In this document: in pieces, positions 1 through 64,000 of the stretch | How the letters are laid out: every line of letters begins with the position of its first letter | Numbering within the stretch: the first letter of the stretch is position 1 | Assembly (NCBI GenBank): GCA_944391515.1 | Contig: CALXTW010000001.1 | Span: 1,378-65,377 of the forward strand | DNA length: 64,000 bases | Source of the DNA: an uncultured Alphaproteobacteria bacterium | GTDB taxonomy: Bacteria > Pseudomonadota > Alphaproteobacteria > RF32 > CAG-239 | Direction of reading: 5' to 3' | Notes under the pieces: generated by a model | The model's input: the letters and a program-made list of their open reading frames with translations, nothing else | What the model was told of the DNA's origin: nothing | Databases searched by the model: none | Position numbers and translations under genes: made by a program

Positions 1-455
1 TACCGCAAAAAGTTGCTGAATTTTTGGCTCAAAAAATTACTTCAAATATTCGTGAATTGGAAGGAGCTTTACGCAGAGTTATCGCTCACTCTCAACTCTT
101 GTCTGACAAAGAAATTACTTTAGATATGACACAAGATGTTTTGAAAGATATGCTTCGCTCTTTTGATAAACGCACAACAATTGATGAAATTCAAAAGAAA
201 GTCGCTGAGCACTTCAATATCTCAGTTAAAGAAATGCAATCTTCTCGCAGAGCTCGTACGGTTGCTCGTCCAAGACAAATTGCAATGTATTTGGCTAAGC
301 AATTAACTTCTCGCTCTTTACCTGAAATCGGACGCAAGTTTGACAGAGATCATACAACTGTTATGCATGCCGTTCGCAAGGTTGAGGAGTTGATTTTGGA
401 AGATGCTTCTTTGGCAGAAAATGTTGATGCTTTAAGACGCTCTTTAGAGGCTTAA
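1..455 (+). CDS. dnaA: Chromosomal replication initiator DnaA, C-terminal part (5' end lies outside the window)
   Basis: The frame is open from the window edge. Translation ...KITSNIRELEGALRRVIAHSQLL ... RQIAMYLAKQLTSRSLPEIGRKFDRDHTTVMHAVRKVEEL matches the DnaA domain III/IV DNA-binding signature. Confidence 0.9.
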   Translation, partial: PQKVAEFLAQKITSNIRELEGALRRVIAHSQLLSDKEITLDMTQDVLKDMLRSFDKRTTIDEIQKKVAEHFNISVKEMQSSRRARTVARPRQIAMYLAKQLTSRSLPEIGRKFDRDHTTVMHAVRKVEELILEDASLAENVDALRRSLEA

Positions 456-490
456 TCCTCTTTCTTAAAATAAAAACACAATGAGAAAAC

Positions 491-522
491 CTCGTAATTA
501 AATTACGGGGTTTTCTTTTACC
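491..522 (+). terminator. Rho-independent terminator after dnaA
   Basis: Hairpin gaaaacctcgtaatt/aattacggggttttc followed by a T-run. Confidence 0.5.
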
Positions 523-624
523 GAATCGATTACAAAAAACTGTTGATAAGCAGTGTTTTTTATTATGCTTTTGGTGCAATGTGCTAAAATTGAGCTAATA
601 GAAACTAAAATTTTGGTGATGAAA

Positions 625-1743
625 ATGAAATTTACTATCGAACGCGCAAATTTGCTCAAATCTTTAAGCCACGTCCAAAGTATCGTGGAAAAAAGAAACA
701 CGATTCCCGTTCTTTCTAACGTGCGAATCGAAGCTATGGAAGACGGTATCAGCTTTAAGGCTACCGATATGGATACCGAAATTACGGAAATTGTTGATGC
801 TAAGACATCAGAAGTCGGTGCAACAACCGCTCCGGCACACATGCTCTATGATATCGTCAGAAAATTATCTGATGGTTCTGATGTTGAACTTACCTTCCCT
901 GATGAAAAAGGACAATTAACAATTGCTTCAGGCAAGTCTAAGTTCTCTTTGTCTTGCATCGGGGTTGAAGATTTTCCGGTTATTTCCGGTGATAAATTGC
1001 CAACAAACTTTGTTATGGCAAAAGAAGAATTAAAAGATGTTATCGACCGCACAAAATTTGCCGTTTCAACCGAAGAAACCAGATATTATCTGAACGGTGT
1101 TTATATGCACGCAAAAAACGAAGGCGAAGCGAAGGTTTTGCGCGTGGTTGCAACTGACGGTCACCGCTTGGCTTGCGTTGAATCTCCTTTGCCGAAAGGC
1201 GCTGAAAATATGGTCGGCGTTATTATTCCGAGAAAGACTGTTGGTGAAATTCGTAAATTGTTAGATGATACAAGCGCTGAAGAAATTGCGATTGCTTTGT
1301 CTGAAAACAAAATTCGTTTCACTATGGAAGATATTACCTTAACATCAAAACTCATTGACGGAACTTATCCTGATTATGAACGCGTTATTCCGACTGATAA
1401 TGACAAAGTTTTGGAATTGGGTGTTAAAGATTTGGCCGCTGCCGTTGACCGTGTATCTGTTGTGGCAGAAAGAACACGCGCCATCAAAATGTTGACAGCT
1501 AAAAACCACGTCACAATCACAACTTCAAGTCCTGATCTTGGCAGCGCTCAAGAAGAAATCGAAGCTAAATATGACAGTGAAGCTCTGGAAATCGGCTATA
1601 ACTTCCGCTATTTGTTGGATATTTTGGCTGAAGTTAAAGGCGAGAGTGTTCGTATCAGTTTTGCGGACGGCTCTTCTCCGTCTGTTATCCATGACACTTC
1701 AGATTCAAGCGCAATCTATGTTTTGATGCCGATGAGAGTGTAA
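625..1743 (+). CDS. dnaN: DNA polymerase III beta sliding clamp
   Basis: MKFTIERANLLKSL...IPVLSNVRIEA is a typical DnaN N-terminus. The length from the ATG at 625 is 372 aa. Position directly after dnaA. The ORF track extends upstream to 553, but the internal ATG fits homologs. Confidence 0.9.
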   Translation: MKFTIERANLLKSLSHVQSIVEKRNTIPVLSNVRIEAMEDGISFKATDMDTEITEIVDAKTSEVGATTAPAHMLYDIVRKLSDGSDVELTFPDEKGQLTIASGKSKFSLSCIGVEDFPVISGDKLPTNFVMAKEELKDVIDRTKFAVSTEETRYYLNGVYMHAKNEGEAKVLRVVATDGHRLACVESPLPKGAENMVGVIIPRKTVGEIRKLLDDTSAEEIAIALSENKIRFTMEDITLTSKLIDGTYPDYERVIPTDNDKVLELGVKDLAAAVDRVSVVAERTRAIKMLTAKNHVTITTSSPDLGSAQEEIEAKYDSEALEIGYNFRYLLDILAEVKGESVRISFADGSSPSVIHDTSDSSAIYVLMPMRV

Positions 1744-1744
1744 G

Positions 1745-2965
1745 TTGGACAATACTGCCGAAATATTAAGTTTTGCTAATCAGATAAAGTCAGGTGTTAC
1801 CCGCCTGACTTTAACTGATTTCAGAAACTATGCGCATTTACGCATTAACGCAGACCTAGCACCGATTGTTATTACCGGTGATAACGGTGTCGGCAAAACA
1901 AATATTTTGGAAGCTATCTCTTTTTTAACACCGGGAAGAGGCATGCGGAGTGCAAAACTCTCCGATATTAGACGTATTAGCCCTTGCTTGGTTGATGATG
2001 AATATGCTCCCACCGCTATCAGCAATACCAGCTGGGCCGTATCGGCAACCGTTCGCAATAATGATGATGATATCGAAATCGGGACGGCTGTTGAAAAATC
2101 CATTCGTGACGATGATGACGACACACGGAGCTTTGACCGAAGAATCGTTAAAATAGATGGCATTAAAACAAACTCTCAAGCTGATTTAGGGCGTTATATT
2201 TCTGCTATTTGGCTAACCCCGCAAATGGACAGGCTGTTTCGTGGCGGTTCACAACCCAGAAGAAGTTTTTTGGACCGATTGGTTTATGCTTTTGATGTGG
2301 AACATGCAAAACGCACATCAAACTTTGAGCATTTGTATAAACAGTGGTATCAGCTCCTAAAAAGCGGGCAACACGATAACTTTTGGCTGAGCTCTTTAGA
2401 AGAAGAAATGGCCGGACTAGGTGTGGCAATAGCCGCGGCAAGACGTGAACAAATTGCTAAGCTCAACACTTTTATTGAACATGAGCCAGATGATGTGTTC
2501 CCTAATGTTTTGCTTGAGCTAGACGGCATGGTTGAAAAAATGTTGGATAAAATGCCGGCGCTTGATGCCGAAGAAGCTTATTGCGCCAACCTAAAAGCAC
2601 AAAGGCGAAATGTTCTATATAATGACTTTGTTGACGGCGTTAATCGAACAGATTTTAAGGTTTATTTCAAGAAGAAAAGAATGCCGGCCGAACTTTGCTC
2701 AACCGGAGAGCAAAAGTCTTTGCTTATCAGCATTATTTTAGCACAAACCAAGTGCCAAACCTTGGACAAAGGATTTGCTCCCGTATTGTTGCTTGATGAG
2801 GTTGTGGCACATCTTGATGACATAAAACGTGAGGCTTTGCTTGAAAAAATTCGTGATTTGAGAGTGCAAGCATGGATTACCTCAACAAATCCTAATTTAT
2901 TTACCTCCCTTAAAGATGAAGCACAGTTTTGGCAAGTCAAAAACAACTCGATTATTGAGATGTAA
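1745..2965 (+). CDS. recF: DNA replication and repair protein RecF (TTG start, with an acidic insertion)
   Basis: Walker A ITGDNGVGKTNILEAI. C-terminal signature region LLLDEVVAHLD. Position after dnaN. About 30 extra acidic residues (NNDDDIEIG...RDDDDDTRSFD). Confidence 0.88.
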   Translation: MDNTAEILSFANQIKSGVTRLTLTDFRNYAHLRINADLAPIVITGDNGVGKTNILEAISFLTPGRGMRSAKLSDIRRISPCLVDDEYAPTAISNTSWAVSATVRNNDDDIEIGTAVEKSIRDDDDDTRSFDRRIVKIDGIKTNSQADLGRYISAIWLTPQMDRLFRGGSQPRRSFLDRLVYAFDVEHAKRTSNFEHLYKQWYQLLKSGQHDNFWLSSLEEEMAGLGVAIAAARREQIAKLNTFIEHEPDDVFPNVLLELDGMVEKMLDKMPALDAEEAYCANLKAQRRNVLYNDFVDGVNRTDFKVYFKKKRMPAELCSTGEQKSLLISIILAQTKCQTLDKGFAPVLLLDEVVAHLDDIKREALLEKIRDLRVQAWITSTNPNLFTSLKDEAQFWQVKNNSIIEM

Positions 2966-2996
2966 ATAATAAAAACTCCCGCTTATTAACTCAAAA

Positions 2997-3025
2997 TTGA
3001 CACATTCGGGTTATTGTAATATTAT
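2997..3025 (+). promoter_or_regulatory. Sigma70-like promoter TTGACA-17-TATTAT upstream of the 3078 ORF/PTS operon
   Basis: Exact -35 TTGACA (2997-3002) and -10 TATTAT (3020-3025) with a 17-nt spacer. Confidence 0.45.
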
Positions 3026-3077
3026 GTTTGCAATGTAGGCTTTAAGATATTAAAGCGCTTTTAATAGGATAAATACC

Positions 3078-3494
3078 ATGGAAAACCAATATTACACTCT
3101 GATTGAAAAACAAGATTTTTATGAAATCATTGAAAACAAATTCGGCGAACTGGCAATTTTTATTGATGCCAGAGAAGGCGCTCCGGTTAATCCGGTTCTC
3201 GAATTTGACGGCAAAAAAACCGCTTTGCTCAAAAGAGATGACCGCTTAGCCGTTAAGCTCGACAATATTGATGAAGAAACCAAAGGTCCTTTGGCTGAAG
3301 CTGAGTTTGTGATGATTGTGGAATTACAGGGTAAAATGGTTGAACGCACATACGGTGTTCCGGTTGAAAATGTTGAAGAAATTACCTTTAAGGGCAAACA
3401 AACCCGTGCTGACGAATTGGTTCGTGCCAAGAGCAGAGAAGATGTTATTAACTCTTTTGGCGCCGTTAAAATTTGGTCTTGCGGTGATAAATAG
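3078..3494 (+). CDS. Hypothetical protein (138 aa) co-oriented with the PTS EIIA/HPr genes
   Basis: Intact ORF with an RBS-like context. No recognisable motif. Confidence 0.5.
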   Translation: MENQYYTLIEKQDFYEIIENKFGELAIFIDAREGAPVNPVLEFDGKKTALLKRDDRLAVKLDNIDEETKGPLAEAEFVMIVELQGKMVERTYGVPVENVEEITFKGKQTRADELVRAKSREDVINSFGAVKIWSCGDK

Positions 3495-3507
3495 TTAAGG
3501 AAAAAAT

Positions 3508-3906
3508 ATGATTGGTTTAGTTTTAGTTACCCATGGAAATCTTGCCTTGGAATTTATTTCGGCCATGCAACATGTGGTCGGAAAGCAAGAACAAGTTGAG
3601 GCTGTTTGTATTGGTCCGGAAGACGATATGGAAATGAGAAGAAATGAAATCCTCTCAAAGGCTGAAAGCGTCAATTCCGGCGACGGAACAATTGTTTTAA
3701 CAGATATGTTTGGCGGAACACCTTCTAACTTGGCAATCTCTATTATGGACAGAGCAAAGGTGGAAATCATTGCCGGTATTAACTTGCCGATGCTGATTAA
3801 ACTTGCTTCTTTGCGCAAAGATAAGTCCTTAAAAGAAGCCGTTGAAGGCGCTCAAGATGCCGGCAAAAAATATATTAATGTAGCCTCTAAATTATTGGGA
3901 ATGTAA
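3508..3906 (+). CDS. PTS EIIA component, mannose/fructose family (ManX-like, nitrogen-PTS type)
   Basis: MIGLVLVTHGNLA...EVEAVCIGPED...IVLTDMFGGTPSN is the classic EIIA-Man fold signature with the catalytic His in VTHG. RBS aagga. Confidence 0.8.
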   Translation: MIGLVLVTHGNLALEFISAMQHVVGKQEQVEAVCIGPEDDMEMRRNEILSKAESVNSGDGTIVLTDMFGGTPSNLAISIMDRAKVEIIAGINLPMLIKLASLRKDKSLKEAVEGAQDAGKKYINVASKLLGM

Positions 3907-3909
3907 GTC

Positions 3910-4188
3910 ATGGCTGATGAAACTTTATCCGCAACCTTAGAAATTCAAAACAAAAAAGGTTTACATGCCAGAGCGGCCGCCGCTTTTGTGAAAGCTATTG
4001 AAGATTTGGATGCTGATGTAACCGTGGAGAGAATCGGCCAAACCGTAAGCGGTTGCTCAATTATGGGATTGATGATGTTGGCTGCGGCCAAAGGCACAAC
4101 CATTAAAGTTAACTGCTCGGGAAATCAGGCAAAAGAAGCTCTGGATGCTTTAACATTATTGGTTAACAGTAAGTTCGGCGAAGAATAA
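3910..4188 (+). CDS. ptsH: Phosphocarrier protein HPr (NPr-like)
   Basis: NKKGLHARAAAAFV (His15 motif) and the GxS region GCSIMGLMML. 92 aa. Confidence 0.85.
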   Translation: MADETLSATLEIQNKKGLHARAAAAFVKAIEDLDADVTVERIGQTVSGCSIMGLMMLAAAKGTTIKVNCSGNQAKEALDALTLLVNSKFGEE

Positions 4189-4192
4189 GTCA

Positions 4193-5113
4193 ATGAAAAC
4201 CAAAGCTCCCCGTAATAAAACTTTGGAGCTCAATAGGGCGCAAACTCAAACTTACGCCGCGCAAGCCGTTAAACTCAAAAGACTAGCTAGCCTTCATGAA
4301 GTCCTAAATCAAATTATTTGGCAAGATGCTTTTAAGGCGATTGATTTGTTGCCTGATAATTCAGTGGATTTGATGATTGTTGACCCGCCATATAATCTGA
4401 CTAAAAACTTTGGGAAATCCGTTTTCAAAGAAATGGGGCTGAATTCTTATAAAGAGTGGTTGGATTCTTGGTTATCTAAGACGGTTCGGCTTCTTAAAGA
4501 TAATGCCTCGATTTATATTTGTGCCGACTGGAAAACCTCTATTGCCATACCGGAAGTTGCAGGAAAATATTTTTTGTTGCAAAACCGAATTTCTTGGGAA
4601 AGAGAAAAAGGCAGAGGAGCCTCCAACAACTGGAAAAATTGCTTGGAAGATATTTGGTTCTTCACCAAAGGAAAAGATTATACGTTTAATTTGGATAATG
4701 TTAAAATCCAACGTAAGGTGATTGCTCCTTATCGGGATAAATCCGGTTTGCCAAAAGATTGGGTGCAGAACGATGATGAAAGATACCGTTTAACGGCTCC
4801 TTCAAATATTTGGACAGATATATCAATTCCCTTCTGGTCAATGCCGGAAAACACCCCTCACCCCACACAAAAGCCTGAAAAGCTGATTGCAAAACTTATT
4901 TTGGCCTCAAGCAATGAGGGTGATGTGGTGTTTGACCCGTTTGTCGGCTCGGGAACCACCGCCGTTACCGCAAAAAAACTCAAACGAAACTTTATTGCTA
5001 TTGAGAGAGAAAAAGAATATGTCGCTCTGGCGCTTAAACGCTTGGAATTAGCCGAAGAATTTCCTGAAATTCAGGGTTATGAAAACGGAATCTTTCGCGC
5101 TCGTAACGGATAA
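4193..5113 (+). CDS. Site-specific DNA methyltransferase, N6-adenine/N4-cytosine beta-class (CcrM/HinfI-like, short form)
   Basis: Motif IV DLMIVDPPYNL. AdoMet motif VVFDPFVGSGTT near the C-terminus, i.e. beta-class order. PHPTQKPEKLI is conserved with CcrM/M.HinfI. 306 aa, lacking the CcrM C-terminal extension. Confidence 0.8.
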   Translation: MKTKAPRNKTLELNRAQTQTYAAQAVKLKRLASLHEVLNQIIWQDAFKAIDLLPDNSVDLMIVDPPYNLTKNFGKSVFKEMGLNSYKEWLDSWLSKTVRLLKDNASIYICADWKTSIAIPEVAGKYFLLQNRISWEREKGRGASNNWKNCLEDIWFFTKGKDYTFNLDNVKIQRKVIAPYRDKSGLPKDWVQNDDERYRLTAPSNIWTDISIPFWSMPENTPHPTQKPEKLIAKLILASSNEGDVVFDPFVGSGTTAVTAKKLKRNFIAIEREKEYVALALKRLELAEEFPEIQGYENGIFRARNG

Positions 5114-5212
5114 ATTTAATAATAAGTCTATAAAACCTGTTTTTTCTCACATAACATATTACATCTTCAGAGACCAATTATGGTTCAATCATAACCTTTA
5201 AGGAGAAAAAAC

Positions 5213-5338
5213 ATGTCTTGTAATTGCAATAATAACAATACCAAAACTACTAAATCTGCTTCAAGCAACTCAAATTCTTCTAGCTCTTCTAACTCCACAA
5301 AATCTGCTTCTACAAAAAAAGAAAGTTGCAATAAATAA
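5213..5338 (+). CDS. Small Ser/Asn/Thr-rich peptide (41 aa), MSCNCNNNNTKTTKSASSNSNSSSSSNSTKSASTKKESCNK
   Basis: Not in the ORF track because it is under 60 aa. Strong SD AAGGAG 7 nt upstream of the ATG. A rho-independent terminator follows immediately. Cys residues at both ends. Confidence 0.4.
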   Translation: MSCNCNNNNTKTTKSASSNSNSSSSSNSTKSASTKKESCNK

Positions 5339-5357
5339 GCCTATTCCTTAAATTGAA

Positions 5358-5395
5358 AAATCTCCTCAACTTTTCAGTCGGGGAGATTTTTTTAT
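5358..5395 (+). terminator. Rho-independent terminator after the micro-ORF
   Basis: aaatctcc ... ggagattt hairpin followed by TTTTTTT. Confidence 0.5.
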
Positions 5396-5459
5396 TAGAC
5401 TATTTCTGATTATTGATTATATTAATTGATGTTTGTGTTTTAGAATAAGGAACGGCAAA

Positions 5460-6083
5460 ATGAAAATATCAATTTGGGCGGCTTGTTGCGCTGTTTTGCT
5501 CTTGAGTGCTCATCCGGTGTTGGCGCAAAAACAAGAAAACTTAAAACAAATTGAAAACTATCTTAATAACATCAAAACCATGCAGGCCTCCTTTGTACAA
5601 ACTGCCAGCAATGGTAATACCGCAGAGGGAAAATTATATATTCAAAAACCAAACAAAATCCGTATGGAGTATAATCCACCGGTTGATGTGAATATCATTG
5701 GTGACGGGGATTATATCGTCTATCATGATAAAGAATTAGACCAAGTTACCAATATTGATTATGATGATATTCCGGCGAGTTTGATTTTGGCAAATGATGT
5801 GAAACTCGACGGAAAAGCTTTCAAAGTAATTGACTATTATCAAGATGCCGGAATTACAAAAATAAAAGTGCAATATCAGGAAAAAGAAGATATCGGTCCG
5901 ATTTCTCTGACTTTTAACAACAATCCGTTTGAGCTCAAACAATGGAGTATTGTTGACCCGCAAAGCGTGGAGGTAACGGTATCTCTTTATAACGCGCAAA
6001 AAGACGTGGATTTAGACAGCTCTTTGTTCAAGTTCAAAAAAGAAAATAAAGGTCCCAAAAGCTATAAAAAAGGACGCCGTTAA
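5460..6083 (+). CDS. lolA: Outer-membrane lipoprotein carrier protein LolA
   Basis: Signal peptide MKISIWAACCAVLLLSAHPVLA. LolA-like length and pattern (TMQASFVQ ... YIQKPNKIRMEY). Start moved to the ATG with an RBS (aaggaa). Confidence 0.7.
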   Translation: MKISIWAACCAVLLLSAHPVLAQKQENLKQIENYLNNIKTMQASFVQTASNGNTAEGKLYIQKPNKIRMEYNPPVDVNIIGDGDYIVYHDKELDQVTNIDYDDIPASLILANDVKLDGKAFKVIDYYQDAGITKIKVQYQEKEDIGPISLTFNNNPFELKQWSIVDPQSVEVTVSLYNAQKDVDLDSSLFKFKKENKGPKSYKKGRR

Positions 6084-6085
6084 TT

Positions 6086-6901
6086 ATGGCTTCGGAAAAG
6101 ACTTTCAAGCTCGCAACCTGGAACGTAAATTCCATTCGCATTCGTTTGGAATTGTTAAAGGTTTTGGTTGAAAAAGAAAATCCCGATATTATTTGCATTC
6201 AAGAAGTTAAGGCCAAAAGAGAAGATTTTCCGTTTGAGGAAATTGAGGCTTTGGGGTATAAAAATATTGCTCTGTACAGTATGCCCGGCTACAACGGCGT
6301 GGCTATTTTATCCAAGACACATTTGGAAGGAATCGAGCAAAAAGATTGGGTAGGCAAAAGCGATGCCAGACATATTATTGCCCGCGTGTTTGATGATTTG
6401 GAAATTAACAATATCTATATTCCCGCCGGTGGCGACATTCCCGACCCGATTGAAAATATTTCTTTTGCACACAAACTGACCTTTATGGACGATGTGGCTG
6501 AATATTGGGAAACACACAAAGACGATTATGCTAAAAGAAAAATGATTGTTTGCGGCGATTTTAACGTGGCTCCTTTAGAAAACGATGTTTGGAATCATAA
6601 GCAAATGCTCAAAATCGTTTCGCATACACCGGTAGAAGTCTCTCGCTTAAACCGCTTGCAAAATTCTTTAGATTTTGTAGATACCGTACGTTTTTTTCAT
6701 CCCGAACCTGAAAAAATATTTACTTGGTGGAGTTATCGAAACCCTAATTGGCAGACAAACAATAAAGGGCGTAGGCTTGACCATATTTGGGTTTCACCTT
6801 GCTTAAAGGATAGAATCGTCTCGGTTAAAATTTGCAAATTTATGAGAGAGCAAGAAAGACCATCTGACCACGTTCCGGTGATTGTGGAAATAAAAAAATA
6901 A
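6086..6901 (+). CDS. xthA: Exodeoxyribonuclease III / AP endonuclease
   Basis: KLATWNVNSIR, ICIQEVK, GDFNVAP, DHVPV motifs of the EEP-family ExoIII. Confidence 0.85.
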   Translation: MASEKTFKLATWNVNSIRIRLELLKVLVEKENPDIICIQEVKAKREDFPFEEIEALGYKNIALYSMPGYNGVAILSKTHLEGIEQKDWVGKSDARHIIARVFDDLEINNIYIPAGGDIPDPIENISFAHKLTFMDDVAEYWETHKDDYAKRKMIVCGDFNVAPLENDVWNHKQMLKIVSHTPVEVSRLNRLQNSLDFVDTVRFFHPEPEKIFTWWSYRNPNWQTNNKGRRLDHIWVSPCLKDRIVSVKICKFMREQERPSDHVPVIVEIKK

Positions 6902-6978
6902 CTTCCTTTTATAATTGTGATTGACCTAAGAAAAAACTCTCTTTACACTCTTGATAAACATAAAAAAGGTCAGAGTTG

Positions 6979-8109
6979 ATGAAATTTAAGTTTTCAATAT
7001 TTTGTTTTGCCATGCTTGCCTTGAATGCCTCTCAAGCAAAAGCTGAAGAATCACAATTTATTTATGAGGGAAGAATCGATGCCTTGTATGGCTATATTAT
7101 GCCCTCAAACCGCTACAAGCATAATTCGCCCAGAGACAAAACCATTTACAACCTTAGCCTTAATCTGGGCTGGGAAAAAGAGTTTAATGACGTGCGCAAA
7201 CTCGGGCTTTATGCCGACCTTAATGCCGGAATTAACCGCGATATGTATAATTATAACAACGGCAACTGGGGGCAAGAGTTATACGCAATTTATGATGATG
7301 TGTTCGGGCGGATTATGTTGGGTGAAACCTATAACGCGGCCTATCAATTTCAAGTGGGAGCTCCGCGCGTGGGTGCCATGGGGGTTAATGATTCCGATAT
7401 TGTTAACTTTATGACGAATCCAAACTGGATTAGAGATAAGCACACGACAAGTTTTCAGACGCTCAATTCTACCTCTATTAACACGGATGGTGTTGCTCCG
7501 AAAATCACTTACATCACTCCTGAAATTTACAACACGATGTTTGGTTTTTCGTATGCGCCGGATAGTTATGACCGCCGCGGATTGGTCAATAAATTTGCCA
7601 GATATGAAGATGATTCCGCCTATGTCTTTTCTTTATATACCGAACAAGACCTCGGGTTTGCGGATATGTCGGCCGCGTTGGGTTATGGTATTTTTCACCA
7701 AGATGATAAAGAGTTTTCAGCCGGTTTGAGTTTTTATAAAGGCGGTTGGACACTTGGGGCTAGTTATCGTAAATCTTATGTGGACGGCGGAGACTATTCG
7801 ATTACGGAAGTCTCAAATAACCCGAGACTGCCCGATTTGTTTGATAACTACCGTGAGGGACAGGCATGGGATATTGGAATCGGATATGAAATCGGGCCTT
7901 ACAGCGTGGCTTTATCATATTTGCACAGCGAGGCTGAAAATACCGATAACCAAGATGATATTTTTATGCTGTCGCAACAATACCAATTCAACAAATATGT
8001 TGATTTGTACTTAATCGGGGCGCAAGTCAACTTTAGAGGCGCAAATAAAGATATTGAAAATAACAACAAAGGTTACAGCGTTGTGGCCGGTGTCGGTTTG
8101 CACTTTTAA
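6979..8109 (+). CDS. Outer-membrane beta-barrel protein, putative porin
   Basis: Signal peptide MKFKFSIFCFAMLALNASQA. Alternating amphipathic Tyr/Gly-rich strands. C-terminal ...GVGLHF ending in Phe, typical of an OMP. Confidence 0.5.
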   Translation: MKFKFSIFCFAMLALNASQAKAEESQFIYEGRIDALYGYIMPSNRYKHNSPRDKTIYNLSLNLGWEKEFNDVRKLGLYADLNAGINRDMYNYNNGNWGQELYAIYDDVFGRIMLGETYNAAYQFQVGAPRVGAMGVNDSDIVNFMTNPNWIRDKHTTSFQTLNSTSINTDGVAPKITYITPEIYNTMFGFSYAPDSYDRRGLVNKFARYEDDSAYVFSLYTEQDLGFADMSAALGYGIFHQDDKEFSAGLSFYKGGWTLGASYRKSYVDGGDYSITEVSNNPRLPDLFDNYREGQAWDIGIGYEIGPYSVALSYLHSEAENTDNQDDIFMLSQQYQFNKYVDLYLIGAQVNFRGANKDIENNNKGYSVVAGVGLHF

Positions 8110-8123
8110 GCAGGAGAGATGTA

Positions 8124-8750
8124 ATGCCTAGTATCTTGTTTTTATCTGACAATGAAGGATTTGCCGAAGATTTATGCGGGCAGATTCACCTCTATGCTCC
8201 CGAATTTTCTATTGAAAGAGAAGATGATGATGCGTCCTATGATATTTATATCTTAGATGAAAAGAGAGAGCTTTTGCCTCGTTTGCGAGAAAAACATGTA
8301 AAATCACCAATCGTGTTGCTGGAAAAAAATGTTGACGGTTTAACCGAAAGTGGTGATTTGGTGTTTTTGGTTGAAAAACCTTTCCGTCTCAATGAGTTTT
8401 TGAACAATTTACGCTCTTGTATTAACAAGTTTGAAAACAGCAGTGATGCTTATTTGACATTTAATAACTATGAGCTTCATCCTTTAGCTAAAGAGATTTT
8501 GAACCTGCGCAATAATGAGCTCATCAAACTCACCGAAAAAGAAGTGGCGGTGATTAAATATCTTTACAAAGCAAAAGATAAAATCGTCAGCAAAACCGAT
8601 TTGTTACAAGATGTGTGGGATTATAATGCCGAAGTTTCAACCCATACAATTGAAACGCATATTTACCGCCTCAGACAAAAGGTGGAGCATGATGATGTAG
8701 ATGCTCAACTCATCATTACCGAAAACGGCGGTTATAAGCTCAAATTCTAG
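8124..8750 (+). CDS. OmpR-family winged-helix regulator with an atypical receiver domain (orphan response regulator)
   Basis: C-terminal Trans_reg_C pattern LTEKEVAVIKYL...SKTDLLQDVWDYN...THTIETHIYRLRQKV...GGYKL. N-terminal receiver-like region with YILDEK and KPF, but SDNE replaces the acidic DD pair. No kinase adjacent. Confidence 0.65.
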   Translation: MPSILFLSDNEGFAEDLCGQIHLYAPEFSIEREDDDASYDIYILDEKRELLPRLREKHVKSPIVLLEKNVDGLTESGDLVFLVEKPFRLNEFLNNLRSCINKFENSSDAYLTFNNYELHPLAKEILNLRNNELIKLTEKEVAVIKYLYKAKDKIVSKTDLLQDVWDYNAEVSTHTIETHIYRLRQKVEHDDVDAQLIITENGGYKLKF

Positions 8751-10042
8751 CTTCTGCCTCTTCCTCGAGGCAAGTTATTTGGGCGTGTTTGACGACCTCT
8801 GGGATTGGTCGGACGGTTGTTTCCTTGATTAGAATTTTGTGGGCCAAGAGCTCTTTGTAAACGCGTTTTGGTTTTGGCGTCTAAGTTTTGCAAAAATTCT
8901 TTAGAAATATGCGGAGCTCCCTTGGTTTTGACCCGCGGAGAAGATTCCAAACAAGCAATCAGTAAACGAGCTTTGAACTCATCATCTTCTATATTGGCAA
9001 ATTCTATCTGACAATTATCCTTAACAGCTTTGGCGACAATATTACTAAAGTCCTTAATTGACGGAATATCATCTTCACCGTTGGCATTTTGCGCACCTAG
9101 AGAGAGGTTATATTCGTTATTGGCCTCAATATTGAGTTTTGAACCATCGGCATGAGTAATGTCGGCAACAAAGTTCTTGTTATCAAGGTCTTCATTATAG
9201 GTTGCATTCTCTCTAGCAGCCACGGCTTTAAGGTGCTGACGCCAACCGTCCTTCCAATTATCGTTATTATGCGGCAAAACAGGCAGGTTGTTTTGGTGTG
9301 AAATGGTAACCGCTTTGACCAAGCCCGGCATATTTTCCAAAGTTTCACGCATGGAGGCAATACATTCATCACAAAAAGGTGGCTGCCCCCTTTGCTTGCG
9401 GTCTAATCGCTCCTGAGTTAGTCCGATAAAGCCGCTTTCTCCCATGATACATTTGTTATTGGTGCAGTGGACACCTAAATCAGGATCTTCTTTAATATGC
9501 GAACGAGTGGCGTGAGTAGCGTTCAGAATGTGTCCGAATTCGTGAATAAAAATGGTGATAAACAATTCTTTATCGGTGCAATTTTCAAGCGAGAGGACAG
9601 AATTGAGTTTTTCTATGCCATAGCCGTAAAATTTCGGTTCTATGGTTTGGTTAAGCAAAGTTACAACCAAATCCTGCGAATTTTCACGCACCATCTTTTC
9701 GGCCTTGAGGCGGGCATAGTGCTCCATATCCACCGCGTTAATTCCTTTGGCTTTATTTTGCTCTGAAGCCACAGCCAAAAACCAAGCCTCTGAGGCATAA
9801 GGAACCAAATATCTGCCATTGGGAAGTTTAAAATATTTTGATTTTAATTCATCATTAGGCAGCGCCGTATATTCAGCAACCGAAATTTCACTCTTGTTTT
9901 TGGGGTGACAATCATCAAACTCAATTTGGAAAGACGATTTATATTCCGGAAACATAGATAACATCTCTTGGGCGGCTTCTTTTGCCCAAATTTTATAATG
10001 TGGCGGAGTTCCTGCCGGTGTTTCCAAAATCAGCTTTTTCAT
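8747..10042 (-). CDS. Archaemetzincin-like zinc metalloprotease (HExxH + CX4CXM + CXXC) with a C-terminal Arg/Gly/Asn-rich disordered tail
   Basis: FIHEFGHILN...LGVHCTNNKCIMG...FCDECIAS reproduces the AMZ HExxH...HCx4CxM...CxxC zinc-site architecture. The tail is GPQNSNQGNNRPTNPRGRQTRPNNLPRGRGRS. The start is adjacent to the stop of the upstream 634-aa ORF. Confidence 0.6.
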   Translation of the reverse strand: MKKLILETPAGTPPHYKIWAKEAAQEMLSMFPEYKSSFQIEFDDCHPKNKSEISVAEYTALPNDELKSKYFKLPNGRYLVPYASEAWFLAVASEQNKAKGINAVDMEHYARLKAEKMVRENSQDLVVTLLNQTIEPKFYGYGIEKLNSVLSLENCTDKELFITIFIHEFGHILNATHATRSHIKEDPDLGVHCTNNKCIMGESGFIGLTQERLDRKQRGQPPFCDECIASMRETLENMPGLVKAVTISHQNNLPVLPHNNDNWKDGWRQHLKAVAARENATYNEDLDNKNFVADITHADGSKLNIEANNEYNLSLGAQNANGEDDIPSIKDFSNIVAKAVKDNCQIEFANIEDDEFKARLLIACLESSPRVKTKGAPHISKEFLQNLDAKTKTRLQRALGPQNSNQGNNRPTNPRGRQTRPNNLPRGRGRS

Positions 10043-10044
10043 GA

Positions 10045-11949
10045 TTATTTCCCCTTTCCTCCGGCTTTGAAGAGTTTGAGTAAGGTTTTCTCTATCGGAC
10101 GCTCTACCGTATAAAGATGTTTTAGATCTTCGGCATGTCTTTCACCCATACGGGTTGATGGCTTTTTGAAATCATTTAGCTTAAACATTTCACTTATTAA
10201 ATTACCTGAAACCATTCGACGGCGACGTTGGTCATACATATTAGCTAAGCGTTCTTCGGCAAGAGCTTGCTCTTCGGAAGACAAATTTTTATTTTTTTTG
10301 CGCAAAATAGATGTGGCTCTTTGTTGCTCCTCTTTTGAGTGAGCAAAGAGTTTGAAAATATTGTTTCTTTGGCGTTTGAGCAAAATATTGTGCGCGTCAA
10401 AAAAGTATGATTGCTCGGGAATATGACTGAAATAGGCCTCAAAACCTTTTAGGTTAAACTTTTCTTCCGTTGAATTGGTGAGCTCGGCAAATAAAGCTAC
10501 TTGCTTAAACCAATCGGATTTGTAGTCGCCACATTGATATTCAAAATCACGATTTTTGAGAATATTGGCATTTTTTTGGTCGCACCAATGCAATAAATCA
10601 ACCATTTGCGGAGAAATACCAACTTTCTGAGATTCTATATTTTGAATGATTTTATGATTTAGCAATCTTAAAAAGACGCCATATTGCTTGGTATTGGTAT
10701 AGCCTTCCAGCATAAAATCTTGAGAAAGTGTATCTAAGCTCAAATCGCCGGTGAGGGGCGGACGCGTATTTTCTTTTTCCATATTCGCGGCAATAATTTC
10801 TAAGGTTTGTGCCGCGGTTTGATTAGTGCCTTGATCAACAATTTGTTCATAACGGCTTATGTCTAAGTAAGATGGCAAAAATTCATCATTACCAAAGTTT
10901 TTCAAGTCAGTTTTGATGTGTTCGGCTGCTTGAGTTTTGGCTTTTTCATCCGAAGAAAGATGGGAATGGTAGTAATCCAACATATGGTTTACAAGTTCCT
11001 CGGTTCCGATGTTTTCACTATGAATAAAATCTCGTAAACCGCTAAAATCAGCATTTTCTAGAGCAATCGCTTGAGTTCTGATGGTTTCTCTTTTTTGCAT
11101 ATCCGGAGTGGGAACTTCTTTTAATACGCCTAAAGCTTTGTTTAAGGCTAAAGGCGTCCAACGGCTGGTTTGCAGAAGGATATTATATCCCATCAGACCA
11201 TATTCGCCAAATTCACAATCATGCTCCCCAACTAAGGTTTGGAAGTTTTCATTCTTATTGGCAAAAGGCACGACATTTTTAACAAAACCTTGCGCCATTA
11301 CATCATCTATTTTGCCCTCATTTTGATAGGCATTGTCTATCTCTTCGCCAAATTTTACAATATCTCGTGGATTTTTTAATTTCGGTAGGGCTTGGGTGAG
11401 AATTTTGAGTTTGTTAAAATAACTCTTGGAATCTCCTTCATAAAGCGAGCTAAAAGCCGACATAGATAACGGAAACTTATCGCGAACACTTAAACCATTA
11501 TCAGGATTAGTAATGGTTTCTGCTGCTTTTAACATTACATTTTGAAGTTTTTTGTCATTAATCTTATCGGGTGTATAGGTCAGCATGGCTTTGGCTGACT
11601 GAGCAAAAATGTTACGATACAGTGCCTCTTCACTCTCACTTGAGGCTGAGGGCATAATTTTATCGGCAAATCGTTCAGAATAAATTTTCAGGCTTTGTAA
11701 TACATCCAACGGAAGCTCATTTAAGTGTCTGAAACCTTGGTTCCAGTTTTTGCTTACGGCGCCTTCTTGTTTTTCTGGATTAAAATACCCCATATCTCCT
11801 AAATTGTATGCCATTTCAGCCATAATTTTGGCTGATTGCGCCGCATCTTTGGCGCTAATCTCTGGGTGGAGCTGTTTGATTTCGGCAATTGCATTTTTGG
11901 CAGGTGCCGTGCGGATAAAAGCGCTGTATAATTCGTCAAAATCGCTCAT
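10045..11949 (-). CDS. Large hypothetical protein (634 aa), first gene of an operon with the AMZ-like protease
   Basis: Long uninterrupted ORF with a Lys-rich C-terminus. No recognisable catalytic motif. The stop at 10045 is 2 nt before the start of the next gene. Confidence 0.55.
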   Translation of the reverse strand: MSDFDELYSAFIRTAPAKNAIAEIKQLHPEISAKDAAQSAKIMAEMAYNLGDMGYFNPEKQEGAVSKNWNQGFRHLNELPLDVLQSLKIYSERFADKIMPSASSESEEALYRNIFAQSAKAMLTYTPDKINDKKLQNVMLKAAETITNPDNGLSVRDKFPLSMSAFSSLYEGDSKSYFNKLKILTQALPKLKNPRDIVKFGEEIDNAYQNEGKIDDVMAQGFVKNVVPFANKNENFQTLVGEHDCEFGEYGLMGYNILLQTSRWTPLALNKALGVLKEVPTPDMQKRETIRTQAIALENADFSGLRDFIHSENIGTEELVNHMLDYYHSHLSSDEKAKTQAAEHIKTDLKNFGNDEFLPSYLDISRYEQIVDQGTNQTAAQTLEIIAANMEKENTRPPLTGDLSLDTLSQDFMLEGYTNTKQYGVFLRLLNHKIIQNIESQKVGISPQMVDLLHWCDQKNANILKNRDFEYQCGDYKSDWFKQVALFAELTNSTEEKFNLKGFEAYFSHIPEQSYFFDAHNILLKRQRNNIFKLFAHSKEEQQRATSILRKKNKNLSSEEQALAEERLANMYDQRRRRMVSGNLISEMFKLNDFKKPSTRMGERHAEDLKHLYTVERPIEKTLLKLFKAGGKGK

Positions 11950-12110
11950 GGGTTCTTCCTTAAAACTTACTAGCTTGAGTGTAGCATAAGTGGAAAATTT
12001 TGTCTAGAACCAAAATGGTTAAAAAATCGTTGCAAAAGATGCAAAAAAATCCTTTGAACCGTTGATATCTTTAATTTATCGCTTGGTAAAATTTTGGGTT
12101 TGGTGTATAG

Positions 12111-14591
<2,481 letters not shown>

Positions 14592-14610
14592 TCCGCTTAA
14601 AAAGCACAAA

Positions 14611-14639
14611 AAAGCCGCTCTTCGTGAGCGGTTTTTTTG
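14611..14639 (+). terminator. Rho-independent terminator after gyrB
   Basis: aaagccgctc ttcgtg agcggttt followed by a T-run. Confidence 0.55.
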
Positions 14640-14789
14640 TGATGGATTTAAGGCTTATTTTGTATTGCAAATTTCAGGATATTCCCAGTTTCCCGACAAG
14701 AGGAAACATTCTTGAGGAGAAAAATCAAATTTGCACTCATTTGCGTTAATGTTCCAAACCTTTTGATTTAAATCATCTATTTTTTATGG

Positions 14790-14818
14790 TTGCAAATTTT
14801 TTTATCTCAATTTATGAT
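14790..14818 (+). promoter_or_regulatory. Sigma70-like promoter TTGCAA-17-TATGAT driving the structured RNA
   Basis: -35 TTGCAA 14790-14795, 17-nt spacer, -10 TATGAT 14813-14818. Confidence 0.45.
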
Positions 14819-14825
14819 GTTTTTT

Positions 14826-15020
14826 GCAAACGGGGTGGTAACCGTTTGTGGAGACTCAAAACTCCAGATAGTAAACCAGCCCTCCTTCGGGGAGGAATAC
14901 CACTCTCTCTTTTGAGGGGTGGATGTAATAAGCTTTCTCTTCGGAGGAGGTCGAATAAGTCCGACACTACTATCTGTGTTTTGAGCCCCTCACCTTTAAT
15001 TTTTTAGAGGTGATTTTTTT
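14826..15020 (+). ncRNA. Candidate structured RNA (sRNA or regulatory leader) with alternative pairings and an intrinsic terminator
   Basis: Local hairpins caaacgg/ccgtttg and ccctcc-UUCG-ggagg. Three mutually complementary segments: ctcaaaac (14853), ttttgagggg (14909) and gttttgagcccctcacc (14979). The last overlaps the terminator stem tcacct...aggtga+T7 (about 14989-15020). Confidence 0.4.
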
Positions 15021-15129
15021 ACCTAAATATTTGGTTCTTTGATACGGAAAATTTGTCTTGTTTCATTGAGCCTTAAGCGGCGGTGTTGGACTGAGACCGG
15101 CACTGCCCACAAATAGGGAGTGTAAAATT

Positions 15130-15576
15130 ATGTCTGCAAACAGAGGAAGATTGCCTGACGGCTCTGCAAACCCCATTGACAAGCATATCGGAGCGCAAAT
15201 CAAAAGACGGCGTTTGATGTTGGGGCTTTCTCAACAAGAATTGGCCGACCAGCTTGGATTAACCTTTCAACAAGTGCAAAAATATGAGCAGGGTGCTAAC
15301 CGTGTTAATGGTAGCCGGATGTGGGATATTTGCCAAGTATTGCAAATTGAGCCCAATTTTTTGTTTGAGGGGTTGGATAAAGACTCTCTTGATAACAGCC
15401 CCAGAATGTTAAAATGCTCAATCGAAATAGCATATGGCAGAGATGATATTGTTTTGCAAGACCCGCTTTCTCGCCCCGAAACCTTAGAGTTGGTTACGGC
15501 TTACTACAAAATTGACCCGATTTTAAGAGTGCTCTTTTTGCAAGTCATTAAGTGTTGTGCCACCAGAGCGCATTAA
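15130..15576 (+). CDS. XRE-family helix-turn-helix transcriptional regulator (alphaproteobacterial type)
   Basis: LGLSQQELADQLGLTFQQVQKYEQGANRV is an HTH_XRE signature. RBS agggag. Paralog of 58319..58774. Confidence 0.75.
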   Translation: MSANRGRLPDGSANPIDKHIGAQIKRRRLMLGLSQQELADQLGLTFQQVQKYEQGANRVNGSRMWDICQVLQIEPNFLFEGLDKDSLDNSPRMLKCSIEIAYGRDDIVLQDPLSRPETLELVTAYYKIDPILRVLFLQVIKCCATRAH

Positions 15577-18338
15577 TGCGCTTGGGCCCAGTTGTCGCCG
15601 ATACCGACTTCGGCAATAAAGGGAACATCATAATTCACCACGTTTTGCATGGTTTCTTTTATCATTTCTGAGACGGCGGTAACCTCTTCTTCGGGTGCTT
15701 CAAACACCAATTCATCATGCACTTGTAAGAGCATTTTGGTTTTGAAATTTCCTTGTTGCAATTTTTTAAATACAGCGTTCATTGCCATTTTGATAATATC
15801 GGCCGCACCGCCTTGTATCGGTGCATTTATGGCCGCACGTTCAGCGTTCATGGAAACACGCTTATTCTTATCGTTTATGCCATTTACTGTGCATTTGCGC
15901 CCAAATGGCGTTAGGACATAGCCGTTTTTGTGAGCAAAGGCTTTGGTGTCTTCCATAAACTGTTTTATCTCAGGCATTTCACGAAAATAAGCATCAATAT
16001 AAGCCTTGGCCTCTTCGGTGGAGACATCAATCTGCTTGGCCAAGCCATACTGCGAAATGCCGTAAATAATACCAAAATTTATGGCCTTGGCATGGCGGCG
16101 TTGATTGGGTGTGACCTCACTCAAAGGCACGCCAAAAACTCTTGAAGCGGTTGAAGCATGAATATCTTTGTTTTCGGCAAAGGCTTGTTTGAGCCCGTGG
16201 ACATTGGCCACCACCGCCATGAGCCGAAGTTCAACCTGAGAATAGTCTGCCGCCACAATCTTACAGCCCTTGGAAGCAACAAAACTTTCGCGAATTTTTT
16301 TGCCCTCTTCACTGCGAATAGGAATATTTTGCAAATTCGGGTTATTGGACGCCAGACGTCCGGTTGAGGTGGTGATTTGATTATAGGTGGTGTGGACGCG
16401 ATCTGCCTTATCCATTTGCTCGGTTAGGGCATCGGTATAAGTGGATTTGAGTTTGCTCAAGGCGCGCCAATCCAAAATGCGGGCGGCGAGTTCATTGCCC
16501 TCGGCGGCTAAGTCCTCAAGCACCTCGGCTCCGGTTTGCCATGCGCCGGTCGCCGTTTTTTTGCCCTTGGCACCTAATTTACCAAACAAAATATCGCCGA
16601 TTTGCTTGGGCGAGGCGATGTTAAACTCCTCTCCGGCAAGGTGATAAATTTGTTGCTCGTAGTCTTGCATTTTGGTAGCAAAATCAGCACTCAAGCGGCG
16701 TAAATTCTCACGATTGACTTTTATGCCCGCACTTTCCATAGTTTGCAAAATACGAACCAAGGGGCGGTCAAGGTCTTCATAAACACTCATTTGGTGCTCG
16801 GAAAACAGGCGTGGTTTTAAGACTTGGTGCAAACGCAAGGTAAAGTCTGCGTCCTCGGCGGCATAAGCCAAGGCTTTGTCTAATTCAACCTTATCAAAAG
16901 TGATTTTGTTTTTGCCTGAGCCGCAAACCTCCTCATAAGCTATCATTTGGTGGTCAAAATAGGTTTTGGCTAATTCATCGAGCCCATGGCCGTGTTCGGT
17001 ACCATCTAAGACATAAGAAATAACTGCCGTATCGTCATAAGGCGCAATTAGGCAATCAGCGCCTAAAACTTGTTGCATAAAGTGCATGTCAAATTTGATG
17101 TTATGGCCGATTTTGAGTATCGACTTGCCCTCAAACAAGGGTTTGAGATATTTGGCGATAATCTCATAGCTTAATTGTTGCGGGGCATTTGTTTGATTAG
17201 AACCAAAAAGGTCTAAATTTGACTTTTCATCACTCTTGAAATGGTTGAGCGGAACATAGCAAGCCTCTCCGGCAGAAGTCGCCATAGAAAAGCCCACAAT
17301 CTTATCAAACTGCGGATTGAGCCCATTGGTTTCGGTATCAAAGGCAAAATAGCCGGTTTGCTTGATTTTTTCTGCCCAGAGCTTTAAGGTCTTTTCATCT
17401 TGGACAAGCTGATAATTGGCTTTTATCTCTTGAGGCTGCGCTTTAAATACAGTGTTCTCACCTTCTTCGGAACAGCGTTCAGAAACCCATTTTTCAACCC
17501 TAGGACGAATGGAATTAAACCCATAGCGCGAGACAAAATCCATGATGGTACCAAGGTCTGGTTTTTGGCAAGGAAAATCCTCAATCGGCTGGGTGGTGGG
17601 AACATCGGCTTTAAGGGTTACCAATTGGAGTGAGATTTCTGCTTGGTCCTTATTTGCTATCAAGGTTTCGCGGCGTTTGTTTTGTTTGATTTCTTCAGCG
17701 CGAGCCAAAACCTCACCTAGGGAGCCAAATTGATTAATGAGTTCGGCAGCTGTTTTGAGCCCAATGCCCGGAACGCCTGGAATATTATCGGTGCTGTCAC
17801 CGGCAAGCGCCTGAACATCAACCACGCGATTGGGATATACACCAAACTTTTCACGCACGTCTTCAGGGGTGAAGTATTTGTCTTTCATCGGGTCAAAAAA
17901 CTCAACACCGGGGCGTATTAACTGCATCAAATCTTTATCGGCCGAAACAATCGTGACCTCATAGCCTTTTTGCAGGGATTGGGCAGCATAGGTAGCGATT
18001 AGGTCGTCAGCCTCATAGCCTTCCATATCCAAAAAGTGCAAATTAAGCGCTTTTACCGCTTGGTGAATAATCTCAAACTGAGGGATTAAATCCTCGGGAA
18101 TTTCTTTTCTGGTGCCTTTGTAATCAGGAAAAATATCGTTGCGGAAATTTTGCCTTTTGGCATCAAACAACACCAGCCAATAGTCGCTTTTGATTTTTTG
18201 CGTCAGGCGCATAAACATATTGGTAAAGCCATAAACCGCGTTTACAGGTGTTCCCTCTGGACTGGTCAAAGGTGGAAGGGCGTAAAATGCTCGGAAAATG
18301 TATCCAGAGCCATCAATTAGGCATACTTTTTTGGTCAT
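15573..18338 (-). CDS. polA: DNA polymerase I
   Basis: 5'-3' exo N-terminus (VCLIDGSGYIFRAFYA). 3'-5' exo (FAFDTETNGL). Polymerase motifs RRHAKAINFGIIYG and LLQVHDELVFE. 921 aa. Confidence 0.95.
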   Translation of the reverse strand: MTKKVCLIDGSGYIFRAFYALPPLTSPEGTPVNAVYGFTNMFMRLTQKIKSDYWLVLFDAKRQNFRNDIFPDYKGTRKEIPEDLIPQFEIIHQAVKALNLHFLDMEGYEADDLIATYAAQSLQKGYEVTIVSADKDLMQLIRPGVEFFDPMKDKYFTPEDVREKFGVYPNRVVDVQALAGDSTDNIPGVPGIGLKTAAELINQFGSLGEVLARAEEIKQNKRRETLIANKDQAEISLQLVTLKADVPTTQPIEDFPCQKPDLGTIMDFVSRYGFNSIRPRVEKWVSERCSEEGENTVFKAQPQEIKANYQLVQDEKTLKLWAEKIKQTGYFAFDTETNGLNPQFDKIVGFSMATSAGEACYVPLNHFKSDEKSNLDLFGSNQTNAPQQLSYEIIAKYLKPLFEGKSILKIGHNIKFDMHFMQQVLGADCLIAPYDDTAVISYVLDGTEHGHGLDELAKTYFDHQMIAYEEVCGSGKNKITFDKVELDKALAYAAEDADFTLRLHQVLKPRLFSEHQMSVYEDLDRPLVRILQTMESAGIKVNRENLRRLSADFATKMQDYEQQIYHLAGEEFNIASPKQIGDILFGKLGAKGKKTATGAWQTGAEVLEDLAAEGNELAARILDWRALSKLKSTYTDALTEQMDKADRVHTTYNQITTSTGRLASNNPNLQNIPIRSEEGKKIRESFVASKGCKIVAADYSQVELRLMAVVANVHGLKQAFAENKDIHASTASRVFGVPLSEVTPNQRRHAKAINFGIIYGISQYGLAKQIDVSTEEAKAYIDAYFREMPEIKQFMEDTKAFAHKNGYVLTPFGRKCTVNGINDKNKRVSMNAERAAINAPIQGGAADIIKMAMNAVFKKLQQGNFKTKMLLQVHDELVFEAPEEEVTAVSEMIKETMQNVVNYDVPFIAEVGIGDNWAQAH
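17442..17455 (+). repeat. Copy of the 14-bp dispersed motif TTTAAATACAGTGT (inside polA)
   Basis: Exact match. Encodes NTVFKA on the coding (minus) strand. Confidence 0.8.
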
Positions 18339-18423
18339 CTTGTCTCACTTGATTGGGATGATTGATTAAATTATGCGTTCAATATAATGCAGAAATTAAA
18401 AAATACCAAGCCTTGCTTTAGAC

Positions 18424-18618
18424 TTATTCCGCCGCTTGGAAAAAAAACGAACGTTCAGCAAAAGAAACACTGTTCATATCAGAAGAAAATTCATTGTTTT
18501 CAACATATTCCGCAACAGCTTTTTGCAGACTCTCTTCAACAGAGCAGTTGTTATTTTGAGACAGAGTTTGCAATTTCTCATATAATTCGGCAGAAAGTGA
18601 AACAGAAACAGTGTTCAT
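18424..18618 (-). CDS. Small ribbon-helix-helix (CopG/Arc-like) protein, possible solitary DNA-binding protein
   Basis: MNTVSVSLSAELYEKLQTL...SVEESLQKAV fits a beta-strand plus two helices RHH pattern. 64 aa. No toxin partner seen. Confidence 0.3.
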   Translation of the reverse strand: MNTVSVSLSAELYEKLQTLSQNNNCSVEESLQKAVAEYVENNEFSSDMNSVSFAERSFFFQAAE

Positions 18619-18697
18619 AAATTTTCCTTTAACTTATTCGTGGTAGGTTATAAATCTAGTTGTAAAATATTTTGAGAATCGGCGCAAGGACTTATAT

Positions 18698-20515
18698 ATG
18701 GCAAAAACTACGAAAAAGAAAAAAACCACCAAAAAACGGAAAAAAAGAGAGTCAAAACAAAGGGTTGCGAATCGGCTCTTTCTCTTAAAAATTTTTGCCT
18801 ACTTGGTGATAACTTTAGCTTGCTATTTGGCTTATTGCTTTTTGACTTTGCCCGATATTGAACAAGCGGTTACCAGAACCAGACAACCTTCCACCACCAT
18901 TACTGCTGAAAACGGCAACGAAGTGGCGACTTATGGGCAGGTTTATTCTGCTATCGTGATGCCTGATTATTTGCCAAAACACATGGTGGAAGCCATTATT
19001 GCCACCGAAGATAGGCGTTTTTATCAGCATTTCGGATTTGACGTGATTGCTTTTTCGCGGGCGATGGTGGTGAACCTCATCAAAGGACGCTATGCCCAAG
19101 GCGGAAGTACAATTACCCAACAAGTGGCCAAAAACCTCTTTTTAACCCCAAACAAAAATATCAAACGCAAAATTCAAGAATTGCTTTTGGCTTTTTGGCT
19201 CGAATATAAATTCTCCAAAGACCAGATTATGGCCTTGTATTTGAACCGAGTTTATTTGGGTGCCGGAACGTACGGCATTGAAGCCGCCGCCAACAAATAT
19301 TTTCAGAAAACATCGGCTGACCTAAACCTAAAAGAATCCGCCATTTTGGCCGGCATGCTTAAGGCACCTACAAGGTATAATCCTGCCGCCAACCCCGAAA
19401 GAGCCGAAGAAAGAGCTCGGGTTGTGCTGCAAAATATGGTTGATGAGGGATATATATCGGAAGAAGAGCGCCAACAAGCTCTTAAAATGAAAACCGGCGC
19501 ACTTGTCTCGGACAAAGTTGAGGGCGGAAAATATTTTGCAGATTGGGTATATGGCGACGTTAACGCTTACATCGGCGAGAGAGAAAACGATATTTATGTG
19601 TACACCACGCTCAACCAATATATTCAAGAAACAGCTGACAAAGTTTTGGCTCAAACCATTAAAGCCAACAAAAACAAAAACGTGACGCAAGGGGCTATCG
19701 TGGTGTTGGACAAGACAGGCGCAATCAAAGCCATGGTCGGCGGTGTGGATTACCACAAAAGTCAGTTTAACCGCGCCATAAACGCCTTGCGACAACCCGG
19801 GTCTTCGTTTAAGACGTTTGTGTATCTTTGCGCCTTGGAAAACGGCTACAAACCCGAAGATAAAATCGGCGATTTTCCAATTTCTATCGGTGATTGGCAA
19901 CCCGAAAACATTGATAAAAAATATCATGGTGAAGTCACTCTTAAGGAAGCTTTGGCAAAATCATATAACTTGGCAACGATTAATTTGGCGCAATCGCTCT
20001 CTTCTTCCAGCATTATCAAAATTGCTAAAAAAGCCGGTATTACCACCCCTATTCAAAACAGCCCGTCTTTGGCATTGGGTACATCCGAAGTCAAAGTTAT
20101 TGACATGGCCGTGGCCTATTCCGCTATTGCTAACGGCGGTTTTGCAACCTGGCCCTATGCCATTAAAGAAATTTATTCCAGAGACGGTTACCAGCTTTAT
20201 ATGCGTGAGATGACAGAGGCAGATAGAATCTTTGACGAAGACGCTGTGGAAGATATGACTAAAATGTTGGAAGCCGTTGTTAATCAAGGCACAGGACGAA
20301 AAGCCAGACTTCCATTCTTTGCTGCGGGCAAAACCGGAACTTCTCAAGACTACCGTGATGCTTGGTTTGTCGGCTTTACCGACAAATATGTTGCCGCAGT
20401 TTGGCTCGGAAATGATGATAACTCACCTATGAAAAACGTTGGCGGAAGTTCTCTCCCTGCTGAAATTTGGCGAAAAGTCATGTTGGCGGCGCACAGCCCG
20501 CAGGCCGAGGAGTAA
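18698..20515 (+). CDS. Class A penicillin-binding protein (transglycosylase + transpeptidase), short form
   Basis: N-terminal TM anchor. GT51 motifs EDRRFYQHFGFD, GGSTITQQVAKN, RVYLGAG. Transpeptidase SSFK, SYN, KTGT motifs. 605 aa. Confidence 0.85.
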   Translation: MAKTTKKKKTTKKRKKRESKQRVANRLFLLKIFAYLVITLACYLAYCFLTLPDIEQAVTRTRQPSTTITAENGNEVATYGQVYSAIVMPDYLPKHMVEAIIATEDRRFYQHFGFDVIAFSRAMVVNLIKGRYAQGGSTITQQVAKNLFLTPNKNIKRKIQELLLAFWLEYKFSKDQIMALYLNRVYLGAGTYGIEAAANKYFQKTSADLNLKESAILAGMLKAPTRYNPAANPERAEERARVVLQNMVDEGYISEEERQQALKMKTGALVSDKVEGGKYFADWVYGDVNAYIGERENDIYVYTTLNQYIQETADKVLAQTIKANKNKNVTQGAIVVLDKTGAIKAMVGGVDYHKSQFNRAINALRQPGSSFKTFVYLCALENGYKPEDKIGDFPISIGDWQPENIDKKYHGEVTLKEALAKSYNLATINLAQSLSSSSIIKIAKKAGITTPIQNSPSLALGTSEVKVIDMAVAYSAIANGGFATWPYAIKEIYSRDGYQLYMREMTEADRIFDEDAVEDMTKMLEAVVNQGTGRKARLPFFAAGKTGTSQDYRDAWFVGFTDKYVAAVWLGNDDNSPMKNVGGSSLPAEIWRKVMLAAHSPQAEE

Positions 20516-20653
20516 AAAACTTAATAAAATTGTGTTTGAACAATAAAAATAGTGCTTTTTTATTCGTTTTTATTATATATAATACGCTACAGATTTAATT
20601 GATTAAAATCTGCTTTTTGGCAGAAGTTTTTTATTGTTGAAAGTGAGTTATAA

Positions 20654-22189
20654 ATGACACAAAAACCTGTTATGTTACTTATTTTGGACGGTTGGGGTTA
20701 TCGCCGTCCGATTACGCCTGATAATGCCATTGAAAACGGCAATACACCTAATTGGCACCAATATTTGGAAGAATATCCGCATAGCTTAATTGAAACTTAT
20801 GGTCTGGCTGTTGGCCTTCCTGAAGGGCAGATGGGTAACTCTGAAGTCGGACACATGAATTTGGGTGCCGGTCGTGTCGTTATGCAAGATTTGCCGAGAA
20901 TCGACCAAGCCATTAAAGACGGTAGTATTGCTCAAAATCCGGTACTCAATGAATTAATTGATGATTTGCATAAAAATTCTAAAACCTGCCATGTTATGGG
21001 TTTGATGTCTCCGGGTGGTGTTCACTCCTCAATGGATCATATTGTGGCTTTGTGCAAAGTTTTGTCTGAAAAAGGTATTAAGGTTGATGTTCATGCCTTT
21101 TTGGACGGGCGTGATACGCCTCCTGCTTCAGCTAAAGAATATTTGGCTGAATTTGAAAAAGAAATCAGCTCCTTTAAGGGCGTTAAAATTGCTACAATTT
21201 CAGGACGCTTTTATGCTATGGACCGCGATAAACGTTGGGACAGAGTTGAGGCTGCCTACAATGCAATTGCTTTGGCTGAAGGAAAGCATGCTCAAACCAC
21301 TGATGAAGCTATCACAAACTCTTATAACGAAAAAGTTACCGATGAATTTGTTTTGCCTTGCGTTATCGGCGACTACAAAGGATTTGCCGACGGCGATGCC
21401 GTTTTGATGTGCAACTTCAGAGCCGACAGAGCCCGCGAAATTCTTTATGCTTTGGCTGATAAAGAATTTAACGGCTTTGAACGCAAAAAGACTATTCAAC
21501 TTTCTATGGCAGTCGGTATGACCGAATATTCGGTTGACCATAACCGCTTTATGAAAACAATGTTTGGCCCCGAAGCTCTTAAAAATATTTTCGGTGAAGT
21601 TATTTCCGAACATGGATTAACCCAACTGCGTATTGCCGAAACCGAAAAATATGCTCACGTCACCTTCTTCTTTAACGGCGGTGAAGAAAAAGAATTCAAA
21701 GGCGAGAGCAGAATCCTCATTCCTAGCCCAAAAGTCGCAACTTATGACCTCAAACCGGAAATGAGTGTTTATGAAGTTACCGATAATTTAGTTGATGCTA
21801 TCGAAAACAAAAAATTCGACGTCATCATCTGCAACTTTGCTAACGGCGATATGGTCGGACATACCGGCAAAATGGATGCCGTTTTGAAAGCTGTAGCCGC
21901 AGTTGATGAGTGCTTAGGACGCGTGGTTAAAGCCATTAAAGATGTTGATGGTGTTTTGCTTGTTACTGCTGACCATGGCAATGCCGAAAAAATGGTTGAT
22001 GAAGTAACCGGTGAACCTTACACCGCGCATACGGTCGGAAAAGTTCAAGCCATTTTGGTTAACGGACCAAAAGACATTACGGCTATGCGTGATGGTCGTT
22101 TGGCTGATATTGCACCGACTTTACTCGAATTGCTCGGAATTGTAAAACCTGCCGAGATGAACGGAAACTCTTTGTTGATTAAGAAATAA
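20654..22189 (+). CDS. gpmI: 2,3-bisphosphoglycerate-independent phosphoglycerate mutase
   Basis: MLLILDGWGYR, GNSEVGHMNLGAGR, TADHGNAE motifs. 511 aa. Confidence 0.9.
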   Translation: MTQKPVMLLILDGWGYRRPITPDNAIENGNTPNWHQYLEEYPHSLIETYGLAVGLPEGQMGNSEVGHMNLGAGRVVMQDLPRIDQAIKDGSIAQNPVLNELIDDLHKNSKTCHVMGLMSPGGVHSSMDHIVALCKVLSEKGIKVDVHAFLDGRDTPPASAKEYLAEFEKEISSFKGVKIATISGRFYAMDRDKRWDRVEAAYNAIALAEGKHAQTTDEAITNSYNEKVTDEFVLPCVIGDYKGFADGDAVLMCNFRADRAREILYALADKEFNGFERKKTIQLSMAVGMTEYSVDHNRFMKTMFGPEALKNIFGEVISEHGLTQLRIAETEKYAHVTFFFNGGEEKEFKGESRILIPSPKVATYDLKPEMSVYEVTDNLVDAIENKKFDVIICNFANGDMVGHTGKMDAVLKAVAAVDECLGRVVKAIKDVDGVLLVTADHGNAEKMVDEVTGEPYTAHTVGKVQAILVNGPKDITAMRDGRLADIAPTLLELLGIVKPAEMNGNSLLIKK

Positions 22190-22195
22190 AACCTT

Positions 22196-23458
22196 ATGAA
22201 ACTTTGGCGACTGAATAAACTTATTTTAGCAAGCATAGGGGCTTTTGCCCTTATGCTTGAGGTCGCTAATGCGCAAAAAGTTTCCTCTAAAGATTTGGAA
22301 AAAGTCGAAAAACAAGTTAAAGAGCAAAATCTTGAGCATCAACGCCTCAAAGAACAAGCATCGCAAATCAGCAAAGAGCTGAAACAAGTTAATCAGCAAA
22401 TGATTAAGTCTGCCAAAATGATTCAATATCGCGAGGAATCCCTCTCCAAAATGGAGGCCGAACTTGAGGAATTGACGGCTAACTTACAGAAAGCCGAAGA
22501 AACGTTTTTGGCTGAAGATGAAAACTTAATCAAGACCTTGTCGGCATTGCAAAACTTGGCCTTAAAACCTACCGAATCTCTGTTTGTGCAACCACTTAGC
22601 CCGGTGGAGATTATTCGCAGCGCCATGTTGTTGCGCGAAACAGTGCCTTATTTGGAAGAAAATGCCAACAATATCAGAAAAGATTTGGAAAGTTTGCAAG
22701 CCAAAAAGAAACAAATTGAAAAGCAGGTTTCAAGAATTACTAAACAAAAACTAAAGCTTGAAAAAGAACACGAAGAAATGAAAGTTTTGGTGCAGAAAAA
22801 ATCAAAACTTAGAAATGTGGTAGAAGTTAAAAGCGAAAAAGCTAAAAAACGTGTTCAAGCCCTTGCTTCTCAAGCTCAAGACTTGCGCGACTTACTCAAT
22901 AAACTTGAAAAAGAACGTCAGGAAAAACTTCGTCGTCAGGAAGAAGAGCGCAGACGTTTGGCTGCTCTGGAAGAACAAAGAAGAAAAGAAGCTTTGGAAA
23001 ATCAAAAGCGTGAACAGGTGCAAACTGCTGACTTGATTAAATTTAATCCTGAGGTTATAAGTGAAATTGGTGATAATTTTGTGAAAGCTAAAGGCAAACT
23101 TTCGCGTCCGGCAAGAGGAAGTATCGTGACCGCTTACGGACAAGAAACAGCCAAAGGCGTCAGCTCAAAAGGTATTATTATTAAAACCAGACCTAAGGCT
23201 CAGGTTATTGCTCCGTTTGACGGCTCAGTCTTGTTTGCCGGTCCTTTCAGAGGATATGGTAATCTTATTATTATTGAACACGGTAAAGGCTATACTTCGC
23301 TCTTGGCCGGTTTGGATTCAATAGACTGTGACGTCGGACAAATGCTGTTGGCCGGAGAACCTATCGGTTTGATGCCTGAAGAGGATGATGCCAGACTTTA
23401 TATGGAACTCAGAAACAAAAATCACCCGATTAACCCGATATCGTGGTTTGCTAATTAA
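22196..23458 (+). CDS. M23-family peptidase / murein hydrolase activator (EnvC-like) with a long coiled coil
   Basis: Signal peptide. Extended coiled-coil region. C-terminal LytM domain (GIIIKT...APFDGSVLFAG...GNLIIIEHG). Synteny gpmI-envC-ctpA. Confidence 0.8.
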   Translation: MKLWRLNKLILASIGAFALMLEVANAQKVSSKDLEKVEKQVKEQNLEHQRLKEQASQISKELKQVNQQMIKSAKMIQYREESLSKMEAELEELTANLQKAEETFLAEDENLIKTLSALQNLALKPTESLFVQPLSPVEIIRSAMLLRETVPYLEENANNIRKDLESLQAKKKQIEKQVSRITKQKLKLEKEHEEMKVLVQKKSKLRNVVEVKSEKAKKRVQALASQAQDLRDLLNKLEKERQEKLRRQEEERRRLAALEEQRRKEALENQKREQVQTADLIKFNPEVISEIGDNFVKAKGKLSRPARGSIVTAYGQETAKGVSSKGIIIKTRPKAQVIAPFDGSVLFAGPFRGYGNLIIIEHGKGYTSLLAGLDSIDCDVGQMLLAGEPIGLMPEEDDARLYMELRNKNHPINPISWFAN

Positions 23459-23469
23459 AGGATTGTGTT

Positions 23470-24783
23470 ATGCGGAATAAAATTTCTTTTGCTGTTTTGT
23501 TAATGTTAGGGTTTGTTTGGACTGCGCCTATGGCTGATGCCGCTAAAAAGGCTAAAGAACAAACTGACGATGTTGATACATACGAAATGCTCAACTTATT
23601 TGGTGAAGTTATGGAAAGAGCTAAGGTTTCGTATGTAGATGAAGTTTCTGATAAAAAATTAATTGAATCCGCAATTAACGGTATGTTGTCTGCTCTTGAC
23701 CCGCATTCAAGCTTTTTAGATGCCCAAAGCTTTAAGTATATGAGTGAGCAAACCCAAGGAAAATTCGGCGGTCTCGGTATTGAAGTTACCATGGAAGGCG
23801 GATTAGTAAAAGTTGTTTCGCCGATTGATGATACTCCAGCCTCAAAAGCAGGTATTAAACCCGGAGATTACATCACAAATATTGATGATGAAGCCGTTAT
23901 GGGTATGTCTCTTAATGACGCTGTTGATAAAATGCGCGGAAAAGTCGGCACAAAAGTTAAACTCACCATCCGTAGAATTAACGAAAAACCTTTGGAAATT
24001 ACCCTCAAACGTGAAGAAATTAAAATTCAATCGGTTAAAAACGATATAAAGGCTGATGATGTTGTTTATATTCGTATTTCATCATTCAGTGATGATGTTG
24101 ATAAAATGACTGAAAAAGCCGTTAAAGATGCTCAAAAGAAATTAGGCAAAAAACTCAAAGGTATTGTGATTGATGTTAGAAACAACCCCGGTGGTTTGCT
24201 TGACCAAGCGGTTAATGTTTCTGATTTATTCCTTGATAAAGGAGAAATTGTTTCTACCCGTTCCAGAAACGAAGAAGATACCGTTAAATATAGCGCCAAA
24301 AAAGGTGATATTGCTCAAGGTTTGCCAATTGTGGTTTTGATTAATGATGGTTCGGCATCTGCCTCAGAAATCGTTGCCGGCGCTTTACAAGACCATAAAA
24401 GAGCCATTATTTTGGGTGAAAAATCATTCGGTAAAGGTTCAGTACAAACCGTTATTCCGCTCGGCGACTATGGAGCTATGCGTTTGACCACCGCCAGATA
24501 TTACACCCCTTCGGGGCGCTCTATTCAGGCTAAGGGTATTGAACCTGATGTTGAGGTTAAACCAGCTAAAGTCGAAGTTATTGATACAGGAGCGGCTTTC
24601 AGTGAAGCAGAATTCAGTAATGCTTTGAAAAATGAAAATGATACGGCTAAGAGCACAAAAGACGCTGCTAAACAAAAGAAAGAAGCTGAAGAATTGGCTA
24701 AAGATTACCAACTCTCTAGAGCAATTGATTTGGTAAAAGCTTTGAATTTGTATAAAACAGGTTTAGAAGACGAAGGAAAGTAA
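23470..24783 (+). CDS. ctpA: Carboxy-terminal processing protease (S41)
   Basis: Signal peptide. PDZ region (GGLGIEV...GIKPGD). S41 catalytic region GSASASEIVAGALQD...GEKSFGKGSVQ. Confidence 0.85.
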   Translation: MRNKISFAVLLMLGFVWTAPMADAAKKAKEQTDDVDTYEMLNLFGEVMERAKVSYVDEVSDKKLIESAINGMLSALDPHSSFLDAQSFKYMSEQTQGKFGGLGIEVTMEGGLVKVVSPIDDTPASKAGIKPGDYITNIDDEAVMGMSLNDAVDKMRGKVGTKVKLTIRRINEKPLEITLKREEIKIQSVKNDIKADDVVYIRISSFSDDVDKMTEKAVKDAQKKLGKKLKGIVIDVRNNPGGLLDQAVNVSDLFLDKGEIVSTRSRNEEDTVKYSAKKGDIAQGLPIVVLINDGSASASEIVAGALQDHKRAIILGEKSFGKGSVQTVIPLGDYGAMRLTTARYYTPSGRSIQAKGIEPDVEVKPAKVEVIDTGAAFSEAEFSNALKNENDTAKSTKDAAKQKKEAEELAKDYQLSRAIDLVKALNLYKTGLEDEGK

Positions 24784-24784
24784 T

Positions 24785-25957
24785 TTGCTCAAAAAACTTA
24801 ATGCAATAAAAGTTCTGATACTCGTTGGCTTGCTGACAATTGCGGGATTGGTCGCTATCGGTTATTTTTCTGCCAGCAAAAAAAGTGAGCCTAAGTATCG
24901 GTCTAAAATTGAGCAAATTATTTATGATACAAAAAATAAATCTCCTAAATATGTTCTGACTTTGCCGGACAGAAACCCTAAGGCAAAAAAGGAAGAAGTT
25001 GAAAAAGTAGCTATTCAAAACAATGAGGTTACAAAAAAAGAAGAAGAAAAAGTTGACCCTTTGCAAGAGGCTATGAAAAATTTGCCGCATTTAACAGCTT
25101 TGGGTAAGGCTCAAAATAAAAATCCTCTGAAGTTTGTGGAACCTAATCCGGATTTGGTTGAAGAGAAAGGAGAGCTTTATCTTCCCAAAACAGACGGAAA
25201 ACAAAAGCCATGGGAAGTTTATGGCAAAAAAGTCAATATCATGCCGCAATTTTTCAAAGTAGCCGTAGTGGTTAAAAATTATGGCGTTAATCAGGCTAAT
25301 GCAACACTTATTGCCGATGGGCTGCCTGATGAAGTTAGTTTTTCATTTTCGCCTTATGCTTTGAATATTAAAGATCAAGTGAAATATGCCAGAAGCAAAG
25401 GTCATGAAACTTATATGGACTTTTTGCTCCCGTCCAAAGATTATTTGAAGTCAGACAGCGGTCCTTTATCGATGAGTTTGACCGAGAGTTTGGCTGAAAA
25501 TCTCAATCGGTTGTTAAAGACAATCGGCGGAAATTTTGCTATCGGCGGAATGGTTGTTTCCCAAGGAATTGCTGATGACAGTAATGTTGAACAACTCTCA
25601 GCCTTGTTTGAAGAGCTACAAAAAAGAGGCTTACTCATGCTTGATGCCAGCGGAGAAGATTTTATCAGCAATATGAAAATTGATAATCTTGCAAAATTAA
25701 AAGCCGACGTTTTGGTAGATAACGATTTTAGCCGTGCCGGTTTAGAAAAGAAATTAACAGAGGCTGAAAATATCGCCCGTGAGAGGGGAAGAGTGCTTAT
25801 TGTGGTTGAACCCAAGCCTTCGGCTGTTTTAGCTCTCAGCGATTGGATTAAGAGCTTTTCTCCGCAACTTTCTTACGAGCAAATGAAAGAGCAAAATATA
25901 ACCGAAATTGAAAAACCTTTTGCTCTGGTCCCTATTTCTAATTTGGTAGTGGAATAA
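24785..25957 (+). CDS. Divergent polysaccharide deacetylase family protein (YibQ-like), TTG start
   Basis: N-terminal TM helix. VAVVVKNYGVN...SFSPYA...GHETYMDF matches the YibQ/DUF610 pattern. Synteny after envC/ctpA. Confidence 0.65.
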   Translation: MLKKLNAIKVLILVGLLTIAGLVAIGYFSASKKSEPKYRSKIEQIIYDTKNKSPKYVLTLPDRNPKAKKEEVEKVAIQNNEVTKKEEEKVDPLQEAMKNLPHLTALGKAQNKNPLKFVEPNPDLVEEKGELYLPKTDGKQKPWEVYGKKVNIMPQFFKVAVVVKNYGVNQANATLIADGLPDEVSFSFSPYALNIKDQVKYARSKGHETYMDFLLPSKDYLKSDSGPLSMSLTESLAENLNRLLKTIGGNFAIGGMVVSQGIADDSNVEQLSALFEELQKRGLLMLDASGEDFISNMKIDNLAKLKADVLVDNDFSRAGLEKKLTEAENIARERGRVLIVVEPKPSAVLALSDWIKSFSPQLSYEQMKEQNITEIEKPFALVPISNLVVE

Positions 25958-26448
25958 TGGAACAACATTTTAGAAAAAATGCAGGTGTGGTTGTTTTTAA
26001 TGCACAAAAAAAAGTTTTGATGTGTCGTAGAATTGTCCCTCAAACAGATGGTTGGCAATTTCCTCAAGGAGGAATCGAAGCGAGAGAAACACCTCTACAA
26101 GCTGCTCAAAGAGAATTGTTTGAAGAAACTTCTATTGAATCCATCGTGGCGGTTAAAACGCTTGATTATGCCTTACGTTATGAATTTCCGGAAAGCGTTA
26201 AGCAAAAATTTCGCGCAAGAGGAATTGTAAGTGACGGACAAGATCAATATTGGTCATTATTCTATTTTACCGGTAAAGACAGCGAAATTAACCTTCACAC
26301 AGCTGAGCCTGAATTTGATGAATTTGCTTGGAAAGATATTGAAGAAGCGCCCGACTTGGTTTGGGAGGTAAAAAAAGACGTCTATACCAAAATGGTAAAA
26401 GAATTTAAACCGATTATTGATAGTTTTGATGTAAAAAAGCCTCTTTGA
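25957..26448 (+). CDS. rppH: RNA pyrophosphohydrolase (Nudix)
   Basis: Nudix box GGIEARETPLQAAQRELFEETSI. 163 aa. Confidence 0.8.
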   Translation: MEQHFRKNAGVVVFNAQKKVLMCRRIVPQTDGWQFPQGGIEARETPLQAAQRELFEETSIESIVAVKTLDYALRYEFPESVKQKFRARGIVSDGQDQYWSLFYFTGKDSEINLHTAEPEFDEFAWKDIEEAPDLVWEVKKDVYTKMVKEFKPIIDSFDVKKPL

Positions 26449-26463
26449 AAAGAGGCTTTTGTT

Positions 26464-27057
26464 TTAGAGAAGTTTGCGTGAGTTTAGGGCTAATTGGATT
26501 GTTCCTTCGTCCATATAATCCAATTCCGCACCCATCGGAATACCTTGGGCAAGTGTGGTTACTTTGACATTGCTGTCTTTGAGCTTTGAAACCAGATAGT
26601 GTGAGGTGATTTGACCGTCAACCGTTGCCGGAAGTGCTAAAATAACTTCCTTGATATCTTCTTTGCTCAAGCGGTAGAGCAAGCTTTCAATATTCAAATC
26701 CTCAGGGGCAACCCCATCTAAAGCCGATAAAACGCCACCTAAGACATGGTATTTTCCCTTAAAGAAAGATACTCTCTCCATAGCCCATAAATCGGCTACA
26801 TCTTGCACCACGCAAATTTGCTGAGCATCTCTTTTATCTGATGCACAGATTGAGCAAGGGTTTGTGGTATCAAAATTGCCACAAATTTCACAAGTTGTTA
26901 CGCGAGAGGCAACCTCATTTAAGCTCTCTATTAACGGCAGCAACAAGGTTTCCCTCTTTTTTAGAAGGTGCAAGACAATTCGTCTTGATGAACGAGTGCC
27001 AAGAGAAGGAAGTTTGGCTACCTGCTTGATGAGTTTTTCGATTTCTTTTCCGGCCAA
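26464..27057 (-). CDS. recR: Recombination protein RecR
   Basis: LPSLGTRSSRRI HhH. C4 zinc finger CEICGNFDTTNPCSICASDKRD. Toprim ICVVQDVADL. Confidence 0.9.
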   Translation of the reverse strand: MAGKEIEKLIKQVAKLPSLGTRSSRRIVLHLLKKRETLLLPLIESLNEVASRVTTCEICGNFDTTNPCSICASDKRDAQQICVVQDVADLWAMERVSFFKGKYHVLGGVLSALDGVAPEDLNIESLLYRLSKEDIKEVILALPATVDGQITSHYLVSKLKDSNVKVTTLAQGIPMGAELDYMDEGTIQLALNSRKLL

Positions 27058-27069
27058 GGTCGTCGCCTC

Positions 27070-27390
27070 CTAAAAAGGAAGTTTAATTCCGCCCAAATTT
27101 AGCCCGCCAGTTACGTCTTTCATGCCTTCGCTCATCGCTGTATCAACTTTGGCATGAGCATCGTTGTAGGCCGCTAAAATCAGGTCTTCAAGGATATCGA
27201 CTTCTTCAGGTACCAAGAGCGATTTGTCAAGCTCTACCTTTTTGGCCTCAAATTTACCGTTTAGCGTGATTTTTACCAAGCCACCGCCGCTGGTGCCGGT
27301 GATTTCTTGTTGCGCTAATTTGGCTTGAGCTTCTTCCATTTTCTTTTGCATCATTTGCGCTTGTTTCATTATACCTTGAATATTCATCAT
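27070..27390 (-). CDS. ybaB: Nucleoid-associated protein YbaB/EbfC
   Basis: MQKKMEEAQAKLAQQEITGTSGGGLVKITLNG. 106 aa. Between dnaX and recR. Confidence 0.85.
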   Translation of the reverse strand: MMNIQGIMKQAQMMQKKMEEAQAKLAQQEITGTSGGGLVKITLNGKFEAKKVELDKSLLVPEEVDILEDLILAAYNDAHAKVDTAMSEGMKDVTGGLNLGGIKLPF

Positions 27391-29117
27391 TGTTCGTTAT
27401 CCTCGTCATATATTATTTCTGAAGTTTCTCCGCCAAAGAAGCTTGAGCCTTCTTCGTCATCTTCTTCGGCTATTTTGCGGGTCGCGGTTTCGATTTTTGC
27501 GCCCTTAAATTCTGCCATAATCGCTTTAACTAACGGGTATTCCATTATGTTGCGTTTTTCTTCCTCTTCGGCGGCTTTTTCCATATCGGCCAAAGTTACA
27601 CCTAAGGCTCCTCGAGCCATTTCAATCTTCCAAGTCAAACCGGTGGCTTGGGTCAATATCTTGTGCAAGTTCAGGATAAAATCAGGGTGAATTTTATCTG
27701 AGGCCGTCATTTTGATATAGCCACTCTTAAACTCTGATATAGAGACATCATTTTTCAAAGCATATTCGGCCAAAGGCATCTTATGCTCTTCCAAATAATT
27801 TAAGAGGTCTGAAATTTGATTAAAAGTCAGAAAACTGCTATCGGCGGTATTTGGTTCAGGCTCTGCCGCCAAAGCATGATTAAAAACCGGCGGCGGGGTG
27901 GTCTGAGGTTCGGCTTGTGAAACTTGCGGGCGGAAATTGCCTAAATTAGAGTTTTTTTTTACGTCGTTTAATAGCTCATATGGTGTCGGTAATGATGCCG
28001 AATAAGCCACGCGAATTAATATCATTTCAAGGGCGTCTATTTGCACCGGAGCAGCTTGAAGTTCGCTCAAGCCTTTTATCATCATTTGCCAGATTTTGGA
28101 GAGAATCGCTATTGAAACCTTCGAATTTAGTCTTTGGCAAAAGTCTTTTTCGGTTTCGCTTAAGGACGAATCGTTAATAAAACTCGGTATCAATTTGGTT
28201 TTGGCCAACAAGTGGGTAATATTTATCAAATCTTGCAATAAAGAAGTTGGGTTGGCACCATTTTGATACTGGGTTTGAAGTTTGAGCAGGCTCTCTTTGG
28301 TGTCCCCGCTAATCAGACTTTCAAACAATTCAAAAGTTTGATTGCGGTCAGCTAAACCTATCATCTCTTTAACAATATCGGTTTTGATTACCCCTGCTCC
28401 CAAAGAAATGGCTTGGTCAAGCAAAGACAAGCTATCTCGCGCTGAGCCATCAGCTGCTTTGGCTATCATATGCAGAGCCTCATCTTCGGCTTTGAGGTTT
28501 TCGGCGGCAATGATTTTGTTAAAGAGTTTGAGCAAATCCTCAATTGTCAAGCGTTGCAGGTCAAATCTTTGGCAGCGTGACAAAACAGTGACCGGAACTT
28601 TGCGTATCTCGGTCGTGGCAAAGATAAATTTGACATGCGAAGGTGGCTCTTCAAGCGTTTTTAACAGAGCGTTAAATGCATTTTTGGAGAGCATGTGGAC
28701 TTCGTCGATGATATATATTTTGTAACGCGCATTGGTTGGCTTATATCTGACACCATCCAAAATCTCACGAATATCATCAACACCTGTACGAGAGGCCGCA
28801 TCCAATTCCATAACATCAATATGTCTGCCGGCGGCAATGGCTTTGCAGTTTTCACAAACACCACAAGGATGTATGGTTGGGCCACCTTTGCCGTCTAATC
28901 CCGTGCAGTTCAGGGCTTTGGCAATAAGTCTGGCGGTTGTGGTTTTACCAACACCGCGGATTCCGGTTAAAATGTAGGCATGGTGCAGACGATTGTTTTT
29001 AATGGCATTGGTCAGGGTTTGAACCAAAGCATCTTGTCCCAGCAAGTCTTCAAACGTTTGCGGGCGGTACTTACGGGCTAAAACCACATATTGATTTTCG
29101 TTATTTTCTTCTGCCAT
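27387..29117 (-). CDS. dnaX: DNA polymerase III subunits gamma/tau
   Basis: Walker A GIRGVGKTTTARLIAKALNC. Zn module CGVCENC. DEVHMLS box. 576 aa. Confidence 0.9.
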   Translation of the reverse strand: MAEENNENQYVVLARKYRPQTFEDLLGQDALVQTLTNAIKNNRLHHAYILTGIRGVGKTTTARLIAKALNCTGLDGKGGPTIHPCGVCENCKAIAAGRHIDVMELDAASRTGVDDIREILDGVRYKPTNARYKIYIIDEVHMLSKNAFNALLKTLEEPPSHVKFIFATTEIRKVPVTVLSRCQRFDLQRLTIEDLLKLFNKIIAAENLKAEDEALHMIAKAADGSARDSLSLLDQAISLGAGVIKTDIVKEMIGLADRNQTFELFESLISGDTKESLLKLQTQYQNGANPTSLLQDLINITHLLAKTKLIPSFINDSSLSETEKDFCQRLNSKVSIAILSKIWQMMIKGLSELQAAPVQIDALEMILIRVAYSASLPTPYELLNDVKKNSNLGNFRPQVSQAEPQTTPPPVFNHALAAEPEPNTADSSFLTFNQISDLLNYLEEHKMPLAEYALKNDVSISEFKSGYIKMTASDKIHPDFILNLHKILTQATGLTWKIEMARGALGVTLADMEKAAEEEEKRNIMEYPLVKAIMAEFKGAKIETATRKIAEEDDEEGSSFFGGETSEIIYDEDNEQ

Positions 29118-29137
29118 TAAATTATCTTCTTTAATTT

Positions 29138-29236
29138 GAGGTGGAGGACGAATGACCTTAACCTTATTCGTTACGGCTGCTTCCTTCCGGACCTGACCGG
29201 GTTGGCGAAGGGCTAACCCAACGTCCTCCTTTAGAC
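29138..29236 (-). ncRNA. ffs: Signal recognition particle RNA (4.5S/SRP RNA)
   Basis: Minus-strand sequence ACCCGGUCAGGUCCGGAAGGAAGCAGCC matches the universally conserved SRP RNA domain IV motif. It is enclosed by a long closing stem (ggaggacg/cgtcctcc). A local GC island. The classic position immediately upstream of dnaX. Confidence 0.75.
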
Positions 29237-29330
29237 TTTACATTATAGAAAAGTACAAATTTTACTTGGTTTAATATCGTCGATATTCCCCTTTTTTTCA
29301 AGGAAAAAATCATCTATCAACACCGCTTTT

Positions 29331-30803
29331 CTAATCTGAAATTACGATATTTAATTTCTCTAAACCTTGTTTGACGATTTCTTTTTCTTTATCGCTCGGA
29401 ACATAGTCTAAGGGTTGATTTTCAAGACTTAGCGGATAACCATAGATTAAGGTTTGGGCTGTCGAAGTATCTTTACCAAAGATTTTAGGAGCAACGTACC
29501 CCGGCTCTAAGACTATGTTGCCGCTGTTCTCGTTTGAAGAAAGAGAGAATTGTTTCGGAGCTTCGTTAATGATGAAGTTACCATCAGAGCGGACTTCAAC
29601 AATGTCTAAACTATGTTGGTTTTGACCGTTTTCTAGTAAGCGAAAAGCACCATTGATGCCCACATAGCCGTCTTTATCGGTGATAGCGGTATTAAGATCG
29701 GCGGATGGTGTTTGTGAAAGGGCGGAGGCTAAGGCCACTGCATCATAGCCCATGGAGTAAAGGCTACTTGGGCGTTCACCGAAAATTTCGGTATATTTTT
29801 CTATGAAATAACCACTGTGTGAGCGTGACAAAGCCGGAAACCAGCTGCCGCGCATGGTGGATTCTTTATTCAAAATCGTGTTTTCCCATACGCTAGTGCC
29901 GATAAATTTTACTTGCGGGGCATAGACGTCATAATAGCCAAACATTGAGACCGCCGCTTTGAGGCTTGCGCCGCTTTCTGGAATTAAGACAGCATCAAAA
30001 TCGACATCGCCTAAGGTGTCGGTTTTGTTGAGGCGTTCAAGAACTCTGGCGGCTCCGGCGTCACCCTGGCTCATTTTAGTTTTGAGGCTGTTTTTAAGAC
30101 GTTGCAGGCGTGATGTACGGGTATCGTAGTCCGACAATTTACGAGTGATAGAGGCAAAATCGGTTGTGCCCGGCGTATAGAAGCCGATACGGGTGATGGA
30201 AACACCGTTTTTTTGAGCGGATTTTACCGCAGCACGGGCCACCGCTACACCGGTATTATTATCGGGAATAAGCAAGGCAAAACGTGAACGTCCGTTTTGT
30301 GCCGTATAAGTAACTATTCGGTCAACTTGCTCTTCTACCATCAAGCCTAAAGTATAAACCTCAGGCTGCAAAACACTTGATACCGTACTGAAAGCAATGA
30401 CCGGAATGTCATGAGAGCGCGTTTCTTCAGAAATGGCTTGAACAGATGAACTCTTCAACGGGCCAATTATCAGCCGGCTGCTTTGGTTAATAGCATTGGT
30501 AATGGCAACGCGTGCGCCTTCGGGCGTGCCTTTGGTGTCGTAGTACTGCAAGACAAGTTTAGGATTGCGGACATCTTCCAAGGCTATCATGGTGGCATTT
30601 TTAAGTCCTTGTCCTTGTTTGGCAGCCGTGCCACTGAGAGGCAACAAAACCCCTACCCTGAATTTATCATCTCCGCCGAAATTAACTTCACTGATTTCGG
30701 TGTTGGAATCGCTTACTCCGCCTTCCATACTCACATTGGTACTTTGGCAGCCGCTTAAAACTAAAAAGCCCAGCAAAAAACTTATTTTTTTTAACACTTG
30801 CAA
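29331..30803 (-). CDS. Penicillin-binding protein activator LpoA-like lipoprotein (periplasmic-binding-protein fold)
   Basis: Lipobox LVLSGCQ. Type-I PBP-like domain. Divergent from rsmI and next to yraN, i.e. the enterobacterial yraL/yraM(lpoA)/yraN synteny. Confidence 0.55.
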   Translation of the reverse strand: MQVLKKISFLLGFLVLSGCQSTNVSMEGGVSDSNTEISEVNFGGDDKFRVGVLLPLSGTAAKQGQGLKNATMIALEDVRNPKLVLQYYDTKGTPEGARVAITNAINQSSRLIIGPLKSSSVQAISEETRSHDIPVIAFSTVSSVLQPEVYTLGLMVEEQVDRIVTYTAQNGRSRFALLIPDNNTGVAVARAAVKSAQKNGVSITRIGFYTPGTTDFASITRKLSDYDTRTSRLQRLKNSLKTKMSQGDAGAARVLERLNKTDTLGDVDFDAVLIPESGASLKAAVSMFGYYDVYAPQVKFIGTSVWENTILNKESTMRGSWFPALSRSHSGYFIEKYTEIFGERPSSLYSMGYDAVALASALSQTPSADLNTAITDKDGYVGINGAFRLLENGQNQHSLDIVEVRSDGNFIINEAPKQFSLSSNENSGNIVLEPGYVAPKIFGKDTSTAQTLIYGYPLSLENQPLDYVPSDKEKEIVKQGLEKLNIVISD

Positions 30804-30874
30804 TTTATCCTAAAATAGAAAATCATATAGCCTGAAGTTAGCTTAATTTTCTTTGTTTGTAAAGTGATAGAATA

Positions 30875-31711
30875 ATGAATAACGGATTGTATGTGGTTGC
30901 CACGCCGATTGGTAATTTAGATGATATTTCTAAACGCGCTCTGGAGGTTTTGACTCAAGCCGATGTGATTGCTTGCGAAGACACCAGAGTAACCAGAAAA
31001 CTCTTTGCCCTACTCTCGCTTGATGCAAACAAGCCTTTTATCACTTACCAAGACCATAATGAAGAACAACAAGCCCAAAAATTAATTGACCTCATTAATG
31101 AGGGAAAAGCACTGGCGCTCGTGAGTGATGCCGGTTCTCCTTTGATTTCAGATCCGGGATATAAACTGGTTCGGAAATGCCGTGAGCAAGGGGTTAAGGT
31201 GTGGACGGTTCCCGGGTGTTGTGCCGTAATTTCGGCTTTGCAGCTTTCAGGCTTACCGACCAATCGTTTTATGTTTGCCGGATTTATTCCCAACAAAGAA
31301 AAAGCGCGTGAAGATTTGTTTAAGGAGCTTTGCTCACTTAATTCAACCTTGGTATTTTATGAAACCGCACAGAGAATCGAAAAAACTCTTAATGTGGCGC
31401 AAAAATATTTTCAAAACCGCGAAATTGCCGTGGCAAGAGAAATCACCAAACTCTATGAAGAATGTCTTAATGGTACGGCTGAAGAGTTAATTCAACATTT
31501 TGAAAATAATCCGCCAAAAGGAGAAATGGTGTTAATGGTGGCTCCGCCTAATGAGCCTTCAGTATTGGAAATTGACATTGAAGCCCTCCTAAAAGAAAAG
31601 CTCAACAAAATGACATTAAAATCTGCCGTGAAAGAAATTGCCGATACCTATCATTTGAACAAAAATAACGTCTATGAACTGGCTTTGAAAATTAAAAATG
31701 ACCAATTATAG
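30875..31711 (+). CDS. rsmI: 16S rRNA (cytidine1402-2'-O)-methyltransferase
   Basis: LYVVATPIGNLDDIS...VIACEDTR tetrapyrrole-methylase fold signature. 278 aa. Confidence 0.85.
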   Translation: MNNGLYVVATPIGNLDDISKRALEVLTQADVIACEDTRVTRKLFALLSLDANKPFITYQDHNEEQQAQKLIDLINEGKALALVSDAGSPLISDPGYKLVRKCREQGVKVWTVPGCCAVISALQLSGLPTNRFMFAGFIPNKEKAREDLFKELCSLNSTLVFYETAQRIEKTLNVAQKYFQNREIAVAREITKLYEECLNGTAEELIQHFENNPPKGEMVLMVAPPNEPSVLEIDIEALLKEKLNKMTLKSAVKEIADTYHLNKNNVYELALKIKNDQL

Positions 31712-32051
31712 TACCGGAAAATTAGCTGAATTTTTAGCCTGCGGATTGCTCAAAACCAAAGGCTATAAAATCGTTGCCAGAAACTATAAAACCGGAAAAG
31801 GTACGCATGCAGGTGAGATTGATATTATTGCTAAAAAAGATAATCTTCTTGTCTTTGTTGAGGTAAAAAAAAGAAAAACTCTGGAAAATGCCGCTTACGC
31901 CATTTCGGAAGTTCAAAAATCTAGAATAAAAAAAGGGGCTGAGGCCTTTTTGGCGCTCAACCCTCAATTTGAAAATTGTGATATGCGATTTGATGCAATT
32001 TTAATCGCTTTTCCTCTTGATTTTCAGCATATTGAAAATGCTTGGTTCTAA
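31698..32051 (+). CDS. YraN-family (UPF0102) predicted endonuclease
   Basis: GEIDIIAKKDNLLVFVEVKKR pattern of UPF0102. 117 aa. Confidence 0.7.
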   Translation: MTNYSTGKLAEFLACGLLKTKGYKIVARNYKTGKGTHAGEIDIIAKKDNLLVFVEVKKRKTLENAAYAISEVQKSRIKKGAEAFLALNPQFENCDMRFDAILIAFPLDFQHIENAWF

Positions 32052-32809
32052 TCCAAAGAGTTTTCTATCAGGCGGTCTAAATTGGTGCGTTCGTGCACAT
32101 TATAGCCGTCAAAATCTTCTTGCAGAGGTTGGGATTTTTGCTCAGCATTTGCCTTTTTCTTGGATTTGACTTGCGGTTGAGCTAATTTTTCAAACAAATC
32201 ATCACTTGATTTGCTGGTTTTTGCTTCTTTTGGTTCCTCTTTTAGTTCTTCTTTGGTTTCATCTTCCTCTGATTTTTCTTCCTTGCCGCTAATTGTGGCA
32301 GCTTTTTCTTTGATAGAATCCAGCGTTTCTTTCGGAATCAAGTTTTCTATCGGCTCGGCAAATTCTCCGGCTAACTGAAAATATTTTGAATTCTTAAATG
32401 TTTCGGGTTGGCGCTCTTTGGGCATTATCCAACTAATTAAGATATTGAGCAAAATAACCAATAAAAAGGCTCTCATAATGCCAAAAAACAGCCCTAGCAT
32501 TCTATCCAGTGAGCTTAATTTGCTGGAGCGGATTTTATCGACAATATTGCCGGTTAAAAGTATCCAAATTACCATAAACAAAATTAAGATAAAAATAGAA
32601 GTAACAACGCCCGCTATCATCCCGCTGGCGATATATTCTTTAGTGATTGGTGTAAAGACCGGCAAAAAGTAAATGACCGCGGCAGAACCTAAAACCCAGC
32701 CGATAATTGATAAAACTTCTTTCATCAGTCCTCGGCTCAAGGCTATGAGCGCAGAAATTCCCAACATAATTAAAATGACAATATCTAAATTATTTAATGG
32801 TTGTGACAT
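32048..32809 (-). CDS. cvpA: CvpA-family membrane protein (colicin V production protein homolog) with an acidic C-terminal extension
   Basis: N-terminus LDIVILIMLGISALIALSRGLMKEVLSIIGWVLG and four predicted TM segments. Confidence 0.7.
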   Translation of the reverse strand: MSQPLNNLDIVILIMLGISALIALSRGLMKEVLSIIGWVLGSAAVIYFLPVFTPITKEYIASGMIAGVVTSIFILILFMVIWILLTGNIVDKIRSSKLSSLDRMLGLFFGIMRAFLLVILLNILISWIMPKERQPETFKNSKYFQLAGEFAEPIENLIPKETLDSIKEKAATISGKEEKSEEDETKEELKEEPKEAKTSKSSDDLFEKLAQPQVKSKKKANAEQKSQPLQEDFDGYNVHERTNLDRLIENSLD

Positions 32810-32818
32810 CTTTTTATC

Positions 32819-34189
32819 CTAATTAAACCAATTGATTAATCTTTGAACGTTACCGATTTCATAAGTATTGATATCTAAATTGTGTTTCTTTTCTTTGCTG
32901 TGGGTCGGAGGCGTAATGGCACTGTGAAATCCTAGCTTATAAGCCTCTTTTAGGCGCGCATTGGGTTGAGATACGGCGCGGATTTCTCCTGACAAGCCGA
33001 TTTCACCAAAAATGACCGCGTCCGCCGGCAAAGGCTTGTTGGTCAGCGAAGAAATTACAGCCATGGCTACCGCTAAATCTGCGGCCGGTTCCGAAATTTT
33101 TAGGCCGCCGGCAATATTCAAATAAACATCTTGGGAGCTTAAATTCATTCCGCAACGGGCTTCTAACACAGCTAAAACCATTGCCAAACGATTAGAATCC
33201 CATCCGACGACCGCACGTTTGGGGCTGGCATAGCCGGTTGGGCTTACGAGAGCTTGAATCTCTACCAAAACAGGTCTGGAACCTTCAATACCGGCAAAAA
33301 CGCATGAGCCGGAAATGTTTCCCTGACGCTCTGCCAAAAACAGAGCTGACGGATTTTCAACTTCTACCAAGCCTTGGTCTTGCATTTCAAAAACACCGAT
33401 TTCATCCGTGGCGCCGTAACGGTTCTTGACAGCACGCAAAATACGGAAATGGTGTCCTCTTTCGCCTTCAAAATACAAGACAGTATCAACCATGTGTTCC
33501 AATACACGAGGACCGGCAATTGAGCCTTGTTTGGTGACGTGTCCTACCAAAAAGAGGGTAAAACCCTTCTTTTTAGCTAGTTTTATCAGCTCATAAGCAC
33601 AAGCTCTGACTTGCGTGACACTGCCCGGAGTGGATTCAACTTCTTCCAAATACATGGTTTGTATTGAATCGATTATCACCACAGCGGCTTGAGATGCCTC
33701 TAAGGTGGTGATGATATCTTTGACATTGGTGGCTGAGGTCAATTTGACCGGAGATTTTTCAAGCTGCAAACGCTTGGCGCGAATCCGAACCTGATCAATC
33801 GCTTCCTCTCCGGAAATATAATAACACTCATGGTCTCCTGTTTGATTAGCTATGCTGGCGCAAGTTTGCAATAACAATGTTGATTTACCAATACCTGGGT
33901 CGCCACCTACCAAAATTGCTGAACCGGGGACTAAGCCCCCGCCGCAAACTCGGTCTAATTCTTTAATACCGGTAACAAGGCGGGTGAGAGCTTCTTGCGA
34001 ACCGCTTAAGGGCACAAATTCCAAAATGCGCCCTTTTTTCTTAGGTGCAAGGTTGGAAAAACCTTCACCTCCGACTTGCTCTTCAACAATCGAGTTCCAC
34101 TCGCCGCAAGAATCACATTTGCCCTGCCACTTGGGATAAACCGCTCCGCAATTTTGACAAACAAACTCGCTGCCACCCTTTTTTGCCAT
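32819..34189 (-). CDS. radA: DNA repair protein RadA/Sms
   Basis: N-terminal C4 zinc finger CQNCGA...CDSCGEWN. Walker A GGDPGIGKSTLLLQ. KNRYG motif. Lon-like C-terminus. Confidence 0.9.
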   Translation of the reverse strand: MAKKGGSEFVCQNCGAVYPKWQGKCDSCGEWNSIVEEQVGGEGFSNLAPKKKGRILEFVPLSGSQEALTRLVTGIKELDRVCGGGLVPGSAILVGGDPGIGKSTLLLQTCASIANQTGDHECYYISGEEAIDQVRIRAKRLQLEKSPVKLTSATNVKDIITTLEASQAAVVIIDSIQTMYLEEVESTPGSVTQVRACAYELIKLAKKKGFTLFLVGHVTKQGSIAGPRVLEHMVDTVLYFEGERGHHFRILRAVKNRYGATDEIGVFEMQDQGLVEVENPSALFLAERQGNISGSCVFAGIEGSRPVLVEIQALVSPTGYASPKRAVVGWDSNRLAMVLAVLEARCGMNLSSQDVYLNIAGGLKISEPAADLAVAMAVISSLTNKPLPADAVIFGEIGLSGEIRAVSQPNARLKEAYKLGFHSAITPPTHSKEKKHNLDINTYEIGNVQRLINWFN

Positions 34190-34192
34190 GGC

Positions 34193-34957
34193 TTAAACCT
34201 CTACTTTTATCGGACCTTGTGAACAACCGTTTATAAACTGGCGAACATACGGGTTATCGGTTTTATCCATCTCTTTTACCGTACCTTGCCAGATGATTTT
34301 GCCTTTATAGAGCATGGCAATTTTATCGGCTATTTTACGAGCAGAGGCCATATCATGTGTAATAGTCAAAGCCGTTGCGCCTAAGCCTTTAACGGATTCA
34401 ATAATCAAATCATTAATTACGTCTGACATAATCGGATCCAAACCCGTGGTCGGTTCATCAAAAAAGATGATTTCCGGACGGGTGGCAATAGCTCTGGCCA
34501 AACCAACACGCTTTTGCATACCTCCCGAAAGCTCTGACGGCGAAAGGTCGGCAACATCGGGGGCAAGCCCTACTTGGCGCAAAACCCGAATAGCCTCGCT
34601 TTTGGCTTGTTTTTTTGGCATATCTTGATTTTCAATCAAACCAAAAGCAACGTTTTCCCATACGCTTAAACTATCAAACAATGCACCACCTTGGAACAAC
34701 ATTCCCATCTTGGCGTGCATTGCCTCTACTTGTTTGCGCGGGGCGCCGACAACTTCTTCTTCATCTACTTTGATAGACCCGCTATCAGCATTAAGCAGGC
34801 CTTGGATACATTTGATTAAAACCGATTTTCCGGTACCAGAACCTCCGATAACAACCAGAGATTCTCCTCTTTTTATATCCAAATCTATTCCGTCTAATAC
34901 AACCTTTTTACCAAAAGCCTTGGAGAGATTGCGAATTTCAATTTTATTTTCGTTCAT
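34193..34957 (-). CDS. ABC transporter ATP-binding protein, MlaF-like
   Basis: Walker A GGSGTGKSV. ABC signature LSGGMQKRVGLARA. Walker B IIFFDEPT. Adjacent to the MlaE permease. Confidence 0.75.
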   Translation of the reverse strand: MNENKIEIRNLSKAFGKKVVLDGIDLDIKRGESLVVIGGSGTGKSVLIKCIQGLLNADSGSIKVDEEEVVGAPRKQVEAMHAKMGMLFQGGALFDSLSVWENVAFGLIENQDMPKKQAKSEAIRVLRQVGLAPDVADLSPSELSGGMQKRVGLARAIATRPEIIFFDEPTTGLDPIMSDVINDLIIESVKGLGATALTITHDMASARKIADKIAMLYKGKIIWQGTVKEMDKTDNPYVRQFINGCSQGPIKVEV

Positions 34958-34975
34958 AGCCTTTTCTCCTTGCTC

Positions 34976-35767
34976 TTATTTGGTAAAGAACATACCGGTG
35001 ATGATGTAGTTGAAGATTAAAATCAAAATTGAAGAGGCAACAACTGCGTTGGTGGTTGCATCACCGACGCCTTGGGCTCCGCCTTTTGATTTGTAACCAT
35101 TATAGCAGCCCATTAAAGAAATGATAAAGCCAAAGACTGCACCTTTGGTAATACCAATCATGATATCGATTGATTGCAGCTCATTGATGGTGGAGTTGAT
35201 GTAGTTGGCTGGGTTGAAACCTAATTGATAGATAGCAACAACGTAACCTCCGAAAATACCGATAATATCACCGATTAAAACCAATAAAGGCAAAACAATA
35301 ACACCAGCTAAAAGTCTTGGGGCAACCAAGTACTTGAACGGGTTGGTGGACAAGGTAACTAAGGCATCAATTTGTTCAGTAACACGCATGGTTCCGATTT
35401 CGGCAGCCATGGCGGCACCAATTCGACCGGCAACCATCAGACCACAGAATACCGGTGCCAACTCACGCGTTACGGCAATCAACACAACCTGCGCAACCGC
35501 ACTTTCGGCACCATAGCTTGAAAAACCGGAATAGGTTTGCAGTGCAATTACCATACCTGCAAAAATTGTGGTTAAAGCCACAACCGGTAAAGAATAAAAG
35601 CCGATATCCATTAATTGGCGACCTACCAGACGCAGATAAAACGGCGGTGTTACGGTGTGATACAGAGATTGTGCAATAAATTGCGATAGTTGCCCTAGTC
35701 TAAAGATAAAGGAAACCAACGGTTTTCCCAGTTTACGTAAAGAATTTTCGATGATTTTTCCCAGCAT
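34976..35767 (-). CDS. ABC transporter permease, MlaE-like
   Basis: Polytopic membrane protein with the MlaE family pattern (ALQTYSGFSSYGAE...). 263 aa. Confidence 0.75.
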   Translation of the reverse strand: MLGKIIENSLRKLGKPLVSFIFRLGQLSQFIAQSLYHTVTPPFYLRLVGRQLMDIGFYSLPVVALTTIFAGMVIALQTYSGFSSYGAESAVAQVVLIAVTRELAPVFCGLMVAGRIGAAMAAEIGTMRVTEQIDALVTLSTNPFKYLVAPRLLAGVIVLPLLVLIGDIIGIFGGYVVAIYQLGFNPANYINSTINELQSIDIMIGITKGAVFGFIISLMGCYNGYKSKGGAQGVGDATTNAVVASSILILIFNYIITGMFFTK

Positions 35768-35837
35768 TATCTTTCTTTCATTAAAAAAGTTAGAATTTTA
35801 GGTATATTAGAGCCTATGCGCTGAAAAATCAACCAAC

Positions 35838-36263
35838 TTATGAATTTTCATCACAAGCCAACGCAACTTTATGAACTGCCGATAATTCAAACGGATAGAG
35901 GCGAATTTTTTTTATTTTTGTGCCTAAGAGGGTGATTTTTTCATCTTGAGGCAGGCGTTCTATTTCTTCTAAATTGTTTGTTAATTCAATAACTAAGGAT
36001 ATTTTGGTTTGTTCTTTATGGGGCATTTTAACAATACCTATCCCCCTCACCTCAAGCAAGCCTTGAATTGTTTGAGGGCAAGTGGCGACAACTTCCCCAG
36101 AAATAAGCTCTACATCTGTTCGGTCATCCGCAATTAATTTGGCTTGCTTTTCTTTAATTAAGCGTAGAGCTAGGTCAGATTTTCCGCTTCCTGAAGGACC
36201 TATGAGGAGTATTCCTTTATGGTTTAGCTCAAGACAGGTTGCGTATATATTTTCCATCATCAA
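35838..36263 (-). CDS. hprK: HPr kinase/phosphorylase, short alphaproteobacterial form (C-terminal domain only)
   Basis: P-loop GILLIGPSGSGKSDLAL. LEVRGIGIV signature. 141 aa. Confidence 0.8.
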   Translation of the reverse strand: MMMENIYATCLELNHKGILLIGPSGSGKSDLALRLIKEKQAKLIADDRTDVELISGEVVATCPQTIQGLLEVRGIGIVKMPHKEQTKISLVIELTNNLEEIERLPQDEKITLLGTKIKKIRLYPFELSAVHKVALACDENS

Positions 36264-36266
36264 ACC

Positions 36267-36713
36267 TTATAAAGAGCTAAAGCGCGCAAGGCGTTGCTCA
36301 TCTTTGCTCTCGAGCGTAATTTTCCGGCCGTTACCGCAAGGCGTGATATTTATTTTTATGCAATTCCTCGGTAAATATCCACCCATTTTTTCCGGCCACT
36401 CAATCAAACAGACACCGCAAGCCATTGCCTCCTCCATATTCAACTCAAATATCTCTTCGGCTGATTTGAGGCGGTATAAGTCATAGTGGTATATCTCAAA
36501 GTCCGGCGCATCATAAGTTTGCAATAAAGTAAAGGTTGGGCTAGGGACTTCTTCGGCTGCTGTTAAACTTTGGATGAATGCACGAGCAAAAACCGATTTC
36601 CCCATACCCAAAGTTCCAAATAAAGCAAAGACATCACCTGGTTTGGCAAGAGCGGCAAATTTTTGTGCCAATTTCTCGGTTGCTTCAATATTCGGGCAGA
36701 TAAAGTCTGTCAT
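36267..36713 (-). CDS. tsaE: tRNA threonylcarbamoyladenosine biosynthesis ATPase TsaE
   Basis: GDVFALFGTLGMGKSVFARAFI P-loop. HYDLYRL motif. 148 aa. Confidence 0.8.
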   Translation of the reverse strand: MTDFICPNIEATEKLAQKFAALAKPGDVFALFGTLGMGKSVFARAFIQSLTAAEEVPSPTFTLLQTYDAPDFEIYHYDLYRLKSAEEIFELNMEEAMACGVCLIEWPEKMGGYLPRNCIKINITPCGNGRKITLESKDEQRLARFSSL

Positions 36714-36716
36714 TTT

Positions 36717-37715
36717 TTATATTCCAAATATGTTATCGCGACGTTTTTTAGGTTTGATTACTTTGATTTTTGGTTTTTGTGCTTGAAGTGCACGCCAGTC
36801 TTCGGGCATATAGAATTTTCCTTGCCAGAGACCATGGCCGTTTCTTTGAGCTTGTTGCTGATATGGCATATAAATATCCGTATATTTGGTGTAAGCAACC
36901 GCCCATCCGGCATTAACCAATGCGGCACCCAAGTCATATTGCCCTAAAGAACAAGTTCCGACCATATTGCCCTTTTCGTCTTGTTGCATAATGTGACAAG
37001 TTAAAGGATTATCTCCTATCCAGCCTTTAAGCCATAAAGCTGCCTGACGACCGCAATTATATGAACGACCGCTCTTATCGGCACAGGTTTGGCTGATTTC
37101 AGGTGCATCAATACCATATAATTTGAAGTAACGACCTTGGATTTGCAAGGTATCACCGTTCATAACTTTGGCCGAACTTCTAAATGTCGGCAAGGCATTC
37201 ATATCAATCCCTTGATTTTGCGGAGCAGATTGAGCCCCTCCACCAATGGCATTCATAAACTGTTGGAAAGAGCTAACTTGAGGTTCTTGCGCCGGAGCAG
37301 GTTGATTATTAGCCGGTTGAGAATTGAAATTTTCTCCTAAAGGCGGCAATTCCCCATCTAAAAGCTGAACTTGAGCATTTGCTTGAGGGGCTTGTCCTTG
37401 ACCTGACATAGCAAAATTTTGAGAACGTCCTAAAAAGCTTTGTAAATTTTTACCAATGCCGTTAAATCCGTCCTTAAATGCGCCAATAGCATAAAGAATA
37501 AAAGCTATAACACCAATTACGGCAATAAAAGAAGGAATACATCCCATGGCGCGCCAGGCCATTTTGGTAAAGATATACAAGGCTATCAAACCAATGATTA
37601 AACCTATAAAACCGCCGCCTTGTAACACCAGATTACTGCTTTGTGTGCCACTGCCTCCAACAAGTATTAATATCAGTGCACCCATTCCCCATAAAAACTT
37701 TTTCAGAAACAGCAT
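36717..37715 (-). CDS. Membrane-anchored thermonuclease (SNase-like) domain protein with a Q/P/A-rich linker
   Basis: N-terminal TM helices. Low-complexity linker (QGQAPQANAQ...NNQPAPAQEPQ). C-terminal GDTLQIQGRYFKLYGIDAPE...CSLGQYDLGAALVNAGWA matches the staphylococcal nuclease fold. Confidence 0.6.
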   Translation of the reverse strand: MLFLKKFLWGMGALILILVGGSGTQSSNLVLQGGGFIGLIIGLIALYIFTKMAWRAMGCIPSFIAVIGVIAFILYAIGAFKDGFNGIGKNLQSFLGRSQNFAMSGQGQAPQANAQVQLLDGELPPLGENFNSQPANNQPAPAQEPQVSSFQQFMNAIGGGAQSAPQNQGIDMNALPTFRSSAKVMNGDTLQIQGRYFKLYGIDAPEISQTCADKSGRSYNCGRQAALWLKGWIGDNPLTCHIMQQDEKGNMVGTCSLGQYDLGAALVNAGWAVAYTKYTDIYMPYQQQAQRNGHGLWQGKFYMPEDWRALQAQKPKIKVIKPKKRRDNIFGI

Positions 37716-37941
37716 CTTTGTCTTCCCTCAAGTTAAATTTGTTTTATTAGAACATATCTCTTATTAAAAATCTATTATATTTTTATCATCCTTTCGTAAA
37801 GATATCGTTAGTTTTTACCTTTTTCATTGATTTTAATTTTACGCCTGATTTTTTGCCCTTACAGGGGATTTACTCCTTTTTATGTATACTTTATTAAAAA
37901 AATTTAAATCACACCCTCATTGCTCATTTTTCAAAGGCACA

Positions 37942-37972
37942 AAAAAGCGGGAGATTTGCTCCCGCTTTTTTA
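37942..37972 (-). terminator. Bidirectional rho-independent terminator after parB
   Basis: aaagcgggag atttg ctcccgcttt flanked by A/T runs on both sides. Confidence 0.45.
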
Positions 37973-37992
37973 TTAAATTTCAATTAGTTAGA

Positions 37993-39027
37993 CTAATCTA
38001 TAACCTTAATTGAAAATTTTTCATTGGAAACTGTTGTCGGGGTGACAGGTTCTGATGGCTGAAAGCCCAGACTGTGACGCTCATTCGACTTCTTTTGTTC
38101 CAAAATATCTATAATCATATCCAATTCGGCCGGAGAGGCATATTGTAATACAACCTTACCGCCGCCTTGTTTGCTTGGTGATATTTTAATTCTTAAACCA
38201 AGATTTTTGTTTAAGTCTTTTTCTATGTCCACCAAGTCATTATCTTTGGGTGTTTTTGCTTGAGGCTCTTTTTTGCCTTCTTTTTGTTTGGCAACCAACT
38301 CCTCAACCTGTCGAACACTCAAATCTTTTGATATTATTTGGTTTGCCAAGGCTTCGGCATTTTCTAATCCAACCAAAGCTCTGGCATGACCAGCGCTCAA
38401 TTTGCCTTCTTTTACCAGATGCTGTACTTTTTCAGGAAGATTAAGCAAACGAAGCGTATTTGCAATATGGCTTCTGGATTTACCAATGATTTGCGACAAA
38501 GCCTCTTGCGTGTGCGCAAACTCGTCGATTAATCTTTGTAATCCTTCCGCCTCTTCTATTGCCGACAGATTTTCTCTTAACAAGTTTTCAACTAAAGCCA
38601 CCTCTAAGACTTCTTTATCAGATAAGTCTTTTTCTATGACCGGAACTTTGTCAAGTCCTGCCAATTTTGATGCACGCCAACGGCGTTCACCGGCAATGAT
38701 TTCATACCCTATTCCCGTACGACGAACCAATAATGGTTGCAAGACGCCTTTTTCTTTAATGGAATCGGCAAGAGATTGCAGCGCCTCTTCATCAAACTCC
38801 GTACGCGGTTGAAATTTTCCGGGTTGGAGTAAATCTATATCTACTAAATTTGAACCCGATAAATTCGGTGCCAGTGATGATAAATCTTCATTTTCATTCA
38901 TATCCAAATCGTCATCACCCAAAAGAGCTCCTAAACCTCTACCTAAGCTCTTACGCTTATGAGAATGATTATCCGACGTTTCAATATTATTCAGCATTTT
39001 ATCTATTTCTTTTTCTTCTTCTAGCAT
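37993..39027 (-). CDS. parB: Chromosome partitioning protein ParB
   Basis: ParB box GERRWRASKLAGL and an HTH region. 344 aa. Confidence 0.9.
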   Translation of the reverse strand: MLEEEKEIDKMLNNIETSDNHSHKRKSLGRGLGALLGDDDLDMNENEDLSSLAPNLSGSNLVDIDLLQPGKFQPRTEFDEEALQSLADSIKEKGVLQPLLVRRTGIGYEIIAGERRWRASKLAGLDKVPVIEKDLSDKEVLEVALVENLLRENLSAIEEAEGLQRLIDEFAHTQEALSQIIGKSRSHIANTLRLLNLPEKVQHLVKEGKLSAGHARALVGLENAEALANQIISKDLSVRQVEELVAKQKEGKKEPQAKTPKDNDLVDIEKDLNKNLGLRIKISPSKQGGGKVVLQYASPAELDMIIDILEQKKSNERHSLGFQPSEPVTPTTVSNEKFSIKVID

Positions 39028-39800
39028 GCCATTAATTCCTTCTCTCTTTTCAATACTTCGCCGGTTAAACTAATATATGCTTGGGAGCCGGGGCATTTGA
39101 AATCATAAATCAAAACCGGTTTGCCGTGCGATGGTGCTTCGGAAATTCTGACATTCCGCGGAATAACGGTTTGATAAACCTTTTTACCAAAGAAACTTCT
39201 AACATCATCTTCTACCATTTGAGTCAAATTATTGCGTTTGTCATACATGGTGAGAACGACACCTTGTAATTCAAGTTTCGGATTAAATTTCTTTTTGATT
39301 TGGTTGATGTTGCGAATTAAATCGGTGATACCTTCAAGCGCTAAAAACTCGCATTGCAAAGGCACGATAACGGCATCAGCAGCAACAAGCGCATTTATCG
39401 TAACCAAACTCAATGAAGGAGGGCAATCTATTAATATATAGTCATAATTAACAGCGTCTCTTTGCAGAGCTTTTTTTAGTGCAAATTCACGATTGTCAAT
39501 TTCTACCAATTCAACCTCGGCACCTGCCAAATCAGGCGAAGATGGCACGAGAGAAAAATTAGGAATCTCTGTCCAGACAACAGCCTCAGAAATTCTTTTT
39601 TCGCCAAGCAAAACTTCATAAGAAGAAGCCATACGTCCACTCTTATTAATGCCCATTGAGGTGGTGGCGTTTCCTTGCGGATCCAAATCAACTACCAGTA
39701 CTTTCTTTCCGGCGGCAGCCATAGCTGTTGCAACATTTACCGTCGTGGTCGTTTTACCAACTCCGCCTTTACGGTTGGCAATGGCAATAATTCTTGGCAT
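39021..39800 (-). CDS. parA: Chromosome partitioning ATPase ParA
   Basis: Deviant Walker A IANRKGGVGKTTT. 259 aa. Upstream of parB. Confidence 0.9.
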   Translation of the reverse strand: MPRIIAIANRKGGVGKTTTTVNVATAMAAAGKKVLVVDLDPQGNATTSMGINKSGRMASSYEVLLGEKRISEAVVWTEIPNFSLVPSSPDLAGAEVELVEIDNREFALKKALQRDAVNYDYILIDCPPSLSLVTINALVAADAVIVPLQCEFLALEGITDLIRNINQIKKKFNPKLELQGVVLTMYDKRNNLTQMVEDDVRSFFGKKVYQTVIPRNVRISEAPSHGKPVLIYDFKCPGSQAYISLTGEVLKREKELMAC

Positions 39801-40426
39801 TATTTAACTCCTTTAAGTTTTGCTAATTTGGTTATGACTAAAATGACACCCTCTGACGAAGTTTCGCTCGGGTGAATTTGACACTCAAAACGCCAATGTT
39901 TTTTGGCTTCATCAATTTCTTCTTGATACTTTTTACCTTTGGGAAAAATACATATCGTATCTTTTTTACAAAATGGATATGTATATTCCAACAAATCTTT
40001 CAAAGATGTCATCGCTCGTGAAGTAACAACATCAACTTTGTTTTTGGGAAGCGATTCGATTCTTTGATTGAGAATTTCAACATTTACAGAACAAATTTCC
40101 GACACATGTTTTAAATACAGTGTTTTTTTATTAATACTTTCAATCAAGCTTACTTTTAAATACGGTGTTTTTTCTGCAGCCATAATTGCCAACACCATTC
40201 CGGGGAAACCAGCGCCAGACCCAAAGTCATAAAGGTTTTGCGCTGATTGAGGAATATATTTAAAAAGCTGCATCGAGTCGATAAAGTGACGATTCCACGC
40301 ATCTTCTAAAGAGGATTTACTTACCAAGTTAAACTTATTTTGCCACTCTTGGAGAGAGGTTTCATAAGCTCTTAACTTGAGCATTGTTTCACGTGAAACA
40401 TCATATTTTTGCATTTCGTTTTCCAT
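39800..40426 (-). CDS. rsmG: 16S rRNA (guanine527-N7)-methyltransferase
   Basis: DFGSGAGFPGMVLAI SAM motif. GidB family. Synteny with parAB. Confidence 0.85.
   Translation of the reverse strand: MENEMQKYDVSRETMLKLRAYETSLQEWQNKFNLVSKSSLEDAWNRHFIDSMQLFKYIPQSAQNLYDFGSGAGFPGMVLAIMAAEKTPYLKVSLIESINKKTLYLKHVSEICSVNVEILNQRIESLPKNKVDVVTSRAMTSLKDLLEYTYPFCKKDTICIFPKGKKYQEEIDEAKKHWRFECQIHPSETSSEGVILVITKLAKLKGVK
40110..40123 (+). repeat. Copy of the 14-bp motif TTTAAATACAGTGT (inside rsmG)
   Basis: Exact match. Encodes TLYLK in rsmG. Confidence 0.8.
40155..40168 (+). repeat. Copy of the 14-bp motif, G variant TTTAAATACGGTGT (inside rsmG)
   Basis: One substitution. Encodes TPYLK. Lies 32 nt from the previous copy. 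Confidence 0.8.
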
Positions 40427-40568
40427 ACAAAAATTTATATATTTTTTATAAAAAATTTAAAAGATTTTTATATGAGTTATAAACACATTATTTAAGCAAT
40501 TTTAAAATTATTTTAAATTCAATTAGATAATCATCTATATTGAATCTGTACCTTAATATTTTAAGATT

Positions 40569-40582
40569 TTTAAATACAGTGT
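40569..40582 (+). repeat. Copy of the 14-bp motif TTTAAATACAGTGT (intergenic, rsmG promoter region)
   Basis: Exact match in a non-coding AT-rich spacer. Confidence 0.8.
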
Positions 40583-40586
40583 TTTG

Positions 40587-41387
40587 TTATAAAGACCAGC
40601 GTTTTGCGGTGTTTAATTGCACTAATAAATCCTCCGCCTCGCCAAAATATTGCCCAAGCTGTGAAACAGAATGTGCATCATCGCTTATCAGCAACGGAAT
40701 ATCATTTTTTACCAAATCTTCCATAATCCAGCGGGCAGGGTAGAATGAGCCGATAGAGTTTTTTCCTTTGGTGTTAATTTCGGTCGGCATTTTTTGTACT
40801 TTTAATGCGGTTACGATTCCTTTAATCTCATCAACAAAATCATATTCACCAATAACACCACTCCAGCGGGCGAAATCAATATGAGCTAAAAAGGTAAATT
40901 CACCACTTTCAACAGCTTCACAAATATTATTAAAATGATTACGAAAAAGCTCTTTTATTTTTGTTTCAGACAATCCATATCTCTGAAAATGATAAATCTC
41001 ATAAACCTCTGTTCCGTCTTTATTGGTTACCTGGTGGTTACCGTTTATGAGATAATCAACATCTATCTTTTGCTTAAACTCTCTAAACTCATCCAGCCAA
41101 CCTGGAATTGGAAAATAATCAACCTCAAAACCGGCATAAACTTTAATTTCGGGATTTTCTTCACCAACTTGTCTTATGGCGGCAATATGCTTTTTTACCG
41201 GCTCTAGAGCCTCTTTAAATGATGAAAAATAGGTATATCCTTTGCTCAAAGTTGGATGTATGCTCAAGTGATCGCTAATTCCAATAGCTCTCCAACCCAA
41301 CTTTTTGGCTTGGGCAACCATTTCCGAAATGCTGTTTTTACCATCAGAAAAGGTTGTATGCGTGTGAAGAGAAAAATTTTGTATCAT
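40587..41387 (-). CDS. PHP-domain phosphoesterase (histidinol-phosphatase-like family)
   Basis: LHTHTTFSDG...IGISDH... N-terminal PHP motifs and downstream His/Asp ligands. Translationally coupled to the upstream HD genes. Confidence 0.7.
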   Translation of the reverse strand: MIQNFSLHTHTTFSDGKNSISEMVAQAKKLGWRAIGISDHLSIHPTLSKGYTYFSSFKEALEPVKKHIAAIRQVGEENPEIKVYAGFEVDYFPIPGWLDEFREFKQKIDVDYLINGNHQVTNKDGTEVYEIYHFQRYGLSETKIKELFRNHFNNICEAVESGEFTFLAHIDFARWSGVIGEYDFVDEIKGIVTALKVQKMPTEINTKGKNSIGSFYPARWIMEDLVKNDIPLLISDDAHSVSQLGQYFGEAEDLLVQLNTAKRWSL

Positions 41388-42001
41388 CTCTTTATTCCTA
41401 AAACCTCGTAACTATCGCAATCACATTTATTATCAATATATGTTTTAAGTTTAAATACACCGTTTTTTAGGGTATTTTGCTGCAATTCATTTAGATTATA
41501 CCTTTGAGTTATTCCTGCTATGCGATTTTCTAATGATGTAATTTCCATTCCTTCAAAAAACATATCAGCATATTGGACTATTCGGTCGTAGTCGTCATAC
41601 GTTATATTTTTCAGCAATGTTCTGCATTCTTCCAACCAATGTGGGGGGTATGAAAAATCTTCATTTGAAAAATTCTTATCTTTAAAAGTATGGGTTAAAC
41701 AGATTTTAGCAACATCGGGATAACCATATTCTAATAAGTCATAGTAACCTATTACACCGTGAAATCTATCGTCTTGCTTTTCATCAATTCTCTTTCCGTA
41801 ATCGTGAAGCAGTCCTAAGGCAAAAGCCTTATCTCCATTTAAGCCCATTTTATTTGCTAATCGCGATGAAAAATCGGCAACACCACGTGAGTGAAAAATA
41901 TATTCTTTATCAATTTGCGGGGTTTTTGTTTGATGTTCTCTAGAATAATTTATACCATCTTGCCAAATTTTTTCTGCTTCCTCTTTTGTTGGATAATTCA
42001 T
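41384..42001 (-). CDS. HD-domain phosphohydrolase, paralog 1 (YqeK/HDIG-like)
   Basis: H...HD metal motif (FHSRGVA...LGLLHDYGK). ICLTHTF motif. Conserved C-terminus KCDCDSYEVLGI. Confidence 0.65.
   Translation of the reverse strand: MNYPTKEEAEKIWQDGINYSREHQTKTPQIDKEYIFHSRGVADFSSRLANKMGLNGDKAFALGLLHDYGKRIDEKQDDRFHGVIGYYDLLEYGYPDVAKICLTHTFKDKNFSNEDFSYPPHWLEECRTLLKNITYDDYDRIVQYADMFFEGMEITSLENRIAGITQRYNLNELQQNTLKNGVFKLKTYIDNKCDCDSYEVLGIKR
41442..41455 (+). repeat. Variant copy TTTAAATACACCGT (inside HD paralog 1)
   Basis: The first 9 nt are identical. The second half is the inverted complement of the GGTGT variant. Confidence 0.5.
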
Positions 42002-42621
42002 TATTTTATTCCCAACAATTCATAAATGTTGCAATTACATTTTGCATTAAAATACAACAGTCGATTTTTGATGATATTTGAAAATTGTCTTATCTGATCT
42101 TGACTTATTGGATAACGGTTCGCCAAAGATGAAAAGCGATATTCTATTGTACAATCTGTTCCCATGTCGTTTAGAATGTCTGTTAGTTGAATTAAATAAT
42201 CATAATCATTATATTCAATTTGAGATAAAAACTTCAAACATGAGGAAATATCATCATTACAAACATTATCGCTTTTTACTTCAAAACCTTTTTCATAAAA
42301 ATTATGAGTGATACAAATTCGAGCTATATCGCTCCAACCTTTTGAGCTCATTAACTGATAACCAATCCAGCTATGATGACGATTTTCGGCTTTTTCATCT
42401 CTGATACGTCCACAGTCGTGCAGCAATCCCATTACAAAACAAAGCTCAGGATTCATATCAGATGTGCGAGAGGCTATTTTTTGAGCGTTTTTTGCAACTT
42501 TATTACAGTGCTCTCTAAATGTTTTTTCCCATTCTGGCAAAAAAGGGTAGGGGCTTGAATTGCGCTCTTTGATGACATATTCAAAAAAATCTTCTGCTTC
42601 ATTGATATTTGGATAAGACAT
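42001..42621 (-). CDS. HD-domain phosphohydrolase, paralog 2
   Basis: MGLLHDCGRIRDE, ICITHNF, C-terminus KCNCNIYELLGIK. Start set at MSYPNINEAE by alignment to paralog 1. The ORF track extends to 42672. Confidence 0.6.
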   Translation of the reverse strand: MSYPNINEAEDFFEYVIKERNSSPYPFLPEWEKTFREHCNKVAKNAQKIASRTSDMNPELCFVMGLLHDCGRIRDEKAENRHHSWIGYQLMSSKGWSDIARICITHNFYEKGFEVKSDNVCNDDISSCLKFLSQIEYNDYDYLIQLTDILNDMGTDCTIEYRFSSLANRYPISQDQIRQFSNIIKNRLLYFNAKCNCNIYELLGIK

Positions 42622-42622
42622 T

Positions 42623-43246
42623 TTAATTAACTCCGAGAAGTTTATAAATATCGCAGCCGCATTTGGCATCAAAATAGCTTTTCAACTTAAGAGCTTCGCG
42701 ATATTTTTTCTTTAATTGCACTGTCGGAATTTTATAGGCGTTTTGCAGATATTTCATCCGCTCTTTGAGATTATAGTTTACGCCGATTGATAGTCTGTCA
42801 CAAAGTTGAATCAGGCGGTCGTAATCATCAAAAGGAACTTCTTGTATTAGTTTACGACATTTTCTCATTTCTGAGGGATTGTATGAAGCATATTCTTTTA
42901 TATTGAGCTCTTGCTCATAAAAAGTATGCGTCAAACAGATACGAGCAAGTTCATCATAACCAAGTTTGTTTAGTGCTTTATATCCCTCTAAGCCATGAAA
43001 TTTATCTGAGCGTTCATAATCATAGGTGAGTTTGCCGTAGTCATGAAATAATCCCATAATATAGGCTTTTTGACCATCAATTTCAGGCAAGCGTGAGGCT
43101 ATCATTTCGGCACAAACAGCCACCATCGCAGAGTGGATTCTGAAGTTTTTGGCAATACCAAACTCAAAACGTGAAGATTGCTCACAGCGTTGTTTTAAGG
43201 TTTGTTCAAAAAGTTTCAGAGCTTCTTGCATGGTTGGCATCGTCAT
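42623..43246 (-). CDS. HD-domain phosphohydrolase, paralog 3
   Basis: MGLFHDYGKLT, ICLTHTF, C-terminus KCGCDIYKLLGVN. The start is 4 nt after the mnmG stop. Confidence 0.65.
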   Translation of the reverse strand: MTMPTMQEALKLFEQTLKQRCEQSSRFEFGIAKNFRIHSAMVAVCAEMIASRLPEIDGQKAYIMGLFHDYGKLTYDYERSDKFHGLEGYKALNKLGYDELARICLTHTFYEQELNIKEYASYNPSEMRKCRKLIQEVPFDDYDRLIQLCDRLSIGVNYNLKERMKYLQNAYKIPTVQLKKKYREALKLKSYFDAKCGCDIYKLLGVN

Positions 43247-43249
43247 AGC

Positions 43250-45106
43250 TCACCTCTTTACATAGCCCAAAATTGCAGTTATAGCCGCAGGAGTTACTCC
43301 CGGAATGCGAGATGCTTCTCCTATGGTTGCAGGACGAACTCGAGATAGTTTTTGCACCATTTCACGAGATAAGCCACCGATTTTGGCATAATCAATATCT
43401 TCTCTGATTTTGAGTTTTTCGTCTTTTTGGAAGACTTCAATATCGGCTTGTTGTCTTTTTAGGTATCCTGAATATTTGGCTTCAATCTCAATTTCTTCAT
43501 AAACATCATTGGGAATATTTTGCAACTGCGGCCAGAGAAGGTTGATTGTTTCACGTGAAACACCGTCATAAGACATTACATTGAACGCCGTTCTCTTGGT
43601 GCCGTCACGTTTGGTTTTTATGCCATATTCTTCTAGCTTGTTCGGGTTGATTGTCAAGCTCTCACAAAGCTCACGATATTTATTAATTGCATCGGATTTG
43701 GCTTTAAATACAGTGTATCTTTTTTCACTGACACAGCCAACATTATGGCCAAGTTCGGTTAAACGCAAGTCAGCATTATCTGCTCGCAGCAATAAACGAT
43801 ATTCTGAGCGAGAGGTAAACATACGATAAGGTTCATCAACACCTTGGGTAATTAAGTCATCTACCATAACACCGATATAGGCTTGGCTGCGGTTAATGGT
43901 GAATTTACGTCCTTTGCCCTCGGCATAAAGCGCGGCATTTACACCGGCAAGAAGTCCTTGTGCTGCGGCTTCCTCATAACCGGTCGTACCATTGATTTGT
44001 CCGGCTAAAAACAAGCCTGATACTTTTTTGGTTTCTAGCGTGTTGGTTAGTTCTTGCGGGTCAACATAGTCATATTCAATCGCATAAGCATAACGCAAGA
44101 TTTCAACATCTTCCAAACCCTCAATGGTATGAATAAATTGTTCTTGAACATCGGCCGGCAAGGAGGTTGATATTCCGTTTGGATAAACAACGTCCGTGTT
44201 CAAACCTTCCGGTTCCAAAAAGATTTGATGGCTGGTTCGGTCAGCAAATTTTACCAATTTATCTTCAATACTTGGGCAATATCTTGGACCAACACCTTTG
44301 ATTAACCCTGAAAACAAAGCGCATTTCGAGAAGTTATCTCGGATGATTTTGTGTGTTTTCTCATTTGTATGGGTTATATAACACTGTATTTGCGGATTGG
44401 TGATTTCTTTGGTTAGATAAGAAAAGGGTTGCGGAGGATAATCACCATCTTGGGTATCCAATTTTTCCCAATGTATGGTTTTGCCATTCAAACGGGCAGG
44501 GGTTCCGGTTTTGAGACGACCGACTTTTAGGCCTTTTTGCTTTAAATACGGTGTTATACCTGTGCAGCTTACATCGCCAATTCGGCCACCAATAGAGGTT
44601 TCGTGTCCAACAAACATTACACCGTTTAAGAATGTGCCTGAAGTCAGAACGACGGCTTGGGCTGAGATTTCGCTTCCGTCAGCTAAGATTACACCGGTGA
44701 CTTTATCGCCCTCAAAAAGCAATCCTTCAACAGCGGCTTCAAGAATAGTCAGATTGCTTTGCGCTTGCAAAGCTTCTAACATATATTTTTTATATAATTC
44801 TCGGTCGGCTTGCGCACGCGGGCCTCTAACAGCCGGTCCTTTAGATTGGTTTAGCATACGGAATTGAATACCGCCTTTATCAATCACTCTGCCCATTAAG
44901 CCATCTAAAGCATCAATCTCTCTGACCAAGTGACCTTTGCCAAGTCCCCCAATTGCCGGATTGCATGACATGGCGCCAATGGTGTCAATTTTGTGTGTGA
45001 TGAGCAAAGTGTTTGCTCCGGTTCTGGCCGCTGCGGCGCAGGCTTCACATCCGGCATGTCCGCCGCCAACGACAATTACATCATATTTTTTATTATTGTT
45101 CTTCAT
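43250..45106 (-). CDS. mnmG: tRNA uridine 5-carboxymethylaminomethyl modification enzyme MnmG (GidA)
   Basis: FAD motif [15 protein letters not shown] and conserved GidA core throughout. 618 aa. Confidence 0.95.
43703..43716 (+). repeat. Copy of the 14-bp motif TTTAAATACAGTGT (inside mnmG)
   Basis: Exact match. Encodes YTVFKA. Confidence 0.8.
44541..44554 (+). repeat. Copy of the 14-bp motif, G variant TTTAAATACGGTGT (inside mnmG)
   Basis: Encodes TPYLKQ in a different reading frame from the copy at 43703. Confidence 0.8.
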
Positions 45107-45245
45107 TTATTCGTCCTTTTCTGCCTGTATGACAGATTTTATTTGCGGCTATTTTAACACAAAAAATATTATCAAGCCGTTAACTACCCTCTCATTTAAA
45201 AGCAAAAAACCGCTCTTTTGAGCGGTTTTAGGATAAATATTTGCG

Positions 45246-45623
45246 TTAGAAAACGTGATTTTCAACACAATATTGCCAGTAGTCATAAACTTTTTCTCGC
45301 GGTAATACAGCCGGGCAAAGGATAACAACCGAAAAAATATAACGCCAGCAAAGATAGCGATTGTAAGCACAAAAATCTTTGTTGTTCATCAGATAAGTTG
45401 CTCTATCTTGTAACCAATATCTAAGGTTTGAAATTTCTTCCTTATACATTACTGGGTATGAAGAAAATGCAAAACCTGATTCTTTACTTCTTTGGCAGAG
45501 TTTCTGAAATGCTTCCCGGATTTTTTGAGTGAGCCCTTCTTCATTTTTCAAAAGTTCTTCTTCGGAAAAAACACTAATTCGATTGGTGATGAGTTTTTCC
45601 AATCCGTCTGAATAATTTTCCAT
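45246..45623 (-). CDS. Hypothetical protein (125 aa) inserted between mnmE and mnmG
   Basis: Intact ORF followed by the hairpin aaccgctc-tttt-gagcggtt at 45205-45228, with a T-run in the minus-strand sense. No known motif. Confidence 0.4.
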   Translation of the reverse strand: MENYSDGLEKLITNRISVFSEEELLKNEEGLTQKIREAFQKLCQRSKESGFAFSSYPVMYKEEISNLRYWLQDRATYLMNNKDFCAYNRYLCWRYIFSVVILCPAVLPREKVYDYWQYCVENHVF

Positions 45624-45715
45624 ACAAACAAATTTTTTAAGTTAAACAATAATAAAATATGTGCTTTGGTTAGAGCACATATTTTATTTAAAATCAAGTA
45701 TTTCTTAGCCTTAAA

Positions 45716-47131
45716 TTACTTGCCGATACAAAATGAACCAAAGATTTTATCCAAGATATCATCCACTTCGATACGGCCGGTGATTTTTCCTAATCCACGG
45801 GCGGCCATACGGATGTCTTCGGCGGCAAGCTCAATCTCTTTTTGCAGATTAAAAGCCTGCAGAGCCTCTAATGTTTCATTTAGTGCTTCTCTGTAACGAG
45901 CACGCGTTATCAGCAAATTAGAATTTGATGTAAAGCGGCTTTCAATTTGAGTAGTGATTGCGTTTAAGAGTTTTTCCAAACCTTCTTTGGGTTTGGCGGC
46001 AATAACTATGCAGCCGCTGTTTACTAATTCTTGTCTTGTATCTTCGGAAATGCAATCAGCCTTATTGGCAACAAAAAGCATTTTATCAGAAATTGTTTTT
46101 TTAAGATTATCAAAGATGTGAACACTGTCTTGTGAGGCATCAAATAAACATAATACCAAGTCGGCTTCTTTGATTTTATCATAAGCAATTTCTATTCCGC
46201 GTTTTTCAATAGCGTCTTCAACTTCTCTTAAACCGGCCGTGTCGGTAAACATTACCGGATAGCCTTTTAGGTCTAAATGAACATCAACAGCATCACGCGT
46301 GGTGCCGGCTATATTTGAAACTATCGCCGCCTCGCGATTGACAATCGCATTTAATAAGCTCGACTTTCCGGCATTGGGAGGGCCAACAATTACAACCCTA
46401 AAACCTTCTCTTAGGCGCTCACCAATATTATCTCCTTTTAGGTGTTCGGAGATTTTATGTGCAAGTTTAAATACAGTGTCCTCAAGTTTAAATACAGTGT
46501 CTTGAGGAATATCTTCATCAGGAAAATCAATATAAGCCTCCAGATAAGCCATAACCTGCAAGAGTTCTTCACGCCAACCTTCATAAAGATTTTTTAATCC
46601 GCCTTCCATTTGGCGCATGGCATATTTTTGCTGTTCAGAGGTTTCGGCATCTATCAAGTCTGCCAATCCTTCTGCCTGAGTTAAATCCATTTTGCCGTTA
46701 TAAAAAGCGCGTTTGGAATATTCACCCGGTTCGGCCAGACGATAACCTTCTATCTGACTTAATGAGGCAAGGACTCCGGAAATTACGGCCTTGGAGCCGT
46801 GAATCTGTAATTCGACGATATCTTCTCCCGTGAAAGAATATGGTGCCTTAAAATACAAAACCAGGCTTTTATCAAGTAATCTTTTTTCAGGCAAAGAATA
46901 AATATTGGTAAAATAGGCATAACGGGCTTTGATTGTATCAACTTTAATGTCCGTCATCTGTTCTATGACCTTGAGAGCTTTGTCTCCGGAAATTCGAATA
47001 ACCGCTACTCCTGATTTTCCAAATACGGTCGATAGAGCATAAATTGTTTTGTTATCCATTTTTTTATCCTGTTTGATTTTGATTTGGGCTGAATATAACA
47101 CAAAATTCTTAAAAAAACAGCAAATTCTCAT
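45716..47131 (-). CDS. mnmE: tRNA modification GTPase MnmE (TrmE)
   Basis: G1 GPPNAGKSSLLN. G3 DTAGLR. C-terminal FCIGK. Contains an in-frame tandem DTVFKLE/DTVFKLA repeat encoded by the 21-bp duplication. Confidence 0.9.
   Translation of the reverse strand: MRICCFFKNFVLYSAQIKIKQDKKMDNKTIYALSTVFGKSGVAVIRISGDKALKVIEQMTDIKVDTIKARYAYFTNIYSLPEKRLLDKSLVLYFKAPYSFTGEDIVELQIHGSKAVISGVLASLSQIEGYRLAEPGEYSKRAFYNGKMDLTQAEGLADLIDAETSEQQKYAMRQMEGGLKNLYEGWREELLQVMAYLEAYIDFPDEDIPQDTVFKLEDTVFKLAHKISEHLKGDNIGERLREGFRVVIVGPPNAGKSSLLNAIVNREAAIVSNIAGTTRDAVDVHLDLKGYPVMFTDTAGLREVEDAIEKRGIEIAYDKIKEADLVLCLFDASQDSVHIFDNLKKTISDKMLFVANKADCISEDTRQELVNSGCIVIAAKPKEGLEKLLNAITTQIESRFTSNSNLLITRARYREALNETLEALQAFNLQKEIELAAEDIRMAARGLGKITGRIEVDDILDKIFGSFCIGK
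46462..46503 (+). repeat. 21-bp direct tandem duplication (caagtttaaatacagtgtcyt x2), each unit carrying the 14-bp motif, inside mnmE
   Basis: Units at 46462-46482 and 46483-46503. Motif copies at 46466-46479 and 46487-46500. Encodes the in-frame DTVFKLE/DTVFKLA repeat. Confidence 0.85.
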
Positions 47132-47248
47132 AAAAGGCGTTTTTTTGACTTTGGAGCGATTTTTTACTTTTGTTTAAGTGTTTCTTTATAAAATAGTTGA
47201 AATTCTTTTCTGTGAGCTTTATACGGACTCACTTTTTTCTAATGAAAG

Positions 47249-47932
47249 TTGCAAATGAATACATGTTCTAAAAAATTAATTATTTGGGATTTTGACGGTG
47301 TTTTGGCTGATACTGAAAAATTATGGATTGAAAATCGCCGGTTAATGGTCAACAAAGTTTTCGGACTAAATTGGGATTTTGAAACAACAAATCATTATCT
47401 TGGGGGAATGAGCGATAAAACCAAACGCATGAATTTGGATAAAATCGGTTTGAAGACAGATGATAAATTTTGGGAAGATAGCTTAGCCATGGATATGAAA
47501 ATTATGGCTGAAGGGTTTTCTCCTGTCGAAGGGGTGGAAGAAATTTTGCAATGCAAAGATTTTTTACACTGTGTGGCCACGGGCGGAATCTTGTCAAAAA
47601 GTATTGAAAAACTCAAAACAATCGGCTTTTGGAATAAATATATCTCACAAAAAAATCTCTTTACCGCCGATATGGTTGAACATGGAAAACCAGAGCCGGA
47701 GTTATTTCTTTTGGCTGCTCAAAACATAGGGGTTGAGCCGAAAGACTGCGTGGTAATTGAGGATTCACTTGCTGGTATGACTGCCGGATTAAGGGCAGGG
47801 ATGTGTGTGGTGGCTTTTGTGGGCTGTGAAATGAACAAATCTCCGCAGTATATTGAAAAAATCAAACAACTCGGCGTGAAACATATTTTCGAAAATATGC
47901 AACAATTTAAAGAATTTTTGGGGTTAATTTAA
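47249..47932 (+). CDS. HAD-superfamily hydrolase, subfamily IA (beta-phosphoglucomutase-like)
   Basis: Motif I LIIWDFDGVLADTE. Later GKPEPE and VIEDSLAG motifs. Confidence 0.75.
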   Translation: MQMNTCSKKLIIWDFDGVLADTEKLWIENRRLMVNKVFGLNWDFETTNHYLGGMSDKTKRMNLDKIGLKTDDKFWEDSLAMDMKIMAEGFSPVEGVEEILQCKDFLHCVATGGILSKSIEKLKTIGFWNKYISQKNLFTADMVEHGKPEPELFLLAAQNIGVEPKDCVVIEDSLAGMTAGLRAGMCVVAFVGCEMNKSPQYIEKIKQLGVKHIFENMQQFKEFLGLI

Positions 47933-48004
47933 TATTTGACAAAATACACAAAAAGTGGCATAACTCTCGGAAAATATTAATTATTAACGCTAAATTATTT
48001 AATT

Positions 48005-48430
48005 ATGAAACCTGAAGAAATTTTAAGATGGATTGTAAACCTTTGTGCTACTTTATTGCTTGTATGGGGGTTAAAAACCGAATTTGCGCGAGTTTATATG
48101 TTTTGCGCCATGATTTTGGCTGTTAGTTATATTTGTTTATATAACAGGTCTTCTCAAAATCCAAAGAATATTCCGTGGTTTAATACTACTATTTCATACC
48201 TGGCTTTTTGCTGTTTTATGGCTTTGCCTGGGTTAATGAACTTAGCTCAAAATATTACAAGTTCTATTGTGATATTTTTGGTCATTGCCGGTTTATTGTG
48301 CTTGTTAGATGCATATGTGCCGGTAATTGTTTATCAATTAGGGTATCGCTCAACCAACAAGCCGCGATATCCGGCAACAATGTTGGTTTTTATCGTAGCT
48401 GCCTTTTTGGCTGTGGTGATGATTAGTTAA
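48005..48430 (+). CDS. Hypothetical small integral membrane protein (141 aa)
   Basis: Four hydrophobic segments. No known motif. Confidence 0.45.
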   Translation: MKPEEILRWIVNLCATLLLVWGLKTEFARVYMFCAMILAVSYICLYNRSSQNPKNIPWFNTTISYLAFCCFMALPGLMNLAQNITSSIVIFLVIAGLLCLLDAYVPVIVYQLGYRSTNKPRYPATMLVFIVAAFLAVVMIS

Positions 48431-48431
48431 A

Positions 48432-48459
48432 AAAGCCTCCCAATCGAGAGGCTTTTTAA
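48432..48459 (+). terminator. Bidirectional terminator between the membrane protein gene and rho
   Basis: aaagcctc ccaatcga gaggcttt followed by a T-run. Confidence 0.5.
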
Positions 48460-48462
48460 TTT

Positions 48463-49716
48463 TTAAGAATTCATTGTATTGAAGAAATCTTGATTGTCTT
48501 TGCTTTGTTTTAATTTATCAAGTAAGAATTCCATACCGTCGGTCATGCCCATTTGCATTAATACACGGCGCAAAACCCACATTTTAGATAAGGTGGCTTT
48601 ATCAACCAAAAGCTCTTCTTTTCTGGTTCCCGAACGAGTGATATCAATCGTTGGGAATAACCGTTTATCGGTTAATTTTCTATCCAAAATGATTTCTGAG
48701 TTACCGGTTCCTTTAAACTCTTCAAAAATGACTTCATCCATTCTTGAACCGGTATCAATCAATGCTGTGGCAATAATGGTTAAAGAACCGCCTTCTTCAA
48801 CATTGCGCGCTGCACCCAAAATACGTTTCGGACGTTGCAGAGCATTGGCGTCAACACCACCGGTCAAGACCTTACCTGATGATGGAATTACCGTATTATA
48901 GGCTCGGCCTAAACGGGTGATGGAATCGAGCAAAATGACAACATCTTTTTTGTTTTCAACCAAACGTTTGGCTTTTTCAATTACCATTTCAGCAACTTGA
49001 ACATGGCGAGAAGCCGGCTCATCAAAGGTTGAAGAAATAACTTCACCCTTAACTGAACGGGTCATATCGGTTACTTCTTCCGGACGTTCATCAATCAGTA
49101 AAACCATCAAATAAGCCTCAGGATGATTTTGTGCAATAGCGTGAGCAATGTTTTGCAACATAACGGTTTTACCGGTTCTTGGCGGAGCAACAATAAGTCC
49201 TCGTTGACCTTTACCTTGCGGCGCAATCAAGTCAATCACACGACAAGTGTAGTCTTTGTCTCCGCAAATAATGTCAAAATTTAACTTTTCGGTCGGATAT
49301 AATGGGGTCAAGTTATCAAAATTGACGCGTAATTTTGATTTTTCAGGATCATCAAAGTTAATGGTGTTAATTTTGGTTAAGGCAAAATAACGCTCGTTAT
49401 CTTTTGGACCTCTGATTTCTCCTTCAACCGTATCGCCGGTACGAAGACCGAATTTTTTAACTTGCGAAGGAGAAACGTAAATATCATCAGGACCTGCAAG
49501 ATAATTGGATTCAGCAGATCTTAAAAAACCAAAACCATCAGGCATAACTTCTATTGTACCTTCGCCTGATATGATAATATCATCATCTGCTAATTTTTTG
49601 AGAATGGCAAACATCAAATCTTGTTTGCGCATGGAAGAGGCATCTTCTATTCCTAAATCTTCCGCTTGAGTTAATAACTCCGTTGGAGACTTTTGCTTGA
49701 GTTCTTTTAAATTCAT
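48463..49716 (-). CDS. rho: Transcription termination factor Rho
   Basis: N-terminal RNA-binding domain. Walker [16 protein letters not shown]. RecA-like core. 417 aa. Confidence 0.95.
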
Positions 49717-50236
49717 GGAAACCTTAAATATGATTGGAATTAATATTAAAGAAATATAAATAAGTAGGAACTATATTAAATAGTATAAGTTTATATATGC
49801 TTAAAATTTAAAACTGTCAAATAAAGTTTGGAGTTTTTTTAGGGCAGTTTTATGCACATCCTTCCTTGCCAATATAAATTTAAAAAAAATATGTAGTTAT
49901 TAGTATATTCCTGTGAGTTTTGTGGATAAGTTTTTATCTTCAGAGTTATGCAGAAGTTAATGCTTTGTTAATAATTGTGTTAACTAAAATTAAACAATGG
50001 TTAAGGAATCGTTAAAATATTTTTAGGTTAAAAATGTAAATACAAATTTTGGTTCGTTGTATATAACTTTTTTATCCCCAGAAAGTGAATCAATTCAAGG
50101 CTTGTGCGTAACTTGGATGATTAGATTTTACATTATGGTGATTAATTTGTATAAAGACTGAAGAAGGGCTAGTTATGCACAGTTTTGGGTGCTTTTGTGC
50201 ATAAGTGAGTCAAGCCTTTGTTTTTGGAGATTTTTT

Positions 50237-50818
50237 ATGAAACTGATTGCTGTTACAGGTTCTATCGGATGTGGAAAAACTACATTATCAAACCTTATTC
50301 GCAAAATGGGGTTTTGTGTGTTTGATGCTGATGGTTGGGTCAGACGTCTTTATTATCAAAAAGATTTTATAAAAGTTATTGCTCAACATTTTCCATCAGT
50401 GATGGAGCAGGGAAAAGTTAACAAAAGAGCTTTGCGCAATATTGTTTTTAGTGATGCTCAGCAACGCAAATTGTTAGAGAGTCTTATTCATCCTTTTTTA
50501 AAGCACACCTTAAAAAATTTAAAAAGAAAAAATGCTTTTTTTGATGATTTATTTTTCTTGGATGTCGCCTTATTATTCGAAATGGGGTGGGAAAAATATT
50601 GCGACTTGGTGATTGTGGCCGATGTGGATTATGAAACACAAAAAAAACGTGTGATGAAAAGAGATAATATTTCGGCTGAGGATTTTGATAAAATTAATAA
50701 TGTGCAACTTAATAATGAACACAAAAAAGCGTTAGCTGATGTGGTGATTAATACAAATCAACCACTAAATGTGCTTAAAACCAAATTGATTTGTTTGTTA
50801 AGTGAAATTGAGGATTAG
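50237..50818 (+). CDS. coaE: Dephospho-CoA kinase
   Basis: MKLIAVTGSIGCGKTT P-loop at the N-terminus. Start set at the ATG with an upstream ggaga. The ORF track extends upstream. Confidence 0.8.
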   Translation: MKLIAVTGSIGCGKTTLSNLIRKMGFCVFDADGWVRRLYYQKDFIKVIAQHFPSVMEQGKVNKRALRNIVFSDAQQRKLLESLIHPFLKHTLKNLKRKNAFFDDLFFLDVALLFEMGWEKYCDLVIVADVDYETQKKRVMKRDNISAEDFDKINNVQLNNEHKKALADVVINTNQPLNVLKTKLICLLSEIED

Positions 50819-51524
50819 TATGGTTAGAGAAGTTGTTTTTGATACGGAAACTACCGGTTTTAATGTTGATGAAGGAGACCGTTTGGTGGAAATCGGTGCC
50901 GTGGAACTGATTAACCATATGCCCACCGGTGTAACTTATCACCAATATATTAACCCTGAAAGAGAAGTGCCGGAAGAGGCTTTTAAGGTTCACGGCTTAA
51001 ATTATGAATTTTTAAAAGATTTTCCGACATTTGATAAGGTAGCCGATGAATGGTTGGAGTTTGTCGGTGACGCTGTTTTGGTGGCGCACAATGCTTCGTT
51101 TGATATCGGGTTTTTGAACGGACAATTAAAAGAACTAGGCAAACCTTTGTTTACCTGGGACAGAGTAGTGGATACTTTGGAAATTGCTCGAACTTTATTC
51201 CCAGGGGCAAGGGTTAACTTGGATGCTTTGTGTCGGCGTTACGGAATCGATAATAGTGAACGTACTTTGCACGGCGCTTTGCTCGATGCCGATTTGCTTG
51301 CTAAAGTTTATTTGGAACTTTTGGGCGGGCAAGAGCCAAGCATGTTAAAAGAAGAGAAAAAAGTTTCTCATGCAACGGTGTTTATGGATAGTTCACAACA
51401 AAAAAGAGAATTCAGACCGGCCAGAAATTTTGATTTGAGTGCGGAAGAAATTCAGGCTCATAATGATTTTTTGGCGGCAAATATTAAAGATGCCGTGTGG
51501 TTGAAAGAGCCAAGCAGTGAATAA
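50802..51524 (+). CDS. dnaQ: DNA polymerase III epsilon subunit (3'-5' exonuclease)
   Basis: Exo I VVFDTETTG. Exo II LVAHNASFD. Exo III HGALLDADLLAKVY. Confidence 0.85.
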   Translation: MKLRISMVREVVFDTETTGFNVDEGDRLVEIGAVELINHMPTGVTYHQYINPEREVPEEAFKVHGLNYEFLKDFPTFDKVADEWLEFVGDAVLVAHNASFDIGFLNGQLKELGKPLFTWDRVVDTLEIARTLFPGARVNLDALCRRYGIDNSERTLHGALLDADLLAKVYLELLGGQEPSMLKEEKKVSHATVFMDSSQQKREFRPARNFDLSAEEIQAHNDFLAANIKDAVWLKEPSSE

Positions 51525-51583
51525 CTTGACTTTTGGTATGCTTTCATTTATGTTGCTTTTCATATTTTTATTATTTAATTTAT

Positions 51584-52261
51584 ATGATTATGAAAAAGAA
51601 AATTTTAACAATCGGAAGGCATGGCGCTTATGATTTTACAAGCTCGATGCCGTTGCTTGACTATAGTATGGTTGAGGCTTTTTACCACGGAAAACAATTG
51701 AAAAGTTTGTCTGGTGGTATAAATAAAATTTATTCTTCTCCAATGGCGAGGGCAAACGTTACGGCTTGTTTGAATGCAATCGGTGCCGGTGGTGATGAAA
51801 ATCAAGTTACTGTTCTGAAGCAGCTTACCGAAAGTGCTTCGCAAAATACTCTTCGAATTGTGTGGGAAGATTTGAAAAATCAATGTGAAAGTTCAGATTT
51901 AAATCATCTGCATTTGGTAACTCATTTGCCGGTGATTGATACTTTGTCTTATCTTTTTTTCAAGTTTTCGTATTTTGTTGCCCCCGGTGAATGTTTGGTG
52001 TTGGAAAGTGATTCTTGGGAAAATTTATTTGCCGGTAAAGTTCAGGTTTCTAAATTACCAGCTTTTGAGCCAAATATCCTAAGTATTTATCAAAGCAGGC
52101 TTTTCGGTACCAAAAGAAAAGATATTAATAAAGTCTTTGACGGTGTTAAGAATATTAACCCCGAAGAGGTGTTTGACTATCTGGAAGAAATAGGCAAGCT
52201 AAATGAGCAATTTGATTGGCAAAAAGTCTGTACTATTTTCAAAAGTAAAACCCTGAAGTAA
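51584..52261 (+). CDS. Histidine phosphatase superfamily protein (SixA/PGM-like)
   Basis: N-terminal TIGRHGAYD (RHG motif). YSSPMARA. Downstream His in VTHLPVI. Confidence 0.5.
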   Translation: MIMKKKILTIGRHGAYDFTSSMPLLDYSMVEAFYHGKQLKSLSGGINKIYSSPMARANVTACLNAIGAGGDENQVTVLKQLTESASQNTLRIVWEDLKNQCESSDLNHLHLVTHLPVIDTLSYLFFKFSYFVAPGECLVLESDSWENLFAGKVQVSKLPAFEPNILSIYQSRLFGTKRKDINKVFDGVKNINPEEVFDYLEEIGKLNEQFDWQKVCTIFKSKTLK

Positions 52262-52275
52262 TTTTCAGGGTTTTT
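52250..52275 (+). terminator. Bidirectional terminator between 51584..52261 and nth
   Basis: ccctgaa gtaat tttcaggg followed by a T-run. Confidence 0.45.
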
Positions 52276-52280
52276 GCTTT

Positions 52281-52973
52281 TTAAATCAATTTATCATCAG
52301 AGTGACAGAATTTTTGTATGGGACAGTTGGCACAATCCGGTTTTTGAGCTTTGCAGATATAGCGGCCAAACAGTACTAACCAATGATTGGCATTTTTTAC
52401 ATAGTTTTGCGGCAAAACTTTGAGTAAATCTTCTTCTACTTTAAGCGGGGTTTTTCCATCACTCAAATTAAGGCGGTGTGAAATACGCATGACATGAGTA
52501 TCAACCGCTAAAGTGGGTTGATTAAACCAAACATTGAGCACAACATTGGCGGTTTTTCGCCCAACACCGGGGAGGGTTTCTAAGATATTTCTATCTTCGG
52601 GAACAACTCCTTGATGATTTTTTACAAGTTCTTCCGACAATGCAATGATGTTTTTGGCTTTGTTATTATACAAACCAATTGTTTTGATGTAAGTTTTGAG
52701 TTTTTCTAATCCAAGAGATAGCATTTTTTGCGGGGTATCTGCTATCTTGAACAATTCTTCAGTGGCTTTGTTTACTCCTTTATCGGTGCTTTGAGCCGAC
52801 AAAACAACCGCAACCAACAAAGTATAAGCATTGGTGTAATTGAGTTCGCATTTGGGATTTGGATCTCTTTGGTTGAAGATATCCATAATCTCTAAAATTT
52901 CAGAAGTGGGGCGAATCATGCTTTGACACCTCCGGCACCGGCTGCTTTGGGAGCATTGGTGTCTAAAGGCCAA
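52281..52973 (-). CDS. nth: Endonuclease III
   Basis: HhH-GPD LPGVGRKTANVVL. C-terminal 4Fe-4S cluster CKAQKPDCANCPIQKFC. Confidence 0.9.
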   Translation of the reverse strand: MAFRHQCSQSSRCRRCQSMIRPTSEILEIMDIFNQRDPNPKCELNYTNAYTLLVAVVLSAQSTDKGVNKATEELFKIADTPQKMLSLGLEKLKTYIKTIGLYNNKAKNIIALSEELVKNHQGVVPEDRNILETLPGVGRKTANVVLNVWFNQPTLAVDTHVMRISHRLNLSDGKTPLKVEEDLLKVLPQNYVKNANHWLVLFGRYICKAQKPDCANCPIQKFCHSDDKLI

Positions 52974-53992
52974 CGTGGGCGCGGTTTGAAGTCTAGAGTA
53001 TTGGTTAGGCCTTTTTGAAATCTTTCAAGTCCGGCCCAAGCAATCATAACACCATTATCAGTGCAATATTTAATCGGTGGCGCTGAAAATTGAAGGTTGT
53101 GTTTATCAGCCAAATTTTTAAGACTGTCTCTTAAAAAGGTATTGGCGGCAACACCTCCGGAAACAACCAAGTCTTTTCCTTCGGGGTAGTTTTCTTTGAA
53201 ATATGAAATGGCTTTTTCTAATTTGTGGGTTAGACAATCCGTGGCGGCGGTTTGAAAAGCGGCGCAGATGTCGGCGGCATCGCGTTTGCGCATAATAGCG
53301 TGTTCGATTTTTCCGTCAGGAGAATAAGATTCAATAATCTTACGGACTGCTGTTTTTAAGCCTGAAAAAGATAAATTGCAATCGCCTGAATTTTGCAGTG
53401 GGCGAGGCAGTGGAAATCTGTCCGGATTACCGACAGAGGCCATCTTTTCTATCATCGGACCTCCGGGGTAGCCAAGATTGAGCATTTTGGCAACTTTATC
53501 AAAAGCTTCTCCTGCGGCATCATCAATAGTTGTACCTAATCTTTCAAAATCACCAACGCCTTTGACAATCAAAATTTGGCAATGTCCGCCCGAAACTAAG
53601 AGCAATAAATAAGGATAAGTAACGTCTTCGGTCAGGCGAGCACAAAGGGCGTGTCCTTCCAAGTGATTGACAGCAATGAAAGGTTTGTTTAAGGCCAGAG
53701 CCAGGGCTTTGGCTGCCATAACACCAACAACAACTCCGCCGATTAAACCCGGGCCAGATGAGGCGGCAATGGCGTCCAAGTCTTCTAACTTGATGCCGGC
53801 TTTGTTAACGCAATGTTCAATAATTTCATCTATATGGTCTAAGTGAGAACGAGCCGCAATTTCTGGTACAACGCCACCAAAAACTTTGTGCTCTTCTTGC
53901 GAAAGGAGGCTTTGTCCTAAAATTTCTCTCTTCTCATTGACTATGGCAGCCGCGGTTTCGTCGCAACTGCTTTCTATACCAAGTACTAACAT
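52916..53992 (-). CDS. tsaD: tRNA N6-adenosine threonylcarbamoyltransferase TsaD
   Basis: MLVLGIESSCDETAAAIV N-terminus. HLEGHA metal motif. Start set at the conserved N-terminus, whereas the ORF track begins 33 codons earlier. The 3' end overlaps nth. Confidence 0.85.
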   Translation of the reverse strand: MLVLGIESSCDETAAAIVNEKREILGQSLLSQEEHKVFGGVVPEIAARSHLDHIDEIIEHCVNKAGIKLEDLDAIAASSGPGLIGGVVVGVMAAKALALALNKPFIAVNHLEGHALCARLTEDVTYPYLLLLVSGGHCQILIVKGVGDFERLGTTIDDAAGEAFDKVAKMLNLGYPGGPMIEKMASVGNPDRFPLPRPLQNSGDCNLSFSGLKTAVRKIIESYSPDGKIEHAIMRKRDAADICAAFQTAATDCLTHKLEKAISYFKENYPEGKDLVVSGGVAANTFLRDSLKNLADKHNLQFSAPPIKYCTDNGVMIAWAGLERFQKGLTNTLDFKPRPRWPLDTNAPKAAGAGGVKA

Positions 53993-54083
53993 GTTGTTTA
54001 TCCGTTTTTGTATTGCAGTTTTTTTTAAATTATATACACTATAAAAAAATTGTTGCCAAGAATTATCACATAAGGATTTTAAG

Positions 54084-55103
54084 ATGGTCAAAAATACTGA
54101 AAAAAAACAAGAAATTGATGTTGCACAACCTAATCAAACAAAATCTCGGCATATTATGTTTAAGACTTTTTCTTTAATTGTTGTTTGTATGGTTGGTTAT
54201 GGCGTATGGCAAAATCCGGCTTTGGTGCAAAAAATGACGAATTGGGTTAAGACCAGTTCTGTTCAAGACGAAAATGCTTACCAAAGAGAAAATATGCTCT
54301 ATCAGCAGATTTCTTTATTGCAAAACCAAATAGCTCAGTTGCAAATGCAGGTTAATTCTTTGCCGCAACAATCAAATGCTGAGTTGGATTTGTCTCAAGT
54401 TGAAGATAAAATTTCTGCCATCGAACAACAAAATTTAAACGTGATTAATTCTAAAGCAGATGTGGCTACCGTGTTGGGTATTGTTACCCGTTTGGATAAA
54501 ATTGAAGAAAAATTAGATACTTTAGCAAAAATCAGTGACGATGGTGCTTTGGTTTTAACTGCTACCATGATGGTGCGTGAATGTGCCGATAATGGGGTTA
54601 ATTTTGTTTATGAGGCCGAAATCTTAAATCAATTAGCTAAAGATGATAAAGATATTCAAAATGATGTCGCAACTATTTTGCGTTATGCAAATGAAGGTGT
54701 GATGTCTCAAAATGAATTAAAAACCCAATTCCAAAAAATTTATAAAAACTTGGTAAAGGTTAGTGAAAAACAAAGTTTGGAAGGCAAAAGCTGGAAAGAA
54801 AAACTTAATATTAAACTCAGCGAAGTCGTGAAGGTTAAAAGAGTTAATGATTTGGCTGTTCCACAAAGTGAACAACAAGATAAAAATATGTTCAAAAAAG
54901 TGAAAAATTTGGTTGATGCAGGTAATTTGCGTCAGGCTTTGGATGAATTACACCAGATGAATAATCCGGTTGTTACCGATAACGAAATTTTAAAAGTTTG
55001 GATGGATAAAGCTCAGGCTAAGGTTAATTTTAATCAAGCTATTGCCAATATTTCAGCTCATTCGTTGGCTTTGATGAAGGTTAACAGCTTAAAAAATAAT
55101 TAG
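54084..55103 (+). CDS. Hypothetical membrane-anchored coiled-coil protein
   Basis: Single N-terminal TM helix (FKTFSLIVVCMVGYGVW) followed by Q/L-rich coiled-coil heptads. Confidence 0.45.
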   Translation: MVKNTEKKQEIDVAQPNQTKSRHIMFKTFSLIVVCMVGYGVWQNPALVQKMTNWVKTSSVQDENAYQRENMLYQQISLLQNQIAQLQMQVNSLPQQSNAELDLSQVEDKISAIEQQNLNVINSKADVATVLGIVTRLDKIEEKLDTLAKISDDGALVLTATMMVRECADNGVNFVYEAEILNQLAKDDKDIQNDVATILRYANEGVMSQNELKTQFQKIYKNLVKVSEKQSLEGKSWKEKLNIKLSEVVKVKRVNDLAVPQSEQQDKNMFKKVKNLVDAGNLRQALDELHQMNNPVVTDNEILKVWMDKAQAKVNFNQAIANISAHSLALMKVNSLKNN

Positions 55104-55120
55104 TTTAGAGGATTGAGAAA

Positions 55121-56518
55121 ATGGATAAATCTGGTTTAAAAAAAGTTTGGGCTGATAAATTTAGTCATGTTCCTCAGGTTTTGGAAAATGTGAAAAAAGT
55201 TAGTTCGGCGGCAACGGCTTTTAATGCAAATATTGATGCCGTTCTTAAAATTAAAGGTTCTAAAATTGCTGAGTTGGCACAAGCCTCCGGTTTGAATTTG
55301 AAAAAACTTTCCGAAACGGGAAATAATAAACTTTTATTCGGAAGCGATGTGATTAAAGGTATTTTTAAGTGCTTTACCAGAGGTATTGCCGAAGAGTGGT
55401 TGACCGAAGATAAAATTGTTTTTGATTGGATGGTTCAACATTTGGGATATGACCGCTTGCAAATGGGTGGACAAGGTGGAATCGTTGCCAATGTTTTGGC
55501 CGTGGTCGGTGTGAATAAAGTTTTTGCTCATGCGAACTCTTTACCAAAACTCCAAGCTGAACAATTTTTGAAGTTGGATAATTTGGTATCTTTTGATGAT
55601 GAAGGAAAAGAAAAACCTGCTTACCTGATTGATAGAAATGGAGATATTCCTTTGATTCACTGGATTATTGAATTTGATAAAGGGGATAGCTTTACTTTTG
55701 AGGGGGAAACTTTTGTTTGCCCAAAATCTAACCGATTTATTGCAACTTATGACCCGTTGAATTTGCATTTGGTGATGGATAAAAGCTTTGTTGAAGCAAC
55801 CACTATCCAAAAAATGGATTATGTGATTTTGTCGGGTTTTCATGCCTTAACCAAGCAAAATGACGGGGTTAACCTTATTAAGAAATCTTTGCCGATTATT
55901 GAAAATTGGAAAGAAAATGGTGATATTGTCCATTTGGAAATTGCTTCTACTCAAGATATAGCCGTGCGTAAAGCTATTGTTGATGAAGTTGCTTCAAAAG
56001 TTGATTCTGTCGGAATTAATGAGCGCGAAGCTATTGATGTTTTGGAAGTTATCGGTTGTGAAGATTTGGCTCAAAAGTGTAATGAAGATACACATAGCAA
56101 AAATTTGTTTGAGGCGCTATTGGCGATTAAAAGCAAACTTAAAACGCCTCGAATCCAACTTCATATGTTTGGTTTGTATATGACCTTGCAAGATAAAGGT
56201 TTCAAAATTACACCTGAGGCTAATTTAAGGGGTATGATGTTGGCTGCAACCATTGCTGCCAGCAAGGCCGGAACTGGAAATATTCATAATAAAGAAAACC
56301 TTTTATGGGCTCATGGGCAAAAAGTTGCCGATGTGGGATTAGATGAGTTAGCTGATTTGGCAGAATTGCTTAAGTCTCCGACTTTGCTTGAAACAGGTAT
56401 AACTGAAGTTGAGGGTTATGATTTGATTGCTTTGCCGACAATCTTGGTTGAAAAACCTTTAACCTTGGTGGGTATGGGAGATACTATCTCTTCTTTATCG
56501 CTCATTGGGGCTAGATAA
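55121..56518 (+). CDS. ADP-dependent sugar kinase family protein (ADP-glucokinase/phosphofructokinase-like, ribokinase superfamily)
   Basis: QMGGQGGIVANVLA (GG..A.AN motif). VHLEIAST (HxE[F/I]AS motif). GINEREAID (NExE motif). C-terminal GMGDTISS (GxGD anion hole). Confidence 0.6.
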   Translation: MDKSGLKKVWADKFSHVPQVLENVKKVSSAATAFNANIDAVLKIKGSKIAELAQASGLNLKKLSETGNNKLLFGSDVIKGIFKCFTRGIAEEWLTEDKIVFDWMVQHLGYDRLQMGGQGGIVANVLAVVGVNKVFAHANSLPKLQAEQFLKLDNLVSFDDEGKEKPAYLIDRNGDIPLIHWIIEFDKGDSFTFEGETFVCPKSNRFIATYDPLNLHLVMDKSFVEATTIQKMDYVILSGFHALTKQNDGVNLIKKSLPIIENWKENGDIVHLEIASTQDIAVRKAIVDEVASKVDSVGINEREAIDVLEVIGCEDLAQKCNEDTHSKNLFEALLAIKSKLKTPRIQLHMFGLYMTLQDKGFKITPEANLRGMMLAATIAASKAGTGNIHNKENLLWAHGQKVADVGLDELADLAELLKSPTLLETGITEVEGYDLIALPTILVEKPLTLVGMGDTISSLSLIGAR

Positions 56519-56531
56519 AACTAAAAAAGAA

Positions 56532-56556
56532 AAGGCTGCAATTTGCAGCCTTTTTT
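56532..56556 (+). terminator. Bidirectional terminator between the kinase gene and aroK
   Basis: aaaggctgcaa tttgcagcctttt followed by a T-run. Confidence 0.5.
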
Positions 56557-57091
56557 ATTTGCTTAGGAATTTGTTGATGGCATCAATAACGCGTTGAACA
56601 GTATTATCTACTTGTTCTTCTTTGGTTTCGACCACTATATCGGCCTCGGAATAATAAGGATATTCTTCGGAGATATATTTTTCTAATTTGTTTTTAAGAT
56701 GCGAATCGTCGCCTTCCAAAAATGGGCGATGTTTGCGGCCGGCGGTGCGATTGTATAAAACATCAATATCGGCTTTGAGCCAAATTGTGATAGCATGAAG
56801 TTTGGCTAAAGCGCGGGTTTGATCGGCTACAAAGGAGCCGCCGCCTGAGGCCAAAACGCAAGGACTGCCTTGAAGAAGGCGTTTCATTACTCTTTTTTCT
56901 CCGGCGCGATATTCTTCTTCGCCAAAACATTTTAGAACATCTACCAAAGATAATCCTGCGGCCTTTTCTATTTCTTGGTCGCCGTCAACAAAGGGCAAAT
57001 TTAATTTTTTAGCCAATCTTTTGCCAACGCTGGTTTTGCCGCTGCCCATTAATCCTACAAGCAATATTATTTTATCTATTTTTTTGGTCAT
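56555..57091 (-). CDS. aroK: Shikimate kinase
   Basis: IILLVGLMGSGKTSVGKRLAKKLNLPFVDGD. 178 aa. Confidence 0.85.
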   Translation of the reverse strand: MTKKIDKIILLVGLMGSGKTSVGKRLAKKLNLPFVDGDQEIEKAAGLSLVDVLKCFGEEEYRAGEKRVMKRLLQGSPCVLASGGGSFVADQTRALAKLHAITIWLKADIDVLYNRTAGRKHRPFLEGDDSHLKNKLEKYISEEYPYYSEADIVVETKEEQVDNTVQRVIDAINKFLSK

Positions 57092-57183
57092 GGTTTATTT
57101 TTTTAATTCTTCTTTCAAGTTTATTATGCTAGATAATATAAAGACTTGTTTTTTTATCAACATTTTTTTTAAGGTTATAGCTT

Positions 57184-57327
57184 ATGAGACAGAAAAAATC
57201 AAATTTTATCTACTATGTTATTGGAATTGCTTTGATTGCTGCCGTTTTGTTTGTGGCCAGCCAAGAAGTTCCTTTAAAAGTTGAACAAGTAGAACAACCG
57301 TTGGAAAATTCTTTTTTGAATAAGTAA
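57184..57327 (+). CDS. Small membrane protein (47 aa) translationally coupled to xerD
   Basis: MRQKKSNFIYYVIGIALIAAVLFVASQ... has a single TM helix. Its stop codon immediately precedes the xerD ATG. Confidence 0.3.
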   Translation: MRQKKSNFIYYVIGIALIAAVLFVASQEVPLKVEQVEQPLENSFLNK

Positions 57328-58236
57328 ATGGCGGAATCTGTTGTTAACCGTTTTTTGGAGATGATGTCGGCCGAAAGAGGGGCGGCTCAAAATACTCTTG
57401 AGGCATATGGACGTGATGTGTCTCAATTTTTGGAGTATTGCGGAAAAGTGTCTTTGAAAAATATTTCCGCTGATGATATTGCTGATTTTGTGCAATATTT
57501 GAGCAAAAAAGAACAACTCTCTTCAAAGACGGTGGCAAGGAAGATTTCTGCCGTAAGAGAATTTTTTAAATTTCTTTATACCGATAAAATTATTAAAGAA
57601 AATCCGGCGGCAGATGTGCAAACGCCCAAACAGCAAAAACCTTTGCCAAAGTTTTTGACCAGAGAGGAAATAAAACAACTTATTCAAGCGGCAAAAGAAG
57701 AAAATTCACCGGCAGGGCGTCGAATGTGCGTGATGTTGGAATTGATGTATGCTTGTGGGTTGCGGGTTTCGGAATTGGTTTCTTTGCCTGAAAATTGTAT
57801 TAATTTTGATAAAAGGCAAATTTTAATCCGAGGTAAGGGGAGTAAAGAAAGAATTGTTCCTGTGGCTCCTCAGGCGGTTGAGGCGGTGTTGGATTATGTG
57901 TCTTATCGGGATTATTTTATTAAAGGCGGAAGAAAATCTATTTGGTTGTTTCCATCAAAGTCTTCGACCTCAGGACATATCACCAGAGACACTTTTTTTA
58001 AGCACCTGAAAGAAATTGCTATTCATGCCGGTATTTCCCCTCAAAAAGTTACACCGCACGTTCTACGCCATTCTTTTGCCACGCATTTGCTTAATAATGA
58101 TGTTGATTTGCGGTCTGTGCAAAAAATGTTGGGTCATGAAAGTATTAATACTACTGAAATTTATACGCATATTATCTCTGATAAACTTATAAAAACCGTC
58201 CAAAAATTGCATCCTTTGGCACAAAAACATTCTTAG
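57328..58236 (+). CDS. xerD: Tyrosine recombinase XerD
   Basis: Core-binding plus catalytic domain. HVLRHSFATHLL and the catalytic Tyr in TEIYTH. Next to aroK as in alphaproteobacteria. Confidence 0.9.
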   Translation: MAESVVNRFLEMMSAERGAAQNTLEAYGRDVSQFLEYCGKVSLKNISADDIADFVQYLSKKEQLSSKTVARKISAVREFFKFLYTDKIIKENPAADVQTPKQQKPLPKFLTREEIKQLIQAAKEENSPAGRRMCVMLELMYACGLRVSELVSLPENCINFDKRQILIRGKGSKERIVPVAPQAVEAVLDYVSYRDYFIKGGRKSIWLFPSKSSTSGHITRDTFFKHLKEIAIHAGISPQKVTPHVLRHSFATHLLNNDVDLRSVQKMLGHESINTTEIYTHIISDKLIKTVQKLHPLAQKHS

Positions 58237-58318
58237 GTTGATTTGTCTTGTATTTTGTTTTATAGTTCAACCATAAGTAAATGTTTTGGGCACTATATGC
58301 CCGTTAGAAGGAGTATTT

Positions 58319-58774
58319 ATGGTGAAGAAAAATAAAAGAGGTCGGTTGGATGACGGTAGCCCGAATCCGGTTGATGTGGCGGTTGGTAAAAAGATTTGTG
58401 AAAGAAGAAATGAATTAGGTTGGTCTATGGAGAAATTGTCTTCGGCTCTTGGTTTAACCTTTCAACAAATTCAAAAATATGAAAAAGGGGCTAACCGTGT
58501 AAGTGCTAGTAGATTATATGATATAAGCAAAGTTTTGGGGGTTGGTATAGATTATTTTTTTGCAGATATTGACGATGAGGCTGCCAAAAAAAGTCCAAGA
58601 CAAGTATTATCAAGTGAGATATTGGAGAAATTTGATGATCCGATGACTTGGGAAGAAAGTAAAACTTTGGCACAAGCCTATTATCAGATTAAAGATAGAG
58701 AGTTGGCGCGGACTATGCTGGAGTTGATGATGAGTATTTCTTCTTCAAGCGATAAGGAAAACGAGTTATTTTAG
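58319..58774 (+). CDS. XRE-family HTH transcriptional regulator, paralog of 15130..15576
   Basis: LGWSMEKLSSALGLTFQQIQKYEKGANRV. RBS agaaggag. Start set at MVKKNKRG. Confidence 0.7.
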   Translation: MVKKNKRGRLDDGSPNPVDVAVGKKICERRNELGWSMEKLSSALGLTFQQIQKYEKGANRVSASRLYDISKVLGVGIDYFFADIDDEAAKKSPRQVLSSEILEKFDDPMTWEESKTLAQAYYQIKDRELARTMLELMMSISSSSDKENELF

Positions 58775-58833
58775 ACAACAAAAAAGGGCGGTTTGAAAAA
58801 ACCGTCCTTTTTGTTTTGTAGTTTGGAAAAGGT

Positions 58834-59784
58834 TTATTCTTTTCCTGTTTTCAGCCTTGTTTCTTTGGCACAGACAAAAGCGTCAATTACATCTTTTGCC
58901 TTTGTTTTTTTCGTAATCCAATCGAATTTTCCTGGTAATTGTAGCCCAAGCTGGTCTTCTGTCCACCAGATAGGCAAATCCCAATCGCGTTCTCCGGAAA
59001 AGTCCGGATTTTTGCAGTCGAATACCGGCTTTTCTTCGAAGAGCTTGATTTCCTCATCTTTGAGCTCAAGCCCGCAGTTGAGGGCATAAGCCTTGGCTAC
59101 TTCTCCGCGGAACATTGCTAAATATGCCTTGATGTATTCCGGAGCCGCTTTGAAGATACGACACCTGATATCGTTGATTTTCTTTGATCCAACGGTAAAG
59201 TAATCAATAACATCTCCAAAGGTTGTTTCTTCTCCTAAATACTGCATTGGAGTTCGAGACTCTGATGCCAAAATCTGACGACCGGTGATGTCTTCGCAGA
59301 ACTCACACATACGGATGGCCAATACACGAGTGATGACTTGTCCGTCAATGGAGGCAGAAAGCAGTTTTTCCGGAGAGGCTTGAGTTTCTCTTACCCAGAA
59401 TGCAATACATTGTTCTTTGGTCATGGCAATGGTATAATCTTCATCACCAGAGAAATGTTCTACCAAATTAGCGAAAGTTGCCAATTCCGGTGTTTTGGTG
59501 AATAGAGAAGTTCTTTTTTGTTTGCCTGTGAGTGTTTTTAACTCACTGCACAGCTGTTTTACGGCTGTACGAGAAAGCGTTGATACTTTCTTTTCCAGAA
59601 TTTCTTTTGTTTTTTCATCTCTTTGTTCAACAGAGAGGTCTTCCAAAGATGCTTTACCTGTGTGGTTGTTTACAAATTCTACCACAAATGATTTTACTAC
59701 CGGCTGAAAAATTTTAGTTTCCATAAGAATAATGATTAAAATTGTTTGACATAAAAGTAACTGTAATGCTTTTGGATTTAGCAC
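58834..59784 (-). CDS. Hypothetical protein (start uncertain: GTG at 59784 or ATG at 59724)
   Basis: Long intact ORF between xerD/XRE and ksgA. No recognisable motif. Hydrophobic N-terminal stretch. Confidence 0.45.
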   Translation of the reverse strand: MLNPKALQLLLCQTILIIILMETKIFQPVVKSFVVEFVNNHTGKASLEDLSVEQRDEKTKEILEKKVSTLSRTAVKQLCSELKTLTGKQKRTSLFTKTPELATFANLVEHFSGDEDYTIAMTKEQCIAFWVRETQASPEKLLSASIDGQVITRVLAIRMCEFCEDITGRQILASESRTPMQYLGEETTFGDVIDYFTVGSKKINDIRCRIFKAAPEYIKAYLAMFRGEVAKAYALNCGLELKDEEIKLFEEKPVFDCKNPDFSGERDWDLPIWWTEDQLGLQLPGKFDWITKKTKAKDVIDAFVCAKETRLKTGKE

Positions 59785-59834
59785 AGCTTTTTATAAAAGA
59801 CAAGAAAAATTTTGAGAAATTTTGACAAAAATAG

Positions 59835-60683
59835 CTATTTGATGTTTGCCAGAGCTAAAAATTGTTCCGGTGTTAGCTCTTCAGCACGTGCAGTGAGCGG
59901 AATATTTAGTTGTTGGCATTTATCTTCAAGATTAGAAATGCTTTTTAGGCTTTGACGAATCATCTTGCGGCGTTGTCCGAATGCCAGAGTTGTCAGGTTT
60001 TCGATTTTGGTTATTTGTTCTGAGGTTAATGTATTTTCTTTGGGGCGGAAAAGTAAAACCGATGACCAAATTTTGGGAGCCGGTGTAAAGCAATTCGGGC
60101 TTAAATCCATTAAATGTTCAATATGACATTGAAGCTGACTTAATACCGAAATGCGCCCATAGTCTTTGCTTTTTATCGGCGCCATAATACGTTCGGCGAC
60201 TTCCTTTTGAAACATTAAGGTCAGAGAACTGTAATTATTAATCTCTTTGAGCCATTTGATGAGCAAAGGAACAGAAATGTTGTAGGGAAGATTACTGATA
60301 ATATGGCGTGGGGCGGGCGATAATTCTTTTATGTCTGTTTTAAGTGCGTCACCGTTGATGATTTTTAAGGTGTTACCTGTTTTTTCTTGGATTTCTTCCA
60401 TGATGGAAATGCAGCGCTCGTCCATCTCAATTACAGTTAATTCTTGAGGATTGGCTGAGAGAATCGCACGGGTTAATCCTCCTGGGCCTGGGCCGATTTC
60501 AAAAGTAAAACTTTGAGAAAAATCTTTGAGATTTTGATGTTGTAAACTTAGGCGGATAATTTTATCGGTAATGTTTTGGTCAAGCAGAAAGTTTTGGCCT
60601 AAGGTTTTTTTTGCCATTAAGCCGTGGGCATCAACAGTGGTTCTGAGTGAGGGGAGAGATGCTATTTTTTCTGCCAGATTCAT
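59835..60683 (-). CDS. rsmA: 16S rRNA (adenine1518/1519-N6)-dimethyltransferase
   Basis: LGQNFLLD N-terminus. SAM motif EIGPGPGGLT. NLPYNIS motif. 282 aa. Confidence 0.9.
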   Translation of the reverse strand: MNLAEKIASLPSLRTTVDAHGLMAKKTLGQNFLLDQNITDKIIRLSLQHQNLKDFSQSFTFEIGPGPGGLTRAILSANPQELTVIEMDERCISIMEEIQEKTGNTLKIINGDALKTDIKELSPAPRHIISNLPYNISVPLLIKWLKEINNYSSLTLMFQKEVAERIMAPIKSKDYGRISVLSQLQCHIEHLMDLSPNCFTPAPKIWSSVLLFRPKENTLTSEQITKIENLTTLAFGQRRKMIRQSLKSISNLEDKCQQLNIPLTARAEELTPEQFLALANIK

Positions 60684-60687
60684 TATG

Positions 60688-61740
60688 TTAATTCCTTAGT
60701 TCGATAACCGCTTTTTGTCTGATATTGTGCAATAACTTTGCAGAAACTTCTTCTAAACGTTTGTTTTCCATAAAACGACGCATTTCTTCTTTTGTCGGTA
60801 GGTTGGGCTTGTCTATCTCTGGATGATAGGTTTGAACTAATTTTAAGATATAAAAATCATTGCCAATTTGGATAGGATCAGAGACTTCTCCATCTTTCAT
60901 GGCTAAAACCTTGCTGTTAAGCGGTTCGATGAGTTGACCGGCGTTTAACCAACCTAAATTTCCTCCATTGGAGGCACTTGGGCTTTCTGAAAATTGGGCG
61001 GCATAGAGCTCAAATCTGGGATCGCGACGCAGATTGGCAACTAAGTCCTCTAAGTTTTTGGCATTGGGTTTTTTGATGACAATTTCTGAGACCATATATT
61101 TTGGGGTGGACATATCTCTGGCGGATTCATTTATGCCTTCTTCTATCTCTTTGTCGGTTAATTCTCCGTCTATGGCCATTTGTCTTCTGACAACGCGAAT
61201 CCAAGCTAAGTCAGATTTTATTTGTTCTCTGAAAACTTTCATGCTAACCCCATTTTGTGCGAGCAATTCTTTTAACTTTCCTTCGGGAATTTTGTTGCTG
61301 GCTTCAAAACTTTTTACTGATAGGTCGATGTCTTTTTCGGTGATATCTATTCCTTGTTTGAGGGCTTCTTGGACTTTGAGTTTTTCATCTATGGCTGATT
61401 GTATAACCTTGGCTATTATCATCCTTTTAGTCTCAACATTAAAAGGAATTTTGGTGTTCATCACAAAGGCTTTGGCCCTTTGCTCAATATCTGTTGAAGA
61501 TATCATTTCGCCATTAACGATGGCTATAATTCTCATATCTCCGGTTTCATAAAGTTGAATAGGGATTTCTTCTAGTTTTTGAGGCTCTTTTTTGGGGGTT
61601 GGTGCGACGGCTTGAGGAGAATTTTGCTTAAATACAACCGAACTCTTTTCTTCTGTCTGTGGTGCTTGATTGATAAATTGCGCCTTTGCTTCTTGTATGA
61701 TTAATGTAAAACTTATTGCTAAAATCAGTCTCGTAATCAT
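60688..61740 (-). CDS. surA: Periplasmic chaperone/peptidyl-prolyl isomerase SurA-like (single parvulin domain)
   Basis: Signal peptide. SurA N-terminal region. Parvulin domain (GGNLGWLNAGQL...IQIGNDFYILKL). lptD-surA-ksgA synteny. Confidence 0.8.
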   Translation of the reverse strand: MITRLILAISFTLIIQEAKAQFINQAPQTEEKSSVVFKQNSPQAVAPTPKKEPQKLEEIPIQLYETGDMRIIAIVNGEMISSTDIEQRAKAFVMNTKIPFNVETKRMIIAKVIQSAIDEKLKVQEALKQGIDITEKDIDLSVKSFEASNKIPEGKLKELLAQNGVSMKVFREQIKSDLAWIRVVRRQMAIDGELTDKEIEEGINESARDMSTPKYMVSEIVIKKPNAKNLEDLVANLRRDPRFELYAAQFSESPSASNGGNLGWLNAGQLIEPLNSKVLAMKDGEVSDPIQIGNDFYILKLVQTYHPEIDKPNLPTKEEMRRFMENKRLEEVSAKLLHNIRQKAVIELRN

Positions 61741-61758
61741 AAAGTTTCTCCATAATTG

Positions 61759-63960
61759 TTATTTTGAGCCAACGCCGCCTAAGGTCTTGAGGTATAATGA
61801 TACAGTAAATTCAAAGTCGTTTTCATCTTCTGGATCATAAGAATCGTAACGGTGTAAATCGCCAATGATTTTGATACATTCGTCTTCATAGGTCAATGTT
61901 CCACCATGTTCTAGTGAATTTCCCCCATTGGTTAAGTCTTGGCGGTTATAAATACTTATTGACCAATCTCTGGTTAATTTGGCGCCGATGGCTGTATAGA
62001 GCTCTTTTCTTTCTCCGATGTTTTCGGCTATTGTCGCTTCACTTTCTTGTAAGTAAATATATGAGAAATATGCATGAAGAATATCTGGTCCAACGCGTGC
62101 GGCTAATTCACTATACTTCATTTCTAAGTCGTCTTTATCAAAACGGAAACGATAGTTCATGTCTAAGTATTTATTGGGGTTGGCGTAAATTCTTCCTACG
62201 TAATCACTAAAATGTGAATCTTCGTCGTCATTTGCTCCAAATTCATCATGGTCATTGCTGAAATTATAACTTTGCGCAATAAAAGCTTGTGTGCGTCCCA
62301 TAATGGTACCATATGAACTCCAGTTTAATCCGTAGCTAATTCTGCTTCCTGTATCATTTCGGTCATAGCCGGCATAACGATCTATATCTAATACGTTGGT
62401 ATCATCAAGGTCTGAATTTTGGCTATCTTCATTGGGGATCTTATCTGTTTTATTTCCGCCATTGGGCGCTGCAACAGCAACAACAACCGGTTCGATAATA
62501 TGACGAGAAGTGTCGGTTGCTTTAACAAACGGCATTTTCCATTCTAAACCTAATTGTGGAAAAATGCGACCTGTTTCACCGGTGAATTTTTCATTATCGG
62601 GGTTGGTGTAATTATCTATATAGTAGGCGTCGGATTTTACTGATGCTACCAAACGATATTTTTCACCATATGGACTGGTATAAGGTAAATTCCATGAATT
62701 TATCATGGTCATTCTTTGCGAACTGACATCTTCTTCTCTCATAACTGAGGCAAAGTCAAATGTGTTTTTGAAATAAGCTCCATATTGTCCTGGTTCACTA
62801 ACGTTTTCGTAAGTAATGAGCGGAAGAGCGTAAGGTTTATCATATTTACGACGTCTAAATTCTTGAGCATTCAGTACTTGTAAGTCGTAGCTAATTAACT
62901 TGTAATAATATGCTTCTATGGAAGCATAGTTACGATTGTCAAATCCTTGTAATTTGGCACTGGAGGTTAACCAGGCGTCTTCTTTTTTAGGTAATGACAA
63001 GTCTTTTAAATAAAGGGAATCGGAGACGTAATTTAAATCAATGTCTGATACCCAATAATCATTTAGTTCATATCGTGCTTGTAATGATAAGTTGCCTCTG
63101 GTTTCATCATCATCGTCATCTTTCATGACGGAACCTTGCGTTGTTAAATAACCTTTTTCAAAATATCCGCTATATTCGGCATCTAAAATCAATCCGTGAT
63201 TGGTGCTCAAAATCGGTGAAAATGTTAAATTGTCATGCGGAGACAAGTCCCAGAAATAGCGAGGTTGTAAAAAGCCATCAAGATAACTGCTTGAACCAAA
63301 ACTAGGAATTAAAAAGCCTGAACGGCGTTTTACAGTTGGATCTGGATGTGATAAAAAGGGTGTGTAAAATACCGGAACACCTTTTATTTCAAGTATGGCG
63401 TCTTTGTAGTAAACATTTTGACTTTCGGCGTCTTGTTTGATTTTTCTGGCTTTTAGTTGCCATAAAGGATTTGGATTTAGAGTGCAAACATCGCAAGGAG
63501 AATAAACTGCGTTGTGCATTATTTTATTGTTATTAGGATAGGTTCTGACACGACGGGCTGCTATGCGGCTTTCATCTTTCATGATGATTTTGATGTTTTC
63601 CATCTCGCCTTGTGACATTTGATTGGTTAATATGACATAGTCCGAAAAAACAACATTGTTGTCGGCATCAATCATACGAACATTACCAACCGCTGTTACA
63701 ACGTCATCTCTTTGATTATAAATAACTTTATCTGCATTTAAGGTTAGTCCGTTGCGGATAATGTTAACATCACCTATGGCCGTAATTGTTTCTAAATTTT
63801 GGTTGTTTTCTATTTCATTGGCACTGAAATAAACTTCTTTAGTTTGTCTTTCTATAGGAACAGGGGTCATAAAGTTGGTTATATTGCTGTTTTGTTCCAA
63901 ACTGCCAAATGGTTTGGGGCTGACCTTGCTCATTTTGGTTCCGGGAACAGGTTCTTTCAT
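61759..63960 (-). CDS. lptD: LPS-assembly outer-membrane protein LptD
   Basis: N-terminal OstA-like domain (ANEIE...ITAIGDVNI...). Large C-terminal beta-barrel. 733 aa. Upstream of surA. Confidence 0.9.
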   Translation of the reverse strand: MKEPVPGTKMSKVSPKPFGSLEQNSNITNFMTPVPIERQTKEVYFSANEIENNQNLETITAIGDVNIIRNGLTLNADKVIYNQRDDVVTAVGNVRMIDADNNVVFSDYVILTNQMSQGEMENIKIIMKDESRIAARRVRTYPNNNKIMHNAVYSPCDVCTLNPNPLWQLKARKIKQDAESQNVYYKDAILEIKGVPVFYTPFLSHPDPTVKRRSGFLIPSFGSSSYLDGFLQPRYFWDLSPHDNLTFSPILSTNHGLILDAEYSGYFEKGYLTTQGSVMKDDDDDETRGNLSLQARYELNDYWVSDIDLNYVSDSLYLKDLSLPKKEDAWLTSSAKLQGFDNRNYASIEAYYYKLISYDLQVLNAQEFRRRKYDKPYALPLITYENVSEPGQYGAYFKNTFDFASVMREEDVSSQRMTMINSWNLPYTSPYGEKYRLVASVKSDAYYIDNYTNPDNEKFTGETGRIFPQLGLEWKMPFVKATDTSRHIIEPVVVAVAAPNGGNKTDKIPNEDSQNSDLDDTNVLDIDRYAGYDRNDTGSRISYGLNWSSYGTIMGRTQAFIAQSYNFSNDHDEFGANDDEDSHFSDYVGRIYANPNKYLDMNYRFRFDKDDLEMKYSELAARVGPDILHAYFSYIYLQESEATIAENIGERKELYTAIGAKLTRDWSISIYNRQDLTNGGNSLEHGGTLTYEDECIKIIGDLHRYDSYDPEDENDFEFTVSLYLKTLGGVGSK

Positions 63961-63961
63961 T

Positions 63962-64000
63962 TCAACAGCTAAGGCCGTTCCTAAATGGAGCGCTAAAATG
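63962..64000 (-). CDS. 3' end of an upstream minus-strand gene (possibly lptG-like), truncated by the window edge
   Basis: The frame is open to the window edge and stops at 63962-63964, just upstream of the lptD start. Too short to identify. Confidence 0.2.
   Translation of the reverse strand, partial: HFSAPFRNGLSC

Follow-up and report, generated by a model that had tools for sequence, protein, structure and literature searches.

A predicted ADP-dependent glucokinase, inherited by descent, in uncultured gut Alphaproteobacteria

Introduction

The stretch of uncultured alphaproteobacterial DNA analysed here (64,000 nucleotides; hereafter the window) encodes an intact ADP-dependent sugar kinase whose predicted sugar pocket is that of a glucokinase (GK) rather than a phosphofructokinase (PFK). 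We consider it probable, at about 0.62, that the protein is an ADP-dependent glucokinase (EC 2.7.1.147-type) that phosphorylates glucose, and that its gene, the last of an operon, was acquired a single time in the distant past and has been passed on vertically since. Textbooks treat ADP-dependent sugar kinases as markers of modified glycolysis in archaea and of the enigmatic ADPGK found in animals, and an ADP-primed entry into the Embden-Meyerhof pathway has been regarded until now as an archaeal and eukaryotic peculiarity. The kinase adds to a known family and reveals no new kind of system, and much of what follows is ordinary annotation; what emerges is a coherent bacterial clade of the ADP_PFK_GK family, fixed by descent in widespread uncultured gut Alphaproteobacteria and carrying a pocket that is predicted to be of the glucokinase type.

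Results

The gene encodes a full-length member of the ADP_PFK_GK family

An intact open reading frame with an ATG start occupies positions 55121..56518 of the forward strand, where the original prediction had placed it, and specifies a protein of 465 amino acids. The assignment of this protein to the family of ADP-dependent sugar kinases, for which an HMM search had been proposed as a check, is borne out by Pfam: PF04587 (ADP_PFK_GK) matches with a score of 230.4 bits (cutoff 27; E=4.4e-68) and spans profile positions 3-429 of 430, while the Pfam search returned no PfkB match and thus no placement among the ATP-dependent PfkB/ribokinase enzymes. Thirteen ADP-dependent kinases in the PDB match the sequence at E values of 1e-35 to 1e-57 (6c8z, 2.7e-57, is the best; 1ua4 gives 6.4e-51). 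An AlphaFold model (pLDDT 92.2, pTM 0.88) shows the family's two-domain ribokinase-like architecture with an alpha/beta lid and superposes in Foldseek onto ADP-GK and ADP-PFK structures with TM scores of 0.74-0.87, as against 0.31-0.43, at 9-14% identity, for ATP-dependent ribokinase/PfkB enzymes. The latter share with the kinase the superfamily core, a Rossmann-like large domain and the Asp of the GXGD motif, but are about 300-350 amino acids long and lack the motifs of the ADP-dependent family. The protein is a genuine, intact and full-length member of that family.

Comparison with characterised enzymes places the kinase within the family fold and at some distance in sequence. The ADP-glucokinases of Thermococcales (P. 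horikoshii, 1L2L/5O0J; P. furiosus, 1UA4; T. litoralis, 1GC5/4B8S) have the same two-domain fold (TM 0.75-0.87) and share the NxNxD, GGQ, HXE, NXXE and GXGD motifs and the essential Arg; the kinase differs from them in being just 26-31% identical, in its bacterial mesophilic host, in scoring under the NCBIfam ADP-GK cutoffs and in belonging to a separate, purely bacterial clade. AncMsPFK (6C8Z, 6XIO), the reconstructed ADP-PFK/GK ancestor of Methanosarcinales, has the same catalytic machinery (TM 0.79-0.87). Eukaryotic ADPGK (mouse, 5CCF) is also a family member, and its fold agrees (Foldseek E 8.5e-22, TM 0.67), but it is very distant in sequence, matching only over residues 179-305, at E 2e-8.

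Equivalog models from NCBIfam give no finer assignment. TIGR02045 (ADP-PFK) scores the kinase at 215 bits (cutoff 408), and the ADP-GK models NF010641 and NF010642 at 213.7 and 211.2 bits against cutoffs of 554 and 387, respectively, so that the protein exceeds none of the three cutoffs and the GK and PFK models tie at 211-215 bits, an outcome that in itself counts against a glucokinase reading. Since we take NF010641 and NF010642 to represent archaeal sequences, we read the low scores as divergence rather than as a different function. Because scores from these models do not tell GK and PFK apart, residue signatures and the family tree were used for that distinction.

Catalytic residues are intact and invariant

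All four motifs quoted in the original prediction are present in the translation (MGGQGGIVANVLA at residue 115, HLEIAST at 271, GINEREA at 298 and GMGDTISS at 451), and the roles given to them were right. One label needs correction: GINEREA does hold a Mg-binding motif of the family, but this is NXXE (N300...E303) rather than 'NExE'; HLE represents HXE (PMC7948494). By motif alignment, HXE (H271-L-E273, 55931..55939) and NXXE (N300-E-R-E303, 56018..56029) are predicted to bind Mg-ADP, and D454 of GXGD (G451-M-G-D454, 56471..56482) is the predicted catalytic base; these and the pocket features described below are all on the forward strand. Every catalytic residue aligns with the family, a point on which the assignment could have failed, and D454, H271/E273, N300/E303 and R205 are invariant across 119 close homologs (64-91% identity to the kinase), a pattern of purifying conservation.

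These same residues bear on the phosphoryl donor. Donor preference is not reliably readable from sequence, and the searchable literature yielded no published assay of a bacterial family member; the bacterial clade might therefore have turned to ATP, another NDP or polyphosphate and be 'ADP-dependent' in name only. We regard such a switch as very improbable, given that HXE, NXXE, R205 and GXGD, with which the family positions Mg-ADP, are all invariant and that the fold is far closer to ADP-dependent than to ATP-dependent enzymes of the ribokinase family. So far as we know, the donor in all characterised PF04587 enzymes is ADP or a different NDP rather than ATP, and ADP is the donor that we predict for the kinase.

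The predicted sugar pocket carries a glucokinase-type signature

Residue equivalences were taken from an alignment to 6c8z and residue roles from the published analysis of AncMsPFK (PMC7948494). According to that analysis, conservation of K179, N181 and R212 is confined to PFK and bifunctional enzymes and that of E90 to GK and bifunctional enzymes, and specific glucokinases carry His at the N181 position (PMC7948494). The kinase retains the sugar-binding NxNxD motif (N35-x-N37-x-D39, 55223..55237, equivalent to N32/N34/D36), E92 at the E90 position (55394..55396) and G116-G117-Q118 (55466..55474, equivalent to G114/G115/Q116), which is predicted to contact the sugar ring. In L178-I-H180 (55652..55660), Leu replaces the PFK Lys and a GK-type His replaces N181, as judged from the alignment and from family-wide signatures; the segment from R205 to D211 (55733..55753) keeps the essential Arg (R206 in AncMsPFK) and has Asp in place of the PFK-specific R212; and H241 (55841..55843) stands at the Q244 position. 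The pocket residues, among them the NxNxD residues, E92 and H180, are invariant in the 119 homologs except for position 178, which is Leu or Met. The kinase thus has the Glu and His of glucokinases and neither the Lys nor the Arg of phosphofructokinases, as do the Thermococcales ADP-glucokinases. Judged by these residues, its sugar pocket is glucokinase-type and not phosphofructokinase-type, which sharpens the earlier 'ADP-GK/ADP-PFK-like' description while leaving the family call in place.

This signature nearly coincides with that of the glucose-specific ADP-GK of P. horikoshii (1L2L). Across nine pocket positions, the kinase reads N-N-D-E-Q-L-H-D-H and the P. horikoshii enzyme N-N-D-E-Q-C-H-D-H, so that eight of the nine are equal and only position 178 (Leu versus Cys) differs. 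Asp at the D211 position recurs in the Pyrococcus glucokinases, and the P. horikoshii enzyme also has His at the H241 position (in 'SGLHPL'). The enzymes of T. litoralis, P. furiosus and M. jannaschii have Gln there, a difference that counts against a glucokinase reading. The positions listed as contacting glucose in MjPFK/GK and TlGK are all either conserved in the kinase or as in the P. horikoshii enzyme. A subgroup with an 'H-V-D/GGT' signature (P0152 and relatives) had been considered as eukaryotic ADPGK that might validate His241; its match to mouse ADPGK reaches only 1.7e-13, and because it proved not to be eukaryotic ADPGK, the P. horikoshii enzyme was taken as the His241 reference.

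The same comparison weighs on whether the kinase might instead serve the third step of glycolysis, as an ADP-dependent phosphofructokinase or as an enzyme with genuine dual PFK/GK activity. Its best single PDB match, by sequence and by Foldseek E-value (rank 1), is the ancestral Methanosarcinales ADP-PFK 6c8z, an observation at odds with a glucokinase; TIGR02045 is its top NCBIfam model, and PGAP names its homologs 'ADP-dependent glucokinase/phosphofructokinase'. AncMsPFK, however, has K179, N181 and R212 and shows a strong preference for fructose-6-phosphate (F6P) (PMC7948494), whereas the residues of the kinase at these phosphate-binding positions are Leu (Met in some homologs), His and Asp; substitution of the first alone (K179A) raises the KM of AncMsPFK for F6P about 1000-fold (PMC7948494). 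The kinase moreover reaches roughly half the TIGR02045 cutoff, level with its scores against the GK models, and falls outside the K-x-N/R clade of the tree (see below). We accordingly judge a PFK or bifunctional enzyme very improbable and favor a glucokinase.

The kinase belongs to a well-supported bacterial clade

In neighbor-joining trees built on Kimura distances, the kinase lies inside a bacterial clade whose monophyly has the support of 199-200 of 200 bootstraps and which includes copies from Bacteroidota, Myxococcota and Opitutales. Within the family tree it groups with the H-type (GK-like) half, apart from the K-x-N/R half (72% bootstrap), and the alphaproteobacterial copies cluster together (62%). 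These trees single out no archaeal GK-type group as sister to the bacterial clade. The kinase is not close to the eukaryotic ADPGK branch, which published work derives from Asgard archaea (PMC11976288). When species-representative bacterial genomes were scanned with a pattern, 141 stretches proved to hold relatives; the view that the family occurs only sporadically in bacteria is accordingly right as to its patchiness across phyla, but understates a well-supported bacterial clade.

The gene is an old, vertically inherited part of a conserved block

The original prediction saw a gene that sits alone, with its own terminator, between a coiled-coil membrane protein gene and aroK, and took this as consistent with horizontal acquisition. 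Both neighbors are present. The upstream, co-oriented gene (mem339; 54084..55103, forward strand; 339 amino acids) ends 17 nt before the kinase ATG, and a Shine-Dalgarno-like GAGGA, read from the sequence (55109..55113, forward strand), lies within this gap, 7 nt 5' of the ATG. A terminator scan of the interval found none, and the adjacency of the two genes is conserved in relatives; the kinase gene does not stand alone. Downstream, the convergent neighbor is aroK (Pfam SKI, 5.6e-42), and the strong intrinsic terminator between the two stop codons (56528..56556; 13-bp stem with T-runs on both strands) is bidirectional, so that the kinase gene does end at a terminator, albeit one shared with aroK. 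The kinase gene and mem339 probably form one operon, with mem339 first and the kinase last. A promoter scan gave 12 sites where 10.6 were expected, too near to chance to speak for or against an internal promoter of the kinase gene.

mem339 has an N-terminal transmembrane segment followed by a coiled coil. Its architecture and a HemY-like neighbor allow a guess at a Mic60- or HemX-like protein, which stays a guess because Pfam assigned no family even at relaxed thresholds, giving no Mitofilin match and nothing beyond noise.

The arrangement extends well beyond this genome. In about 75 species-level alphaproteobacterial genomes, nth and tsaD, facing away, are followed by the membrane protein gene and then the kinase gene in the opposite orientation, and this block persists down to 52%, even 42%, identity of the kinase. 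The GC content of the kinase gene (0.373) and its GC3 (0.311) lie inside the range of the neighboring genes, and scans for Rfam families and tRNAs gave no match close to the kinase gene and no tRNA gene anywhere in the window. A genomic island is not what these features describe. One might still propose a recent horizontal insertion into this genome, since the family is chiefly archaeal, a strong terminator bounds the gene and 0.8 kb downstream there is a gene for a tyrosine recombinase; but the recombinase is a housekeeping XerD-type gene, syntenic with aroK in many relatives, and with the gene order, native composition, lack of tRNA genes and clustering of alphaproteobacterial copies all against it, we consider such an insertion extremely improbable. 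Because the block is conserved, the composition native and the window free of tRNA genes, acquisition was ancient and the gene is not an isolated one: any transfer from archaea is older than this alphaproteobacterial lineage. Synteny, composition, the missing tRNA genes and the clustering in the tree together mark the kinase gene as old and as handed down vertically within a whole lineage of uncultured gut Alphaproteobacteria.

Glucose as the predicted substrate and a possible role in the gut

In the mechanism that we propose, the protein would be a cytoplasmic kinase of the ribokinase superfamily that converts glucose and Mg-ADP to glucose-6-phosphate and AMP. The hexose would be held by N35, N37, D39, E92, G117, Q118, H180 and H241, Mg-ADP would be positioned by R205 and the glutamates of HXE and NXXE, and D454 would act as catalytic base. 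An ancestor of this gut-associated lineage would have gained the gene once, long ago; free glucose, imported from the gut or freed by glycosidases, is probably phosphorylated by the kinase, and, more speculatively, as in the low-ATP role that the original prediction suggested, ADP could in this way prime glycolysis while ATP runs short. A literature search for metabolic reconstructions of these gut Alphaproteobacteria returned nothing usable.

It is possible, though we put it forward only tentatively, that glucose in an entire order-level lineage of these gut bacteria is phosphorylated by the kinase alone, and that Bacteroidota, Myxococcota and Verrucomicrobiota are served by related copies. 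In that event, ADP-primed, 'modified' Embden-Meyerhof entry would be fixed, and of physiological importance, in bacteria common in animal guts, and no bacterial ADP-glucokinase would have been defined before this clade. The clade also bears on how gut anaerobes prime glycolysis at low energy charge. For enzymologists, the clade offers a mesophilic bacterial target, and for annotation, the name 'glucokinase/phosphofructokinase' can be sharpened to glucokinase-type.

The gene contexts of homologs speak to the choice of sugar. A copy in Myxococcota follows a GH31 alpha-glucosidase gene at a distance of 4 nt, another bacterial copy has phosphoglucomutase (PGM) and glucose-6-phosphate isomerase (PGI) genes within about 3 kb, and the nearest archaeal relative (P0133) sits between glycogen synthase and a GH57 enzyme; by analogy, alpha-glucosidase, PGM/PGI and glycogen-enzyme neighbors point to glucose and glucose-6-phosphate. 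Other contexts leave room for an enzyme that acts with ADP on a different unphosphorylated sugar (galactose, mannose, glucosamine or another diet- or host-derived hexose), in which case the clade would represent a new specificity. Bacteroidales homologs adjoin Y_Y_Y hybrid sensor kinases of the sort that characterise glycan loci, and in Rhodothermaceae a copy comes after a probable SusC fragment (without a Pfam match), SusD and a melibiase/GH97-like glycosidase in a locus resembling those for polysaccharide utilisation. The depth and distinctness of the bacterial clade (200/200), its low identity to characterised enzymes and its scores below every equivalog cutoff would also fit a new specificity. 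Set against these are the known glucose contacts, conserved or as in the P. horikoshii glucokinase, and the glucose-linked neighbors of further homologs, and we consider a different sugar unlikely, with glucose the preferred substrate. The melibiase-like neighbor of the Rhodothermaceae copy could yield galactose instead of glucose.

Assignment to the ADP-dependent kinase family

The ATG-initiated ORF at 55121-56518 (+) encodes a 465-aa protein in which the MGGQGG (aa 115), HLEIAST (aa 271), GINEREA (aa 298) and GMGDTISS (aa 451) motifs, along with the flanking genes and the terminator, were located as the original prediction described them. Its placement of the protein among the ADP-dependent sugar kinases is borne out: the Pfam ADP_PFK_GK model (PF04587) matches end to end with 230 bits (E 4.4e-68), and PDB sequence matches comprise 13 distinct ADP-dependent glucokinases (GKs), phosphofructokinases (PFKs) and reconstructed ancestors (E 5e-35 to 3e-57), with mouse ADPGK at only 2e-8. 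AlphaFold2, supplied with 45 family sequences, gave a model (mean pLDDT 92.2, pTM 0.88) whose top 22 Foldseek matches in the PDB were all ADP-dependent kinases, with TM scores of 0.70-0.87 for archaeal and ancestral enzymes and 0.65-0.67 for mouse ADPGK. ATP-dependent ribokinase-family and adenosine kinases come next (TM <=0.43, identity 9-14%); the Pfam, PDB and Foldseek results thus do not assign the protein to an ATP-dependent PfkB/ribokinase subfamily, the outcome that the original prediction had named as its refutation. Across 119 full-length homologues (64-91% identity), 159 of the 465 positions are >=98% conserved, indicating clear purifying selection. We consider it almost certain that the protein is a functional member of the family; an altered phosphoryl donor, in favour of which we found no evidence, is highly improbable.

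The occurrence of this family in bacteria is already acknowledged in an earlier study (PMC7948494), and PGAP names the bacterial homologues 'ADP-dependent glucokinase/phosphofructokinase'. In a literature search reaching only a minority of subscription journals, neither an enzyme assay of any bacterial member nor an account of the gut alphaproteobacterial clade turned up. What is added here is well-supported family membership, an annotation sharpened to glucokinase-type and a corrected account of horizontal transfer.

The sugar pocket is of glucokinase type

The kinase scores 215 bits against the NCBIfam ADP-PFK model (TIGR02045, cutoff 408) and 214 and 211 bits against the ADP-GK models (cutoffs 554 and 387). 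Because these scores cannot separate GK from PFK, we turned to residue rules from experiments on AncMsPFK, the reconstructed ancestor of Methanosarcinales ADP-PFK/GK (PDB 6C8Z, 6XIO; PMC7948494). In that work N32, D36 and R206 are conserved throughout the family; conservation of K179, N181 and R212 is limited to PFK and bifunctional enzymes, and that of E90 to GK and bifunctional enzymes; replacing K179, which touches the fructose-6-P phosphate, with Ala raises KM about 1000-fold; and specific glucokinases carry His at the N181 position (PMC7948494).

Counting equivalences along the phmmer alignment (PDB chain offset +21), N32, N34 and D36 of AncMsPFK correspond to N35, N37 and D39 of the kinase, G114-G115-Q116 to G116-G117-Q118, R206 to R205, Q244 to H241, E282 of the HXE motif to E273, D310 and E313 to N300 and E303, and D471 to D454. 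At the discriminating positions, E90 is retained as E92, N181 is replaced by H180, and K179 and R212 by L178 and D211. Thus, the GK-type Glu and His are present and both PFK phosphate-binding basic residues are absent. L178, H180 and D211 contradict a PFK or bifunctional enzyme, which we judge very unlikely. The glucose-specific Pyrococcus horikoshii ADP-GK (1L2L) reads N-N-D-E-Q-C-H-D-H at nine pocket positions and the window kinase N-N-D-E-Q-L-H-D-H, differing only by Leu for Cys; H241 is therefore no anomaly, as P. horikoshii also has His there. These catalytic and pocket residues are invariant in the 119 homologues with a single exception: position 178 varies between Leu and Met.

The pocket residues point to an ADP-dependent glucokinase, with a probability of roughly 0.6. 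That the substrate is instead another hexose or an aminosugar is unlikely but still credible, since the bacterial clade is deep, has no assayed member in the literature searched and scores under the equivalog cutoffs, and one homologue adjoins a melibiase-like enzyme.

As a glucokinase, the protein would convert glucose and Mg-ADP to glucose-6-P and AMP, with D454 deprotonating O6. On the pattern of solved structures, R205, E273 and E303 would position Mg-ADP via water molecules, and hinge residues N35, N37, D39 and H180 would drive domain closure. Since 2 ADP and ATP + AMP are interconvertible through adenylate kinase, the reaction would bring no net energy saving. ADP use could allow glycolysis to be primed under ATP depletion, the classical rationale for this kinase family.

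Genomic and metabolic context

In the Myxococcota copy, only 4 nt separate the kinase from a GH31 alpha-glucosidase gene upstream of it, and another bacterial copy has phosphoglucomutase and glucose-6-P isomerase within ~3 kb. The Rhodothermaceae gene is preceded by a probable SusC fragment (no Pfam match), SusD and a melibiase/GH97-like glycosidase, and those of Bacteroidales sit beside Y_Y_Y hybrid sensor kinases; an archaeal relative (P0133) is flanked by genes for glycogen synthase and a GH57 enzyme. Such neighbourhoods suit a kinase capturing free hexose, above all glucose, and not a fructose-6-P kinase.

The window itself, read by eye, is a replication-origin neighbourhood of otherwise housekeeping genes, with the dnaA 3' end, dnaN, recF and gyrB at 1-14591 and parB, parA, gidB, gidA, mnmE and rho at 37993-49716; cumulative GC skew reverses its direction twice, at about 32 kb and about 47 kb. 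It encodes a cofactor-independent phosphoglycerate mutase, indicating that the organism has at least some of the steps of glycolysis or gluconeogenesis. An EIIA-Man component (3508-3906) and a short HprK C-terminal-domain kinase (35838-36263) constitute a regulatory PTS typical of Alphaproteobacteria, and no sugar-transporting EIIBC was seen within the 64 kb. Were the kinase the sole hexokinase of a widespread gut lineage, its significance would rise; otherwise its interest is modest.

A deep bacterial clade

Only 598 family members emerged when 1.84 billion representatives at 50% identity were scanned exhaustively with HMMER. Aligned with 117 full-length representatives, the window protein belongs to a set that divides into a K-x-N...R type (the PFK/bifunctional signature) and an x-x-H...D type (the GK signature), a split with 72% bootstrap in a neighbour-joining tree. 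The window protein falls in the GK-type half, in a 12-sequence clade with 11 representatives (200/200 bootstraps) whose named members are Alphaproteobacteria, Myxococcota and Opitutales; at the level of genome loci, Bacteroidales, Marinilabiliales, Porphyromonadaceae and Rhodothermaceae are represented as well. Heimdallarchaeota and Promethearchaeota are among the adjacent lineages, and P0133, which scores highest of the sequences beyond the clade, comes from a contig that we read as archaeal because of its ribosomal protein S27 and Kae1-like TsaD/HypF_C_2 genes. In a more densely sampled tree, the alphaproteobacterial copies that share the synteny all fall into one group (62% bootstrap), those of Bacteroidota form a separate clade (200/200), and the bacterial clade as a whole recurs in 199/200 replicates.

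Elsewhere in the family, the P0218/P0289 cluster forms a separate PFK-type clade (K-x-N, Tyr at the E90 position) that has Bacillota members and occurs on 30 contigs, so bacteria hold at least two independent branches of 'archaeal' PF04587. The P0152 group, in the GK half, has an altered sugar motif (H-V/T-D for N-N-D, GGT for GGQ, Gln for the GK Glu); we rejected its identification as eukaryotic ADPGK, and its substrate may be neither glucose nor fructose-6-P.

Transcription unit, synteny and origin

The original prediction held the gene to be isolated, with its own terminator, and took this as consistent with horizontal acquisition. A bidirectional terminator (56528-56556, 13-bp stem) and the convergent aroK do lie downstream. 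The kinase is not isolated, as it starts 17 nt past the stop codon of mem339 (54084-55103, +; 339 aa, N-terminal TM segment and coiled coil, no Pfam family), is preceded by its own ribosome-binding site (GAGGA), and is not separated from mem339 by a terminator. The kinase gene probably closes an operon whose transcription starts in the region where tsaD and mem339 diverge; a promoter scan was uninformative.

Contigs from gut metagenomes encode the identical protein, and species-representative genomes labelled uncultured (alpha)proteobacteria carry copies with 97-98% identity. More distant carriers include Proteobacteria bacterium CAG:495, 'Acetobacter sp. 46_36', Candidatus Scatocola faecigallinarum and many MAGs from human, rumen, deer, chicken and mouse. 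NCBI places Ca. Scatocola in Rhodospirillales; in GTDB the group corresponds to order RF32. When the proteins encoded around the kinase in the window were compared by tblastn with 86 loci, the order nth<-tsaD<- / ->mem339->kinase recurred in essentially all alphaproteobacterial loci, with kinase identity down to 52%, and in the clade's most divergent member (P0128, 42%); downstream, aroK-xerD-ksgA is likewise syntenic in many relatives. One contig labelled Bacteroidaceae (L085, CAVIWQ010000053.1) has the alphaproteobacterial nth-tsaD-mem-kinase order and a tsaD 72% identical to the window copy, and is probably a mis-binned alphaproteobacterial contig.

Most relatives carry, between mem339 and the kinase, a gene whose ~480-aa product combines TM, TPR and zinc-ribbon regions and weakly matches HemY_N (E 0.0065); mem339 counterpart and HemY-like gene lie at 3517-4527 and 4520-5980 in locus L012 and at 3399-4403 and 4510-5949 in L059. 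The architecture of these two proteins recalls the Mic60/HemX-like and HemY-like proteins that are paired in Alphaproteobacteria. In the window's sublineage the HemY-like gene has been lost.

Because the family's centre of gravity is archaeal, archaea-to-bacteria transfer is likely. That transfer predates diversification of the alphaproteobacterial lineage and is no trait peculiar to the window genome: synteny extends to 42% identity, the gene's composition (GC 0.373, GC3 0.311) lies within that of its neighbours (GC 0.33-0.43, GC3 0.29-0.38), and the 64-kb window has no tRNA gene. A recent genomic island, contradicted by both synteny and composition, is exceedingly improbable.

Other features of the window

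The region between gidB and gidA (40587-43246, -) encodes a PHP-domain protein and, in tandem, three HD-domain paralogues of 205, 223 and 207 aa; in L012 a related HD-domain gene (7584-8237) sits directly downstream of the kinase. Adjacent ORFs of 431 and 634 aa (8747-10042 and 10045-11949, -), between a 208-aa ORF and gyrB, have no Pfam match at E<=0.001. Two paralogous XRE/HTH_3 regulators adjoining polA (15130-15576) and xerD (58286-58774) share an unusual N-terminal 'RGRLxDGSxNPxD' stretch. The window's only Rfam match is a bacterial small SRP RNA (RF00169, 58.9 bits) at 29137-29232 (-), upstream of dnaX.
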